A DNA stretch of 64,000 bases from Macrostomum lignano (lineage: Eukaryota): positions 150,041-214,040 of the forward strand of contig NIVC01002003.1 of assembly GCA_002269645.1 (NCBI GenBank), given 5' to 3'. The position numbers were made by a program, and so were the translations under genes. This document shows, piece after piece, positions 1 to 64,000 of the stretch. Below the pieces are notes generated by a model. The model was given only the letters and a program-made list of their open reading frames with translations. It did not search any database and had not been told where the DNA came from. Each line of letters starts with the position of its first letter. Position 1 is the stretch's first letter.

Positions 1-1139
1 CAGTTTGTGCCACAGACATAAAGTTCTGCTTGACTTGGGGACGGATTCTGAAATTTGGCTCTTCCCTTCTTGTCTAATTTGAATGCCCGCAGTTCAAACT
101 TGACTGCAAAATGCTATACTTTTACCCAGACGCAATAACAAAATATGTTGGCCATTATTCCACAGTTTTGATGTGTACCATAGACATTTGGATTGAAAAA
201 ATCATCGCACAGTATTTTTGTTAATAAATACAGAACAGCAAGAAGTAAATGATCAAAAAGGAAAAAAATCCTTTCCTTTCCTTTTCATTCCTTCTCGTTG
301 CAACAGGAGTCGCTTTTCTCTATCGGGCGCACTTTCATGCTGACTGCGTTGCTTAGCCTCTCTACTTTAACTTCTGCGCTCTTGCGCTTACGTTTAGTCA
401 TGGAGGTGCTTCGAAATGTAAAAGTCTGACTTATAATTGAATTTTTATAAAGGACATATTCAAAAACGGACTAATATAAAGAAGCGATGGCTGAAGATTT
501 TTTGTTGAGTGTCGCAAGAGCCGCAACTTAAACTGTGAATTTTTTCGATTATTCTCAACGACAGACGATAAATCAGCCCTCACTGCGAAAAAATTGATCG
601 AATTGGGGAAATACCAGTTTTTCACCTTTTCAGGTGCTTATAGCTAATGGCCAGCACAAGTTCATGCAGTGAAAATCAACCCATTAACCAATCGTCAGAT
701 TTTGTGCGGTTCACAATCAGCAACATCAACAAGTCGCCATCACAGAAGATTCCATCTGTGGTCGCCCCTTTTGAGAGTGCAGGTGAAGTCTCTCCATCTT
801 TGCGACTCACGCAACTTGCTACGCCGCGGTAGGCTTGAGTTGAGGAAAGAAGTGAGGGGAATTGCGGTGTGCGAGGGTTTTGTTGGATGGATTAAAAGCC
901 ACCCAATCAGTCTTCCCATGGGGGCTTAATGCGCTACAAGTATACTAAACAAATAATTTAAGAAAAATCTTTTTATAGTAGCTATATCTCTGCCTAGAGA
1001 ATAGCAAATTAAAGCCTCCATCTAGCTTTTAAAGCTGTGTTTTTATTCAGTACGAGCGTAGAGCCTCTCCAATGTGTAGAAAAGATATGCTGGTATAGAC
1101 TGAGCAGTGCCCGAGCAGTAATTTTTTTCTTATTATACA

Positions 1140-3430
1140 TATACTACTGGTCCACCAAGTCCTATCACCTATTCATGCACTACTGCCTGTCCTTTTTCTT
1201 AGCCTCTCTCCATTGTCCATCCGTTCTATTATTTCAGGTCATCCTCCCACTGTTTTTTCGGTCTTCCTCTTCTTCCTTCACCTTCCAATTCTCCTTGACT
1301 ATACAGGCATTTGCCATTGCTCCCTTCCTCGTCTGATTTGAGCTTCCTCCGCTTAATGATCTCCTCCACAGTTTCTAGTTCCTTTCACAATACCTCTTTA
1401 ACTTTTCTCCAGACCCTGGCTTTTGTCTTTTTCTCTTTTCATGAAATCCTTAGCATTCTTCTGTAACATTTCGTTTCAAACGCTTTGAGTGTCTGCATAA
1501 TTTTCTTCCCCAGGGTCCATGCAGCTCTCGCACCCATAGAGCAGCGTCGCCTAGGTGACCGCCTTTGTAATAGTGAGGTGATTCTTCAAACCGACTCTAC
1601 GGAAGTCGAAGTGTATCAAGCCTGATCATTGAGCTGGTTGCCGTCTGAAAACCGCAAGTTTTTTATATTCCTCCGCAGCTGATTCCGACCTCATCCAGTT
1701 CCTCAATGGGTTCTGTCATTATCCGTTCCAGGAAAGATTGCAGAGAGAGTAGGTTATGGAACGCATCCTTGTCTCACTCCCACCGTTGCCCTAAACCAGT
1801 CGCTGCACTTGTCGCCTGCCATAACCTTGGTCTTAGCTTCTTCATACAGTCGCTTAATTACTCTTGTGATGTCTTCCTCCGATGTTGTATTTTTTCATTG
1901 TGTGCAAAGCGCTTCGCGCCACATCTTGTCAAAGGCTTTTTTGAAGTCTATGAAATTGTGACAAATGATCCTTTGGTGATTTCTAGCCTTTTCACACAAT
2001 AGTCGCAAGTTAGTAATTTGCTCTGTAGTGCTCTGGTCCTTTCTGGTCCACTGTGATGGCCATTCTCCGCTTTTGAGGATTTTGTTGCAGAGCCTGTGCA
2101 ATAAGTCACCATATTATCACTTGAATCAATTCTGCGTTGATGTTGTCCACTCCTGCACTCTTGTTTTTCTTTAGACTTTTTATTGCAGCCTCTACCTCTG
2201 ATCTCAGAAACTCGCATTCCGGGTTTTCTTCCATCTCTCTCAACGTCTCCCCCAGCACGTTTTTGTCTACTTTCGTCTTTTGATTATACAGTTCGCTGCA
2301 GTGTTCTTTCCATCTTTGCACCACCTCTCGGCTTCCAGTTAGGGTCTTTCCTTCCCGGTCTTCTACAACATTCATTTGTTTTTTGCGTCTTTCCGTCAGG
2401 TTCTTGATTGTTTTATAGGCCTCTCTCGTGTTGTTACTCTCAAAGTTGCTTTCCACCAGTCTGGCTTATTCCTCTGTCCATTCTTCTTTTGCTGTTCTCA
2501 GCTGCCTACGCACTTACTTGTTTTCTTTTCTGTACTCGTCTACCTGTTTCTCCCCTCATGCCTTTTGCTTCGTAGCTCACGTCGCCTGTTGCAGCTATCG
2601 AGGACCTCTTTGGTAATCCATGGCTTCCTGATTTTCGACGCTTCCTCAGAACTTTATCTGCTGCCTCCGTCATGCCATTTGTGAATTCAACACACAAACT
2701 TTGTGGCTGCTGCTGCAGGTCTTCTGCGAGTAGTAGCAGAGCCGCAAGTCTAGATGCAAGTTGGCTCTGGAATGTTCTTGTCCTTCAGCTTCTCCAGGTC
2801 AAAGTATGTTCTACTTTTTACTACTCGTTACTTCGTGGAAAGTCTCAGCTTGACAGTTTTCGTGACGAGATCGTGGTCGCTGCCTTTATCCTACCGTCTG
2901 GTGCATTCCAAGTTACCCGCCTTGACTGTTTGCAGTCATGAAGAGTGTTTGAAGCCACCATGCAGCTTCTTCCTTCCTGCAAATTCAAGCAGCTTCATAT
3001 TGGACACCTCTCTCCAATTGTAGTGCTGAAAGGCTTGCTCGCAATCCTGATTGAGATGATCCTTTCCAAAACTGGTGTGCACTGCAGTACAGACTTTGCG
3101 GCTCTCTTCTCCACTTTGAATCCAACTCCGTGCTGTTTCTTGCTCTCCTATCTGCAGTATCATACCTTGTGTCCTTTCTCGGTTGGGTATTCTCCTGTTC
3201 CAGTCCAGCTCAGCTCTGATATCACGACCACATTCCATCCTTATATTCTCCGATTCTCTATCCAACAGTTCTATTTTTCCAGGCTGGGATAGACATCTCA
3301 CATTGCAAGTTAAAATCATCAAAGATATTCTAACTTTTGCTATACCTTGAGCAAATTGTTCTGATCCTTCGATTTTCTTTACTGCCAACCAGCGCGGATT
3401 TTTTAATCTTCTAAATGACTGAGTCGGTTG
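1140..3430 (-). mobile_element. Degenerate RTE-clade LINE (AP endonuclease + RT), copy 1
   Basis: Minus-strand ORF fragments: ILTCNVRCLSQPGK (APE start), EVEAAIKSLKKNKSAGVDNINAELI, GEWPSQW, NFIDFKKAFDKMWREAL (RT). Multiple frameshifts and internal deletions. Confidence 0.85.
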
Positions 3431-4725
3431 CAAGACTTGGCTTATATTTTAAACCAGACATCTGAGAGAGTCGGAGGGAGGAACATGCGCCGTCTATTTA
3501 TAATCATGCATAGGTGGGGATGGGGTGCGCGGGGTAGATCATTTAAACAAAGGGTGGTTAATACACAAAGGTGCTCGTTTAAACAAAACTATTACAACTT
3601 TAAATAAAATAACTTTGTTACGGCGGCACTTCAAATTAGGGCCTGCCTCATGTGTAAAAAGAAGTCAGTTTTTCGATTAAACTTTATAAAAATTGGGCTT
3701 ATAATAAACTTCGAGAAAAATAATCATTAAGTTGCAGCGATCTGCGCACAGCATTAAGCATAAGAAACTAACGCGTAAATAGTAACTAAACTTCACAATG
3801 GGTGGGCGATGTACATGTATGTTTCCTATAAAAAATTGTTTCTGCGTTCAAATGTACATAACTCGTAAATACAGGTGCAGTCATCCTCAAAACTTTCAGA
3901 CCGATTTTCGCATACATAATTTGTTCGAGACTGAAGACAAGAAACCTTGTTGAATCAATGTGTCACGTTTAGAATCAAGCAACTGACAATTAAGACTGTG
4001 GAAACTTAAAAGTTGAAGCATTATAACAAAGCTATACATTATATAAAACAGCCAATTATGAAGATAAACAAAGTACCGGCACTAACTTTGCTTATCATCA
4101 AATAATTTTTTAATTTGTAATTAGTAATAAAACATAAGCTTTTTTAAAGTACAGGAGTTACTTTGCTATCGAATCAGTTGCCTTTAAAAATTTATGTTTC
4201 AGGCATTGTGGCGCCTAATTTAAAGCACTTTAATCTTTAATCTTTAATCTTTAATTTAAAGAATTTTACATTCTACACTTCCAACGCGCAGTTAAAGACT
4301 TTTCTCATTATAATTAATTGCATGAAATGAAAATACAAATTAGTATATAGAACATTATATTTGCATCAAAATATAAATGATCGGGTAAAGTAGTTGTGTA
4401 TTAAAATTCGCCATCGTGTTTACAATATTCCTTTTGTTTAACCAACCTTATACTGTTGTCGATGTCGATGCCCGGACTCATTCGCTACATGAGGATTAGG
4501 AAATAATAATTCAGTTCAGGGTGTCACGTAGACTGGAAACTGTCTTCAAAGTCGCCTTCACGGAATAAAAATGATCGATCTTTAAGTCTCCTATACTCTT
4601 CCTCCCCAGTGAATACTTTCTCTGGTGCATGTGCTGTAAATACTATGCACTCAACTTTATTAATTAACATGCAACTCATCTGTGACCCCAATATGGATAT
4701 GCGAAATTCATCGACAACTGAGGAT

Positions 4726-5223
4726 TAGGACGCTGTATACAGTCGCAAATTAAATCGGGCGAATTCCACTGGAGACCGCGGTTTCAGCTGCAAAGTGCAC
4801 CGCGGCGAGATAGAAATTTTACGCATTTTAACGCTAAATTCACTCCACAATATTTCCTGGACTTTATTATTTTTAATGCAACAAGTTCCTGTTTCTGTCC
4901 TTGATGCACTCATAAGTTCTTGTTTGTCGACCAAACTTGTCTATGGAAAAACCGCGTTTAGCGCTGCCCAGTAAATTAAATCTTTGCAAAGTTCGATTAG
5001 AAATCACTACCGTATTTTTAGCGTTGAAAAAAACCCCCTGTGTAGTGACCCCTGTGTACACACAATTTCTTCAATTCTGGAACTTGAAAATTCAGATGCT
5101 GAGATATAGCGCTAATTCGGGGCTAAAAAACTGCAGAGATAGCACTTCCTATCCTGCTGATACACTATGTAGCGAAAAACGGCTTTCAGCACAATTTGCT
5201 CGATTTGCGAGCGTTGCGTCCTA
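4726..5223. mobile_element. Possible MITE with TA-GGACGC...GCGTCC-TA ends
   Basis: taggacgc at 4726-4733 and gcgtccta at 5216-5223, each with an inner tcgcaaat/atttgcga match; no coding capacity. Confidence 0.4.
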
Positions 5224-5305
5224 CTTCAGCTGTCCATAATAACATGTCCTTGAGCTCGGCTCGATTCCTGTGCTTAAGTTGTCACCCCTCTGTTTAATAA
5301 AATAT

Positions 5306-6210
5306 TCACACTAAACCGTAGCCCATAAATTCACACAGCTGAATGGGCATGCCATTCTGATTGACAATTCGAACGGAGCTGCCAATCCGCATGCAGGTGA
5401 AGTTGGCCACGGAGAACGGCACCGTCAGGCTCACTCGGTTGCACTCCAGGCCGTCTACCAGCAGGGAGAACTCGTTAAACCTGTCAGCGCAGCAGTCCTG
5501 CCTGTTGTAGATGGTCACGTGAGAGATCAGACTTTTGCTTGACAACTGGGCCTCCCACCAGGCGTCTCCAGAATAAGTGTGAGAGCAGGAACCAGTGAAG
5601 TAGTTCTGATCAGTGTTGCCATCGATGGCTTTGGAGCAGTAGGCCCCTCTAAACAGGGTGCTCTGATTGCAGCCAGTCAACTGCAGCTTAGAAAACTTGG
5701 AATTCTCTGCAAGATTTATTTTGTGTTAGCGGATACGAGCTATTAAGCAAATGCATGCATGTTGTCTGCTATGGATCCATAAGGTTTTCCCAGGAAGTTC
5801 AGAGACTATAGTCATTGTCAACTTAGTGCCAGAGAACTGAAAACATTCTTACCGCTGAACTGCTCAGCTGCTCCGAATGCAGGCCACCCCCGAAACTCAC
5901 CGATTCCTCTCCCGAACACGCCGACCGACTGGACTGCGGCCTGCCAGGTCTGTCGGGTGTACAGCTCCGTCATGTTGAACAGACGGCACAGGCCTTGCAG
6001 CCAGGCAAACCCGAAGCAGTCCGGTGCGTGGCTCAAGCATTGTAAGGCGCAGTCAGCATCGCTTCTAGCAGGAGACTCAAACAAGAAATTGGCTGGAAGC
6101 AGAGAGCTGTTGAGAACGATTTCGTTGAACTTGGCAAAATCGGTAGCGCAATCTACCTGACAGGTAACCATGCCAATCAGGAGCAACACTTCCAGAAGAA
6201 ACGAAGCCAT
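5306..6210 (-). CDS. Secreted PAN/apple-like + F-type lectin (fucolectin/FTP) protein, 2 exons (6210-5901, 5706-5306), 236 aa predicted
   Basis: Signal peptide MASFLLEVLLLIGMVTC; PAN-type Cys pattern DCALQC...DC...LC; phase-1 intron G|GTGAGT...cttgcag|AG joins the frames; FTP motifs AIDGN, SCSHT, WWEAQL, YNRQDCCADR, LCE. Confidence 0.85.
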
Positions 6211-7267
6211 TTGTTAATTTGCTTGGGTGTTCTAGTTGGGCGTCAGATACAGCTTTTTGGAAGAAAAATAATCGAGAAAATTGTTTTAATCATTTTTGTA
6301 AGGTGAACAGCTGACCAATCAGCGCCGAATTCCCTGCATCCAAGCTCTGGGATTGGGTGACGCTTCATAATTCTCTTTGCGCTGATGAGCTGAGGCCGGT
6401 ACTGAACAACAGGCCTTCCTACATTCAGCAATGAGGACTTATTCTACACCTCTAAAACTGCTCAGTAGTATAAATGTGCAGAATTCGTTTCAACACAAGC
6501 GTCAAAATAAGCGTGCTTCTTTCTGGTTTCCAATCCACCGATAGCTAGTATTGCTAGGAGTCCTTGTAAAATGGCATTCTCTTCCTATTCTAACTTGCAT
6601 CGAGGTGAGCAGCCACGCCTCATCCACGGAAGCTGCAGCATGCCAGCTCATTAAAATCGATGGCAAAGCATAAAGCCAGTTTTTTACTGCATGAATTCAA
6701 CCCGTATAAAGTAGAGAACCCTCCCAATGGCTTAGAGTTTATTCTCTGCCAACTAAAAATATTTCTGTAAAAAATCACTCAACCTACAGAATAGCAATTT
6801 AAAATTGTGCTTCTTATTCCAGTTCAGCCTTTCCTGTATTGCACAGAGACGCTGACAGAGACAGGATTAGGGAAATCAGGAAGCCTGGTGGCAGCGAATC
6901 TACCAATACACCTAAAAAATCCACTAAGTTCTAAAGTAGACAAACCAGTAGCCTAAACCGCAGGTACCACGCGTGTCCATTTATTTTAACCTAATTTTAA
7001 CCAGAATTTTATTTTAACCTAAGTTAATATTCTATAAAATGTATTCAGCGTTTTAATGCATTTTAGTCGTTTCAAAAAATACGGGAAATGCAATGCGGTC
7101 GTTAAAGACGGCAGTTAGCCAGCAGAAGGAGCCACAGTGAACCATCAAAGCGGAGCCTTGAGACCAAATTACAAGGGGCGCCGCCGTGGATTCTATCGTG
7201 GGGGTGGACAAAGCCAAGAATTCTACATAAAAATGTCTTACATTACTTTGAGTATCAGTGTTGCTAG

Positions 7268-8147
7268 CACTCATTTTGGCGCCGCAAGAAGGCACTGATT
7301 TTGGCGCTGCAGGCAGGCACTCATTTTGGCGCCGCAGGCAGGCACTCATTTTGGCGCCGCATGCACTGATTTTGGCGCCGCAGGCAGGCACTCATTTTGG
7401 CGCCGCAGGCAGGCATTCATTTTGGCGCCGCAAGAAGGCACTGATTTTGGCGCTGCAGGCAGGCACTCATTTTGACGCCGCAGGCAGGCACTCATTTTGG
7501 TGCCGCAGACAGGCACTCATTTTGGCGCCGCAGGCAGGCACTCATTTTGGCGCCGCAGGCAGGCACTCATTTTGGCGCCGCATGCACTGATTTTGGCGCC
7601 GCAGGCAGGCACTCATTTTGGCGCCGCAGGCAGGCACTCATTTTGGCGCCGCAGGCAGGCATTCATTTTGACGCCGCAGGCAGGCACCCATTTTGGCGCC
7701 ACAGACAGGCACTCATTTTGGCGCCGCAGACAGGCACTCATTTTGGCGCCGCAGGCAGGCACTCATTTTGGCGCTGCAGGCAGGCACTCATTTTGGCGCC
7801 GCAGGCAGGCACTGATTTTGGCGCTGCAGGCAGGCACTCATTTTGACGCCGCAGGCAGGCACTCATTTTGGCGCCGCAGGCAGGCACTCATTTTGGCGCC
7901 GCATGCACTGATTTTGGCGCCGCAGGCAGGCACTCATTTTGGCGCCGCAGGCAGGCATTCATTTTGGCGCCGCAAGAAGGCACTGATTTTGGCGCTGCAG
8001 GCAGGCACTCATTTTGACGCCGCAGGCAGGCACTCATTTTGGTGCCGCAGACAGGCACTCATTTTGGCGCCGCAGGCAGGCACTCATTTTGGCGCCGCAG
8101 GCAGGCACTCATTTTGGCGCCGCAGGCAGGCACTCATTTTGGCGCGG
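7268..8147. repeat. 25-bp satellite (caggcaggcactcattttggcgccg) with variant units and a 540-bp higher-order period
   Basis: Direct reading; the diagnostic variants gcaagaaggc and ttgacgccg...tggtgccgcagac recur 540 bp apart (about 7428/7968 and 7471/8011). Confidence 0.95.
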
Positions 8148-9360
8148 CAGGACCAACGTAAAGTTAGCCGCATGCCCAGCCTCACATTTTTAAAACAGTT
8201 TGCTCCACCCGTGGAAATGACTTAAATCATAGCGAAAAACTACACTAGCTTGGTCCAGAGGGTTTCAGACCTTCCCAAAGTAAAGCCTTGGTTCTGGACA
8301 CAAAATAAAATTCGTCAAAGCCGGAAAAATGCGGCTGGACCATTGGCTGGAATCCAGAAAGTGTAGGATGCGCTGAAAGTCTGGTCCACTTGCGGAATCT
8401 TGATTTCCTATCTATTTTGCATATTTTGGTACACTTTTGAGGCAAATCGGTTGGTTAACAAATATTCTACAGGCCTCCAAAGTTCGGAATTCCAACAAAT
8501 TGGAACATTTCCCTTTCTGTGGCTTACGGAGGGTTACAAAATCTTGGTCCAAAAAAGGAATATGAAACTACTACATCTGTTCTTTGATTTGACATAAGAA
8601 ATGGCCGTCTAAACTCATGTCTTGTTGAGATATAGCCACATGAACAATGTAACCGTCAGTTGAGCACATTGTAAAAAAATAATCGTAAACACATTAGTCT
8701 GCTCTCTGCTGATATGAAAAGGTTTGGAATTCTCTGTCAACATATTAAAAGAAAGTATCTAGACCGCTGCGTTCTTGCTGCGTTCAATTTGTTAATCTAC
8801 TTTTAATGCTCATTTTTAACACCGAACTCCAGTTAGACGCGTGCGCGAAGAACACAATGCAAAAGTACATGTAAGTGGAAAAACTGGGTCATCCAAGCAG
8901 GACACCCAATGCAAGATATTTATGTCTTGCACCCTTAATTTCAGGCGATTACCAGCTCTAGTTCATGAGACGCCCCTGCTCTGGTTCAGTGGGTGTCTCA
9001 GCTTTAGTTTTGGCGGCGCCTCAGCTCTAATTCAGGGAGCACTCCAGGTCTAGTTGAGGGACACTCCTGCCTAGGTGTGAGCAGTCACAGACTACTAGTA
9101 GTTGTTGCACTGTGCATTAAGTCTTGATATTTAAGTTCTGAAGTACTGAACTGAAGAAGCGTCGGCTGTTCAGAAAAGGTGCAAAAGCATAATTAAACTG
9201 ATTGCTGCTGTGTAAAACAAATTGGATGAGACGTGGATAGGGGTTAATGAGGACTCGGAATGGGCACGGAGTGACCTTAAGGAGGATTTGTTTTGTTTTG
9301 AGTTTTTTCACTACATATACACGAAAACGTTAACATTCCAGACTTCCCATAGTTTTACAA

Positions 9361-10236
9361 TTACGAATAACACAGAGTTCTAATTATTCGCATCATCGCT
9401 GCGTCGCTGTTGCGATCGAAGCCCTGTCTCCTAAGAGGCGGTTGTGGCTGCGCTTGCACCAGTTGCGGTTTTCGGTGTTGCCTGCGGCGTTCTCTCAGCG
9501 AAGTCGACGATGGCGCTGACGCGTCGCGATGTTGATTGTGCTGTTGTTGCGATGCTGGCAGGTGTTGCTTTGGATTCTCCTGCTTTCGCCGGCTGGCTGT
9601 TGAAACAGATACGGTTGACTGCAGCACAGACACCAGCGTAACGACCTGTTGTTGGATCGCTTTTTTCTCGCCATTCTCAGCCGCGGAGTCTGCTGAGTCC
9701 AAATCGACATTAGGTGTCTGCTGTGAAGATGGCACCCAGTCGTTTTTGTTTAGTTGTTCTTGTCGCCACGCCGACCCCTTCGACTGGTCGCCAACTACAA
9801 AACTGCCGTCTTTGGCAGCCGACGCGCCTTTAGCACCCTCGTCATTGACCTTTTCAGGCTGGCCGACGCTCACGTCATCTTTCTTCCTTGTTACACCACC
9901 GTTCTCTTCCTCCTCACAGTCGCCGCCGCTCGCCTCAACCTCCTTGCCATCCTCGCTTTTGTCGCCTTCCTCCTCGCTGCTGGAGCCCTCCTCGCCGTTT
10001 TGGCCCTCTTCGCTGATGTCGCCCTCCTCTTCATCGGCAATTTGCGGTCTCTTTTGCCGTCTTGTAGAGACCCCTTTCTCAACGGCGACTGACTTGATGA
10101 GCGTCGCCCTACTCAAAATTGATGGCAAAGGCGCAATGCCGCAACAACAAGATGCAGAGGCCATAGTCGATAGACTGAAGGAAGACTTGACGCACGAGCA
10201 AAGCATAGCAGCCTGGAGAAGGGCCGTGTCGTACAC
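9361..10236 (-). other. Unassigned 291-codon ORF with acidic/low-complexity core, overlapped by a 275-codon antisense ORF (9536-10363)
   Basis: Open frames only; no recognisable domain. Confidence 0.25.
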
Positions 10237-10383
10237 ATTGCACGATGTGACAAGATCAGGGTGGGTCTATCAGCAGGCGCAGCTACGCTGTGAAGTTTGC
10301 TGCATGGAAACCCGACTAGGATGGCCAGTCCAGACGAACCTACCGCGTGAATTCGGCAAATAATTTCGAAACATAAAACTATC

Positions 10384-11217
10384 TGTGACGTTGCCAGTTT
10401 AAGGTGGTCCCGAAAAGGGCCGTTGGACTGCTGTTTCTCTATAGTTTCAACCCTTCAGTTTCACCGTTTCAACTAAACTTTTCCATTTGTTTATTGCGAC
10501 GTTTACTTGTAGTAGTGCCCAACGATTTTGTGGCAATTTCTAATTCACTGTATATTTTGCTATCCTCTCTCGCGACCGTATAAAATTGGCACGATCGATA
10601 ATTTTAAGTTCTCTCGCCAGCCAATGAAAACCACTCGTGCTTCGCGCTACCCCCACTCTGCGCTCCTTTATTAACCCCCCCCCCGCCTGGCGGCGGGCAC
10701 TCCTCACTCCTGTCCGTCTTTTCTGTGCTTGTCTGTTCCTCCCTGTCTGTCCTTGGCCTTGTGTGTTTTTGCGCTCTTGTCTGGCTGCCTCGAGCCTCCT
10801 TATTTCTCGCCACGGCCCCTCTGTCTGGGCCAGCCTACTCACACGCTTACTTGACTGTCTCACGCCACGGCTGACGCCAATCTCGCCACTGCGTCTCACT
10901 GCCTTCACTGTGCTCATTGCCATTGCTCCTCACGTTACGTCGCCATTGCATCATTCGCCTGCCACTTGACTTCATATCCAAATTATATTCAACCCATTGT
11001 TGCAGCCGCCAGTGCCCAGAAAGCTATAGTTTGTGTATTGCCAGTAACAACCAAACCTAATATTGATATTAACAATAAAGACAACTACGTCAGTTCCTGC
11101 CTTTATCGCCAAGTGCTCCGCTACAAAATCCGCTTTACAAGAGTTGACTTCAACTTATTTTGAGACTACGACTTACTGCAACGCTTGTTAAAACGGCCCT
11201 CTTAAGGGTCACAGCCA
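10384..11217 (+). mobile_element. Dispersed ~830-bp repeat, probable solo LTR (family X), copy 1
   Basis: Starts TGTGACG, ends ...GGGTCACAGCCA; contains AATAAA; near-identical inverted copy at 43042-43841; no clean TSD found. Confidence 0.65.
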
Positions 11218-11719
11218 TAGCCGCTACGCCAATAACGTGACATATCGTTCATAAGCATTTGATTAACTTTCATCACTCAGCACCTATTACAGTTTGCTAT
11301 TAACCATTTATATTTTGCTATAATCATTACTTTTGTACATTCTTGTTATTAAATTTTGCAATAAACCATTTGTATTATAATCACTATACCTTTTGTATAT
11401 TTTTTTCGATAATCGGTTCTTTTGTTACACATGTAACTATTTATATTTGTTGCTACAAGTACTAGTAAAACACTTTGTTGCTATCGGTAAACTGTAATAT
11501 TGCCGTATTTACTCTGCACTTTTACCTTTCACTTAACGATTAATAATTTTTTCTCACTTAAATATTCGAAAATTAAGTAAAGGGAAGCCAGCTGAAGTAG
11601 GGTTTGGCTAATCTCCACTCTATTACTATAAGTAGCTTTATGCAAAATAAATTTACCGACCAATCATAGATTTTTTTCTATTATTTAATCCTAGTTTTGT
11701 TAAAATCTTAATCTAATTT

Positions 11720-12430
11720 TGTTTTAAGTTGTCCCCGCCAATTACGTTGCACCCCCACCCCCCATGATTTCTATATAAAGGCTTCGCCTGGCATGAAAAT
11801 AAAACAACTTCGCGGCGAGCTCCAGTTTATTCCTAGCTTGCCTCTTTTGCTAAAAGAACATTTTTGCTGAGAGCTGATCTTTGCTTATTCAGTTTTATTA
11901 CAAAGTAGAAGCTAAGGATAAAAAGCCGTACAGGCGACAGAGGTCGTATAGACTCGGGGTAGGAACTGGGAAAACAATGCGACCAGAAGCCACATAGGCT
12001 CAGAGGGGCAAAGCCGTACAAGGCGACAGAAGCCGCATAGGCTCAGAGGGGCAAAGCCGTACAAGGCGACAGAAGCCGCATAGGCTCAGAGGGGCAAAGC
12101 CGTACAAGGCGACAGAAGCCGGAGAGGCTCGATAGACGTAGACATTGAGAATTAGGCATTAAGCGCTAAGAGGCTGACAAATATTTGGTATTAGTGCTTG
12201 TCGCTGGAAACCCTTGATCTCCGGGAACGCCATAAATTCGGACTTAATTTAGGATTTTAGTAGTGTCTTACCGCTCGGGCACTAATCGCTATCACGAGAT
12301 TTCCAAGAAATCGAGTAAATTAGGGCAATCTTAAAACAGAAAGCTCTAGGGCCAGCACAACTTAGTGACGGACAGTGACGTCTCATAGGTAGAGTGAAGA
12401 GCTAGCACAACTTGGTGGCGCAGTAGGATT
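11720..12430 (+). mobile_element. Possible LTR of a decayed retroelement followed by a tRNA-Leu-like PBS
   Basis: TATATAAA at about 11772 and AATAAA at about 11799; TGGTGGCGCAGTAGGAT at about 12413 resembles a Leu-tRNA PBS with one base missing. Downstream sequence to about 14.7 kb has no readable gag/pol motif. Confidence 0.3.
11925..12130. repeat. 43-bp tandem repeat, about 4-5 units
   Basis: agccgtacaaggcgacagaagccgcataggctcagaggggcaa; period 43 (12011/12054). Confidence 0.9.
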
Positions 12431-15400
12431 TTATGTAAGAATACAGAAGTGAACCCTCGAACACTGGCTAAGCTATATGTAGCACTAATGCTATAGTTTT
12501 ATGTCAAGTTTACAAAACTATAGTCTCCTAGTTATCTGATTACCCTTAGCATTCTAAGTACCACCACTTGTAAAAAGACGCAAGAATATAACATACGCAA
12601 CACGCGGTTAGCTAACAAATTTATGCGATTTAGTATCATAGAACGCCGCTATAGTACTTTAATATATTATGATGAGGACGCACTATTTTCCAAATCCCGC
12701 GCTAGCACATGGGCTCTAAACTTACTAGCCTACTAATAGTGGGCAATGGGCATTTTTATCTTTTTCTGCGAATTGTCATAGAATCTATACTAGATATAAT
12801 GTTTGGTCATACTAGTAGTCATAATAACATAGGCAAATCTTTTTGGGTCATAAATCATCGAAGCTGGTCTGACAGCCACCTGCGCCTCACTCAGTGTTGA
12901 GGCGGGCGCCAGATGGTCTGAGGGGATGCGAATGATAGCTTTTTTCTCATCATTTTTGACAGGCCATCAGATTTATGAGGTCAGAGCCTATTGTTCGGGT
13001 TCACTCAAGCGTGTGACAGCTTTGACAGCTATGCGTTTTACCCCTAAAAGTACTTTGGGATTAGCGACTAGCGGTTTCTCTTCATTATCTTCACTTTCTA
13101 CTTATTAAGAGCTTTCTAAGGTATATTTTTTCATTCATTTTTGTCAATTCTACGCGAAAAGTCATAAATCATTTTGTTGCGATTTTGATTGATTTATGGC
13201 CGCACCTGTCATATTTTTACGACCCTGTGGGAACTGATAGGATCTCCCGTTCACGTGATTTTGGGTGGCAACAAGCTCATCCAATCAGAAAATTCGACGC
13301 TCATTTTAACAAAACAGCTCAACCAATTAGAATCAACGTGTTCCATTATAACAAACTGTGGTCCAGTTGGCGGCTGTTTAAACCGGCGTTTTCGGCCCGC
13401 TCGGACCAACTCCTCCTGGGACCTTAGCCTAGATTGAGACATCCCGGAGCGCGACCGTCGTTTCTTGATCCCCGGATTGCGACCTCCCCCATCATCATCA
13501 AGGACGAGTCCCCCGGTCATCAGCAGCGAACATCAAAGTTAAGAGCATCACCTGCTAGCTATCTGCGAAGGTTGTGACATCAGCACCATCCCGGGTCTAC
13601 AGCTGCGAAGCACTAAGCCGATTCGGTCACTGTGGATTTCCTGTTCTCCGGCTGTTGAGTTTCTGATTGGTTGGGTGAGAGGCTGCCTAGACTTGCTTGA
13701 TTGGGTGATCCCTTATCTGTCCCCTGTTTCAGTAGCTGGATTAGGCGCACACTTTTGCTCATTTTGTTCAGTAGTGCTGTTACTGAGGCAGAAATCATTC
13801 AATAATACTGCTAGTAGTCCAAAGCTCCAATTTAATCTGAGGTGTGAAGTGATTCAAGAAGAAGGTTAAATCTGACAGTTATTTTTATCGGTTTTATTTC
13901 TTTGTTCGCCGATGGCTCAGATGAGTAGCTAAGCTAGTAGGCGCCGGTCACAGTGGACCAATGGCAAGGCAGTTCTCAGTCGATCAATCTATCAAATCAG
14001 TTAGCGAAGCTGCCAGGAGTGCAGAATCGGCGCCAGAGATGTACTTTGTGCACTCTAGGTTCGCCAAGCGGCTCGGGTAATGAATCATGCGGTCTCTGAT
14101 GTTCGAGTTAGTCTACCATCAGCGCTATGAGAGGCTAGTTGGCGCGTTAAAGGCCAAAAGTACAATTCCTCGTATTTGGCAATGTAATAGTACATGTAGC
14201 TACCCCATAGACTCGCCACTGCAAGAATCCCCTGCACAAGTCCCCTCTGTACCTGCATGGCCAATGCGATCACATGGACAACTAGTCTACTCTAGTTGTC
14301 CATGTGCGATCAAGTCCCAGCAGTGTCCCTTATCATCGGCTATGACTTCGAGATAGACAGCGAAAAGACACTAGTTGGCAGGTAAGTGCTAAGCCCCCTC
14401 TAGTCGGAAGCCCGATTTCGAAAGTTCCGGTTTGGTGAGCCAGGACGCACGGGCTGGTGGCAGCAAGTTAGTTGATCTGCGGATTAGCTGATCTCTACCT
14501 TCAAAATTCTCCCTGCTTGTCTCTCGCTGTCCCTCTCTTAGCTATAGGACCTAGGCTGCTCGCCACACGATCAAGCTACCATGGGGCTGACCATCTGACA
14601 GGAGTGGGGGGCCAGGACTCTAATTGATTTATTTCTGAGACCTGAGGCCCGAAGGCTTCCCCACACGGGGCCGAAAGGTCGAAACCCATCACTAGAAGAT
14701 ATTTCACCTTTCTAGACTTCTGAATTGCAAATCGAGAAAATACCAGCATTTTTTGTCAGTTTAAGCCTTTTCTCCACCAAAGTCCGTGTTAGACGTCCAT
14801 GACAAATGTTGTGTAGCCAAGACTTGATGTTTCGTTGTAGTTGTAGGTGCGCACAGTTGCTTTGTTTATATTTTAGTCCCCTTAGAATAACTACACGATC
14901 GCTAAATTAAAGAATCAGAGATGTCACGTGATCAACAATACATTATACAGATAATTTATCAATTACTCTACTGAAAGTGGCAGTATAAGTAAAATACAAG
15001 AATAATATTAATATAGTTAGCATTTACGTTATACCATACTTTTAGTAAAAATATCAGCGTAACAATATTATCATTAAATTGACCCGTCAAATTTTACGAC
15101 ACAACAATCAAACAACAAACGGAATGTTTTTTTACACGATGGCGAATTTTAATACCATGTACTTTACCCAGTCATTATATTTTGATGCAAATATAATGTT
15201 TAAGATACTATTTTTTGCTTTTGTTTTCATTTCATGCAATTAATTAGAATGAGAAAAGTCTTTAACTGCGCGTTAGAAGTGTAGAATGTAAAATTACCAG
15301 ATTAAAGTGCCTTAAATTAGGCGCCACAATGTGTAAAACATTATAAATTTAAAAAAAACAAGCTGATTTAAAAACAAAGTAACCCCTGTACTTTAAAAAA

Positions 15401-16399
15401 ATCTTATGTTTTATTTTACTAATTACAAGTTTAAAAATTATTCGATAATAAGCAAAGTTGGTGCCGGTACTTCGTTTATCTTCATAATTCGCTATTTTAT
15501 ATTAAAGCTTTGTTACAATATGCTTCTATTTTTAAGTTTCCACAGTCTTAATTATCAGTTGCTTGATTCTAAACGTGACACATTGATTCAATAAGGTTTC
15601 TTGTCTTCAGTCACGAACAAATTATGTATGCAAAAATCGGTCTAAAAGTTTTGAGGATGACTGCATCTGTATTTTCAAGCCGCCGTAACAAAGTTAATTT
15701 ATTTAAAGTTGTAATAGTTTTGTTTGAACGAGCACCTTTTTGTTTTATTCACCTGTTGTTTTAATGATCTACCCCATACCCAACCTTCGCATGATTATAA
15801 ATAGACGGTGTTCCTCCCCCCGACTCTCTCAGGAGTCTGGTTTAAAATATAAGCCAAGTCTTGCAACCGACTCAGTCATTTTAGAATAATAGAAAACCCG
15901 CGCTGGCAGCAAAGAAAATCGAAGGATCAGAATAATTCGCTCAAGGTAGCAAATTAAAGGTGGAAAACCTTTGGTCATTGTAACTTGGAGTGTGAGATGT
16001 CCATCCCAGCCTGGAAAAATAGAACTGTTGGCTAGAGAATCAGAGAATATAAAATGGAATGTGGTCGGGATAACTGTCAACTTGGTAACTCGTCAACTGT
16101 CAAGCTGAGACTTTCATTCCAAACAGTAGAACATACTTTGACCCGGAGAAGCTGAAGGACAAGAACATTAAAAACAAATTCCAGAGCCAACTTGCATCGA
16201 GATTTGCGGCTCTGCTACTACTCGCAGAAGACCAGCAGCAGCCACAAAGTTAGTGAGATGAATTCAAAAATGGCAAAACGAAAGCAGCAGATAAAGTTCT
16301 GAGAAACCGCTAAAAAAATCAGAAAGCCATGAATTACCAAAGAGGTCCTCGATAGCTGTGACAGGCGACGGGAGCTACGAAGCAAAAGACATGAGGGGG

Positions 16400-16672
16400 G
16401 ATAGAGGGGACATGTCCCCCCCTCCCAGTAAAAGCTATGGGGGGTTGGACATGCCAACGCTTGTCCCCCCACCTTACCTTGTGAGTCGTTGTGGTAGTCA
16501 ATATTTTTTCTTCAGGGCGCCAAGGCGTCAAAAAATTGCCCTAGGCGCCAAAATGAGCGCTGAAAACACGATTCTCAAAATAATGCAATTTTTTAAATTT
16601 AATCATGTACACGTTGGATTCTTGGTTTTGCCCCCCCACCATAAAATCCATGGCGACGCCCCTGGATGCGTC
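16400..16672. mobile_element. Short non-autonomous repeat inside RTE copy 2; related copy at about 28240-28470
   Basis: Shared ends agtaaaagctatg and ccccaccataaaatccat(g/a)gcgacgc at both sites. Confidence 0.45.
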
Positions 16673-16778
16673 CCATCACCTACTCTCTCTGCAATCTTTT
16701 CCTGGAACGGATAATGACAAAACCCATGGAGGAACTGGATGAGGTCGGAATCAGCTGCGGAGGAATGAATATCAACAA

Positions 16779-17713
16779 TGTAGTGAGCCGCTAGTTGTGT
16801 TTGGCGTCCCCCTTTGTCAGCAGTCTCCCTCGCCCTCGCCCTGGGTTGCTGTCTGCCGCTGGTTAGCTTCCCGCCCCCCTGGCCTGTCTGTTGCTGCCTT
16901 TGGCCTGTTCTGCCCTTCTGCGTCTCTGTTCTCAGCCCTCAGCTTCTCTGCTGTAGGCTGTCTCTGTTCCGTTCCCGTCCCGTTTTCCTCTGTCTTGTGA
17001 GCAAGTCACATGACAGATCTTGCGTTCTTGGAGTCTTAAAGTGCAGTAAAAATGTTTACTACACTCGCTGGTCCTGCTTACCGGGAGAATCACGTGCTTT
17101 CGGATCCCTCCCTTCTCTAAGGAGAGGAGTGACTCATGTTGCTAAAAATAGCAACTGAGTCACAGCCGCGTGTACTCTGGCCGGAGACCTCAAGTGACGT
17201 CAGTTCTAAAAATAGAACGAGTCACGAAGTCTTGTGCGCGGGAGAATCCCGGCTATAAATAGGACCCCTCTCCCCCTTGTTTCCGTCAAGGAGCTTCCAG
17301 TTTTCTGACTGAGTTTCTTGTTTCTCGAGCTTCCGAGCCCGAGTGTCTGTACTGACCGCACGTCTGCGTACTTTGAGTTCTCTGCTATTGGTCTGTCTGA
17401 GACCCTACTAAAGCAAACCTTAAGCCTACGAGAGGCTAACTCAGCCCTCCCTGTACCAACCAAGCCCGGCAGGTGCTGCTGACGAGACGCCTTGTTACGT
17501 TGAACTGCAAATCTGCACCCGGTGCTGAGTTCGTTGACTTCGTTATTTCGTTCCGACGGGAAGCTCACCTCATCGAAGGCCGAGACCTGAAGGAACTGGT
17601 GGCAGCACCACCTACGCTACTAAGAGTTGAGAAGGCTTCCGAGTGAGAAGACGGAGAGCCCAAGTCACTGCGCTGGACAGCAGGAGAAACCCGAGACAAC
17701 CATAAGTACTTCA
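16779..17713 (+). mobile_element. Solo LTR (935 bp) of the family of the gypsy element at 47-55 kb
   Basis: TGTAG...TTCA termini, perfect 4-bp TSD ACAA (16775-16778 and 17714-17717) splitting the RTE RT sequence; collinear with the reverse complement of 54151-55144. Confidence 0.92.
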
Positions 17714-20559
17714 ACAACTTGCGGTTTTCAGACGGCAGCCGGCTCAATGTCAAGGTTTGATGAACTTTGGCGGCTCCGTGGAGTCGGTTTTGAAGAATCA
17801 GCTCAAGTTCACAAAGGCGGTCACCTAAGCAACGCTGCTCTATGGGTGCAAGAGCTGGACCCTGGGGAAGAAAATTATGCTGACACTCAAAGCGTTTGGA
17901 GTAAAATGTTACAGAAGAATGCTAAGGATTTCATGGAAAGAGAAAAAGACAAATGCCTGAGTCTGGCGAAAAGTTAAAGAGGTGGAACCTGATTCTGTGG
18001 AGGGGATCATCAAGTGGAGGAAGCTCAAATATTACGGAAATCAGACGAGGAAGGGAGCCATGGCAAATGCTTGTGTTCAAGGAGAAGTGGAAGGTGAAGG
18101 AAGAAGAGGAAGACCGAAAAAGCAGTGGGAGGATGACCTGAAAGAATGGACCGGATGGACAATGGCAGTGTTGGAGAAGCTTGGGCATGAATAGGTGATA
18201 GGACTTGGTGAACCAGTAGAATATATATACGAGTAATAAGAAAATATTTCAGATGGCCAAAATGTACAGTGTCTTACCACTCGGGCACTGCTCAGTCTCT
18301 ACCAGCATATCTGTATACACATTGGAGAGGCTCTAATGGAATAAAAACACAGCTTAAAAGCTATTTGGAGGCTTTAAATTGCTATTCACTGGGCAGAGTT
18401 ATACTATTAAAAGATTTCTCTCAAATTATTTGTTTTAGTATATTAGTTGGGAAGGAAGGAATGCCTATAGCTATTAAGAGGGAATGTTAGGGGTTCCCAA
18501 ATTCATACGGGTTGAATTCATGCAGCAAGAACTGGCTCTATGCTTAGCCATCGACTTTAATGAGCAATCCTGCTGCAGCTTCACTGGATGAAGCTGGCAG
18601 TTGACAGGTGGGTAATGAGATTAGTGAGCTGACAACAAGTTGCGACTTATTCTCATTCATACTGAGCAGTTTGCAGCGAGAGGTAGAAACGCCTCAGCTT
18701 TAAAAATAAGTCCTCACTTGTTGATTTCAGATCTACCCCGGTGACTACTAGTAAAGAGTTCGTGAAGCTGTTCCGTTTAATCTCCTTAGTATCCATAGAC
18801 TACATGGACCGTTTCTGGCCGTTCCTTTCGAGATCGCCGTGGTTTCGCTGAAGAAATGCTATAATAAAGACTAAAGTTCGCAGATAGGGTTCTGCAGCTA
18901 GAAGATATATGCACAACTAAATAAGCAGAATGCTACACTTGAAAAATTGAGTAGCTAGATAGATATAGGAATGTACTAACTTTTAGCACCATAATAACAA
19001 TATACGAGCTATCTACTGTAATTTCCTGGACTTTCGATTTCCACGATTGACCACGATATATACATGTATAATGCGCGAAAATGATGTTTACCACCCTCCG
19101 TCTCGAAATGTCGGGTTACCCGATCTACTTCTTCGAGGTAGAAATCATGAGAGCTTGAGGGGGGGGGTGACATAAACATCATTAAAAGATAAAATTTTGG
19201 GATATTGGGAGCATAACATAACATTACTATCGCTCCTATTCTTTATATAAACATAAAAAGAGCGTTTATCATTGTCACCTCGTCATTTAAGCATAATTAA
19301 AGCTTCATGCTCAATTCTGGAGCTTTAAATTAAGTTCACATGAAATCCCGATTTATTCCATTTCTCCCCATAAAGATCCCTTGCAAATGCTAAAGTGGTC
19401 GGGTTGTAGCGTAAAGCATCAATTTTAGAAAGTACGTATCGCGCAATATTTATTTTTAGAAATTAGAATCTTCGAGAAATTACTTTTTTTGTAGTGCAAG
19501 TTAAAGTTCATTCCAGAAATTTCCTTTAGTTTAATCAAATGTTAGTTTTACTTCTAAATATTAAGTATAAAATTTATTGTTGTCATATTTATTAATGCAT
19601 TTGTACAGCAGTGCTACGTAATAGCATTTAGAATATTTATTTTTGTTTTAACTAACGAAACTTCTAGAAATTTCCGGTTATACTCAGTTCAGTACTATAA
19701 ATAAACGTAACCTAAGTATTTCAACTCTTTAAGTGATTCTTTTCATTCAGCAAACACAGAACCACCGCCTTTGCTCTTTATCTGCATTTCGACATTTTCG
19801 ACATTACGGGAGCTTTTTGGCTCCAAATGAAAAGATTGGCGAAGAGAGAGATCAGGACCGAATATTTCTATTTTGACTTTTAAGTTCACATCCCCTTTCA
19901 GTTGCAGGTGCACCGACCGCGGACTGGCGGGCCGCCACAATACTGTAAAAGCGATTTTTTTTAGTTTTGCGTCTACTGTATCTATGCTGAGGACAGCAGC
20001 CTACAAAGCATCAAGTTACGACGAGACGGATATAGATAGGATTGGGAAGAGGCGGGACTATACTGCTGCAAAGCCGGAAAGCACAGTCGTCTCAAATTGC
20101 TCACACTGTCATCGTCTGATCGGCAACACCTCGACAGGCCCCTTTGATAAACTGTTTCACCACCTCTTCTCTCTGTTCTGCGTCCATATTGGGAAATGCG
20201 CCAGTAGGCGATTTGCTCAATAAGTACAACGGCAAAGGCGTCGGTCCGTTCCTTTTCGATACTGCATCCGAGAAAAGAAAGATGTACTAAAATGGAAAAC
20301 TGTGCGTGTCTATGTTTGTGAACTGCACAAAGTCTGATGATTGGTTAATGGGTCAATTTTCACTGGGCTTATGCCATTAGCTACACAGTTTTAACGCTGT
20401 TGATACTAAGCGCATGAAAAGGTGAAAAAACTGGTATTTTCCCAATCTACGAGTATGCCCTTTGTAAAAATTCACTTGTTAGTCAGACTTTTACATTTCC
20501 AAGCACCTCCATGACTAAACGTGAGCGCAAGAGAGCAGAAGTTAAAGTAGCGAGGCTAA

Positions 20560-20830
20560 TTAAGCAACGCCGTCAACGAGCCGTAGATGGTTCTCTGAAA
20601 ATGAAGACGAACAAAATTTCAGACTGACGTCAATGCTCGCGCTATTCAGAGACGCTTTAACGAGACGCTTTCCATAAGGCAGCATCGCATGGACGCCTGC
20701 AGAAAGCCGTGCTGCTGAGACCCCTGCTGCTAGGCACAAACGCCTGGACGCCAATGGAGAGGGTGTAATGCAGAAAGTCGTACTAAAACTATAGAATCAG
20801 GAGCAGATAGACGAGTAAAAAGGGTGTTTG
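20560..20830 (+). mobile_element. Possible decayed RTE ORF2 C-terminal fragment
   Basis: LRPLLLGTNAWT resembles the RTE 'VLLYGSETW' block; very degenerate. Confidence 0.3.
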
Positions 20831-21320
20831 AATCGATAGGGTGTGTCATCGTTGCGCAATTCGAATGCACTTTGTATAATGAGAGTACGAAGTTTGCCTG
20901 CCGAAGTTTGCTTGCGGCAATTTTGCTTCTTGAATTTGCTCGCCGGTTTCTCAAAATGTTTCTCAAAATGAGCGTACGAGTAATTGAAATGCTGCTGTAA
21001 ACTAAAAATTGGGTGTCCTAAATTCAGTTCTGTATGTATGTCTTAACACCTGTTTGGCACTTTTGACATCCACAATCATATTTTTATTGTTAAATACTTC
21101 TAACTTCTACATAATACGCCGTTAGCACCAAATTATGAAGTCAATGAGTTGGAAATATTGCAAACAAAAAAATATAATTCAAGAAATTTGACGAATTTAT
21201 TTTGTAACATATGAAGGGGCCTTTAGGGATGGATGACAAACTGAAACGAATTAGAGAACTTTTAGCACGAATGATGGTGAATAAAAGGCATGGATGAATA
21301 TTATAACTGATTTGCTACAA

Positions 21321-21605
21321 CCTCCAAGCTCCAATATCTCCCAGCTCCAATATCTCCCAGCTCCAATATCTCCCAGCTCCAATATCTCCCAGCTCCAATA
21401 TCTCCCAGCTCCAATATCTCCCAGCTCCAATATCTCCCAGCTCCAATATCTCTCAGCTCCAATATCTCCCAGCTCCAATATCTCCCAGCTCCAATATCTC
21501 CCAGCTCCAATATCTCCCAGCTCCAATATCTCCAAGCTCCAATATCTCCCAGCTCCAATATCTCCCAGCTCCAATATCTCCCAGCTCCAATATCTCCAAG
21601 CTCCA
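21321..21605. repeat. 16-bp tandem repeat (ctccaatatctcccag), about 17 units
   Basis: Direct reading; it explains the repeating WEILELGDIGAGRYWS pseudo-ORFs. Confidence 0.95.
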
Positions 21606-21884
21606 AGTTTTTAGCTGCACATTCTAAAACCTGATTCGGAAAGTAGGTTGTAGTGCTTAAACATTTTAAAACACTTTACATTTATCTCAAACTTTAAACT
21701 TTCAAACTTTAATTAAATTGACTACAAATTAAATTACCTTAATAGATCACTATAAATTTTAGCTGTGAAAAGTTTTAGAAGATTTGATTGAAGGTTTTCG
21801 TCTTCTGAGAAGACGCTTCCTGGATACGTCATACAGTTTGTTTTTAATAGATTGTTTCTCAAAACATTTCTATGTTGTCAAGCA

Positions 21885-23668
21885 TCAGTCGCAGCTGGCT
21901 GACACGAACCTCACAGACACGAAGCCGTGATCGCCAGTCCAGCTGCTGCCGGAAACGCAGCCGCCCGAGCAGAATGAGCCACCGCCGCCGCCGCTGTGGT
22001 AGTGACCGCCACCCGCGCCACCCCCGCTGAAGCCGCCGCCTCCGCCGGCAGCCCCGCCTTTCGAGCCGCGCATGCAGCCGCAGCCGCCACCGCCACCGAA
22101 ACCGCCGTGGCAGGCGCTGCCACCACCGGCGCGGCCGCCGACCCAGCCTTGGGCCCGACTGCCGCCTCGCTGCCCGTCCCAGGAGCTCCGCCTCCGCTTG
22201 GCGGCCCTGCCAAGCCAGCCGGCGCCGCAGCCGCCGTGGTTGGAGTTTCGTGCCGTGCGCCCTGGATTGTTGGAGCCGGGCTGGCCGTTGATGCCGCCGG
22301 AGCCTTTTCTCTTCTTATTTCCTTTGCTGTCCGAGCCGGCAGTTCCGGTCCGTCCTGGTCTTCCTGCGATGAAATTGTTATGGCTCAATGCTTAGTCGTT
22401 GGGGTGATATTTGGGGAGTTGCTGAGATGCTTTGAGTCAATTTGGGAGTTGCTGAGATGCTTTGAGTCAATTTGGGAGTTGCTGAGATGCTTTGAGTCAA
22501 TTTGGGAGTTGCTGAGATGCTTTGAGTCAATTTGGGAGTTGCTGAGATGCTTTGAGTCAATTTGGGAGTTGCTGAGATGCTTTGAGTCAATTTGGGAGTT
22601 GCTGAGATGCTTTGAGTCAATTTAAGAGTTGTTGAGATGCTTTGAGTCAATTTGGGAGTTGCTGAGATGCTTTGAGTCAATTTGGGAGTTGCTGAGATAC
22701 TTTGGCTTAGTGGGACGTTGCTGAGATGCCTTGAGTCAACAAACTTCGTTCTAAAATCAACGACTCAAGTCCTCCTTGCTCACCATTCCTTGGAATCGCA
22801 GCGCCACCGCCACCGCCAGCAGCCAGCAGCGGCAGCCGGTCGCCCGTCCGGTACACGAAGCTGCCGCCGCCTCCACCGCCTCCTTCTTCACTCCGAGAGG
22901 TCGAGCCGCCCGCCTGGCCGACAACGATGCTCAGCCGGGTGCCGGCTTTCAGGCTGACTCTGGCGCTCACCTGGGCTCCCTGGCCTCCGTGAGTGCCCGT
23001 CTTGGTGTTGCTACCACCTCTGGCACCGGCAGCTTTGATCAGGTAGCAGCCGCTTGTTGCAATCAGGAGGCTTTGGATTGAGCCAGCTCTTCCCGTGCGG
23101 CTGTCTACAATTGGGACAACATTGGTGGTTGATCAACTGCATTGAAAAACACCGCCAGTTTTGGTGTCCGTGTCATGCCATGCGACGAACTTACTCTTAA
23201 ATTTCACTTCAGTAATGGTCCGATCACTTCCAGTTGCCTTCCAAATCTTTGCACCGGTCTGAGTACCCAGGACAGTCAGTGAGAAGCTTTCAGTATTCGA
23301 TGGAACCGCAGACCTGATGGTGGAAATCTCGCATCTGGCCTGACTCTTCATTGAGACTGCGATTGCGCAGTCAAATTTCTGGCACTTTGCCAGGCAGTCA
23401 GCGTCCGACCTCGCGGTGGTGACCATGGTAGCATTGTTGTAGACTCGTTCAGCTGCCTTTGAAAGCAACATCTGCGGCTCGGGGCACTTCAGGTACTTGT
23501 GGACAGAGCTGCGCTGAGCATTGCATAGGGAACTGCAGACAACTGTAATTGGAGAGCTGAGAAAACAGTAGTTCTTAAATTGTACTTGCTAATCCCACAT
23601 TGCATAAACTATATTCATCCTGCAGATCGAGGATTAAACAATACATTACGGAGATGGAAGGCTTTCAT
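21885..23668 (-). CDS. Secreted PAN/apple-like + ALK/LTK-type glycine-rich domain protein; proposed exons 23668-23650 (uncertain), 23542-23195, 23104-22784, 22363-21885, 388 aa predicted
   Basis: TARSDADCLAKC...DC...RC PAN pattern; GSIQ...SGCYLIKAAGARGG, LSIVVGQAG, GGGGGGSFV, LLAAGGGGG, GGFGGGGG, GGGGGFSGG, GGGGGSF, HGFVSV are the glycine-rich-domain blocks. Phase-1 introns A|GTAAGT...tgtag|AC and G|GTGAGC...cgcag|GA keep the frame. The first exon is a guess. Confidence 0.75.
22417..22737. repeat. 30-bp tandem repeat (gggagttgctgagatgctttgagtcaattt), about 10 units, intronic
   Basis: Direct reading; lies within the predicted intron 22783-22364. Confidence 0.95.
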
Positions 23669-25399
23669 TGTATCAGCAAAGAATTTTAATTTCTTTTGAT
23701 AGCAGGCAGACCCAATGTTCGATCATATTTTGATACGTGTTGCCTCTGTTATAGCTCTATTGGTAGTCATAGAGCTTAATTTCGTTTCGAAAATAACAAA
23801 ACCTTGGTTAAAATTAGCCATGTTTTTACATTATTTGCTTCAATTTAAGTGGAGCATTAATTTACATATTCTCAATAATTAACCAATTCAAGGCTATTAA
23901 AAGCAAAAAAGTCTTACCAATTGACAGGATTTGAAATAAATTTATACGCATATTTAACAGCGGAACAGTCAAATTATTTAGAATGCTTGTAGCTCTCCGT
24001 TCAAGAATTAAGAGTAGTTTATAACTAAGCTGAGCACTGAACTCGCCTGGCAAACTCTTTCTGGTTCGGTGTTAAATATCAGAGTTTGCAGTTGCCAAGA
24101 TGAATGTTTACATGTCGCACCAACCCGCGCGATGCCGGAGGCAAACTCGATCTCAACAGTTAAACTGGTTGCTGGATGTCGATTTCTTAGTTGAGTTTCA
24201 CGACCGAATCTGAATACCGTTCAAATAATCAAGCCAAAATAAATCTAACGGAATTTGAACAGATTTCGCCACATTTCAGGAGATAAAGCTGCGTGGGTCT
24301 CAACTGCGCAGTGTACAGATCAGGTTCCACAAAGTAAATATAGAGTGTGGGAATTGACAAACGTCAGCCTGGTGATGGAATACAAAAAACACTTTTTCTA
24401 GGAACAAACCTGACTTGTCTAATTTCGAGAAATTTCGCATGTGCTTATGGCAAATAGTGTGATTTCATTTCACGAAAGCGAAAGTTTTGCAATAACTTTT
24501 CGAATGTTTTCCAGTGCAGAAAAGGCGATCTAGACGTTTTTGGTAGCAATCGGCCCTTCGGCCCGGGATCTGAGTTCGATTCAAACCCAAATGAGGGCCA
24601 CGAAAGAGATTCAAACGATTAGAGAGAGTCAAGGCCTCTGTACACCTGTTGTGAGCCGTACATACGAGAGTGCGCGGCTGCATACATACAGTATCCGCAC
24701 GCTTCTACGGGTATGCTCAGGAGTTAGCGGAACCCTCCGGCAATTATGTTTCTTATTGTTATTATTACCATGACAGCAACTAGCTGTAATGATATTATGT
24801 TAGGGAGTATATTTGAGATAGGACTGGCAGTAGACACCAATAGATGGAGCTGCGCAGTGTTATCCGAACATGGTGGAGGTGCAGTAGACATGTGGACTTT
24901 TGAATTCTTACAAAAAAGTCCTAAGTGCTTTATGAAGGCATTGAAATTAAGTACATGTACGAGTACAGGCCACCCTAAAAACCTGTTTCGACGTTTTAAG
25001 AGTACTCAGATCTTTTATGAGGACAGGGTAAGACTAATTCACCATGCAGTTATTTCTGGACACAGATAATGCAGGACGCATCAGGGATTCCACTGGGAAC
25101 GGCTGACTCAGGGAAAAAAGTTTATGAACATGCGTATAAGCCTGGCAACTCTGATATTTCTACTCTTTTGCTCATCAGACATCCACTCCCCTTCTTCCCA
25201 CTCTTTGATCAATGCCACAATGCCAGAATAAATTTTACTAATGGCTAATTATTATCGTCTAACCAACGTTACTATTCGTAATGATTCGAGCAAATTGCCT
25301 CCCCTTCCCCCAATTCCAAAAACGGGTCGTGAGGGCCATGCTCCCAATGGTGCTTCGTGCGTACAACGCGTCAGAGCAGCTGATTTCCGCCATCATGGC

Positions 25400-25690
25400 G
25401 CTGTACCAGGCACGAGCGCTGCTGTGCTAACACCGGAGGGCCTGTCGGATTTCTTTGAGACATCCTATACGCTTGCGCAGTTCCTGTTCGTCCTGGTGCT
25501 TGACTAGGTGTGTTGCAGACTGCTCTCTCTTCTAACGAAGATGGCTTCGTGCTGCGGCGACGCGTGGGTCGACGCCAACCGGAGAGGCGGTTCAGTGTGC
25601 TTGGCTACGCTGACGATCTCGCCCTGCTGTCCTCGACCGTCGAGGGCGCCCATCACAAGCTGGACCGGCTGGTAAGCGTTGCGGGCGCTT
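25400..25690 (+). mobile_element. RTE-type RT fragment
   Basis: TLAQFLFVLVLD and LGYADDLALLSSTVEGA motifs. Confidence 0.75.
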
Positions 25691-25697
25691 AATTTTA

Positions 25698-25839
25698 ATC
25701 AAATACTGCATTGACAAAAAATGTTATAATGTGTAGCGGTTTGGGGCCCGTTGCGGTGCTTGGGGTCTCCCTAAAACACGCACCGCACCGCCCCGAACCG
25801 CTACACATTATAAAATTTTTTATCAATGCAGTATTTGAT
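25698..25839. repeat. Foldback: 50-bp inverted arms around a ~42-bp spacer
   Basis: 25698-25747 is the reverse complement of 25790-25839 with 3 mismatches; the spacer motif ggtctccctaaaacacgc recurs inverted twice at about 26125-26170. Confidence 0.85.
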
Positions 25840-26287
25840 CGCAGAGAAAACTATTTGTTGTACGAGTAATGCAATAAATAACTTTAGTTAATATTTTAAA
25901 TAATATTATTAGTTTTCATATTCTCGTTTTTATTATTAAATTATATTAATATTATTTGATTAATATTACTAAAAATATCACTTGTTATTCACCGAATATT
26001 ATATTTCAAAGTAAAAAAAACTAAATTTAATAAAAACTTAAAGCTTAACAGAAAACGCATTTTGAAATGTCTTCAGTTATAGTCCAATTTGTTTTAATTT
26101 GTAGCGGTGCAGGGCGGTGTGGGGCGTGTTTTAGGGAGACCCGGTGGCCGGTGCGTGTTTTAGGGAGACCGCGTTTATGACCGGTTTTTCAGTTCTAGTT
26201 CCCAATAAGAAAAAAATAACAAAAAAATCGATTTGGCAAAAAAACAATTGAATGTAAAAGGATTTTTGACTCGAAACTAAAATTTAC

Positions 26288-26600
26288 CATCTGAAATCTG
26301 TGTATATATAAAAAATCAGATTCACAGACCTTACTGTTTCTTCAGTGCACGTATCCAATCTTGCATAGCGTGATGTTGAAACGTCAGAAACTGTAGGATT
26401 TCGCATACAGGCCAAATAAATCTGCCCCGGAACTACGAAATACTAAACAACAACTGTTAATCAATTTTATTTTTGCAATTTAACATCTGAAATCTGTGTT
26501 TACATAAAAAATCAGCTTCACAGACCTTACTGTTTCTTCAGTGCACGGATCCAATCTTGCATAGCGTGATGTTGAAACGTCAGATACTGTACGATTTCGT
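26288..26600. repeat. ~115-bp direct repeat pair
   Basis: catctgaaatctgtgt...gttgaaacgtcaga at about 26289 and 26484. Confidence 0.85.
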
Positions 26601-26749
26601 AGCTACAAAGGTTTGTAGCGTTGAATTTGTAAAATAACCGGCTTATACTCGTAGATTAGAACAACAGCAAAAAAAATATGCAGTCGCCCCAGTAGTCAGT
26701 GGAGGGAGCGTCAGGTTAACAAAGCGCCAGCAAGCAAAGAATCAATTGT

Positions 26750-27950
26750 CCGGCCCATTGATGCTCAGGATTTAGTCCACGTATCTCCGTGTCCTCGATC
26801 GCTTGAGCCCACCTGAACGGTTCCCGCAAAGTGAGCGGCAGGATGTCCTGGACAGGCTTGGGCAATAGCCCGGATGACGTAGCGCCTGTCAGTTGGAGTC
26901 GCCGTCTTGGCGCAGGATTTTTTTTCTTGCAGCTGTGCGTCCTCTCGCACAGGTCCTTGGACAGGACGCTTTTGTCAGCCTGAGCGCATGGAGCAGCCCG
27001 CGGGCCGAGTGCTCCAATTGTCTAGCTGTTGCTCCAGCGTGGCCGTTAACATCGGGACGCTAGAATTCGCGCGACTGGATTTGCGCGACTGGAAATCGCA
27101 CGACCTGGAATTGAAGCGCGCGACTTCTTTCTAGCGACTGGATTTCACACGACTGGATTTAAATCCAGTCGATCGAAATCCGGTTGCGTGAAATACAGTC
27201 GCTTGAATTCTACGTCGCGCGAAATCTAGTCGCTTGAAATAAGTCGCGAGAAATGATGTAGTCGATTTAATTTCAAGTCGTCTAAAATCATCCGATTCGC
27301 GCAAAATCCTGGCTCGAAGAAAACAATTAGCGCAAAATCCATTTGCGCGAATTCTAGCGTCCCTTAAACATCCACGTCTCAGCGTTGTCGAGCAAGACAG
27401 TCTCAACAGCCGAGCCCTCTGACGATCGGGCAGCGCTTTGGACTGAAGGATGACGCGAATCGACCGGTAGGCTGTCCAGGAAAGTCCTCTCAATCTAGAT
27501 CTGCGTCGTCCTCAACGTTGGGCACCAGACAGCATGTCAGCTCCGCTGGAATATTGGCTCGCTGAGATGGTCATGTCAGCGCCTCGGTCTTCAGCGTGTC
27601 GACAGATAGGCTCACGCTTTGATGCCACCTCGACCAACCTTAATCTAGCGCTGTGCTCCATCAACAGTCGAGGACAGGAGTGTGAGGTCGTCGGCGTAGC
27701 TCAGAAACCCTGAGGCGCTTCTCATTGTGGCGGCGACCGATGTGTCTGCGCAGCAGGAAGCCGTCGCCTGCTGAAGGGGGTGCGTTCCGGAGCTGCACAA
27801 TCCAGGAGCAGCACGAAGAGAAACGGCGCTGAATGTGTCGCTCTGTGTAGCACTCCTAAACGAAGTTTCAGACAGGTCAGACAAGCCCCGTCTGCCGTCA
27901 CCAACACAGCGTATCACCATAGAGCGATATGATGGCGTCAACTAGCTGCT
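26750..27950 (-). mobile_element. Decayed RTE-type RT/C-terminal fragment interrupted by a MITE
   Basis: FLSYADDLTLLSSTVDGAQR, homologous to the fragment at 25.4-25.7 kb; VLLDNAETW-like block just before the MITE. Confidence 0.6.
27054..27363. mobile_element. MITE with 19-bp TIRs
   Basis: gggacgctagaattcgcgc ... gcgcgaattctagcgtccc; flanks ttaacatc / ttaaacatc look like an 8-9 bp TSD with an indel; internal cgactgga repeats. Confidence 0.75.
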
Positions 27951-30189
27951 GGGGACTCGACAGGTTCGTAGGACAAAAGGAAGTGCTGCTCTTAGCACTG
28001 AATCAATAATGCCATAATAATTTAAAACCCTAACAAACGGCGAGTAAAGACCGAGACCAGCTTTCGATCACAGAGTCGTGAAAGGTCTCCACGGCCCTTC
28101 AGAGTTGTAACTCCTTTAATTTCCTATTTTTCCGAGGTTCATGCTGGCGCGGCAGACTCAATTCATATGCAATTATTCCAGCTTGTACTTTGTTTCATTT
28201 TACGAAAATGTACTTTAAATGCATTAAATGCAAGGAGGGCCCACGTCACCACGGGGTCAAGGACCGACATATCGGGACAACTGTGCATATGCCCCCCCTC
28301 TCCCTGGCCTGAGTAAAAGCTATGACAAAACGAACAAAATGAGTGTCTGTGTGGCAACAAAATTGAGTGTTAACGTAAACAACACCGATATCCAAAAATA
28401 ATGTAGGAATTTCGTCATTTAGAATTCTTGACTTTGTCCCCCACCATAAAATCCATAGCGACGCGCTGATGTCCCTGATCACATGCAAGCTAAGAATTAT
28501 ATCTAATTGTGCAACATATTTACATGTATAATATGTGATAAATTAGATTTGTAAGGAGACAAATTGCAGAGAAATTACAATTAATCATTCAAGGTGCATT
28601 ACAATACGATCCGGATTCACGTATTGACTGTATTAAGTTATTGATAGAATTTTTAATGACAATTTCATGTATTCTTCTGGAGAACTAAGACCACAATCTT
28701 ATAAATTACATTTATCTTATCTTATATAATATTTTTATCTCAATTAATATATGTTTTTATTTCACATGTAATATTCAAAACCCATGTTTAAGGACCAATT
28801 AAACTTTTACGAATTTTTGGCGTAAATTAACACCATTATTTGAATTGATATTAATTAGCTTATTAAATTAACACAAAATTTTTGAGTTCAAAGTAATTGT
28901 AGTTAACTTTAAAAACTGTAGTTAACTACTGCCTTTATCAAGTGTAAAAAGAACGAAACATTATTTTATAAATGCCTACTAGTTGCTTTGTTTATTTATT
29001 CTACATATTTAATAGTTTATTTTTTTCATATTTAAAAGAGTTCTTACTTCACATCGTTATCGTTACATTATCACATACAAACGATAATGAGAGATCGAGC
29101 TGCTCGATCAAACAGTAGTTTTTTAATATTTGCCTTTATTTTAGTACTTGTTTCTACCAAAACTTATAAATAAAAAAGAAAAGGTTGAAACAATATAGTA
29201 TTTTAGTTGGAGTTTTTTAAACATTGATGTTTATTTAGTTTTTAAAGCAGTAAACATTTGTTTTAACACGCTTTGTAACATATTCCGTTAGGCGGATTTT
29301 CAGCCATTCAATCGCGCAGCCTGTGCGTCTCTATTCGTTCGTTCGGAAATAAGTCAGGAAAACACCAAGCCAGACCAGACTAACCAGGACCCAGGAGCAA
29401 TCAATGGCCTACTTTGTCTCAATCTCAAGTAAGTTCTGTTTTTGTTCTTTTTTAAAAATGTTACATTGCATTATTTTCAATGTGACTTAAATTTAGTTAG
29501 TTATAATGAGTAGGCCTACTTCTACTTCTAGGCCTAGCCTATTAGTGTATTTGGCCTTATTTAGTAGTAGTATAGCCTAGGCCTAGCTTAATGCATAATA
29601 CTAAAAATGAAATTAGGCCTAATAATAATAGTGTAGATTAGTTTTATATAGACTATAGTAAGTATCCTATGGCTATATCTCATTATCTCAAATTAATCAA
29701 TATATGAAAAACAATTTATAATTTAAGTAATTATGTTGTTGATAACATTTTATAAAATGAATTTTAAACAAAAAGCACCTTTACTATTTAAAAATAATAT
29801 TATTTATAGAACTGTATGATTTAATCTAAAAAATTATATAGAAGTAATGTTCTATAATTTAGCCTTCCTCAAGTTTATGTTGATAAAATACTTCCAATTT
29901 TCCGGGGTTTTTTAATTTTACCAGACAATTTGTAGATGCCCTAAATAATAAAAAAGCAAAAAAAAAATCACCAAAAAGCTATATTCTTTGCCTATGGTAA
30001 TGTAACCTCAGTTTATTAATTGATTATGGTATCAATGAGAATTCAATAAAAATTATTTCAATGAAATGTGACAGTAGGGGTTCTAACCCAGACAAACATT
30101 TGCATCACGTCAATGTCCATAATTCAGATGGTGCAGCATGGTACGCTGGAAAAAAAGCCTCTTTCGTTATATAATATGCCAATGGTAGG

Positions 30190-30375
30190 CCACCTTTTTT
30201 GCAGTTGCGACAATAAAGGACCTTTTTTGCAGTTTGCGCTTGCAACAATAAAGGACATTTTTTGCAGTTTGTGCTTGCGAAAATAAAGGACATTTTTTGC
30301 AGTTTGCGCTTGCGACAATAAAGGACATTTTTTGCAGTTTGTGCTTATGACAATAAAGGTCCTTTTTTTGCAGTT
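30190..30375. repeat. 35-bp tandem repeat, about 5 units
   Basis: aataaagg recurs at 30212, 30247, 30282, 30317 and 30352. Confidence 0.92.
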
Positions 30376-30428
30376 TCATTCTAAACAACGTCACTTTTAC
30401 ATCGCAAAAATTAAGACAAGTTAAGTCG

Positions 30429-33330
30429 TTAATTGCATTCTATAACCGCGCCAACAAATGGACAGCGAGAAGTTGCCGTCTTCCGCTTGTCCACAACTTT
30501 GCTGACACTATAATTGTTGGTGCACAAGCCCGCTACAAAGAAAGGCACCCGGTGACAGTGGATGCTTCTGCTGGTGTCACCAGCAAAGTATTTCTTTGCA
30601 GCGGCGTCTAGAAAGTGCTCGCTGGCAAGGCTGCCTATGGGTGGCAGCATCCAGCGAAGCTTTGCTCGCTGCTGCAGCGTGTTGTTAGACTGGCCGCCGT
30701 AGCATTGCTGCGCACGCATAGTGAAGTAAAAACTCTCGACTATAGACTCTGAGAGAAAAAGGGAGAGAGGATTTCAGTTTGTTTATACATTGATATATTA
30801 TGTTTACATGCATTGCCAATTCAGTCAACATATATGGCGAACATATGGCCTACCGGTGCCTCCGCAATGCAGAGCAAAGTCGAGAAGCGAGCAAGCTTGC
30901 TTTCCTGCAAGTTTGTAGACTCGCGAGTTTGAATAAAACAATCGGTACACGGCGGCTTCGTCGAGCATGGTGGTAAAGTTGATACCAGTGTGCATCGTAC
31001 CGCATAACCGCAGACGGAGGTCAGAAAGGCTAAAGGGCGAAGCACACAGCTGAACGATTTTTCCTTCGATTGTCGGGCTAAGCCAGCCTTCACGACCGTC
31101 GCCTATAAGCGACACCTAAAAATTGGTTATAAAAGCAATATTTTTCTTAGTTGTTAATGTGAACCAAGTTTTTCTTGTGTCATTAATTATTATGCATTTG
31201 TACATATAAGGGAGTAAACCTCACATTTGGTAGCCATATAAATGATTGACATGAACAAAGAAATTTTTTCTTCTACTAATCCCCTTCTAAGAAATATGAT
31301 ACAAAATGTACTTGTCTTACATGCTTGATCGCATCCATGTATGCCAAAATGTACTTTCGTGAGAGCTTGGGGTTCAGGTCCAACAGGTGTGCGAAGCCGG
31401 ATGCTTGTTCGACAAGCCGCGTACAACATGGCTGTGAGGCTGCTTTCTCAAGTGCCACCTTGCTGTCCGGGGAAGCCAGTATAGTGATAACGTTCGCAAC
31501 GTCAAACGATGCAGTCCTTAAGACTGTCATCCATGCAGCGCTGCATCTTGGCTACAAAAGCTTGGTGCAGGGCGGCAGCGAGATGTCAGATATCTTCCTC
31601 AATATCCTGCATTCATGGGGAAAATACTAATAATTCAGGCTGCGACAGTATCAGTAGCGGTTGCATGGGTTAATTTTTTTTTTGTGAATGAAATAAGCTT
31701 GTTATGAAATTGGATGGGCTCAAATGGAATTAGGATTTTTGCACTTCGGATACATACAACCAATAAACAAACAGCAAGTGCACATAATACTTACTGCCTG
31801 CTCGCGGTATGTCCATTGGATACATGGTGGCTTGCATCGGCTGCCGCTGGCCACTCTATCAGCCTGCTGTGTCTCTACGAGCCAGCCTTTGAGCAGCTCT
31901 GCGCCCGTAAACTTTCCACCAGGATGGATGTCGTCTGCACAGCGGTTATACTGGGGATAGCCCTCCCTGCGAAAAGCCTCTCCGCGGACTCGCAGATACT
32001 CGGCAATGTCTTCCCACAGAGTTGCAACTTTCCAGTGCAGCAGCTGAGTGTTTTGCACTAGAATCATCAGCGCGCGCACCGGGCCAAGCAGATCTAGCAG
32101 GCAGAGAATGTCAGCAACAAAGTCGCTTCTGAACATCTCATACTGCAGAGTTTCGTTCTCATTGGAGCTATACTCCTGGATGAACGCCGCGCGAAGATTG
32201 CCATAGGACTCCACAATGGCATCCCACTGTTTCATCGCAAAACTCAGGAATCGTTGCGTGGCGAAGGTTGGCACAACCCGCGCAGACGACTCTGAGGTGG
32301 CCTGGGTGTGAGAGTGTGCAGAGTTAAAGTATAAATGCAAATTATATGTATAACCCTTTACCCAGATTTCTGGTATTTTTTACCTCCAGAACAGCAAATC
32401 CCCGTCCATGACCAAAATGTTGTGCAAATTGATTCGCTCGGCGAATGAAAATGCATAGGGGTTTGCCATCTGGTCCATCCCGCACCTCGTTGACAGCCAA
32501 GTTAATAAAGTGGCTGGCGTCCCAATTGACCGGAACAGTGCCCCCAACTTGAGCAACTTTAAGCTTGTTGCGCACCACTGTTTTGAAGGGAGCAGTCTGG
32601 TATTGACCATCAGCAACGACACCAACCAACTGTCCTAGCGGAGGGTCGAACCTAGCAATGCCTGCAAACAGGCGGTTAGCCAAAGAGGCACCTGTTGCAT
32701 CCATGTCGTCTTCATAAACGGCCGGAGCTCCGCCAGGGATAGCGACAGCTGCACCTGTGTCACAGCGGGCCAGAAGTAAAACAGCCTGATTGGTGATCCG
32801 GCCTGTAAATGAAATGAAAATTGCTCTCTGAAATAAACTGCTTGTCAAGATTAATGTGATTTAGTCTGCTAAGCAGCCTCTAGGCAATCGAGTCGTTGGT
32901 GCTTTATTAATTATGAGTAAAGCTCATAATTATAATTAGTATAATTTACAATTATAGTAGAAAGATTTGGTTGTTTTATGCCGTTAGTGTGTTCCACACT
33001 ACCCACCCAGGTACAACAAAATAACATCCCATCTTCTTGACGAAAACTATCCTAAAGCGTCCAGAGAGGTCTAGTTAAACAGTTTACCTGGCATGCTCTT
33101 GTCGCACGTGACGCTAAAGCAAGGCGGTCGACCAGTCGACGGCAGTGGACGGCGCAGAAAGCTCACCGTGCTTTCATCGAGGCAAGCTTCGAACACATGC
33201 CAAAGCTCCCGCCCAAAGTCCCTGGATGATGTGAAATCGGGGGGCGTTCATGCTTTTTTGTTAATGCTTGTTCAAAAAGTGCGTCATTTACGGGTATGTA
33301 AAACAATAAAAACTTACAATTTACATCACA
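30429..33330 (-). pseudogene. Multi-exon hAT-superfamily-like DDE transposase, disrupted
   Basis: FSVTCDKS (D1), VVADGQY (D2), NWDASHFINLAV (DxxH), TQRFLS..KQW, and GGT|ESIVESFY (E) formed by an intact intron at 30853-30749. There is an in-frame TGA and a frameshift in the 31.3-31.6 kb exon. Confidence 0.65.
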
Positions 33331-35104
33331 TCTAAAAGTTAAAAAGGGATCTGGTTTCAACGCTTTGCGTTGCGAATTGAATGTGGGGAGAAGAATGCAG
33401 ATTTTTTCTGATTGTAAATACATATCTCTGTCTATAAACTTACGATCCGTGACAAATGTTGCCTATGTTTGCTCCACACGAGGAAAGCAGACAGACAAAT
33501 GTCTCGTAGTGGCAGCCAGCTGCAGCAGATTCAATGTCGACAATCGAGCATCGCATTAAATTACGTACCACTGCCGCCGAGCGCAACTTCTGTATAGCTC
33601 TTCACGTGTCGTTCGTATCTGGCTTCTCTATGTGTCTTCAGCTTTATGTTTTCCTATAGGTAGTCTAGTGGTTTTGTGGCAGTCCGTTGACTTGAAGGCT
33701 ATAACTACTGACGACTATCGATACTCAGTTTCCCGGCTGGCGGCTATAATTCCCTCCTCGATCCTCACCACGGTGATCGGATATCAGACCAAGAAAGAAC
33801 TCGAACACAGTATGTTTATCTGGTAGGTTAACCTAACGGAGCTCCAAGCTAACTCTCTAGCAAAACCGCGGGGTGCGTTTTTCCGCGCTCCGCTCCGACT
33901 TATATAATATTCTCGAAACCGAGGGGATGAAAAACTTAGCAACGGCAAGCAAGAGGATTTGTCCTGAACGAGGTCACAGCCTCAACTCTAGCACAGTCAT
34001 AACTCATAAGCCTTGAGCTAGTTGGTTGGTAGGCACACCAACCCCTTTTCTATGGTAGCGGGGGGCAGCCCTGAAACGCATTTGCTAAGTTAGGAAGTGT
34101 TTGCGCTTTTACCGAGATCTCTTTCTACTGTTCGTTATCCCTTTCCCCTTCATCGATCCAGTCTTCTTGTGCGGTCCCGGCCTTCTCCGGCTTTCGTCTC
34201 CAGGCGGGGTCCAGGTCAACTCCTCATCAGTCTCCCCCGCGGGCCGGTTCCAACCAGTTCCAGTTTTGCTGTCGGTCCGGGCCGCGTTCGCGCTGTAATG
34301 AAAGGGTGAGCTCCGGGCGTGTCCTCATCTAACCTCTCTGCTTTCAGTTGCTTGCCCTCTCTACTGTTGCTATTTTCTGCCTGATTTTATCCTAGAGCTC
34401 TCTTGAATTCGTTTCAGATTTCTAAGTCTTATATCATCCCCCTTTTGAAAATTCTGTGACTGGTCAAGTTGATGCGGCCTATTGTCTTCCTAAATTATTC
34501 TCGAGTTGCTAATCAACCTACTACCAGTAGGTCTGTGAGCATATAAGACGTTTGAGATCTGAAATTAGGGTAAATGGGTAATCAAACATTTTTATAAATA
34601 TATGGATAACTATGTCGTGAGTATGCACGAGTTTTGATTCTTGTTCCAGCGCCTCACTCTAGTTATATCATTATAGCAATTGGTTATAATATTGTGTGTA
34701 TTCTGATTTTAGCTGTTTCCCCTGCTTGTATCAATCTCGATTCTCGAGTGTGGTTTGTTTGTTATCCGCTGTCGCCAGTATCTTATTTCTGTTGGGGCCG
34801 TGGTTGAACTAACATAATCTCGACTTGTGACTTCTGTGGGGCCTTTTGTTGCTATTTTTAGTCTCGTGGAGGGTTTGGGGCGACACGGGTGGTTTTACTG
34901 TCCCTCTCGCAGTGTACATTTAGGTCCGCTCCCCGCGGCGGAGGGGGTGGCTGTAATTTTTGCTTTCTCTTCGTCCTTCTGAGGCGGTGTTATATCAATT
35001 CCTCACTGGGGTTCCCTGCTCCTTCTAAAGCGACTATCTTCAGCTTTTAGTCTTCGTTATTACGAATCGCTAGCTTCATTCTTGTCACTCGCATATTTCA
35101 ATTC

Positions 35105-35362
35105 ATGTCTCGCTATGAGGTTGCCCAGCTCATTGAGCTCCTGTCTCATCTGGAGGCCCGAGTCAGCCGCCTAGAGGCCCACCTGGCCGTGGAAATAGCT
35201 CGGACGACGTCCCTTGAAAGCGGCCTCCTGACCGTTCGTGGACTCTCTGGCGGTCTGGGGGCCGGAGGCCTGGTCTTCGTGATCCTCGGCCTCGTTCTGC
35301 TGTTCGTCTGCTGCCGGCGACGTCGGAGCCCCCTAGCCGAGTCCACCGTCGTGACAATTTGA
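35105..35362 (+). CDS. 85-aa predicted single-pass membrane protein (coiled coil + TM + CC + polybasic tail)
   Basis: ATG-initiated intact ORF: LSHLEARVSRLEAHL heptads; GGLGAGGLVFVILGLVLLFV hydrophobic span; CCRRRR. Confidence 0.45.
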   Translation: MSRYEVAQLIELLSHLEARVSRLEAHLAVEIARTTSLESGLLTVRGLSGGLGAGGLVFVILGLVLLFVCCRRRRSPLAESTVVTI

Positions 35363-35811
35363 CAATTTTCCTATGCTACTTCATAATCGTGTGCTTTTTC
35401 TTGTCTATCCTTATCCCCCTTGTTGGATTTTTTGCTATTGACTGTTGTGCAGTGCTTAACGTGTAGGAGTGAGTAATGGTGCTGGTTACTATTTTTGTAC
35501 AATAAAACAATGAGTGCTGGATCATGGAATTTGGTAGTGCCTTGCCTTTGTACTTGGTTATTCTAAGTTTGGGTTTGCTTTGATTGACGGGGCTGGCTTC
35601 CCCTAGTTCACCGGTCAGAATCTTCAGGTAGCGAGACGCTTCCCAAAGTTCTTTCCGTGAGACTGGTTCTTGCCTTAGGATTGCACCTCGAGTGAGAGTG
35701 CCACAAGGATAAGACTTCCGGTCGTGACGACCCATCTGTCCTACCATTGTGTCAGTGTCTCTGCTCTCGTTTCTCCTTATGCCCTTACACTTTCGCGTCC
35801 CGAAATCCCTA

Positions 35812-36573
35812 CTAAAGAGTAGGCGCTAGCGAGGCTTCCAGTGCCGTCTTTAGTTGTGGCCACTGGAGCAGCGCCGGTGAATACTTTCGGACTACTAGTT
35901 TTGTCATTTCGTGGCGACTACTCTGTATTCCATGATAGGCCAGCACGTGGGACAAGTAATTAAATAACGTGGTGTATATCGCATTGGGTTGCGGGCCCCA
36001 AGGGTGAATCAGATTGACGGCTAGAGTACGGCAAAGAACCTTGATTATGACGCAGGTGAACGCGTCTTGTTCCCCATAGTGAAAGAAGATTGTTGTGCGG
36101 TTACGTAGAATGTTGTAGTCTGAGAGGAGCCATATTGGGTTATTGTCGTCAGCCAGGATGCGCTTCGTTGTCAAGTGCGTCACTACATTAGCTGGAATTC
36201 GTGGCGCATCCAGCATGTCCAGGTGAATATTGAATAGTTTCATCTCACCATGCCGATTGGGCTTGCTTTGGATGGGCTGTTTGTCCATAAGGTTGTAGAA
36301 CTCATTGAATGGAAGGTCTTTTTCTCCCCGTTTGTAGCTCTCCCTCAGTGTTGCTGGGCATTGCGGCAGTCCGTTTCTCGATCTTCTGATCTCCCATTGG
36401 GCTTGGAGATGTCGCCGTTGCTGTTCAGTAGCAGCGCTGTTCCTGAGGTTCGTCTCCTTCCCGGCTGCCCTGCTTGGTTCTGCCGATGCAAACAGTGGCT
36501 TGACTAGGGTATAGGCGTTAATCGGCTCGTCAATGGTACGGTCATCCACTGTGTCTAGCTCCGTCGAGTACAT
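35812..36573 (-). CDS. 253-aa orphan ORF (gag- or virus-like, unassigned)
   Basis: Long intact ORF with globular, non-repetitive composition; no motif recognised. Confidence 0.4.
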   Translation of the reverse strand: MYSTELDTVDDRTIDEPINAYTLVKPLFASAEPSRAAGKETNLRNSAATEQQRRHLQAQWEIRRSRNGLPQCPATLRESYKRGEKDLPFNEFYNLMDKQPIQSKPNRHGEMKLFNIHLDMLDAPRIPANVVTHLTTKRILADDNNPIWLLSDYNILRNRTTIFFHYGEQDAFTCVIIKVLCRTLAVNLIHPWGPQPNAIYTTLFNYLSHVLAYHGIQSSRHEMTKLVVRKYSPALLQWPQLKTALEASLAPTL

Positions 36574-37394
36574 CTGATTGTCCGAAGGGTGGGTTAACTA
36601 TTTGTGGGTCACTGAGTCTGCATATGCTAACTTACTTAAGCAAGAAAAGATAACAATTAATTAAAGACTACAGTTTATTTGAACTAACTTCGAGCATTTT
36701 TAGAAGAACCAGAACCAGAAGCAGGCGTAGCCCACATAGCTGCATCTTTATCTCCAGCAGCAGCAGAGGTAGTGGCTCAGAATCTGAATCTGAGGCAGAA
36801 TCAGTGGCACTCTAATTGTTCAAGTTGCTCTTGGCACTCTTGCTCAACCTCATCCTGAATCTCCAAGTTATCGTTATCTAAGTCACAGTCGGGTAAATCA
36901 GAGATGGAGTCGGACATTTTGGTAAAAAATCAACTAGGAAAATAAATAGTCAGTGAATTTGAAATAGAACAATAGCTATTTTCCACTATAGAAACAACAA
37001 TAAGCAAATACTTAATAAATAACAAACAGTCAAGCAATTAAGAGTAAAAGAAAACAAGAATGAGAAAAAGGCTTTTAGTTTACATGTACGCCATATGGTA
37101 GAGAGAAAAATGCAATCGAAGAAATCGAAGAAACACTTTAAATTTTTTAATAAATGTTTTTAAACAAAAACTTTTCTATAACATTTTGAAAAAAGCAAAA
37201 TATTATTACTAATAAATTTTTAAACAATAAAAGAGTTTTTTGAAGTTTATATTTGGAAAAGTATTATTAGTATTATAAATAAATATGGAATTTTTTGAAA
37301 CTTTTGCTGTCTTTAAAACGCACATCACGTACATATAGTTTTGTAAAAGAAAAATTATTGCAGTTGGTGCGCTAAAAAAGTTTCTCAAGCTCAA

Positions 37395-37528
37395 AGTGGT
37401 ACGCCAAAAAATATCTTGAGCTCTAAGTGGTACGCCAAAGTGGTACGCCAAAGTGGTACGCCAAAACAGCAAAACTCTTAAATGGTACGCCGGAAAATTA
37501 CGGCGTACATGTAACCTTCCTGAGTGTG
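37395..37528. mobile_element. Terminus of a CAC-ended DNA transposon with gtggtacgccaaa subterminal repeats
   Basis: About 5 copies of tggtacgcc; ends ...catgtaaccttcctgagtgtg (CACAC on the minus strand); a partial mate ttacatgtacgcc at about 37080. Confidence 0.45.
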
Positions 37529-38016
37529 GGTCAATGTCGCGTACACGTAGCAAATAAAGGGTTGCTACTTAGTATACTTTGTCGCGCCAGACGATGTTGC
37601 CAATACGTATTTTGGCGACCGTTGCCAGAGTGTCATTTGGCAACCCATTAGCGACCATACCGTTATACCATACCGTATTGAGAGTGGACTGCAACTTGCA
37701 AGGGTTGCTTCAGCAGGAGTTTGAACACTGTCAGTGTCCTGAACTGGGTTGCACAAAAAATCGCAGGTAATGCTCAATATTGCAAAATTTTTCAATAAAA
37801 TTCGCTAGCGATAAAAAGTAGAAGCAGTGGCAACACTGGTACACATTTAGTACTGGCCAAAGAAAAAATAATTGCAGTTTCGACTATTATTATACTTAAT
37901 AAACAAAGTACTGAGTGCAAATAACAATTTAAACAAAAAACATGCGAGACCCAAGAGTCCTAAAAGGGGGTCTGCGTCAGACATAATGTCAAAAATGTAT
38001 ACAGCGTTTACTACTG

Positions 38017-40480
38017 TTACAAATTCCTCGCTGGCCGAAGCGATGCCACCCCACCAGAGCCAGGCGACACCAGTTGCCTCGACACCGGAGGTGCTGCAGC
38101 CGCTCCACCAGAGCCAGGCGACACCAGTTGCCTCGACGCCGGAGTTGCTGCAGCCGCTCCACCAGAGCCAGGCGACACCAGTTGCCTCGACACCGGAGGT
38201 GCTGCAGCCGCTCCACCAGAGCCAGGCGACACCAGTTGCCTCGACGCCGGAGGTGCTGCAGCCGCTCCACCAGAGCCAGGCGACACCAGTTGCCTCGACG
38301 CCGGAGGTGCTGCAGCCGCTCCACCAGAGCCAGGCGATACCAGTTGCCTCGACGCCAGAGGTGCTGCAGCCGCTCCACCAGAGCCAGAGGACATCCGCTG
38401 CCCCGCCGTTCGAAGCGAAGAGGTTGCTACCCTAATGCGCTCAGGGTGTTTGGCATGCTTTAGGCAATCTTTGGTAGCATCCTCAACATCCTTTTCGGTT
38501 GTTCGTATTGACAGCATTGCTGCACCTCGCACAACTGGCCACAGTGGAGTACCTTTGAATGCCATCTTTGCTCCTCTTCCACGGAAATTAAAGAGTGCGG
38601 CCACTCCAGGTGTCAGTAGATTGCGAAGTATTCGCCGTACAACATCCCGCAGATCATTGCCACCAGCACATGATAGCTGCCTTTGCTAGAAATGAACATA
38701 AAAAATCACTATGTACAGATTAACAGGTACATAACAATGAAATACGTAAGTTAAATAAAAGAAAGAGTACAGTTGCAAAATTATCAAGATGATTATAGTA
38801 CATACTGGAAATTGCGACAATCTAGAATACATTATAGTGCCTCACTAATTCACTCAATCCAAAATTTACAATTAAAAACAAGACACGACTCGGAGTATTA
38901 TACAATCTAACCCAGCGAATAGCCAAATGCTCTTACCAGATTTTCAGCGTTTGCTTCAGTAGTAAGGAATTCAGAGAGTCTCTAAAAGTCTACTTCAGAG
39001 CGACACGGCAATGAGATAGGCATGGCAATGGCAACACCCCGACGGCTGGTCAAGTAGGCTAGACTCCGAGCAATTTCACAGTTTTGCTGCCGTGTGGCCG
39101 CCAGCTCTCGCAGTATGATCCGCTCAACTCCTGCAAAACATATAATTTTAATTTTTGCCTCGCATCAGCGATAAAACTTTCCACTAACAAATGCTTACTT
39201 GTTGGCTGACTCTGTAAGCTGGAGTTTCGACCAAAGTCCCCAAACAAATCATTTTGTTCTCTGGCGGCAATGTTTTGATCGTCGACATGCAGCTGTTCGG
39301 AAACCATTTGGTGTTAATGCAATGTCGGCTGTTAAACAAAAAATAATTGAGCATAAACCAGATTGAAAAAATCACAGGAAATTGTATCAAATATATACTT
39401 ACATGTGTGTTGAGCTGTCACAATTGAGCTGGCACTTTGCCTGTGACTGCCATCATCTGCATAAAGCTTAGCTACTAATCCGCCTGGATCTATGTTAAAA
39501 GGGTGGAGGGGGGGTTAGTTTAATTGCATACAACAATCAATCATATCTATACAAAATACAAACTACTTGCTGGTATAATTAACTGAAATAGTTTTTCGTT
39601 TCTTTACCACGCTACTGTATGGCCAAAAAAGGTGTATTAAAAACCTATAAGAATATTCTACTAGATACATACCTTCCTGTCCATAGGCACAATTCTGCTC
39701 AGCAGCCAGAAAGTCTGAGTTTAACTCGGACTGTAAACCATAGCCAACAGCACCTGCGTCAATACCAGCAGGTTGTTCATGTGAAATGGAGGCTGCTGAA
39801 AGCATTTGAATTTGTTTAAAATAAAACTATGCAAAAACACACCAATGCCAATAGCAACATTAAGCACTTACAAGCAAGTCCAGACTGTGTGTGCAACACC
39901 AGATTTGAGTTAGCAGAAATCTCTGGCTGATTGACACCAGCAAACTCAGGATTGAAAATTGTTGAGCAGCCTTGATGAAAAAGTGGAAACAACTTTTGAA
40001 TTACAAGATGTAATAAATATATGGCAATTGATACCAATTTTTTACATACCTGTCAGTTCAGGAAATGGTGGGATAAAATCATTGACCATGTTATCAGCTT
40101 CATTGTCACTATCAGAGTCAGAATTTTCAGCTGGTACATGTGACTTTTTGCTAGGACCCTGCCTGCTAGTGAAACTCTCGTTGGCAAATCTTTGTGGTGG
40201 CACAGATACCCTTCTCTGTTCTGTATCTGTGGACAAGTCATCATTTCCCATTGTTGCCTTTCTCAGCCGATGTCGTGCAATTATTTCACAGGATGTTGTA
40301 GACAAAATTTTGCAAGGATGCAACTCCCAACCTTCTTCTGGCTTTGCATGCCTACTCCGTAAAGATCTTAATTCAGTTGAGTCACATTTTGGCCAAAGAC
40401 ACTGAGTTCGACCAATTAGCCAGTTGCCACTGACATACTCAACTAAATCATGGTCAAAAAGGACAATGCTGAATGTATCC
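38017..40480 (-). pseudogene. Multi-exon EnSpm accessory gene with DUF4806-like C-terminal domain
   Basis: N-terminal FSIVLF...W...CLWP...W...CKIL; C-terminal GGNDLRDVVRRILRNLLTPGVAALFNFRGRGAKMAF...TEKDVEDATKDCLKHA. Confidence 0.6.
38051..38390. repeat. 54-bp tandem repeat, about 6 units
   Basis: Period 54 (38051/38105); reads as 18-aa repeats in several frames. Confidence 0.95.
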
Positions 40481-40566
40481 TATAGATTGTTTAAGAATAT
40501 AAATTATTTTGCATATAATAAATTGTTATTGAGCATTATAGAATCTTCATAACAGATATATTTCAC

Positions 40567-43010
40567 TTATAAAAACATTGGAATAAACAAAACCTTTCTA
40601 TCTACTGGAATTTCACAGTACTTCCTAATAACATTATTAAGTGGGATACATGTAAGTGTATTATCTAGGTTAGACACAAGATGAATAGATAGTTTGCTAG
40701 ATTCCATAGGATAATTAAAGAAAGATTCTTTTGATTTAAATTGCTGACAAATAAGCATTGCCTGCTGGTTAATACATAAAATATTATGTATTTTATAAAG
40801 GATTCCATTCTTATCTTCAATATTACAATCTCTTTGAGAAGCAGAAAGTCGATGCTGATTGGTGCACACAGCATGGTATTGTTGAGACACAAAGTTGAAA
40901 GAAACATTGTTTGGGATAGGTCCATTAGAATGTTGCTTAATATATTTTAGGTTTGAAGTTGTGATTTTATCTTTAGTTGATTTTATCATATTAAATTCTT
41001 GCAACCTGCCACCAATTTGTGTTAAAGGAAGATAACTGGAACGAAGCATTCTTTTAATTTTTTTGCATGAAATTTTCAAACTTGAATGCTGAGAAACTAT
41101 CTAAACTGCCATTGCTTTTGACATCATCAGCAATGTAAATAAGATTATGCACATTATAGGTTAGGAACTGTATACCATAAATATTAATACTTGTTGACAC
41201 AAAAGTTTGAAGCAGTGTATTAGCGTATGCATAGATTTCAATACTCAAAATAGGGTTACATAAAATTGTAATTGCAGTGCTTAGAAGCAGAAAGTTTTTG
41301 TACAACTTAGTTGGAATAGCTGACTTTAATGCTACTAATCCAGAATAGAGCAAAAAGGTACGGAATTCATTTGCTTCCCAAAACGTTAGATCATTTAGTC
41401 CTCTTGGATTCCTTAAAAATTCAGATGGGAAAAAGGAAGACATGACTTGAAGATTATCACTAATATGAGTAATGACCCTGGACTGAAGTCTATAAGGAAG
41501 AGGTCCACAAGTCCATAGCATCAAAAGCCGCTTCACAACTCCAAGACATACTAAATGCATATACTTCGGCTGTCCAGAAAGTCGCGAGAATGTATTTAAA
41601 AAATCAGTCAGAACTATCAAAAAACACGATAACAGCACTAGTTGGTAATGTAATCTCCCGTTACATTGATTACAGCTTGGCAATGGTCAACGAGTCGCTG
41701 AACCTCTCTTTTTAAGCAATCTTCGTCAAGGCCTCTTGCCCACTGCAACGCAGCTTCTCGAACTTCATTGTGGTCGCTGAACACTCGCCTGGAGAAATCA
41801 TTCTTCATCCAACTGAACAAAAAACGGTCGCACAGATTGAAGTCTGGGCTGTAAGGACTCTGAAATACCAGCTGAACTCCACGGGACTCCATGTACTGCT
41901 GCACAGAACGGGCTACGTGAGGTCGCGCATTGTCCCACTGCCAAAGAACATCCGACAGGTGAATTGGCTTTGACCTCAGAGTACGCCATAGGTCTCCAGT
42001 GTGCCGAATGAATTCAACTATGCCATCTGCATCAACAGTTTGCTTCGGGGCTGTGGATTTAATGGAGAAGCGCTTGCTTGGAGTGAAAGCAACCAGAAGC
42101 ATTGTCTTTGCATTCCCGACCGAGTGCCTGACAACCTGGGGCCGATGATCTCCTTGGCCAAGCCAGCACCTGTTGTTTTGCTTTGTGCCAGTGTTGTTCA
42201 GGTACACCCACGTCTCATCTTCCACAACGTACTTGTCGCAAAAGTTTTCCACCCCCTCGTTGTAAAAAAGCCTGCGGATTTGCTTGGCACAATTGATGCG
42301 AGCAGTCTTGTTCTCCTCGGATAGAGCATGAGGAACCCAGACGGCAGAAACGTTTCGAAGGTGCAAATCCTCGGTCAAAATTTCGTGCACTGTTGTTTTA
42401 TCAACTTCCAAAAAGTCAGCGAGGTCTCGGACACTAACTTTTGAATCATCCGATCAGTTCCGTTGTCCTTGTTGACCGTGGCCGGCCAGTCCGAGGAGCT
42501 GAGGCCAGGGGAAATGCTTCATCACGGAACTTTGAGTACCATCTGTAAACCGTTGACTGACCTGGTGCGGCATCTCCATAAACTTTAATTAGTTCGTCAT
42601 AACAACTAATAACAGAGATTCCAAGACGGTATCTACGCTCGTAGCGTAGGCATAAGCCTGGAAATCTTCCATTTTGACGAACTCGCTATTAAATTTTTCA
42701 AGCTTGATCACCGCGTTGCATTGGTTATTGAGCACTTTATGCTGAGCTCGCCCCTGCCCCCAATTTTGCTGCTAGAATAACAAGAATTTTCACCATAGAC
42801 ATATATAAGTCTATTATTGAAATTTTATGTGTGCCATGTCATCAGCTTGCTGCTTTCTTGCTTGACTGACACATTCTCACGACTTTCCGGACAGGCGAAG
42901 TAGTCTAATGGAAATGCCAAAATCATATTCACTTTTAGTAAAATTCGTGGACTAATACCAATATGATGATCTTCATCAGTTTGGGCTCGAAAGGATTGGT
43001 CTGTTCGCAA
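40567..43010 (-). pseudogene. EnSpm/CMC-like transposase split by a mariner and frameshifted
   Basis: RTDQSF...EDHHIGISP...FPLDY|MHLVCLGVVK, FPSEFLRNPR, WEANEFRTFLLY, YNVHNL, LDSFSAFKFEN. Confidence 0.85.
41564..42900 (-). mobile_element. Mariner (D,D34D) element, 1337 bp, with frameshifted N-terminus
   Basis: WVPHAL, EDETW, WDNARPH...SPYSPDFNLCD (34 residues between D2 and D3); ~30-bp imperfect TIRs cttcggctgtccagaaagtcgcgagaatgt / acattctcacgactttccggacaggcgaag; TA TSD at 41562-41563 and 42901-42902. Confidence 0.95.
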
Positions 43011-43041
43011 TGCTGCATTGGTCTTGTCACGTTATTGATGT

Positions 43042-43841
43042 TGGCCGTGACCCTTAAAAGGGCCGTTTTAGTCCCAAAATAAGTTGAAGTCAACTTAGGC
43101 GAAGTGGATGGTGTAGCGGAGCACTTGGCGATAAAGGCAGGAACTGCCGTAGTTGTCTTTATTGTTAATATCAGTATTAAGTTTGGTTGTTACTGGCAAT
43201 AAACGGACTATAGCTTTCTGGGCACTGGCGGCTGCAACAATGGGTTGAATATAATTTGGATATGAAGTCAAGTGGCAGGCGAATGACACAATGGCGATGT
43301 GACGAGATCAGAGGCTATGAGCACAATGAAGGCAGTGAAACGTAGTGGCGAGTTGGCGTCGGTCGTGGCGTGAGACAGTCAAGTAAGTGTGTGAGCAGGC
43401 TGGCCCAGGCAGAGGGGCCGTGGTGAGAAATAAGGAGGCTCGAGGCAGCCAGACAAACAGATAAGACAGCTAAGAGGCAGCAGGGAAGAAAACCAAGAGA
43501 GCGAGAGGAGAGAGAGGAGAGTGGAGTGCCCGCCGCCAGGCGGGGGGTTTAATAAAAGAGCGCAGAGGGGGGGGGGTAGCGCGAGCACGAGTGATTTCAT
43601 TGGCTGGCGAGAGAACTTAAAATTATCGATCGTGCCAATTTTATACGGTCGCGAGAGAGGGTAGCAAAATATACAGTGAGTTAGAAATTGCCACAAAATC
43701 GTTGGGCATTACTACAAGTAAACGTCGCAATAAACGAATGGAAAAGTTTAGTTGAAACGGTGAAACTGAAGGGTTGAATGACTATGGAGAACAGCAGTCC
43801 AACGGCCCTTTTCGGGACCACCTTAAACTGACAACGTCACA
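43042..43841 (-). mobile_element. Family X solo-LTR-like repeat, copy 2
   Basis: Reverse complement of 10384-11217. Confidence 0.65.
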
Positions 43842-44009
43842 GTCTCATCTAAAATAACATGTTTTTCAAAATAGCCATGAACTATGCACCTTTCACAAGA
43901 AGCATAGCCACTATGCCCTTTTATACACTTAATAAAGGCACGAGCTGGTGCATCACAAATGAACATAATATTGACTTTTGACTCAATAATTAGCATTTAA
44001 CCCAATTAT

Positions 44010-45385
44010 CCCAATTACCCCATTTATCCCAATCCCGATGATTCCAATCTTGCAATCCTGATCCGATTTATCCCAATCCCGATCCCATTTATTCTAATCT
44101 TGCAATCCTGATCCCATTTATTCCAATCCCGATCCCATTTATTCCAATCTTGCAATCCTGATCCCATTTATTCTAATCCCGATCCCATTTATTCCAATCT
44201 TGCAATCCTGATCCGATTTATCTCAATCCCGATCCGATTTATCTCAATCCCGATCCCATTTATTTCAATCTTGCAGTCCTGATCCCATTTATTCCAATCC
44301 CGATCCCATATATTCTAATCTTGCAATCCTGATCCCATTTATTCCAATCCCGATCTCATTTATTCCAATCTTGCAATCCTGATCCGAATTATCTCAATCC
44401 CGATCCCATTTATTCCAATCTTGCAATCCTGATCCCATTTATTCCATCCCGATCCCATTTATTCCAATCTTGCAATCCTGATCCCATTTATTCCAATCCC
44501 GATTCTATTTATTCCAATCTTGCAATCCTGATCCCATTTATCCCAATCCCGATCCCATTTATTCCAATCTTGCAATCCTGATCCCATTTATTCCAATCCC
44601 GATCCCATTTATTCCAATTTTGCACTCCTGACCCCATTTATCCCAATCCCGATGATTCCAATCTTGCAATCCTGATCCGATTTATCCCAATCCCGATCCC
44701 ATTTATTCCAATTTTGCACTCCTAATCCCATTTATTCCAATCTTGCACTCCCGATCCCATTTATTCCAATCTTGCAATCCTGATCCCATTTATTCCAATC
44801 CCGATCCGATTTATTCCAATCTTGCAATCCTGATCCCATTTATTCCAATCCCGATCCCATTTTTTCCAATCTTGCAATCCTGATCCCATTTATTCCAATC
44901 CCGATCCCATTTATTCCAATCTTGCAATCCTGATCCCATTTATTCCAATCTTGATTCCATTTATTCCAATCTTGCAATCCTGATCCTATTTATCCCAATC
45001 CCGATCCCATTTATTCCAATCTTGCAATCCTGATCCCTTTTATTCTAATCCCGATCCCATTTATTCCAATCTTGCAATCCTGATCCGATTTATTTTAATC
45101 CCGATCCGATTTATCTCAATCCCGATCCCATTTATTTCAATCTTGCAGTCCTGATCCCACTTATTCCAATCCCGATCCCATTTATTCCAATCTTGCAATC
45201 CTGATCCGATTTATCCCAATCCCTATCCCATTTATTCCAATCTTGCAATCCTGATCCTATTTATCCCAATCCTTATCCTATTTATTCCAATCTTGCAATC
45301 CTGATCCCATTTATCCCAATCCTTATCCCATTTATTCCAATCTTACAATCCTGATCCCATTTATCCCAATCCTGGTTCCATTCCA
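44010..45385. repeat. Satellite of alternating 21-bp (atcccatttattccaatcccg) and 29-bp (atcccatttattccaatcttgcaatcctg) units
   Basis: Direct reading. Confidence 0.95.
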
Positions 45386-45719
45386 GGTTAACAAACTGGA
45401 CAGACAGAACAGGTGCCCAGTAATAAATTCTGTGGATCTTTATTTGACAAATTATTTGTACGCTTTCTTTTACAATTTTTAATTAAGCAATTGTTAAACT
45501 ACTTCAAAAACTGTTTATGTAGTAAAATGTGTGCCCTAGCAACTGACAGAGTATACATATAGCAAATAATAAAAAGGAATAGGAAATCTGGGGAATATAG
45601 GAAATCATTTTTATCGTTTAAAAAAACTCTCTCAACAGTTGCTATGTATAGAGTTATGCTACTGAACTTATCAATTTGTCAGGTGTCAGAAACAGAAAAC
45701 GTTTGGATAGAAAACTTCT

Positions 45720-45847
45720 TCATTCTTCAACGGTGCTGCGGCTGCCGCTGCGGCTGCGGCTGCGGCTGCGGCTGCGGCTGCGGCGGGGTAGATCACGGCA
45801 CTCTGCCGCGATGTGGCCGCGCCGCAGGCAGAATCGGCAGAGTCCGA
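45720..45847 (-). CDS. Putative terminal exon: CCHC zinc knuckle + RS-dipeptide tail
   Basis: ttttttacag acceptor; CRFCLRRGHIAAEC (C-X2-C-X4-H-X4-C) then RSRSRSRS from a (GCTGCG)n microsatellite. Confidence 0.35.
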
Positions 45848-46508
45848 CTGTAAAAAATAAAGCTATTAGATTTGTCACATTAGTTTTGTGACGTATATTC
45901 TCTTGAATAATTGGTCTACCGGCGACATTCTCGCGATTCATGGCTCTCAAGTTCAAGAGTACGCCCAGATGATAAGCCTCGGCTGTTCGCAAGCGGAAGT
46001 GCATCCCTGGCCAGAAAATTCGCAAGCCCGTATAAAACAAAACGGTCACAAAAAGGGGCTGTTACCGTTCCACTTGATACCGTGGTCTGTAATGATTGTG
46101 ACCGTTTATTGTGACCGTTTATGTTCATGATAATAAGGTAACACGATACCGTTCATAGTTACCATATTTGTGACCGTTTTTTCAGAGTCACATGTTACCG
46201 ATCAATGTTACTGTAGTTTCCTACCGTTTGTTCAGACTCACATGTTACCGATCAATGTTACCATACTTTGTGACAGTTTTGTTTAGGGTACTATGTTACT
46301 GTTTACTGTTACCGTATTTTGTGACCGTTTTGTGACCTTGTGTGTTCCTTTTCTGACTATTGACCAACAGTATTATAATATGTAAATAAGTAACAGGAAT
46401 ACGAATCAGCAGAAATATATTAGATGTGAAATAACCAGTAGTTACAGCAATAAAGCTTTACGCGAAGCGCGCTAGTATTCAAATGCATTATATGGTGCAT
46501 ATAGTTAC

Positions 46509-46735
46509 CAGAAGTGCGCCAAAAAAGAACTAGTTGAAGTAGTGGGACATCGCAGAAGTGCGCCAAAAAAGAACTAGTTGAACTAGTGGGACATCGCAGA
46601 AGTGCGCCAAAAAAGAACTAGTTGAACTAGTGGGAAATCGCAGAAGTGCGCCAAAAAGAACTAGTTGAATTTGTGGGACATCGCAGAAGTGCGCCAAAAA
46701 ACAATTAATTGAACTAGTGGGACATGGCAGACGTG
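46509..46735. repeat. 44-bp tandem repeat, about 5 units
   Basis: cagaagtgcgccaaaaaagaactagttgaactagtgggacatcg; period 44. Confidence 0.9.
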
Positions 46736-46991
46736 TGCGACCAAAAGTTAAGCAGTTTAGAAACCAATTGTACTGCGACGTTTAGGTTTAGTTTAGCTTT
46801 GTTTAATTTAGCTTTGTGTAGTTTAGCTTTGTTTAGTTTAGCACAATGCCTAACGTAACATGATATGTTGCATACACAAATTTCTCCCTCCAACTCTCTC
46901 CATTTTCTATAATTCCCGATAAGGTCAGAAAACGCCCAGTTAATAATAAAATGCCTGAAATGGCTGCATTTCAGTCTGTGTACACTTCTAC

Positions 46992-47645
46992 TCATGGATT
47001 TGCAGATGGATGAGAGGCTGCAGCTTCGTCGTCATTGTGATCGCCGTTGTCACCACTGTTGGCGTCCTCATCGGCATCGATGTCGATCGTCGCCACCTCA
47101 TTGCTTCTTTTATTATCGCCGCTGGGTGCCACTTTGAGCGATTTTTTTAGTTTTCGCGCATGCACTTAAACATCTCGGCATAGTTTCTTTCCGGAATTTG
47201 GTTGGGAAACTGCAGGCCGTGAATAAACGCCTTAATGGCGAATTTTTTCCACTTCCGCTTTTGGTGGCGGACCAGTTTTTGTCGACCTACGTCCCGTGTA
47301 AGAGCAGGTAGTCAGCTCATCTTCCGTGAAAATTGCTAGGTACAAGGTCCGAAGCAATTTATCTGCGTCAGTACTCCTGTAACCTCCCTTGACATAGGCG
47401 GACACAGCATGCTTTATCTTTGCATAGTCGGTGGCCGACACGACGACGTCGGGACAGCGCGCTGTCAAGGACCTCGTCTCGGGCTCACGTTTCCGCTGGT
47501 TCACTGACGACATTCGGATCTGAGCGCGCAGGTCCATGTCGTCCAGCAACGGAGCTGCAGACACCGCGGCCGCAGAAGCGCCACCACCAGCAGTCGTACT
47601 GCTGCTGCTAATCGTGTCAGCAACGCAATCTACTGCGATATTCAT
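46992..47645 (-). CDS. ORF3 with BEN-domain-like region and acidic tail (one frameshift near 47245)
   Basis: LLRTLYLAIFTEDELTTCSYTGRRS..., then in the shifted frame FAIKAFIHGLQFP...YAEMFKCMREKLKK, matching the BEN helical pattern. Confidence 0.65.
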
Positions 47646-47650
47646 CTCGC

Positions 47651-49770
47651 CTAGTCCGTTGGAAACGGCAACTCCGTCCTAGGCCGGTTGCGGCGGGAAG
47701 AGGCTCGGTCCTCTTCGGTTGGCGAGCGCTCAGTGCGCTTGAATGCTCGGCGGTGCATTTCTGTGCTGAAATGCGGTTCAATTTGCGAGCGGATGCGGGC
47801 GATGCGGCTAACATAAGTCTTGGACCTAGGATTAATAATCAGCCTCTCAGGCTGCCTACGATTCCTAGCCGGCCTACCGGCATCTACAATTCCTACAGGC
47901 GCTTCCACCGGAGTGGTGCATAGCGACGGCCCAGGGGTCTGGACCACAGAAAAATCAGCACTGGGGACGGGAGCAGAAACGGGCGGAAAAGAAACAGCAG
48001 GCATAGACGCATCAAGAACAGGCTCATGCAAATGACATTCACCATACGGCACTGGCTCACGCCGAAGTGCACTTGCCTGGTTCGCTGGTGTCGTGACCGG
48101 TCCACCTCCTGGCTGCACCTCCGGGATCGCCAAAGGCCGGAAGTGCCATCGGAAGGCCGGCCTTGCGTCGTAGCCGTCATCATCATCATCGTCGGGGTCG
48201 TCCTGGTCGTCTTCGGGAATCGGCGTCAGGGTCGCGGGTCCTGCGCAATCGGGGACGTCGGGCGGCCGCCGGCGTTTCTTCGGCTTGTCGACTTCAGGAT
48301 CAGATGTCCTCGTGTAGTCAGCGTCAGGCACGAGCAGAAGGTTCCGGCGATGGACGACTAGTTCGTCTCGTCTAGCTCTCGGGTTGGGCAGTCTCCGTCG
48401 AATCTTGTAGACAACCTCGCCCTTAGGCTCGACAACTTCGTACAGTGCTTTGCGCGGTCGATAAAACTTCTCCGCCTCGTCCGGTTCAAGCACCGGATTG
48501 TTGAGGAAGACCAGATCACCGGGTTGAAGCTTCTTGGCGGCGGGCAGGTTCGAGTAGTGCTCGTCTCGCAGTTGCTGGTGCAGATGCAGGCGCTCCTTGG
48601 CTAGCTCAGTCGCCTCGTCCAGGCGACGTTGGAAGTCCTTGACGTAGTCGGGCAGGTTGGCATACTCGGGCAGGTTCTTTAGGGCAGCTTCTTCAGCGCG
48701 TTGTCGATCGGGAGTCGGAAGTCACGGCCGAACACCAGGTAGTGAGGCGTGAAACCGGTCACCGGGTGCACGCTGGAGCGGAGAGCCATCAGGCAGGCCG
48801 GGAGGAAGGTGTCCCAGTCGTTGTGGTTGCGCTCGAGCAGACAGGTGAGGACACTCTTCAACTGCTTGTTGAGGTTCTCGACTTGTCCATTGGAAGCTGG
48901 ATTGTACGGTGTTGTTGTCGTATGCCGAATGCCAAACAGGTCGCAGAACTTCTTGAAGGCCGAACTGGTGAAGTTGGTGCCTTGGTCGGTGTGGATCCAG
49001 CATGGTACACCGAACTCGGGGATGAAGCGCTCCTGCAGAAGCTTGATGACTGTCTTGGCTTCCTGGTTTCTCATCGGGTAGGCGAATGGATACTTCGACG
49101 GCGCATCGCACAAGGTCATGATGTAGCGGTTGCCGCTCTTGCTCTCCTGCGCGATCGGTCCTACTACATCACAGTGGATTCTACCCAGAACTTCGCAAAC
49201 TGGGAAGCTCTGGACCGGAACTCTCTCTCGCCGTCGCGATTTACTTTCAAGGCAGGTGCGGCACTTACTGATGAAGGTCTTGGTAGCACGGGCTAATCCG
49301 GGTCTCCAGAGTAGCCGCAGTAACGTCTTCGTCTCGCCGAGGTGTCCACACAGTGGCGAACTGTGGAGCTCCTGGAGCACCTGGGCGTCAAGGGCCTCAG
49401 GCAGAACAACCTTTGGCGGCTGCTGGCCATCGGACAGGTCAATCAGCAGCAGGCCGTTGTCCTCCTCCAGGTTATCGTAGTATCCGAGCAGGTTCCGCTG
49501 CTCCTTCGTCAGTCGCAACCGGGCGTCGAACTCAGGCTTCGGGGCTTCGTTCTCGACCAGGTTGAGCACGTAGCTGATGGCTCGGTCAGCGCGTTGGGCG
49601 TCAACGAACTGTTGGCGAGTCATCGGCAGCTTCAGAAAATCAGTGAGCACAGCGTGGCATGGCTGAGGGGTCCGGATTCCCGCAGTCTCCGCTTTAATGG
49701 CTCCAAGTCGATCACACGGCACCGTCTTGTCGGCGTCAGGATTAGGTCGCTCCGAGGGACTTTGTCTCAA
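47651..49770 (-). CDS. Integrase (H2C2 zinc finger, DDE core, C-terminal module), frameshifted
   Basis: LHSSPLCGHLG...CRTC; IHCDVVGP; IHTDQGTNF; NGQVENLN; YEVV...VYKIR...VVHRRNL. Confidence 0.92.
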
Positions 49771-52700
49771 CGTCGGAGTACGTCCGTTGATCTCGAATCG
49801 AAGTTCTCATCGTCGCTCTCTTGACAGAAAATTCCGCAGATGGAGCAGCGCGCATGCCTCCACTGCCTAGCCCAGGCGACTCTTGGCTGTAGGGCGGGAC
49901 GCAACACGTGAAGCACGCCTCGTCACAGGCAGCCGTAGCCGTCGGCTCAGTCGTCGTCGAAATTGGGTGAGTCTTCTCCTGCACTGGACGGTGTCGCAAA
50001 GGGGGACTCGACTTTCCGCACAGGCGATGAGCAGCTGTCTGTCGGCCCGGGGGACAGAGCTTCGACCTTGCAGCTGGCGCGAGATTCTGGCCTCTGTCAA
50101 CACGGCGAGAAATCTCAGCGAAAGGCTCGGAGGGGTTGTAGTTAAATTGCTTGCCTGGAGTTGCGTTGCGGGCCGTCATCAGAAGGGCTGCTGGTGCGGT
50201 GGCCTTTGAATCTTGGTCCGTGTGCGTCTTCAGAGTCCGAGACCTGTAGTCTTGGGCGTCGTCAAGGTCTGTGTCCCCAGTGGCCTCAAGGTCTTCGTCC
50301 AGGTTGGTCTCCAAATTGCAGCGGGCGGCATGGGCATCGCGGCAGAGGACTGTTGTCGCAGTGGCCTCTGAGTTGTCGTCCAGGCCGGTCTCCAGGCGTT
50401 GACTGCAGCGGTGGGCGTCGTGCTGGAAGGCTGCTGGCGCGGTGGCTTCCAGGTCTTCGTCCAGGTCAGTCTCGGCCTCCAAGCAGCGAGAGTGGACTGT
50501 CTTCAGGAGGGCTGCTCTGGCAGTGGCCTCGGGTTTCGGGTCCAAATCCGGTTCCAGGTCGTGGTCGTCACCGGGTCGGGCTGTAGAACCAGGTTGCTCT
50601 AGCAGTCTGCCATGCTCGAAGGAGATCGGCGGCGCCTCCGGTCCTCTTGACAGGGCATCAGCGTTGGCGTGGTCCTTGCCCTTGCGGTGGTTGAGCTGGA
50701 AGCGGAACTCGCTTAGGCGTTCGATCCAGCGGCCTAAAATACCTGTGGCCTGAGTCTGGTTCAGTAACCACAGTAAGGCCCGATGATCGGATCGAACTTC
50801 AAACTTCTTGCCGATTAGGTAATGACGGAAATGTCGCATAGCGTCCACAATTGCAAGCAGCTCTTTCTTCGTGACCGTGTAGCGCTTCTCAGGATCGCGA
50901 AGTTTACGGCTAAAGAATGCAATTGGACGTTCGACGCCGTCGGATTGCAGTTGTCCAAGGCAAGCGCCTATTCGAATATCAGAGGCATTCGTGTCGAGGA
51001 CAAACTTCACAGCAGGATCAGAATTAAATTCAGGCAGAGCGAGAACTTCAGTAGAACACAATTTCTTCTTCAAGGTGTCGAACGCTACCTGATGCTCGGG
51101 AGTCCAGTGCTGCCGCAGGCTGCCAATGTCCTTTCGCGTCAGGGCATGCAGCGGCGCAGCCACTCCAGCGTAGCCGTCGACAAACTTGTGGTAGTAATTG
51201 GCGAGGCCTAGGAATTGTCTCAGTTAAGTAACGGACTGTGGCACGGGCCAATCACGGATCTGCGCAATCTTGTCCTCACAGGTCTTCAGGCCGTCGGGAG
51301 TCAGGACGTGACCTAAATAATGCAGCTCCTTGAGGAACAAATGACACTTCTTCGGTTTCACTTTGAGGTTGGCTGCGATGATGCGCTGGAGTACAGTTCG
51401 CAAATTATCCAGCTGTTCCTCGAAAGTCACTAAGTGCACCACGATGTCATCCATGTAGCCAAGCGCAGTCCTTGGCGTCAGGCCGTCCAGGAGCTTATTG
51501 ATGCAACGCTGAAAGCTGCCGGGACTATCGTGGAGACCCATCGGTAGAACGTTAAAACAGAATTGGCCGCGGTCGATTACTGAGAATGCCGTCAAGTGCT
51601 GGTCGCAGTCGCGCAGCGGGATCTGCCAGAATCCTTGAGCAAGGTCCAAGCTGGAATACCACTGAGCACCACGAAGCTTCGCGAAGGTTTCCTGGATGTG
51701 CGGCAGCGGATACGGGTGATACACACACCTGTTGTTGAGAGCTCTGAAGTCGTGGACTAGTCGGATGTTGCCGTCCTTCTTGGGCACGATGAGCATTGGC
51801 GAATTGTAGCTCGAGTAGGCAGGGCGAATGATGTGCTTCGCCAACATCTCGTCCAGCAGGGCGTCGAGTTTGTCCTTCAGATGAAGCGGGATTCGGCGCG
51901 GTGGTAGCGCGACTGGTGTCCGGTCCTTCAAGATGATCTCGTGGGTCACCAGGTGAGTCAGGCCGGCGTCTAGCGAGTGCTTGGAGAAGGCCGCTTGACA
52001 TTCGACTAGTAGATCTCGCACTCTTTGATGTTGTTCTTTGGACAATTCGCTGTTGATCTCGACTTCATCTAGCCATGCTGTGCTGGACTCTTCAGAGTTC
52101 TTCGGGAGGTGTCGCACTTCAGGTTCGGGCGTCTCGCTCAAGTACATCAGGTCGGCAGTTCGGAGTGGGGTTGCAACACCAACACGGATACCGGCTTGCA
52201 GGAACACCTCGCTGTCGGCGGTGTTGACGACCTCAATGTAGCCGCGACCTTCAGGCATCGTCATCAGAGCAGGCGCTGCTTCCAGAGCGTTGCAGCTGGG
52301 ATGCAGCCTCGACTTAACCAGCTCGACAATTGATGGCGATCCTCGATTCTCAGGGTGGCCGTCATCCAGTCTGACGGCAAGCAGCGCTGAACTTCTAGGC
52401 GGCAGGGTGCACTTCTCAGAGGTGTACACTCGGCAGTTCTGAAGCTCACGCCGCGAATAACGAACGGGGATGCACGCGCCATTGTTAAACTTCAACATTC
52501 CTTGAGCGAAGTCCAAGTTCTGGCAGTGCTCTCGCATAAACGATACGCCAAGCAAATTTTCGCAATCGGAGACCATGACGAGGAATTCGGTGTCCGCGAC
52601 GACATCACCGAACTCCACCGGAATGGTCACCTTACAAGCAAGTGGGAGCTGCGTCCCATCATACATAGTTACGCAATCGGGAATAGCATGCGATATAATA

Positions 52701-53056
52701 CAACGAGGCATCCGGCGTCTAATAGCGGCCCAGGTTGACGAACCAAGAAAGTTTTTCCGGCTGCCGCTGTCAAGCAAGAAAGGGACCTCTCGACTCGCAA
52801 CTCGACCTGTGACGTACGGATCGGCCTCACGCGCATGGATTTTTTGATTCGGGGAGGTGTCCACGAAACCTCCGCACTCCGCGTCACTTACTGACGAGCG
52901 ACTGTCGGAGTGGGCATTGGCGCCTGCACAGCCGACATCCTCTTCTTCTGGTGACCTCTCGGAGTCTGCCACGTAGCCTGGACTTGGACCTCGCGGAGGG
53001 CGGTGCCGTTGTCGCTCTCCGCCTGGCCGTTTCCCTGGTTCTGGCGCATCGGGCAC
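49742..53056 (-). CDS. Protease-RT-RNase H with a long repetitive linker, frameshift near 51200
   Basis: FLLDSGS (protease); YSSLDLAQGFWQIPL and YMDDIVV (RT); LDTNASD...KELLAIV...RSDHRAL...ADALSR (RNase H). Confidence 0.95.
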
Positions 53057-54136
53057 TGGGTAATGCGGTGACCTGGCTGTCCGCAGCCATAACGGACTAT
53101 GGCCCTCTGCGGCGGACTTGCTACCTGCTGCTGGTCACGCTGCACTAGGTGATCAAGCAGTCGCTGCTGCTTCTCGATCAAGTCGGTTAGAGTTAGCAAG
53201 GCTTGGGCGGTGACGTCGGGCTTCGGGTCGCCGTCCTGCTCCCCGTCCAACATCCTAACCGGGGGTTGAGCGGTTCGCTGCGCCAATTCTTTGGCGCCTT
53301 CTAGTCGTCGTAGTTCTCGAATCGCAGCAAGAAGATTATTTGGGCGGACCCAGTACAGCCGTTCACGCAGGTCTGGAGTCGTCCGAATACCAGCAAGAAA
53401 TTGATCCGCAATCTCCTTCTCGTGGTCTTCAGGGTGCATCCGAGGATACACGTTCACCAAGAGTTCTCAGGGCGTCAGCAAACTCTTCTGCTGACTCATT
53501 CTTGCCTTGTTGACGACGTCGCAACAGTTCTCTGTACTCATCAGCACCACCATGACGGGCAAATCGCTCAATCAGACGCTGCTTGACCTCCTCGTAGCTG
53601 GCGAAACGCGGAAGATTCATACTAAGCAAGGAAGGATACGCAGTAGCCAAATCAAGACTCGCGATGAGGTGTTGTTTCATCTCGAACGGGTCGACGATGC
53701 GCTCCATCTCGCAACGCTGCTCGAACGCGGCAAGCCAGACATGAATGTCCTGACTTGGAGTAAACTTCACAATTTTAACTTGTTTACTCACGGGCCGCTC
53801 CATCTGCTGCTGCAGAGCTGCCATGATGGTCCTCACGTCCTGGTGCATGATGTTCCGGCCGATGTTGTCCAGGCCTTGCAGAAGCTCGTCTGGCGGGTCG
53901 TCGGACACCTCGCTTCTCGCACCTTGCCTCGGCGTTGGCTGCTGACCAAAGTCGTTGATCGCTGCTGCTGCTGCGGCGTCCGCTGCCGCAGGCCTCGAAC
54001 TGCTGATGTGCTGATCCAGCCGGCTGCTGCACCGGCTCTCGTCTCGTTCGTTGAACATGTTGAACTCGTAGTAGTTACTGGCCGATGTCGTTCTCGAAAG
54101 AGAGGTTGGCTTGGGTGTGTCGTAGTCGGATCTCAC
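52888..54136 (-). CDS. Gag (frameshifted, degenerate zinc knuckle)
   Basis: HVWLAAFEQRCE...YEEVKQRLIERF...QGKNESAEEFADAL...DQFLAGI; GCGQPGHRITQC. Confidence 0.85.
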
Positions 54137-54150
54137 CGCTGCGTCACCAG
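54131..54150 (-). other. Primer-binding site, tRNA-Leu-like
   Basis: TGGTGACGCAGCGGTGAGAT one base after the LTR end; resembles TGGTGGCAGCGGTGGGAT with a 2-nt insertion and one mismatch. Confidence 0.55.
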
Positions 54151-55144
54151 TGAAGTACAGTTGGGTTTCTTGCCGGTTTAGGCACTTAAGGATTACCTTA
54201 AGACTCGAGCCTCTTCAGTGGGAAGTTCTCTCAACTCTCAGTAGCGTAGGTAGTGCTGCCACCAGTTCCTTCAGGTCTCGGCCTTCGGTGAGGTGAGCTT
54301 CCCGTCGGAACGAAATAATGAAGTCAACGAACACAGCACAGCGTGCAGATTTAAGCGCAACGAATAGGGCGTCTCGTCAGCAGTACCTGCCGGGCTAGGA
54401 TGGTAGAGGGAGGGCTGAGTTAGCCTCTCGTAGACTTGGGTTGACTTGGTCGGGTTTCAGTCGGAGCAATAGGAATAGAATCAATATGCGCAAAGGCTCA
54501 GACACTCGGGATTTAGTCACACGCAGACGTAGAACTCGAGGTTGAACAGAAAGAAGACTCCTTGACGGAAACAAGGGGGAGAGGGCTCCTATTTATAGCC
54601 GGAAACACCCGCGCTCAAGACCTCGTGACTTGTTCTATTTTTAGAACTGACGTCACTCGAGAGTCTCGGGCAGGGTACAAGCGCGCGGAAGACCTCGTGA
54701 ATTGTTCTATTTTTAGAACTGACGTCACTTGAGGTCCCCGGCCAGAGTACACGCGGCTGTGACTCAGTTGCTATTTTTAGCAACATGAGTCACTCCTCTC
54801 CTTAGAGAAGGGAGGGGTCCGAAAGCACGTGACTCACCCGGTAAACAGGGCCAACGAGTGCAGTAAACATGTTTACTGCACTTTAAGACTCAAAGAACGC
54901 AAGAACTGTCATGTGACTTGCTCACAAGACAGGGAAAACGGGACGGGAGCGAAACAGAGACAGCTAACAGCCGAGAGGCTGGGGGCTGAGAACAGAGACG
55001 CAACCGAGCGACAAAAGGGCGGGCGACAACAAGCAGACAAAAGGGGGGGCGGGAAGCTGACCAGCGGCAGACAGCAACCCAGGGCGAGGGCGAGGGAACA
55101 GCTGACAAGGGCGACGCCTAACCATAAACTAGCGGCTCACTACA
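54151..55144 (-). repeat. 5' LTR (994 bp), TG...CA
   Basis: Homologous to the solo LTR at 16779-17713; TATAAATA box; two TGACGTCA sites. Confidence 0.92.
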
Positions 55145-55149
55145 TCAGC

Positions 55150-57495
55150 TAGTGTTTGAGTAGGTTCTAATTTTCTAGTCTGTTCGAATTTAAGTCTTAA
55201 AGCTTGAATCCTATGATGCTCTTTTTCAGTCGCCTCTCATTTGCATGCTGAACCTTTGGGCATTTGAAGGAGAACGCCGGGTTTTCACCCCCACAATTAG
55301 CGCACTTAAAGCCCGTATCTTTGGGGCAGTCGCCGGAATAGTGCGTCCCGGCACACGTTGCACACAAAACCGGCGTTGCACCTGCTTTCGGTGTGTCCAA
55401 GGCCTTGACACCTGTGGCACTGAATCTCCTTGACCGGTGGAAGGTTGTGCGGTTCTTCGCACCGGAATTTCAGTGCCCAAGCTTTATGCCGTTCTCCAGG
55501 CAGGTGTCGTAAGTTGCCCTTGACTTTGTAAACATCCTGATGAGAGGTGTCGGTTGGCCTGAGGCAGGCGCCTAGTGACAGTGTGCCCATTAATTTCGTT
55601 AACTTTTAGTGTTGTTGTCAATAAGTTGTTCATGTCGTGTGGAGAATTAGTAAATACGTAGTATCTTGAGCTATGATACAGCTCTTTTACTGACACGATG
55701 CAAGTGTTAGGAAAGTTAATTTTTTTTAATGTTTGAATTTAATATGATTCTTGGCCTCAAAGGGCATCTCAAATACAACTGGCGTAATTTTAGTTAATTT
55801 AGAATTATTAGATTGTTGTGAGTTTGACTGCTGAGTGCGTGCTTGTGGCTGCTGAGTGTGAGTGCTTGGCTGCTGAGTGCGAGTGGTTGATTGCTGAGTT
55901 GCTGGCAGATGGTAGCTATTAGGCTGCTGAGTGTGGGTGCTTGATTGCTGAGTGTCTGGATGCTTAGGTTTAGTTGACTGCACGGAATTCACAGTGCTAG
56001 CCGTAGCTGGCTGTCGAGTCTGGTTTGCAAAATTAGTTTATTGGTTGGTTGATTGTGTCTGCTGCGTCTCTCGTTGTGTTTGCTGTAAGCCTGGTGGTGA
56101 CTGCTGAGTGACTGGTTGTGACTGCTGAGTAACTGATTTTGACTGCTGAGTGCCTGGCTGAGTGGCTGCTAGTGATTGTTGCGTGCCTGATTGTGAGTGC
56201 CGATTGGCTGCATGATTCTGCTGAGTGTTTGACGAATGTTGCTGAGTGCCTGATTGTGTGTGCTGATTGGCTGCGTTTGGCTGCTGAGTGTTTGGCTTTG
56301 ACTGCTGAGTAGCTACCTTCTGAGATTCTGACTGCTGAGTGTTAGGTTTAGATTGCTGAGTGGTTGCTTGAGACCGCTGATTGGCTGGTTGAGTTTGGTC
56401 TGTTTGGTCGGATTTAGCTTTTCGCCTCGAGTTACTGCTGGAACGTGATCTAATTTTGCTAATGTTTTCAGCCTCCTGCCTGGCCATACGGCGTACAGAC
56501 TCTGCGTCATCGAGGTCGCAGGTGATGGCCTCTTCAGGAAGCTGGATGCAAGGATTGCCAGGCTAAGAAGCTGGTGAGTCGAAGATTCTGTTATCACTAG
56601 TGACTCTGAATGTTAAATTAATTCGAGGTTCCTTAACTTTGAGGTCCTTTGTGATTGAGTGTTGCAAGAACCGTTGCGTAGCCCACTCATTATCGTGATG
56701 CTACCACTGGCAAGCCTCTGCGAGTAGACTATATTCTGGCTCTGGCCCTTAGTCCTAAGCTGGAAGTCTCGCTGAGCTCCCAGCGACACCGACACAATGG
56801 TCGGGTCGTGGCCTAACTCTGGTTCGTTGTCAGAGTGCCATGGGATGGCTACCGATCCATCTTTATAAAAGTTGATCAGGCACGAATTACTAGTGGCAAT
56901 CTAAGCTCGACGTGAAGCCAAATGGCTAAGTGAGTGACGACTGGGTGCCAAGCGTCGTTGCACTCAATCTTAGTACCCCCGTAGGTGTACTCAAGCCCAT
57001 ACCAAACTATTTTCCTGGCCTCAGGCTTGCCCTTGGTTAGATGGTGGAATGAGTTTGGATAAATGTCTTCCATTAAAATTTTATTTAGCTTGGCTTCAGA
57101 AGATTTGAGCGCATTTGGCAGATATCTAATTTTGCAGTTAGTTAAAGGCTGGCCAGTTTTGTCATCTGTGAGGTCTGGTTCTGGTAGACTGAGTATCAAT
57201 ATTTTAGTTGCTTTTCCTAAGTCTGCTAGTTTACTACTCTTGACAGGCTGGCTCTCACCATCGCTGGCCACATGAAGTTCTTCAGTCACTGTCTGCTGTT
57301 GCACACAAGTCGGCGCATTGCTGGAGGACGCAGAACAGGACCTCTGGTCTGGACCGAAGGAGGACCGGTTGTTGGCCTTCTTGGTGCTGACTGGCGGCGA
57401 GTCAGTGTCTCTAGAGGCACATCTTTTGCTATTGACTTCTACTTCCATTGCAGATTGATGCTAGTACTAAGTGTTGACAAAATAAAGCCAAAATT
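55150..57495 (-). mobile_element. LINE A (I/Jockey-like): 5' part with ORF1 = AlkB domain + Gln-rich linker + three CCHC-type knuckles; cut by the gypsy insertion
   Basis: ATG at 57448; QCHRCQGLGHTESRC, CATCAGTHYSGDC, CANCGGENPAFSFKC; AlkB motifs listed separately. Confidence 0.85.
56605..57070 (-). pseudogene. AlkB-family (ALKBH2/3-like) 2OG-Fe(II) dioxygenase domain in LINE A ORF1
   Basis: After correcting small indels: RKIVWYG..YTYGG, NSCLINFY, PWHSDNEPELG, IVSVSLGAQRDF, LASGSITIMSG, FLQHSI, PRINLTFR (HxD...H...RxNxTxR). Confidence 0.88.
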
Positions 57496-57511
57496 AATAA
57501 ATGAAAACAAC

Positions 57512-60500
57512 TTTTACTTTTTTTACTTTAATAAGTAGGGGCTAATATAATGTTGCCCTGCGCCTCAGCCCTTTGAAGGCCTCTTGCGCAACTTTATATT
57601 TTTACGCGTATGTTCGAATTATTAGAAGTTATAGTCGTCCAATTTAGGAAAAAAATAAAATCGAGGAGTATTTACATAAAACAAATATTTGGGGTAGCTA
57701 TTAACAAATAATACTAGTATAAAAAGGAACAAAAGATGAGGTCAAGTGTAAAACAAGAATTTGAGAGTTTGAGAAATAAACTAAAACGATCATTTTTTTA
57801 TAAATTTAGGATTAAAAACAAAGAATAAAACACAAAGAAAATATTTGAGCAATATTGGACAAAATTAAAAGTTTTTTAGCAATATTGGAAAAAATGAGGT
57901 AAAACAGTTGGCAATATTTTTAAAAAATATGATGTCTTAATAATTTGAATACAAAAATAATTGCATTGGATTAATACTTAGTCATCAATTAGAATACGCC
58001 TGCAGTAAAGGTTGGATTCTCTCCCGGAGAGAGGTGCTCGTGTCTATATTTTAATCAATTATTCCAAGGAATAATCAATATATAATGTCAAATCCTAATC
58101 AAACTAGTCGAGTCAAACTTTGTCCGTATAAATAGCTAACTGGACCCTACGGGGTGAATAACAGCTCACTCAGTCAGAGTTAAGGGCCTTTTGGTCCACC
58201 TGGTTTGGGGTTCCAGGTTTAAAACGTCCCCGCCTGAGGGAGCTGTGGATAGAGAGGGCTATGCAGCCTAGCCAATGCTAGTACCCCTTGGAAGGCAGGC
58301 GATAACTTCGGGAGCCGTTCCGTCATACGGCAAAAAATTGCAATTATACAAAGGGAAGAGGGTCGACAGACCAAACTCCAACTGAAAAGCACAATATTTG
58401 TTTTATAGCCAGGAAGTTTTTTCCTGAGCGCAGCTGTGACCGGGACTCGAAAGCCGGGTCTCAACCATTCTTTGGTGTCATCTTTGAATTTGTGAATACC
58501 ACTAACGCTTTTTGAACCATTTTTCCCTAGGCTAAGTAGGCGATATTTGATCATGGGCATGTTGGTGACCAAGTGGATGTAAGAGTTTTTTATGTAAGGC
58601 GGAGCATCAAGGGAGATGCGCAGAGCCTTGTTTTAGAGTACCTGAATTCTGTTGACTTGGAAGTCGGAAGATTAAGAAGGATGGGAGCACCGTAAGTGAT
58701 GGTACTTTCAATGAAAGACCTGTAGATCAGTCCTAGTCCGTGCTGGGAGATTCTTTTTGCCATTCTGGCTAACGCAGCAACCTTATTTGTGGTAGAACCA
58801 ACGACCTTGTTAATATGAGATTTGTAGTTGAGTTGTTTGTCTAGGACCATTCCAAGAAAGGTGACAGTGTCATAATAACTAATTATGTTGTTCCCGAGTT
58901 TGATCAGGGGTTCACCCGGGCCTGTTTTGTTGCCATTTGCCTTAAAGAAGGAGATTGCTTTACTTTTAGAGGGATTAATAGTAATGCCAACGGCATCAAG
59001 CCACCTTTTGAGTCGATAAAGTAGTCATTGAGTATTTTAGCAGACATGCTAAGGTTTTTTCATAAAGCTTGCCTAAACAAGAGGTAAGGCTGATAGGCCT
59101 ATAGCTATCAATGAGGTTTTTAGGTTTATTTGGTTTGGGTATCATTTTGACAGTAGCCATTTTCCATCGCTTGGGAAGTATCAAGGAGGAAGCTAGCATT
59201 AAAGATCTTTGCAAGGACTCTGATGGAGTCTGGACTCAGGCCAAATTTGAGGACAATGTTCGGAATCTTGTCAGGCCCGGGAGCCCCTCCTGCCCTGAGC
59301 TTCCTACTCTCCCAAAGAACATCCTGATCTATGATGTTGAGAATATCAGCTTCAATGTCTTTTTTGTCTGGATTATCAGGATCGGCATGGTCTTTATGAT
59401 AGGTTAACGCAGCTAAGATGTTATGGGGTTTGTAGATCTCATGATCTTTTTGGGCCTCAATTCTCTTATAGAGCTGGGAGGATCTGTCTGGACAGGGACG
59501 CATCTGAGCCTCAAGGAACTCCTTGAAGGCCTGTGCTTTCTCAGCTTCAGTTTCAGCAACAGAATCCTTGAGAACGATTGGGGGGTACGAGATCGGTTTA
59601 GGACCTTCCCCCGTCATTTTTTTATATCAATCCAAAAAATTTTGGTTCATTTCGGTAGCTGGTTTTGGAAATTTTTTTGCATAACTTTTCAAACTTCCTA
59701 TATCTATGCATACGGATGGCGAGCCTGATCTCCTTAGCGGCTTGATTCGCCTGAATCATAAAATGGTCAATCCGGGTGTTTCTAAAGAGTTTTCTAAGTT
59801 TCCTCCTGTGTTTAATTTTTGCTATTATGTCTGGGGGGAGTTGTCCGCGGGGATCTCTGTTTGGGATCACCTCAATCGTGTCGTGCAAGCCCTGGGTTAG
59901 CAGGTCTACAGCCCTATCTAATTCAGCTGGAGTGGCCAACCTGAGATAGTTGATTAGTTTATCACTGAGTTTGTCCTGGAGAACAGCCCTGAAGGTTTCC
60001 CAATCAGTGCTCCAGAAGCTTTTAGGGGGGGGGGTTCGAAATTTTACAGTTTGGGTCAAGGTAAACTTTTATGATGATGGGAAAGTGTCACTATCCATGT
60101 CATCACCTATGGGAACCTCACTAGTGTGAGGACCAAGATTGGGGGAGCAAAGCCCCAAGTCCAGCTCATTAGCGGTGTGGGAGCCGCCACGATTACACAC
60201 TCTGCTGAATTCACCATAGTTATTTAATAAAATAGGGGGGTTGGGGTGGTTTTCAAGCCAGTCAAAGAGCTGTCTGCCGGGGTAATTGTAATTTGTGTCT
60301 CCACCTAGGGCAGAGTGGTTACAGTTGAAGTCCCCTATAACCAAAGTGGAGGAATTTGTGAAAAGATTTTTTAGAATGTCGCAGTTTAGCTTGGTAGGGT
60401 TAGGCGCCCTGTAGAAGAGGACTATATTAAGTTTGTTTAGCCTATTATGCTTTAAGAAAACCTCAAAGCTAATAAACTCATGGTTACTGTTATCAAAATA

Positions 60501-63174
60501 CTTTTTGACATTCATAATGTTTAGATTATTTTTGTAAGCAACTGCGAGGCCTCTTCTACAGTGAGGTTTATCAAATCTAAGGATGGCGTAGTCTTGGACA
60601 AAGAAAGGGTTTGTGTCAACTAAGCCAGTTTCAGAGAAAAGTCCTATGTCTAAGTCCTCATTTTTTAGCCACGAGATTATCTCATAGATTTTGTTGCTGA
60701 GCCCGTTGCAGTTCAGGTGTCCAATAATGAGGGAGTCCCGCACAACAGAGTGACTTTTAGTCTTAGTCGTAGAAGTATTACGAGGAGAGTTGAATTAATA
60801 GAGCAGAGCTAAGCAGACTATAGAAAGAGAGTTCAGGTTTCACCTCCGTTCGCTTGCACGACTTTGGTGTCCCCTGACTCAGCAACAGGCCCTCTTTGAC
60901 ACCTGAACACCCTAACGACTTCAGACACCACCCGGAAGACGATTGCCCCGCCTCCCAGGATGTGAACATCCGTCCTTGTTCAATTTCATGAGTCGGTCGA
61001 GCGCCTGTAACACTACATCGAGCACATCTTCCCGAGAGAAAAAGCCCCTCTCACTTGGTCCTATTTGGTTAGTTGATTCAACTCCTGGATGCATCATGAC
61101 CGGATTGGCTGGAGCAGTTGTTGGCGGCTCAAATGTGTTGATTGCATCAGACAGAGCATTCTGGTTGGCTGAGGCGACTGAGGCGGCGGCGGCAGCATTG
61201 GCAGATGAGGCGGGGAATGATGCTCGTTGGGCTTCGGCAGCTTTGGCAGCTCGGTTAGAGAAGGCTATTGGCCCGAGAACCGGCTGCGGACGCATGGCAT
61301 CTGCGTAGGAGATTGGCCCAGGGACGCCGAAGGTTTCCCCAAGGGTCTGGCTGTTTTCTGGCTTATGGGCTCTCAGCTGTTGTTGTTGCTTTCGGATTCG
61401 GTCATGTTCTTTGGGTTGCCAATTCGTTAGCCTCTCGGACTTTAGAGCATTTGAATGAGAATGCCGGATGGTTTTCGCCGCAATTTGCACACTTGAAGAC
61501 TTGGTCTTTGGGGCAATCCATTGAGAAATGATTGCCAGCGCATTTGTTGCACCTATAGTTTGCTGTGCAGCGCGCCTCATGGTGACCGAGTCCTGAGCAC
61601 CGCTTGCACTGGATAGCTCTGACGGGCGGGAGACTATTAGATTCTTCGCATCTATATTTCACAAATCCTAGGTAGATACCCTGTTGGATGCAGCTATCTA
61701 CTACTCTTTGGCACTTGGTGAATAGCCTTACGAAGGGAGTCGGCTGGCCAGTCTGTTTGGAGATAATTCTAACTGCTCATCTATTGAGAGTTGCTGGTCA
61801 GAGTCATTTAGGTGCTTGGCTAGACCGCTTACGTCGACCGCTAGCGGAACGTTACGGACAATGAAGGAGAGAACGTTCGGAGATTTGAGGGGGGCTCGAA
61901 CCCTCGGCTGGTCATTAGCTTGGTGGACAGGTCTCTTAGCAGCAGTGCGCCTGGTGACTTCAAAGTCATTAATTGAGCTGATTTTCATTGGAGCTGTTAA
62001 GAGCGTATTGAAGTCCCTGGGATGCTCAGGGTGGACAATGTAGCCAGGTGAGTGGCACAGATCTTTAACTGATTTGATTCTTACGTTACGGAAATTAGTC
62101 TTTAGCAGCCACTCAAACTATATTGGATCATTTCCTTCCAGGGCGACTTCGAAGATGACTGGTGCAGATTTGGTCTGCCTGGACTGGCTATTGTTGGCGC
62201 TGGATTTAATGCTGGATTGGCTAGCCCTTCTGATTTTCTCTAGGTTGACTCGCTCTTCTTCAGCTTTTCTACGAATAGAGTCTTGGTCATCAAGGTCGCA
62301 AGAGATGACTTTGATCATCAGTGGGATTATCAGTGGGAGTGATGAGATCCTGCGACTGGCGAACGCAAGGGTTCAACGAGGGCGCTGGAGACTCGGAGAC
62401 CAGATTTTCAGAAGTCATTCGAAAGGTGAGATTAACGCGAATGTCTTTTACTTTAGGGTCTTTGTAGATGCTGTGCTCAAAATATTTCTGAGTTGCACCA
62501 CTCATTACCAACAAACTGCCAGACTCGAGAGGTTGCTTAAAACAATGTTTTTGGACTGCTTGGATCTAATGGCTAATTCTCTTGTAGCTCCCAGCGAAAT
62601 AGAGGCTATTGTCGGATTGGGGCCAAGTTCGGTCTCGTCATCAGCGTGCCAGGGGATGTTAACATGCCCCGATTCGTAAAAATTTACTAGGCCGGAGTTG
62701 AACAGTGGTAGCCCAAGTTCGACGTGGAGCCAGGTAACTAGCTTGGTTAACTCCGGGTACCAGGCCTCATTGGCTTCCAGACTACCACCGGAATAGGTGT
62801 ATGCGGGCCGTACCAGACAATTTTTTCTTTTTTTCTGGTCTACCATTAGTTAGATGGTGAAAGGCTTGCGGGAGGACATCTTTGATGATCAAGCAGTCAA
62901 GCAGTCAAGCATCTTTGAAAGCGTTAAGTCTGGCGCTAAAAGCCGCTGTCTCGCACGAGCCGACGCGCCGCGCACCGAGCCAAGCCACCGAGCCGCCGCC
63001 GCCACCAAGAAGTAGGACCAGTACGCAGTGCGTAGCCGCTGACGCCGGTGCAGATAAAGACCGATGTAGGACCTGCACGTAGTGCGATGCTGCTGTAGAG
63101 CGGAGAGCACCAGGAGATGTAGAGCAGGCAATGTAGAGCAGGCGGTGTTAAGCAAGCAAGTTGAGCAGGTACGG
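57512..63174 (-). mobile_element. LINE B (I/Jockey-like), 5.66 kb, flanked by 16-bp direct repeats; AlkB-ORF1 and APE-RT ORF2 with the RT core deleted
   Basis: ORF1 QCKRCSGLGHHEARC, CNKCAGNHFSMDC, CANCGENHPAFSFKC; APE HLNCNGL, SETG, VIGDFN, LDLGL; RT start WKMATVKMIPKP...YRPISLTSCLGKLYEK jumps to the thumb region FLGMVLDKQLNYKSHI; flanks at 57496-57511 and 63175-63190 differ at 1 of 16 positions. Confidence 0.9.
62395..62880 (-). pseudogene. AlkB-family dioxygenase domain in LINE B ORF1
   Basis: YTYSGG, FNSGLVNFYESG, PWHADDETELGPNPTIASISLGATR, LESGSLLVMSGATQ, FEHSI, IRVNLTFR (frameshifts present). Confidence 0.9.
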
Positions 63175-63190
63175 AATAAAGGAAAACAAC

Positions 63191-64000
63191 ATTCATTCAT
63201 TCATTGTTGAGTATTCGGGCTTAAATAGGCCCGGCGCTTCAGCCTTTTCGGCTTTTACGCCACAATGTATTTGTAGGTTATCGAGTTTTTATTGACATTC
63301 GATTTCAATATTTTGTTAAAAGTGCATAAAATAAAACAAATAAAACAGTGTATCAGATAATGTATAAAGTAGCAATCGAAGCAATAAAAAATCTGACTAA
63401 GGTGAATCGAAGATGAAGAGAACGAAGGCATTAGAACAAATCGAAAAAGGAAATTGTGAGGAGATGTAAAACAAATTAAAACAGTAGAGATGATTAAAAC
63501 ATGTACAGTTCAAAGTCGGAGAGAGACAGAAGATGAAGCAGAGCACAAAGAGGCGAGGGGTATAGGCAAAGTTGCGTCAGTGTTATTGTATATTGAATAT
63601 TTGGCATATTGGCATTAAATTTTGGAATAATGCATAAAATGAAATAATTGTTAGTTGTACAATAAAATTGTATACATGTATTGTCATGAATATTTTCTAA
63701 TGTAAAAAATTTTTTATCACAGATTTATTTGAGATTTCAATTTTTTTTTACAATTACATCAAGAGTTTGTTAGGTTTTAATCAATAATTGCTCTTGTTTG
63801 ACAATACTGCTCACAGTTGAACCTAAGCACAGCATGGGTGCCACATTAGACATTTCTCAGACGGGCCACTGCAGGCATCCTGAACCCTCTCCTATCCCAT
63901 TTCTTGGTGTCTAGGTCGAAGTTGTGTACTCCAGACATCTCGGTGTTTCTGTACAGCGCTTGGCTAGATTCCAAATGCGCTCTTTGATTCATCGGCATTT
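63191..64000 (-). mobile_element. LINE C: 3' end (ORF2 C-terminus, 3' UTR, (AATG)n tail) of a third related element
   Basis: MPMNQR...SGVHNFDLDTKKWDRRGFRMPAVARLRK aligns with LINE B MPMIKYR...SGIHKFKDDTKEWLRPGFRVPVTAALRK; same 3'-terminal motif as B. Confidence 0.8.

What the first reader, a model, noticed from the sequence alone, without database searches (positions are those of the whole stretch)
55150..62880. LINE retrotransposons whose ORF1 carries an AlkB nucleic-acid dioxygenase (two diverged elements)
Seen: two neighbouring LINEs, clearly different at the DNA level, both place an ALKBH2/3-like domain at the N-terminus of ORF1, upstream of the triple CCHC knuckles. A is at about 56605-57070 and B at about 62395-62880. 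Both retain the full Fe/2OG signature: A has HSD...H...RINLTFR and B has HAD...H...RVNLTFR. No introns are evident. Known: AlkB enzymes oxidatively remove methyl lesions (m1A, m3C) from single-stranded DNA and RNA, and AlkB domains are fused into replicase polyproteins of plant RNA viruses (Flexi-/Closteroviridae). The ORF1 accessory modules I know for I/Jockey/CR1-type LINEs are RRM, CCHC, PHD and esterase. Inference: conservation in two diverged families implies the domain was selected in the lineage. As an ORF1 domain it would coat the element's RNP and could repair or demethylate its RNA or cDNA, protecting reverse transcription or countering host methylation-based defence. I do not know of a characterised example but cannot exclude existing Repbase/Dfam records. 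Both copies here are frameshifted.
Basis: partly seen in the sequence, partly recalled or inferred. Interest (0 to 1): 0.92.

Follow-up and report, generated by a model that had tools for sequence, protein, structure and literature searches.

The report
LINE retrotransposons carrying an AlkB repair enzyme
Two decayed jumping genes (LINEs) in this window, and intact relatives in the flatworm Macrostomum lignano and in unidentified sequencing runs, carry an ALKBH3-like enzyme that removes methyl damage from RNA and single-stranded DNA, fused to their RNA-binding protein, and I found no published description of this.

Summary
On the minus strand, two LINEs that are diverged at the DNA level each carry an AlkB domain (Pfam PF13532, E=9e-27 and 1e-20). 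It sits upstream of an RRM-like region and three CCHC knuckles, and both copies are frameshifted. The architecture is real, not a chance adjacency. Intact ORF1s of 843-962 aa with AlkB, two RRM-like folds and three CCHC knuckles exist elsewhere. Each is followed directly by an APE or APE+RT ORF2, and one 9-kb contig holds a complete element. Macrostomum lignano gene models show the same layout. All metal-binding and 2-oxoglutarate-binding residues are invariant across these lineages. The domain is as constrained as the RRM and CCHC modules (omega about 0.11). By sequence and predicted fold it belongs to the ALKBH2/3 repair subfamily, closest to ALKBH3, not to the m6A erasers. Whether it came from a host or a bacterial gene is unresolved. 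The most likely function, which is inferred, is removal of m1A/m3C lesions that block reverse transcription from the element's own RNA or cDNA. I found no prior description. A related AlkB ORF also sits upstream of a Penelope-like RT/GIY-YIG ORF. These LINEs also form precise head-to-tail arrays.

The parts
63190..64000 (-). 3' end of a third related LINE (element C). It comprises the ORF2 C-terminus (63998-63846), a 3' UTR, a double hairpin at about 63260-63215 and an (AATG)4 tail at about 63205-63190. It directly abuts the 5' end of B.
   Evidence: tblastn of B's ORF2 C-terminus gives 53% identity. The sequence was read. The RNA fold has z=-4.0. The junction was aligned.
62902..63189 (-). 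Element B: 5' terminus (TTGTTTTCCTTTATT at 63189-63175) and the degenerate N-terminal part of ORF1.
   Evidence: Motif search. The GGGGSVAWL stretch resembles the N-terminus of M. lignano P0001.
62383..62901 (-). Element B: AlkB (Fe(II)/2OG dioxygenase) domain of ORF1, frameshifted near 62824/62801 and 62553-62532.
   Evidence: Pfam PF13532, E=1.2e-20; tblastn; motifs NFY, HADDE, H and RVNLTFR.
60921..62382 (-). Element B: rest of ORF1. It comprises a linker with the CDLDD motif, an RRM-like region (about 62180-61700, with stops), three CCHC knuckles (61662-61402) and the C-terminal region (61402-60921).
   Evidence: Three-frame translation. Homology to P0121, P0122 and P0123 over 37-94% of the query.
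58219..60743 (-). Element B: ORF2. It comprises the APE endonuclease (60743-60069), a linker, the RT N-part (to about 59047) and the RT C-part (59030-58590). An internal deletion removes residues 563-723 of the intact relative, including YADD. A short C-terminus follows (58572-58219). There is no RNase H.
   Evidence: Pfam PF14529/PF03372. tblastn with the intact ORF2 of L005. YADD is at residue 703.
57511..58218 (-). Element B: 3' UTR with a double hairpin (57589-57545) and an A-rich tail (AAAGTAAAAAAAGTAAAAG, about 57530-57512).
   Evidence: Sequence, motif search, RNA fold, junction alignment.
57188..57510 (-). Element A: 5' terminus (TTGTTTTCATTTATT at 57510-57496), the ORF1 ATG at 57448 and the N-terminal region.
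   Evidence: The N-terminus (CASRDTDSPPVSTKK) matches M. lignano P0124.
56566..57187 (-). Element A: AlkB domain of ORF1, frameshifted near 56879 and 56682, with a stop after ...DSPAS.
   Evidence: Pfam PF13532, E=9.1e-27. ALKBH3 is the best PDB match, E=3e-25. tblastn.
55197..56565 (-). Element A: a linker (CDLDD motif plus a Q-rich low-complexity stretch, 56565-55800), a degenerate RRM-like region (55800-55560) and three CCHC knuckles (55560-55197, with stop TAA at about 55197).
   Evidence: Three-frame translation; ORFs.
55146..55196 (-). Element A: short stretch after the ORF1 stop. The element is cut at 55146, where the LTR of a Ty3/Gypsy element begins. A's ORF2 is not in the window.
   Evidence: The LTR boundary comes from the match to a second copy at 16778-17561. 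No further ORF2 relative was found.

Best explanation
SHOWN: A and B are dead copies of two diverged families of an APE-type LINE lineage. Its ORF1 protein is laid out as a disordered N-terminus, an ALKBH3-like Fe(II)/2-oxoglutarate dioxygenase (AlkB), a low-complexity linker, two RRM-like folds, three CCHC knuckles and C-terminal helices. Its ORF2 has APE and RT but no RNase H. The AlkB module is an integral part of ORF1 under purifying selection, and its full catalytic signature is kept in every lineage examined. INFERRED: ORF1p binds the RNA that encoded it and coats the RNP, so the tethered AlkB is held against the element's single-stranded RNA. During target-primed reverse transcription it would also sit against the exposed single-stranded cDNA and target DNA. 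There it would oxidatively remove N1-methyladenine and N3-methylcytosine, and similar lesions on the base-pairing face. These lesions arise preferentially in single-stranded nucleic acid and are hard stops for reverse transcriptases. Clearing them from a 5-6 kb template should raise the yield of full-length, replication-competent copies. This is the role proposed for the AlkB domains in plant flexivirus and closterovirus replicases.
For: Domain identity: PF13532 at E=1e-20 to 1e-31 in A, B and ten relatives. Subfamily: the best PDB sequence matches are human ALKBH3 (92 bits) and then ALKBH2 (59 bits), and E. coli AlkB does not pass E=0.01. The AlphaFold model of P0123 has an AlkB domain with block-mean pLDDT mostly 73-94. 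Its best Foldseek hits are ALKBH3 (TM 0.79-0.85, 32% identity) and ALKBH2 (about 0.81). ALKBH5, ALKBH1, ALKBH6 and E. coli AlkB reach only about 0.6 and about 20% identity. Catalytic residues: NxY, HxD(D/N)E, the distal H and RxxLTFR are invariant in all 11 transposon sequences aligned. Architecture in intact copies: L005 has ORF1 of 843 aa and ORF2 of 948 aa (APE 2e-11, RVT_1 3e-39, YADD). L001 and L007 have ORF1 followed within 1 nt by an APE ORF. In L009 from M. lignano, ORF1 is followed by an ORF2 homologue. The model also shows two beta-alpha-beta-beta-alpha-beta units (residues 314-383 and 414-489) before the knuckles. Selection: between A and B pS is 0.79 and pN 0.30. Between P0123 and P0130, omega is 0.11 for AlkB, 0.18 for the RRM-like region, 0.12 for CCHC and 0.32-0.38 for the linkers. 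That m1A and m3C block RTs, that ALKBH3 prefers ssDNA and RNA, and that viral AlkB domains repair RNA are established knowledge, not tested here.
Against: No biochemical activity, substrate or expression was tested. The dS values are near saturation, so omega is approximate. The nucleotide-recognition lid was not analysed, so substrate preference is inferred only from subfamily resemblance. The distribution looks narrow: M. lignano, one run series of an unidentified organism, and this window. If lesion removal were generally advantageous, one would expect it in more LINE lineages. The window copies themselves are dead.
Confidence: 0.55

Rival explanations
1. Counter-defence by erasing regulatory marks. 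The ORF1-tethered AlkB would remove enzymatically installed RNA methylation (m6A or m1A) that the host uses to mark transposon transcripts for decay or silencing. This is what was proposed for the AlkB ORF of orchid Ty3/Gypsy elements.
For: There is a precedent: the orchid Gypsy AlkB demethylates m6A in vitro (PMC9289625). The catalytic residues are conserved. ALKBH3 is also reported to erase m1A in mRNA and tRNA; this is my own knowledge and was not tested.
Against: The domain is of the ALKBH2/3 repair type. It resembles the m6A eraser ALKBH5 only at TM about 0.6 and about 19% identity. The orchid domain is described as similar to m6A demethylases, so the two are independent acquisitions of different subfamilies.
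Confidence: 0.2
2. DNA-side function. The domain would repair 3mC or 1mA in the single-stranded target DNA or nascent cDNA, for example 3mC made as a by-product of DNMTs. Alternatively it would recruit or replace host alkylation repair at the integration site rather than act on the RNA template.
For: ALKBH3 and ALKBH2 are DNA repair enzymes and are the closest folds. M. lignano is reported to retain DNMT1 and DNMT3 (PMC9246332). ORF1 proteins of this type bind both RNA and ssDNA; this is my own knowledge.
Against: ORF1p is mostly engaged with RNA. There is no evidence for which strand is the substrate. This overlaps with the best explanation rather than excluding it.
Confidence: 0.15
3. Non-catalytic or accidental. 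The AlkB segment would be only an extra nucleic-acid-binding or spacer module, or a chimeric artefact such as a host ALKBH3 exon captured next to a LINE, or merged gene models.
For: Some M. lignano gene models are fragments or chimeras; for example P0124 lacks the RRM and CCHC parts, and P0122 starts at RINLTFR.
Against: The same order of modules occurs in one uninterrupted ORF in at least five diverged lineages, each followed by ORF2. All Fe-binding and 2OG-binding residues are invariant and omega is about 0.11, which a mere spacer would not show. The M. lignano host-type ALKBH3 (P0138/P0279) is a separate protein that sits next to named metazoan ALKBH3 proteins in the first NJ tree.
Confidence: 0.05

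Closest known systems
Human ALKBH3, and ALKBH2 (repair-type AlkB homologues)
   Same: Same fold, and the best sequence and structure match: 92 bits, TM 0.79-0.85, 32% identity. It shares the HxD...H iron triad, the NxY and RxxxxxR 2OG contacts, and the acidic residue after HxD.
   Different: Here the domain is not a free-standing host enzyme. It is the N-terminal module of a retrotransposon RNA-binding protein. The NJ tree puts all transposon domains in one clade, but only with weak support, and that clade is not nested in metazoan ALKBH3. Identity to eukaryotic and to bacterial AlkB is equal, at about 0.32-0.42.
AlkB domains in replicase polyproteins of plant Flexiviridae and Closteroviridae
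   Same: An AlkB module is embedded in the replication machinery of an RNA-templated genetic element. The presumed role is to clean methyl lesions from the element's own RNA.
   Different: Those are RNA viruses of plants, and the domain sits in the replicase between the methyltransferase and helicase domains. Here it is in an animal LINE, in the RNA-coating ORF1p rather than the polymerase protein. No sequences were compared here.
AlkB (2-ODD) ORF of giant Ty3/Gypsy (Ogre/Tat) elements in Phalaenopsis orchids (PMC9289625)
   Same: A retrotransposon-encoded AlkB-family dioxygenase. This is the only transposon example I found in the literature.
   Different: That is an LTR element of plants, with the domain at the C-terminus of a separate ORF2. 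It is similar to m6A RNA demethylases and has m6A activity in vitro. The present domain is ALKBH3-like, fused within LINE ORF1, and in animals.
Type I LINE ORF1 (RRM + CCHC; Khazina and Weichenrieder), and esterase- or PHD-bearing ORF1s of CR1/L2 elements
   Same: The C-terminal two-thirds of the protein (two RRM-like folds and three CCHC knuckles) fit type I. An accessory enzymatic module in ORF1 has a precedent in the CR1/L2 esterase (PMC4120745, PMC13343379).
   Different: Neither the Jockey-superfamily ORF1 survey nor the 2026 study of CR1-group elements lists AlkB among ORF1 modules.

Membership tests
AlkB family, ALKBH2/3 subgroup of Fe(II)/2OG dioxygenases | Match to the family profile (PF13532) above the curated threshold | tested here: met
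   95 bits for A and 75 bits for B against a cut-off of 31.2. Relatives score 53-121 bits.
AlkB family, ALKBH2/3 subgroup of Fe(II)/2OG dioxygenases | Iron triad HxD...H, and the 2OG-binding NxY and RxxxxxR motifs | tested here: met
   These are invariant in 11 transposon sequences, including A and B.
AlkB family, ALKBH2/3 subgroup of Fe(II)/2OG dioxygenases | Double-stranded beta-helix fold closest to ALKBH2/3 rather than to ALKBH5, FTO, ALKBH1 or E. coli AlkB | tested here: met
   For the P0123 model, Foldseek gives ALKBH3 TM 0.79-0.85 and ALKBH2 about 0.81, against about 0.6 for the others. By sequence, ALKBH3 scores 92 bits, ALKBH2 59 bits, and E. coli AlkB gives no hit.
AlkB family, ALKBH2/3 subgroup of Fe(II)/2OG dioxygenases | Oxidative demethylation of m1A and m3C in ssDNA or RNA | not testable with these tools
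   This needs an enzyme assay.
APE-type non-LTR retrotransposon (LINE) | ORF2 with an N-terminal APE endonuclease followed by an RT carrying YxDD | tested here: met
   B has the APE domain and an RT with an internal deletion. The intact L005 ORF2 has APE at 2e-11, RVT_1 at 3e-39 and YADD at residue 703.
APE-type non-LTR retrotransposon (LINE) | An upstream ORF1 that binds nucleic acid, on the same strand and directly preceding ORF2 | tested here: met
   The ORF1 stop and the ORF2 start are 1 nt apart or less in L001 and L007. In L005 and L009 the two ORFs are colinear.
APE-type non-LTR retrotransposon (LINE) | No LTRs, a 3' tail of simple repeats or A-rich sequence, and target-site duplications | tested here: inconclusive
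   The tails are (AATG)4 in C and an A-rich AAAGT-like run in B. TSDs could not be defined, because the elements abut one another. A 16-nt sequence recurs at the junctions in L009.
Jockey/CR1/L2 supergroup of LINEs (exact clade) | RT phylogeny with reference elements | not tested
   No reference LINE set was available. The ORF2 homologue search returned only distant hits (22-27% identity), one of which is named 'jockey-like'.
Jockey/CR1/L2 supergroup of LINEs (exact clade) | No RNase H in ORF2, and a 3' UTR stem-loop with a microsatellite-like tail | tested here: met
   ORF2 ends soon after the RT. A double hairpin with a CUGA motif is conserved in B, C and L005, and a similar hairpin pair was read by eye in the L009 sequence.
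Type I ORF1 (RRM + CCHC) | RRM folds followed by CCHC zinc knuckles | tested here: met
   The three CX2CX3-4HX4-6C motifs were read directly. zf-CCHC scores 21.1 bits against a 20.8 cut-off in P0131. The model shows two beta-alpha-beta-beta-alpha-beta units. Pfam RRM models did not hit.
Viral AlkB domain (Flexiviridae/Closteroviridae replicase) | Embedded in an RNA-virus replicase polyprotein | tested here: not met
   The context here is LINE ORF1, and no viral replicase domains are present. The element may work like these domains but is not a member.

The most novel reading that the evidence does not exclude
An ALKBH3-like 'template-cleaning' module is a mobile accessory domain of animal retroelements. 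It is fixed in a whole lineage of LINEs as part of ORF1p. A related copy has been taken up by an unrelated class, a Penelope-like element with a GIY-YIG endonuclease. This would make it the first nucleic-acid repair enzyme encoded by animal retrotransposons. It would also show that methyl damage, or methyl marking, of the RNA template limits retrotransposition, in convergence with plant RNA viruses and orchid Gypsy elements.
Probability: 0.35. Interest if true: 0.85.

Novelty: new variant of a known kind. Interest (0 to 1): 0.72.

Why it matters
LINE ORF1 proteins are thought of as RNA chaperones. The only accessory enzyme in the ORF1 surveys I read is the CR1/L2 esterase, whose role is obscure. 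A repair-type AlkB that is fused to ORF1p, catalytically intact and under purifying selection gives a concrete, testable idea. The idea is that chemical methylation of the long single-stranded template, or enzymatic marking of it, limits reverse transcription, and that retroelements can evolve their own eraser. The same answer has been reached by plant RNA viruses and by a plant LTR element, which would make lesion removal a recurrent need of RNA-templated replicators. There is also a practical point. Database gene models such as the 'Fe2OG dioxygenase domain-containing protein' entries of M. lignano are transposon ORF1s. They can inflate or confound inventories of host AlkB repair genes, such as those used to study the co-evolution of ALKB2 and DNMT.

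Tried and rejected
(1) Bacterial origin of the domain. The word-indexed homologue search returned M. lignano first and then only AlkB proteins of about 200 aa; the few that carry a name are bacterial or metagenomic, which suggested horizontal transfer. The exhaustive profile search interleaves named metazoan ALKBH3 proteins, including the M. lignano host-type protein P0138, with unnamed short AlkB proteins at 138-156 bits. In the NJ analysis, identity to both groups is equal and no sister group has support. I therefore treat the origin as unresolved.

(2) The first NJ trees were uninformative. Midpoint rooting and the short 141-column alignment split the transposon sequences, and one run timed out. 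The 189-column tree recovers a single transposon clade, but bootstrap support is only 16%.

(3) Naming the LINE clade failed. The ORF2 search gave only distant hits at 22-27% identity, and PDB offers only L1 and R2.

(4) Identifying the organism of the window failed. Exact look-ups of two window ORFs found nothing. The window shares no DNA similarity with the nine loci fetched by then, L001-L009. The SRA run numbers appear in no paper. The nearest proteins are from M. lignano at 51-62% identity, so a macrostomid or related flatworm is only a guess.

(5) I looked for A's ORF2 beyond the Gypsy insertion and found none in the window.

(6) P0219, P0236, P0217 and P0268 are long proteins with AlkB that looked like candidate fusions. 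Judged from their sequences and the few names available, they are host-type ALKBH3 proteins with extended termini.

Full report
OBSERVATION. The region holds LINE sequence on the minus strand. Element A has an ORF1 ATG at 57448, and element B runs from about 63189 to about 57512. With frameshifts bridged by X, the N-terminal parts of both ORF1s match Pfam PF13532 (2OG-FeII_Oxy_2). The scores are E=9.1e-27 for A and 1.2e-20 for B, well above the curated cut-off. A has NFY, WHSDNE, LQHS and RINLTFR. B has NFY, WHADDE, FEHS and RVNLTFR. Downstream, both have a linker with a shared CDLDD motif, an RRM-like stretch and three CCHC knuckles.

A and B are diverged. BLASTN aligns only two short stretches, at 67-73% identity, and the AlkB domains are 57% identical at the amino-acid level. 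Both are dead. A has frameshifts near 56879 and 56682 and further stops downstream. B has frameshifts near 62824/62801 and 62553-62532.

B continues into ORF2. This comprises an APE endonuclease (PF14529, E=2.6e-7) and an RT lacking about 160 residues, including the YADD box. A stops at 55146, where the LTR of a Ty3/Gypsy element begins. Its ORF2 is not in the window.

IS THE FUSION REAL? Yes. A search with B's bridged ORF1 returned six proteins. Four are AlkB-positive relatives that share ORF1 sequence beyond the AlkB domain. A fifth, P0122, starts at the last AlkB motif. The sixth, P0125, is an unrelated AlkB fusion. P0123 covers 94% of the query in one open frame: AlkB, linker, RRM-like region, three CCHC knuckles and the C-terminus. 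On its contig (L001) the frame is open from an upstream ATG, giving 970 aa. ORF2 starts 1 nt after the ORF1 stop and is an APE domain (PF14529, E=5e-11) homologous to B's.

The exhaustive profile search added P0130 (962 aa), P0131 (892 aa), P0132 (843 aa) and others. L005 carries a complete element. ORF1 is P0132, with AlkB at E=1e-30. ORF2 has 948 aa, with APE at 2e-11, RVT_1 at 3e-39 and YADD at residue 703, and no RNase H. In L007, P0130 is followed directly by an APE ORF.

In the M. lignano assembly GCA_002269645.1, several gene models are such ORF1s or fragments of them: PAA49615.1 (AlkB, RRM-like region and CCHC), PAA54533, PAA54534 and PAA61448, plus the UniRef entries P0001, P0121 and P0124. 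In L009 the ORF1 is followed by an ORF2 that is 36% identical to that of L005 over its whole length. At least five diverged lineages therefore share the architecture.

SELECTION. NxY, HxD(D/N)E, the distal His and RxxLTFR are invariant in all 11 transposon AlkB sequences aligned, while overall identity is only 40-57%. Between A and B, synonymous sites are saturated (pS 0.79) and pN is 0.30. The two intact ORF1s P0123 and P0130 give these Nei-Gojobori omega values: 0.11 for AlkB, 0.18 for the RRM-like region, 0.12 for CCHC, and 0.32-0.38 for the linkers. dS is near saturation, so the values are approximate. The ranking is nonetheless clear: AlkB is as constrained as the canonical nucleic-acid-binding modules.

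WHICH KIND OF AlkB? By sequence, the best solved relative is human ALKBH3 (92 bits, E=3e-25), followed by ALKBH2 (59 bits). E. coli AlkB does not pass E=0.01. An AlphaFold model of P0123 was built from a 9-sequence alignment. It gives a confident AlkB domain (residues 1-222, block-mean pLDDT mostly 73-94) and a disordered linker (223-309). Two beta-alpha-beta-beta-alpha-beta units follow (314-383 and 414-489), then the knuckles, a helix, a disordered stretch and C-terminal helices. Foldseek against the PDB puts ALKBH3 first (TM 0.79-0.85, 32% identity) and then ALKBH2 (about 0.81). ALKBH5, ALKBH1, ALKBH6 and E. coli AlkB follow at about 0.6 and about 20% identity. The domain is thus of the repair type (m1A/m3C, with a preference for ssDNA and RNA in ALKBH3) and not of the m6A-eraser type.

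ORIGIN. The first search listed almost only short AlkB proteins, and the few that carry names are bacterial or metagenomic. This reflects the word index. The exhaustive search interleaves named metazoan ALKBH3 proteins, including a host-type M. lignano protein (P0138/P0279), with unnamed short AlkB proteins. An NJ tree of 136 taxa and 189 columns recovers all transposon domains as one clade, with 16% bootstrap support. The window copies group with three M. lignano proteins at 92%. Mean identity to the eukaryotic and to the short, bacterial-type groups is equal. A host or bacterial source cannot be decided here.

MECHANISM (inferred). ORF1p binds its own RNA in cis and coats the RNP. An ALKBH3-like enzyme tethered to it by a flexible linker would act on the single-stranded template, and possibly on the single-stranded cDNA and target DNA during target-primed reverse transcription. 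m1A and m3C form preferentially in single-stranded nucleic acid and stop reverse transcriptases. Removing them should increase the yield of full-length copies. I consider three rivals. The first is erasure of regulatory methylation as counter-defence, following the orchid Gypsy precedent (PMC9289625), although that domain is of a different subfamily. The second is a purely DNA-side repair role. The third is a non-catalytic role, which is made unlikely by the invariant catalytic residues.

KNOWN OR NEW? The library searches for AlkB or dioxygenase together with LINE, non-LTR, ORF1, retrotransposon, Penelope-like, Repbase or reverse transcriptase found only the orchid Ty3/Gypsy paper. Three further papers do not mention AlkB: the survey of Jockey-superfamily ORF1 modules (PMC4120745), a 2026 study of CR1-group elements (PMC13343379) and the Penelope-like element survey (PMC8557442). 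Repbase and Dfam themselves could not be queried. I rate this a new variant of a known kind: a LINE with a new accessory ORF1 enzyme.

THINGS SEEN ON THE WAY. (a) A related AlkB ORF (P0275, 1012 aa, E=5e-31) abuts, in the -1 frame, an ORF with the DKG motif, an RT (YIDD) and a GIY-YIG endonuclease. This is a Penelope-like element, flanked by (AGTC)n. It was assembled twice at 99.99% identity from two runs (L008 and L015).

(b) The LINEs form precise head-to-tail arrays. The tail of C meets B's 5' end, and the tail of B meets A's 5' end, with a shared 15-mer at 14/15 identity. In M. lignano L009, two copies at 97-99% identity are joined the same way, and a 16-nt sequence recurs at each junction.

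(c) A double 3' hairpin with a CUGA motif is conserved in B, C and L005, and a similar hairpin pair was read by eye in the L009 sequence.

LIMITS. The organism of the window and of the Logan runs is unknown. The LINE clade is not assigned. No function was tested.

Noticed in passing
L008:1-7477 and L015:1-7162 (Logan SRR19430222 and SRR19193851): This is a Penelope-like element. A 1012-aa upstream ORF (P0275) carries an AlkB domain (PF13532, E=5e-31). In the NJ tree this domain falls in the weakly supported clade of all transposon AlkB domains (bootstrap 16-28%). The ORF abuts, in the -1 frame, an ORF with the DKG motif, an RT (YIDD) and a GIY-YIG endonuclease. The unit is flanked by (AGTC)n on both sides. 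The two contigs are 99.99% identical, so this is one element seen twice. AlkB is not mentioned in the Penelope-like element survey that I read.
   Followed up: partly
window 63215-63170 and 57535-57490 (minus strand); L009 about 1164, 5654 and 12108-12130: The related LINEs lie in precise head-to-tail arrays. The 3' tail of C abuts TTGTTTTCCTTTATT at B's 5' end, and the 3' tail of B abuts TTGTTTTCATTTATT at A's 5' end. In M. lignano L009, two copies at 97-99% identity are joined the same way, and AAAGATTTCCGTGGAG recurs before, between and after them. This could reflect site-specific insertion at a conserved terminal motif, a TSD, or tandem duplication. It remains undecided.
   Followed up: partly
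window 57589-57545 and 63260-63215 (minus strand); L005:8985-9065; L009 about 5603-5650: The 3' UTR has a conserved pair of hairpins. The first is a stem, internal loop and stem with a ...GGCUGA... motif. The fold z-scores are -1.8 for B, -4.0 for C and -6.8 for L005. In L009 the pair was only read by eye in the sequence. It is likely the RT recognition structure of a 'stringent' LINE. Covariation was not tested.
   Followed up: partly
window about 47650-55145 (minus strand); second LTR-like copy at 16778-17561 (plus strand): A Ty3/Gypsy LTR retrotransposon truncates element A just after its ORF1 stop. It has a gag ORF at 54136-53429, ORFs that by eye encode protease/RT, an RNase H-like region and integrase at 53056-48679, and an LTR with a TATAAATAGG promoter at 55145-54300. 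Its second LTR was not found in the same orientation in the window.
   Followed up: partly
window 44026-45400: A tandem satellite with a 50-nt period (sub-periods of 21 and 29 nt, at least 33 copies). It coincides with the strongest GC skew in the window: -0.43 for 44001-46000.
   Followed up: no
M. lignano proteins PAA49615.1, PAA54533.1, PAA54534.1 and PAA61448.1, plus UniRef entries (P0001, P0121, P0124, P0134, P0135, P0277): Public gene models named 'hypothetical protein' or 'Fe2OG dioxygenase domain-containing protein' are LINE ORF1s or fragments of them. A separate host-type ALKBH3-like protein exists (PAA75878/PAA53807). Inventories of AlkB repair genes in this species could be confounded by the transposon copies; one example is the statement that M. 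lignano retains ALKB2 alongside DNMT1 and DNMT3 (PMC9246332).
   Followed up: no
window 2110-1733 (minus strand): A short RT fragment of another, distant LINE, with 28% identity to residues 562-686 of the L005 ORF2.
   Followed up: no
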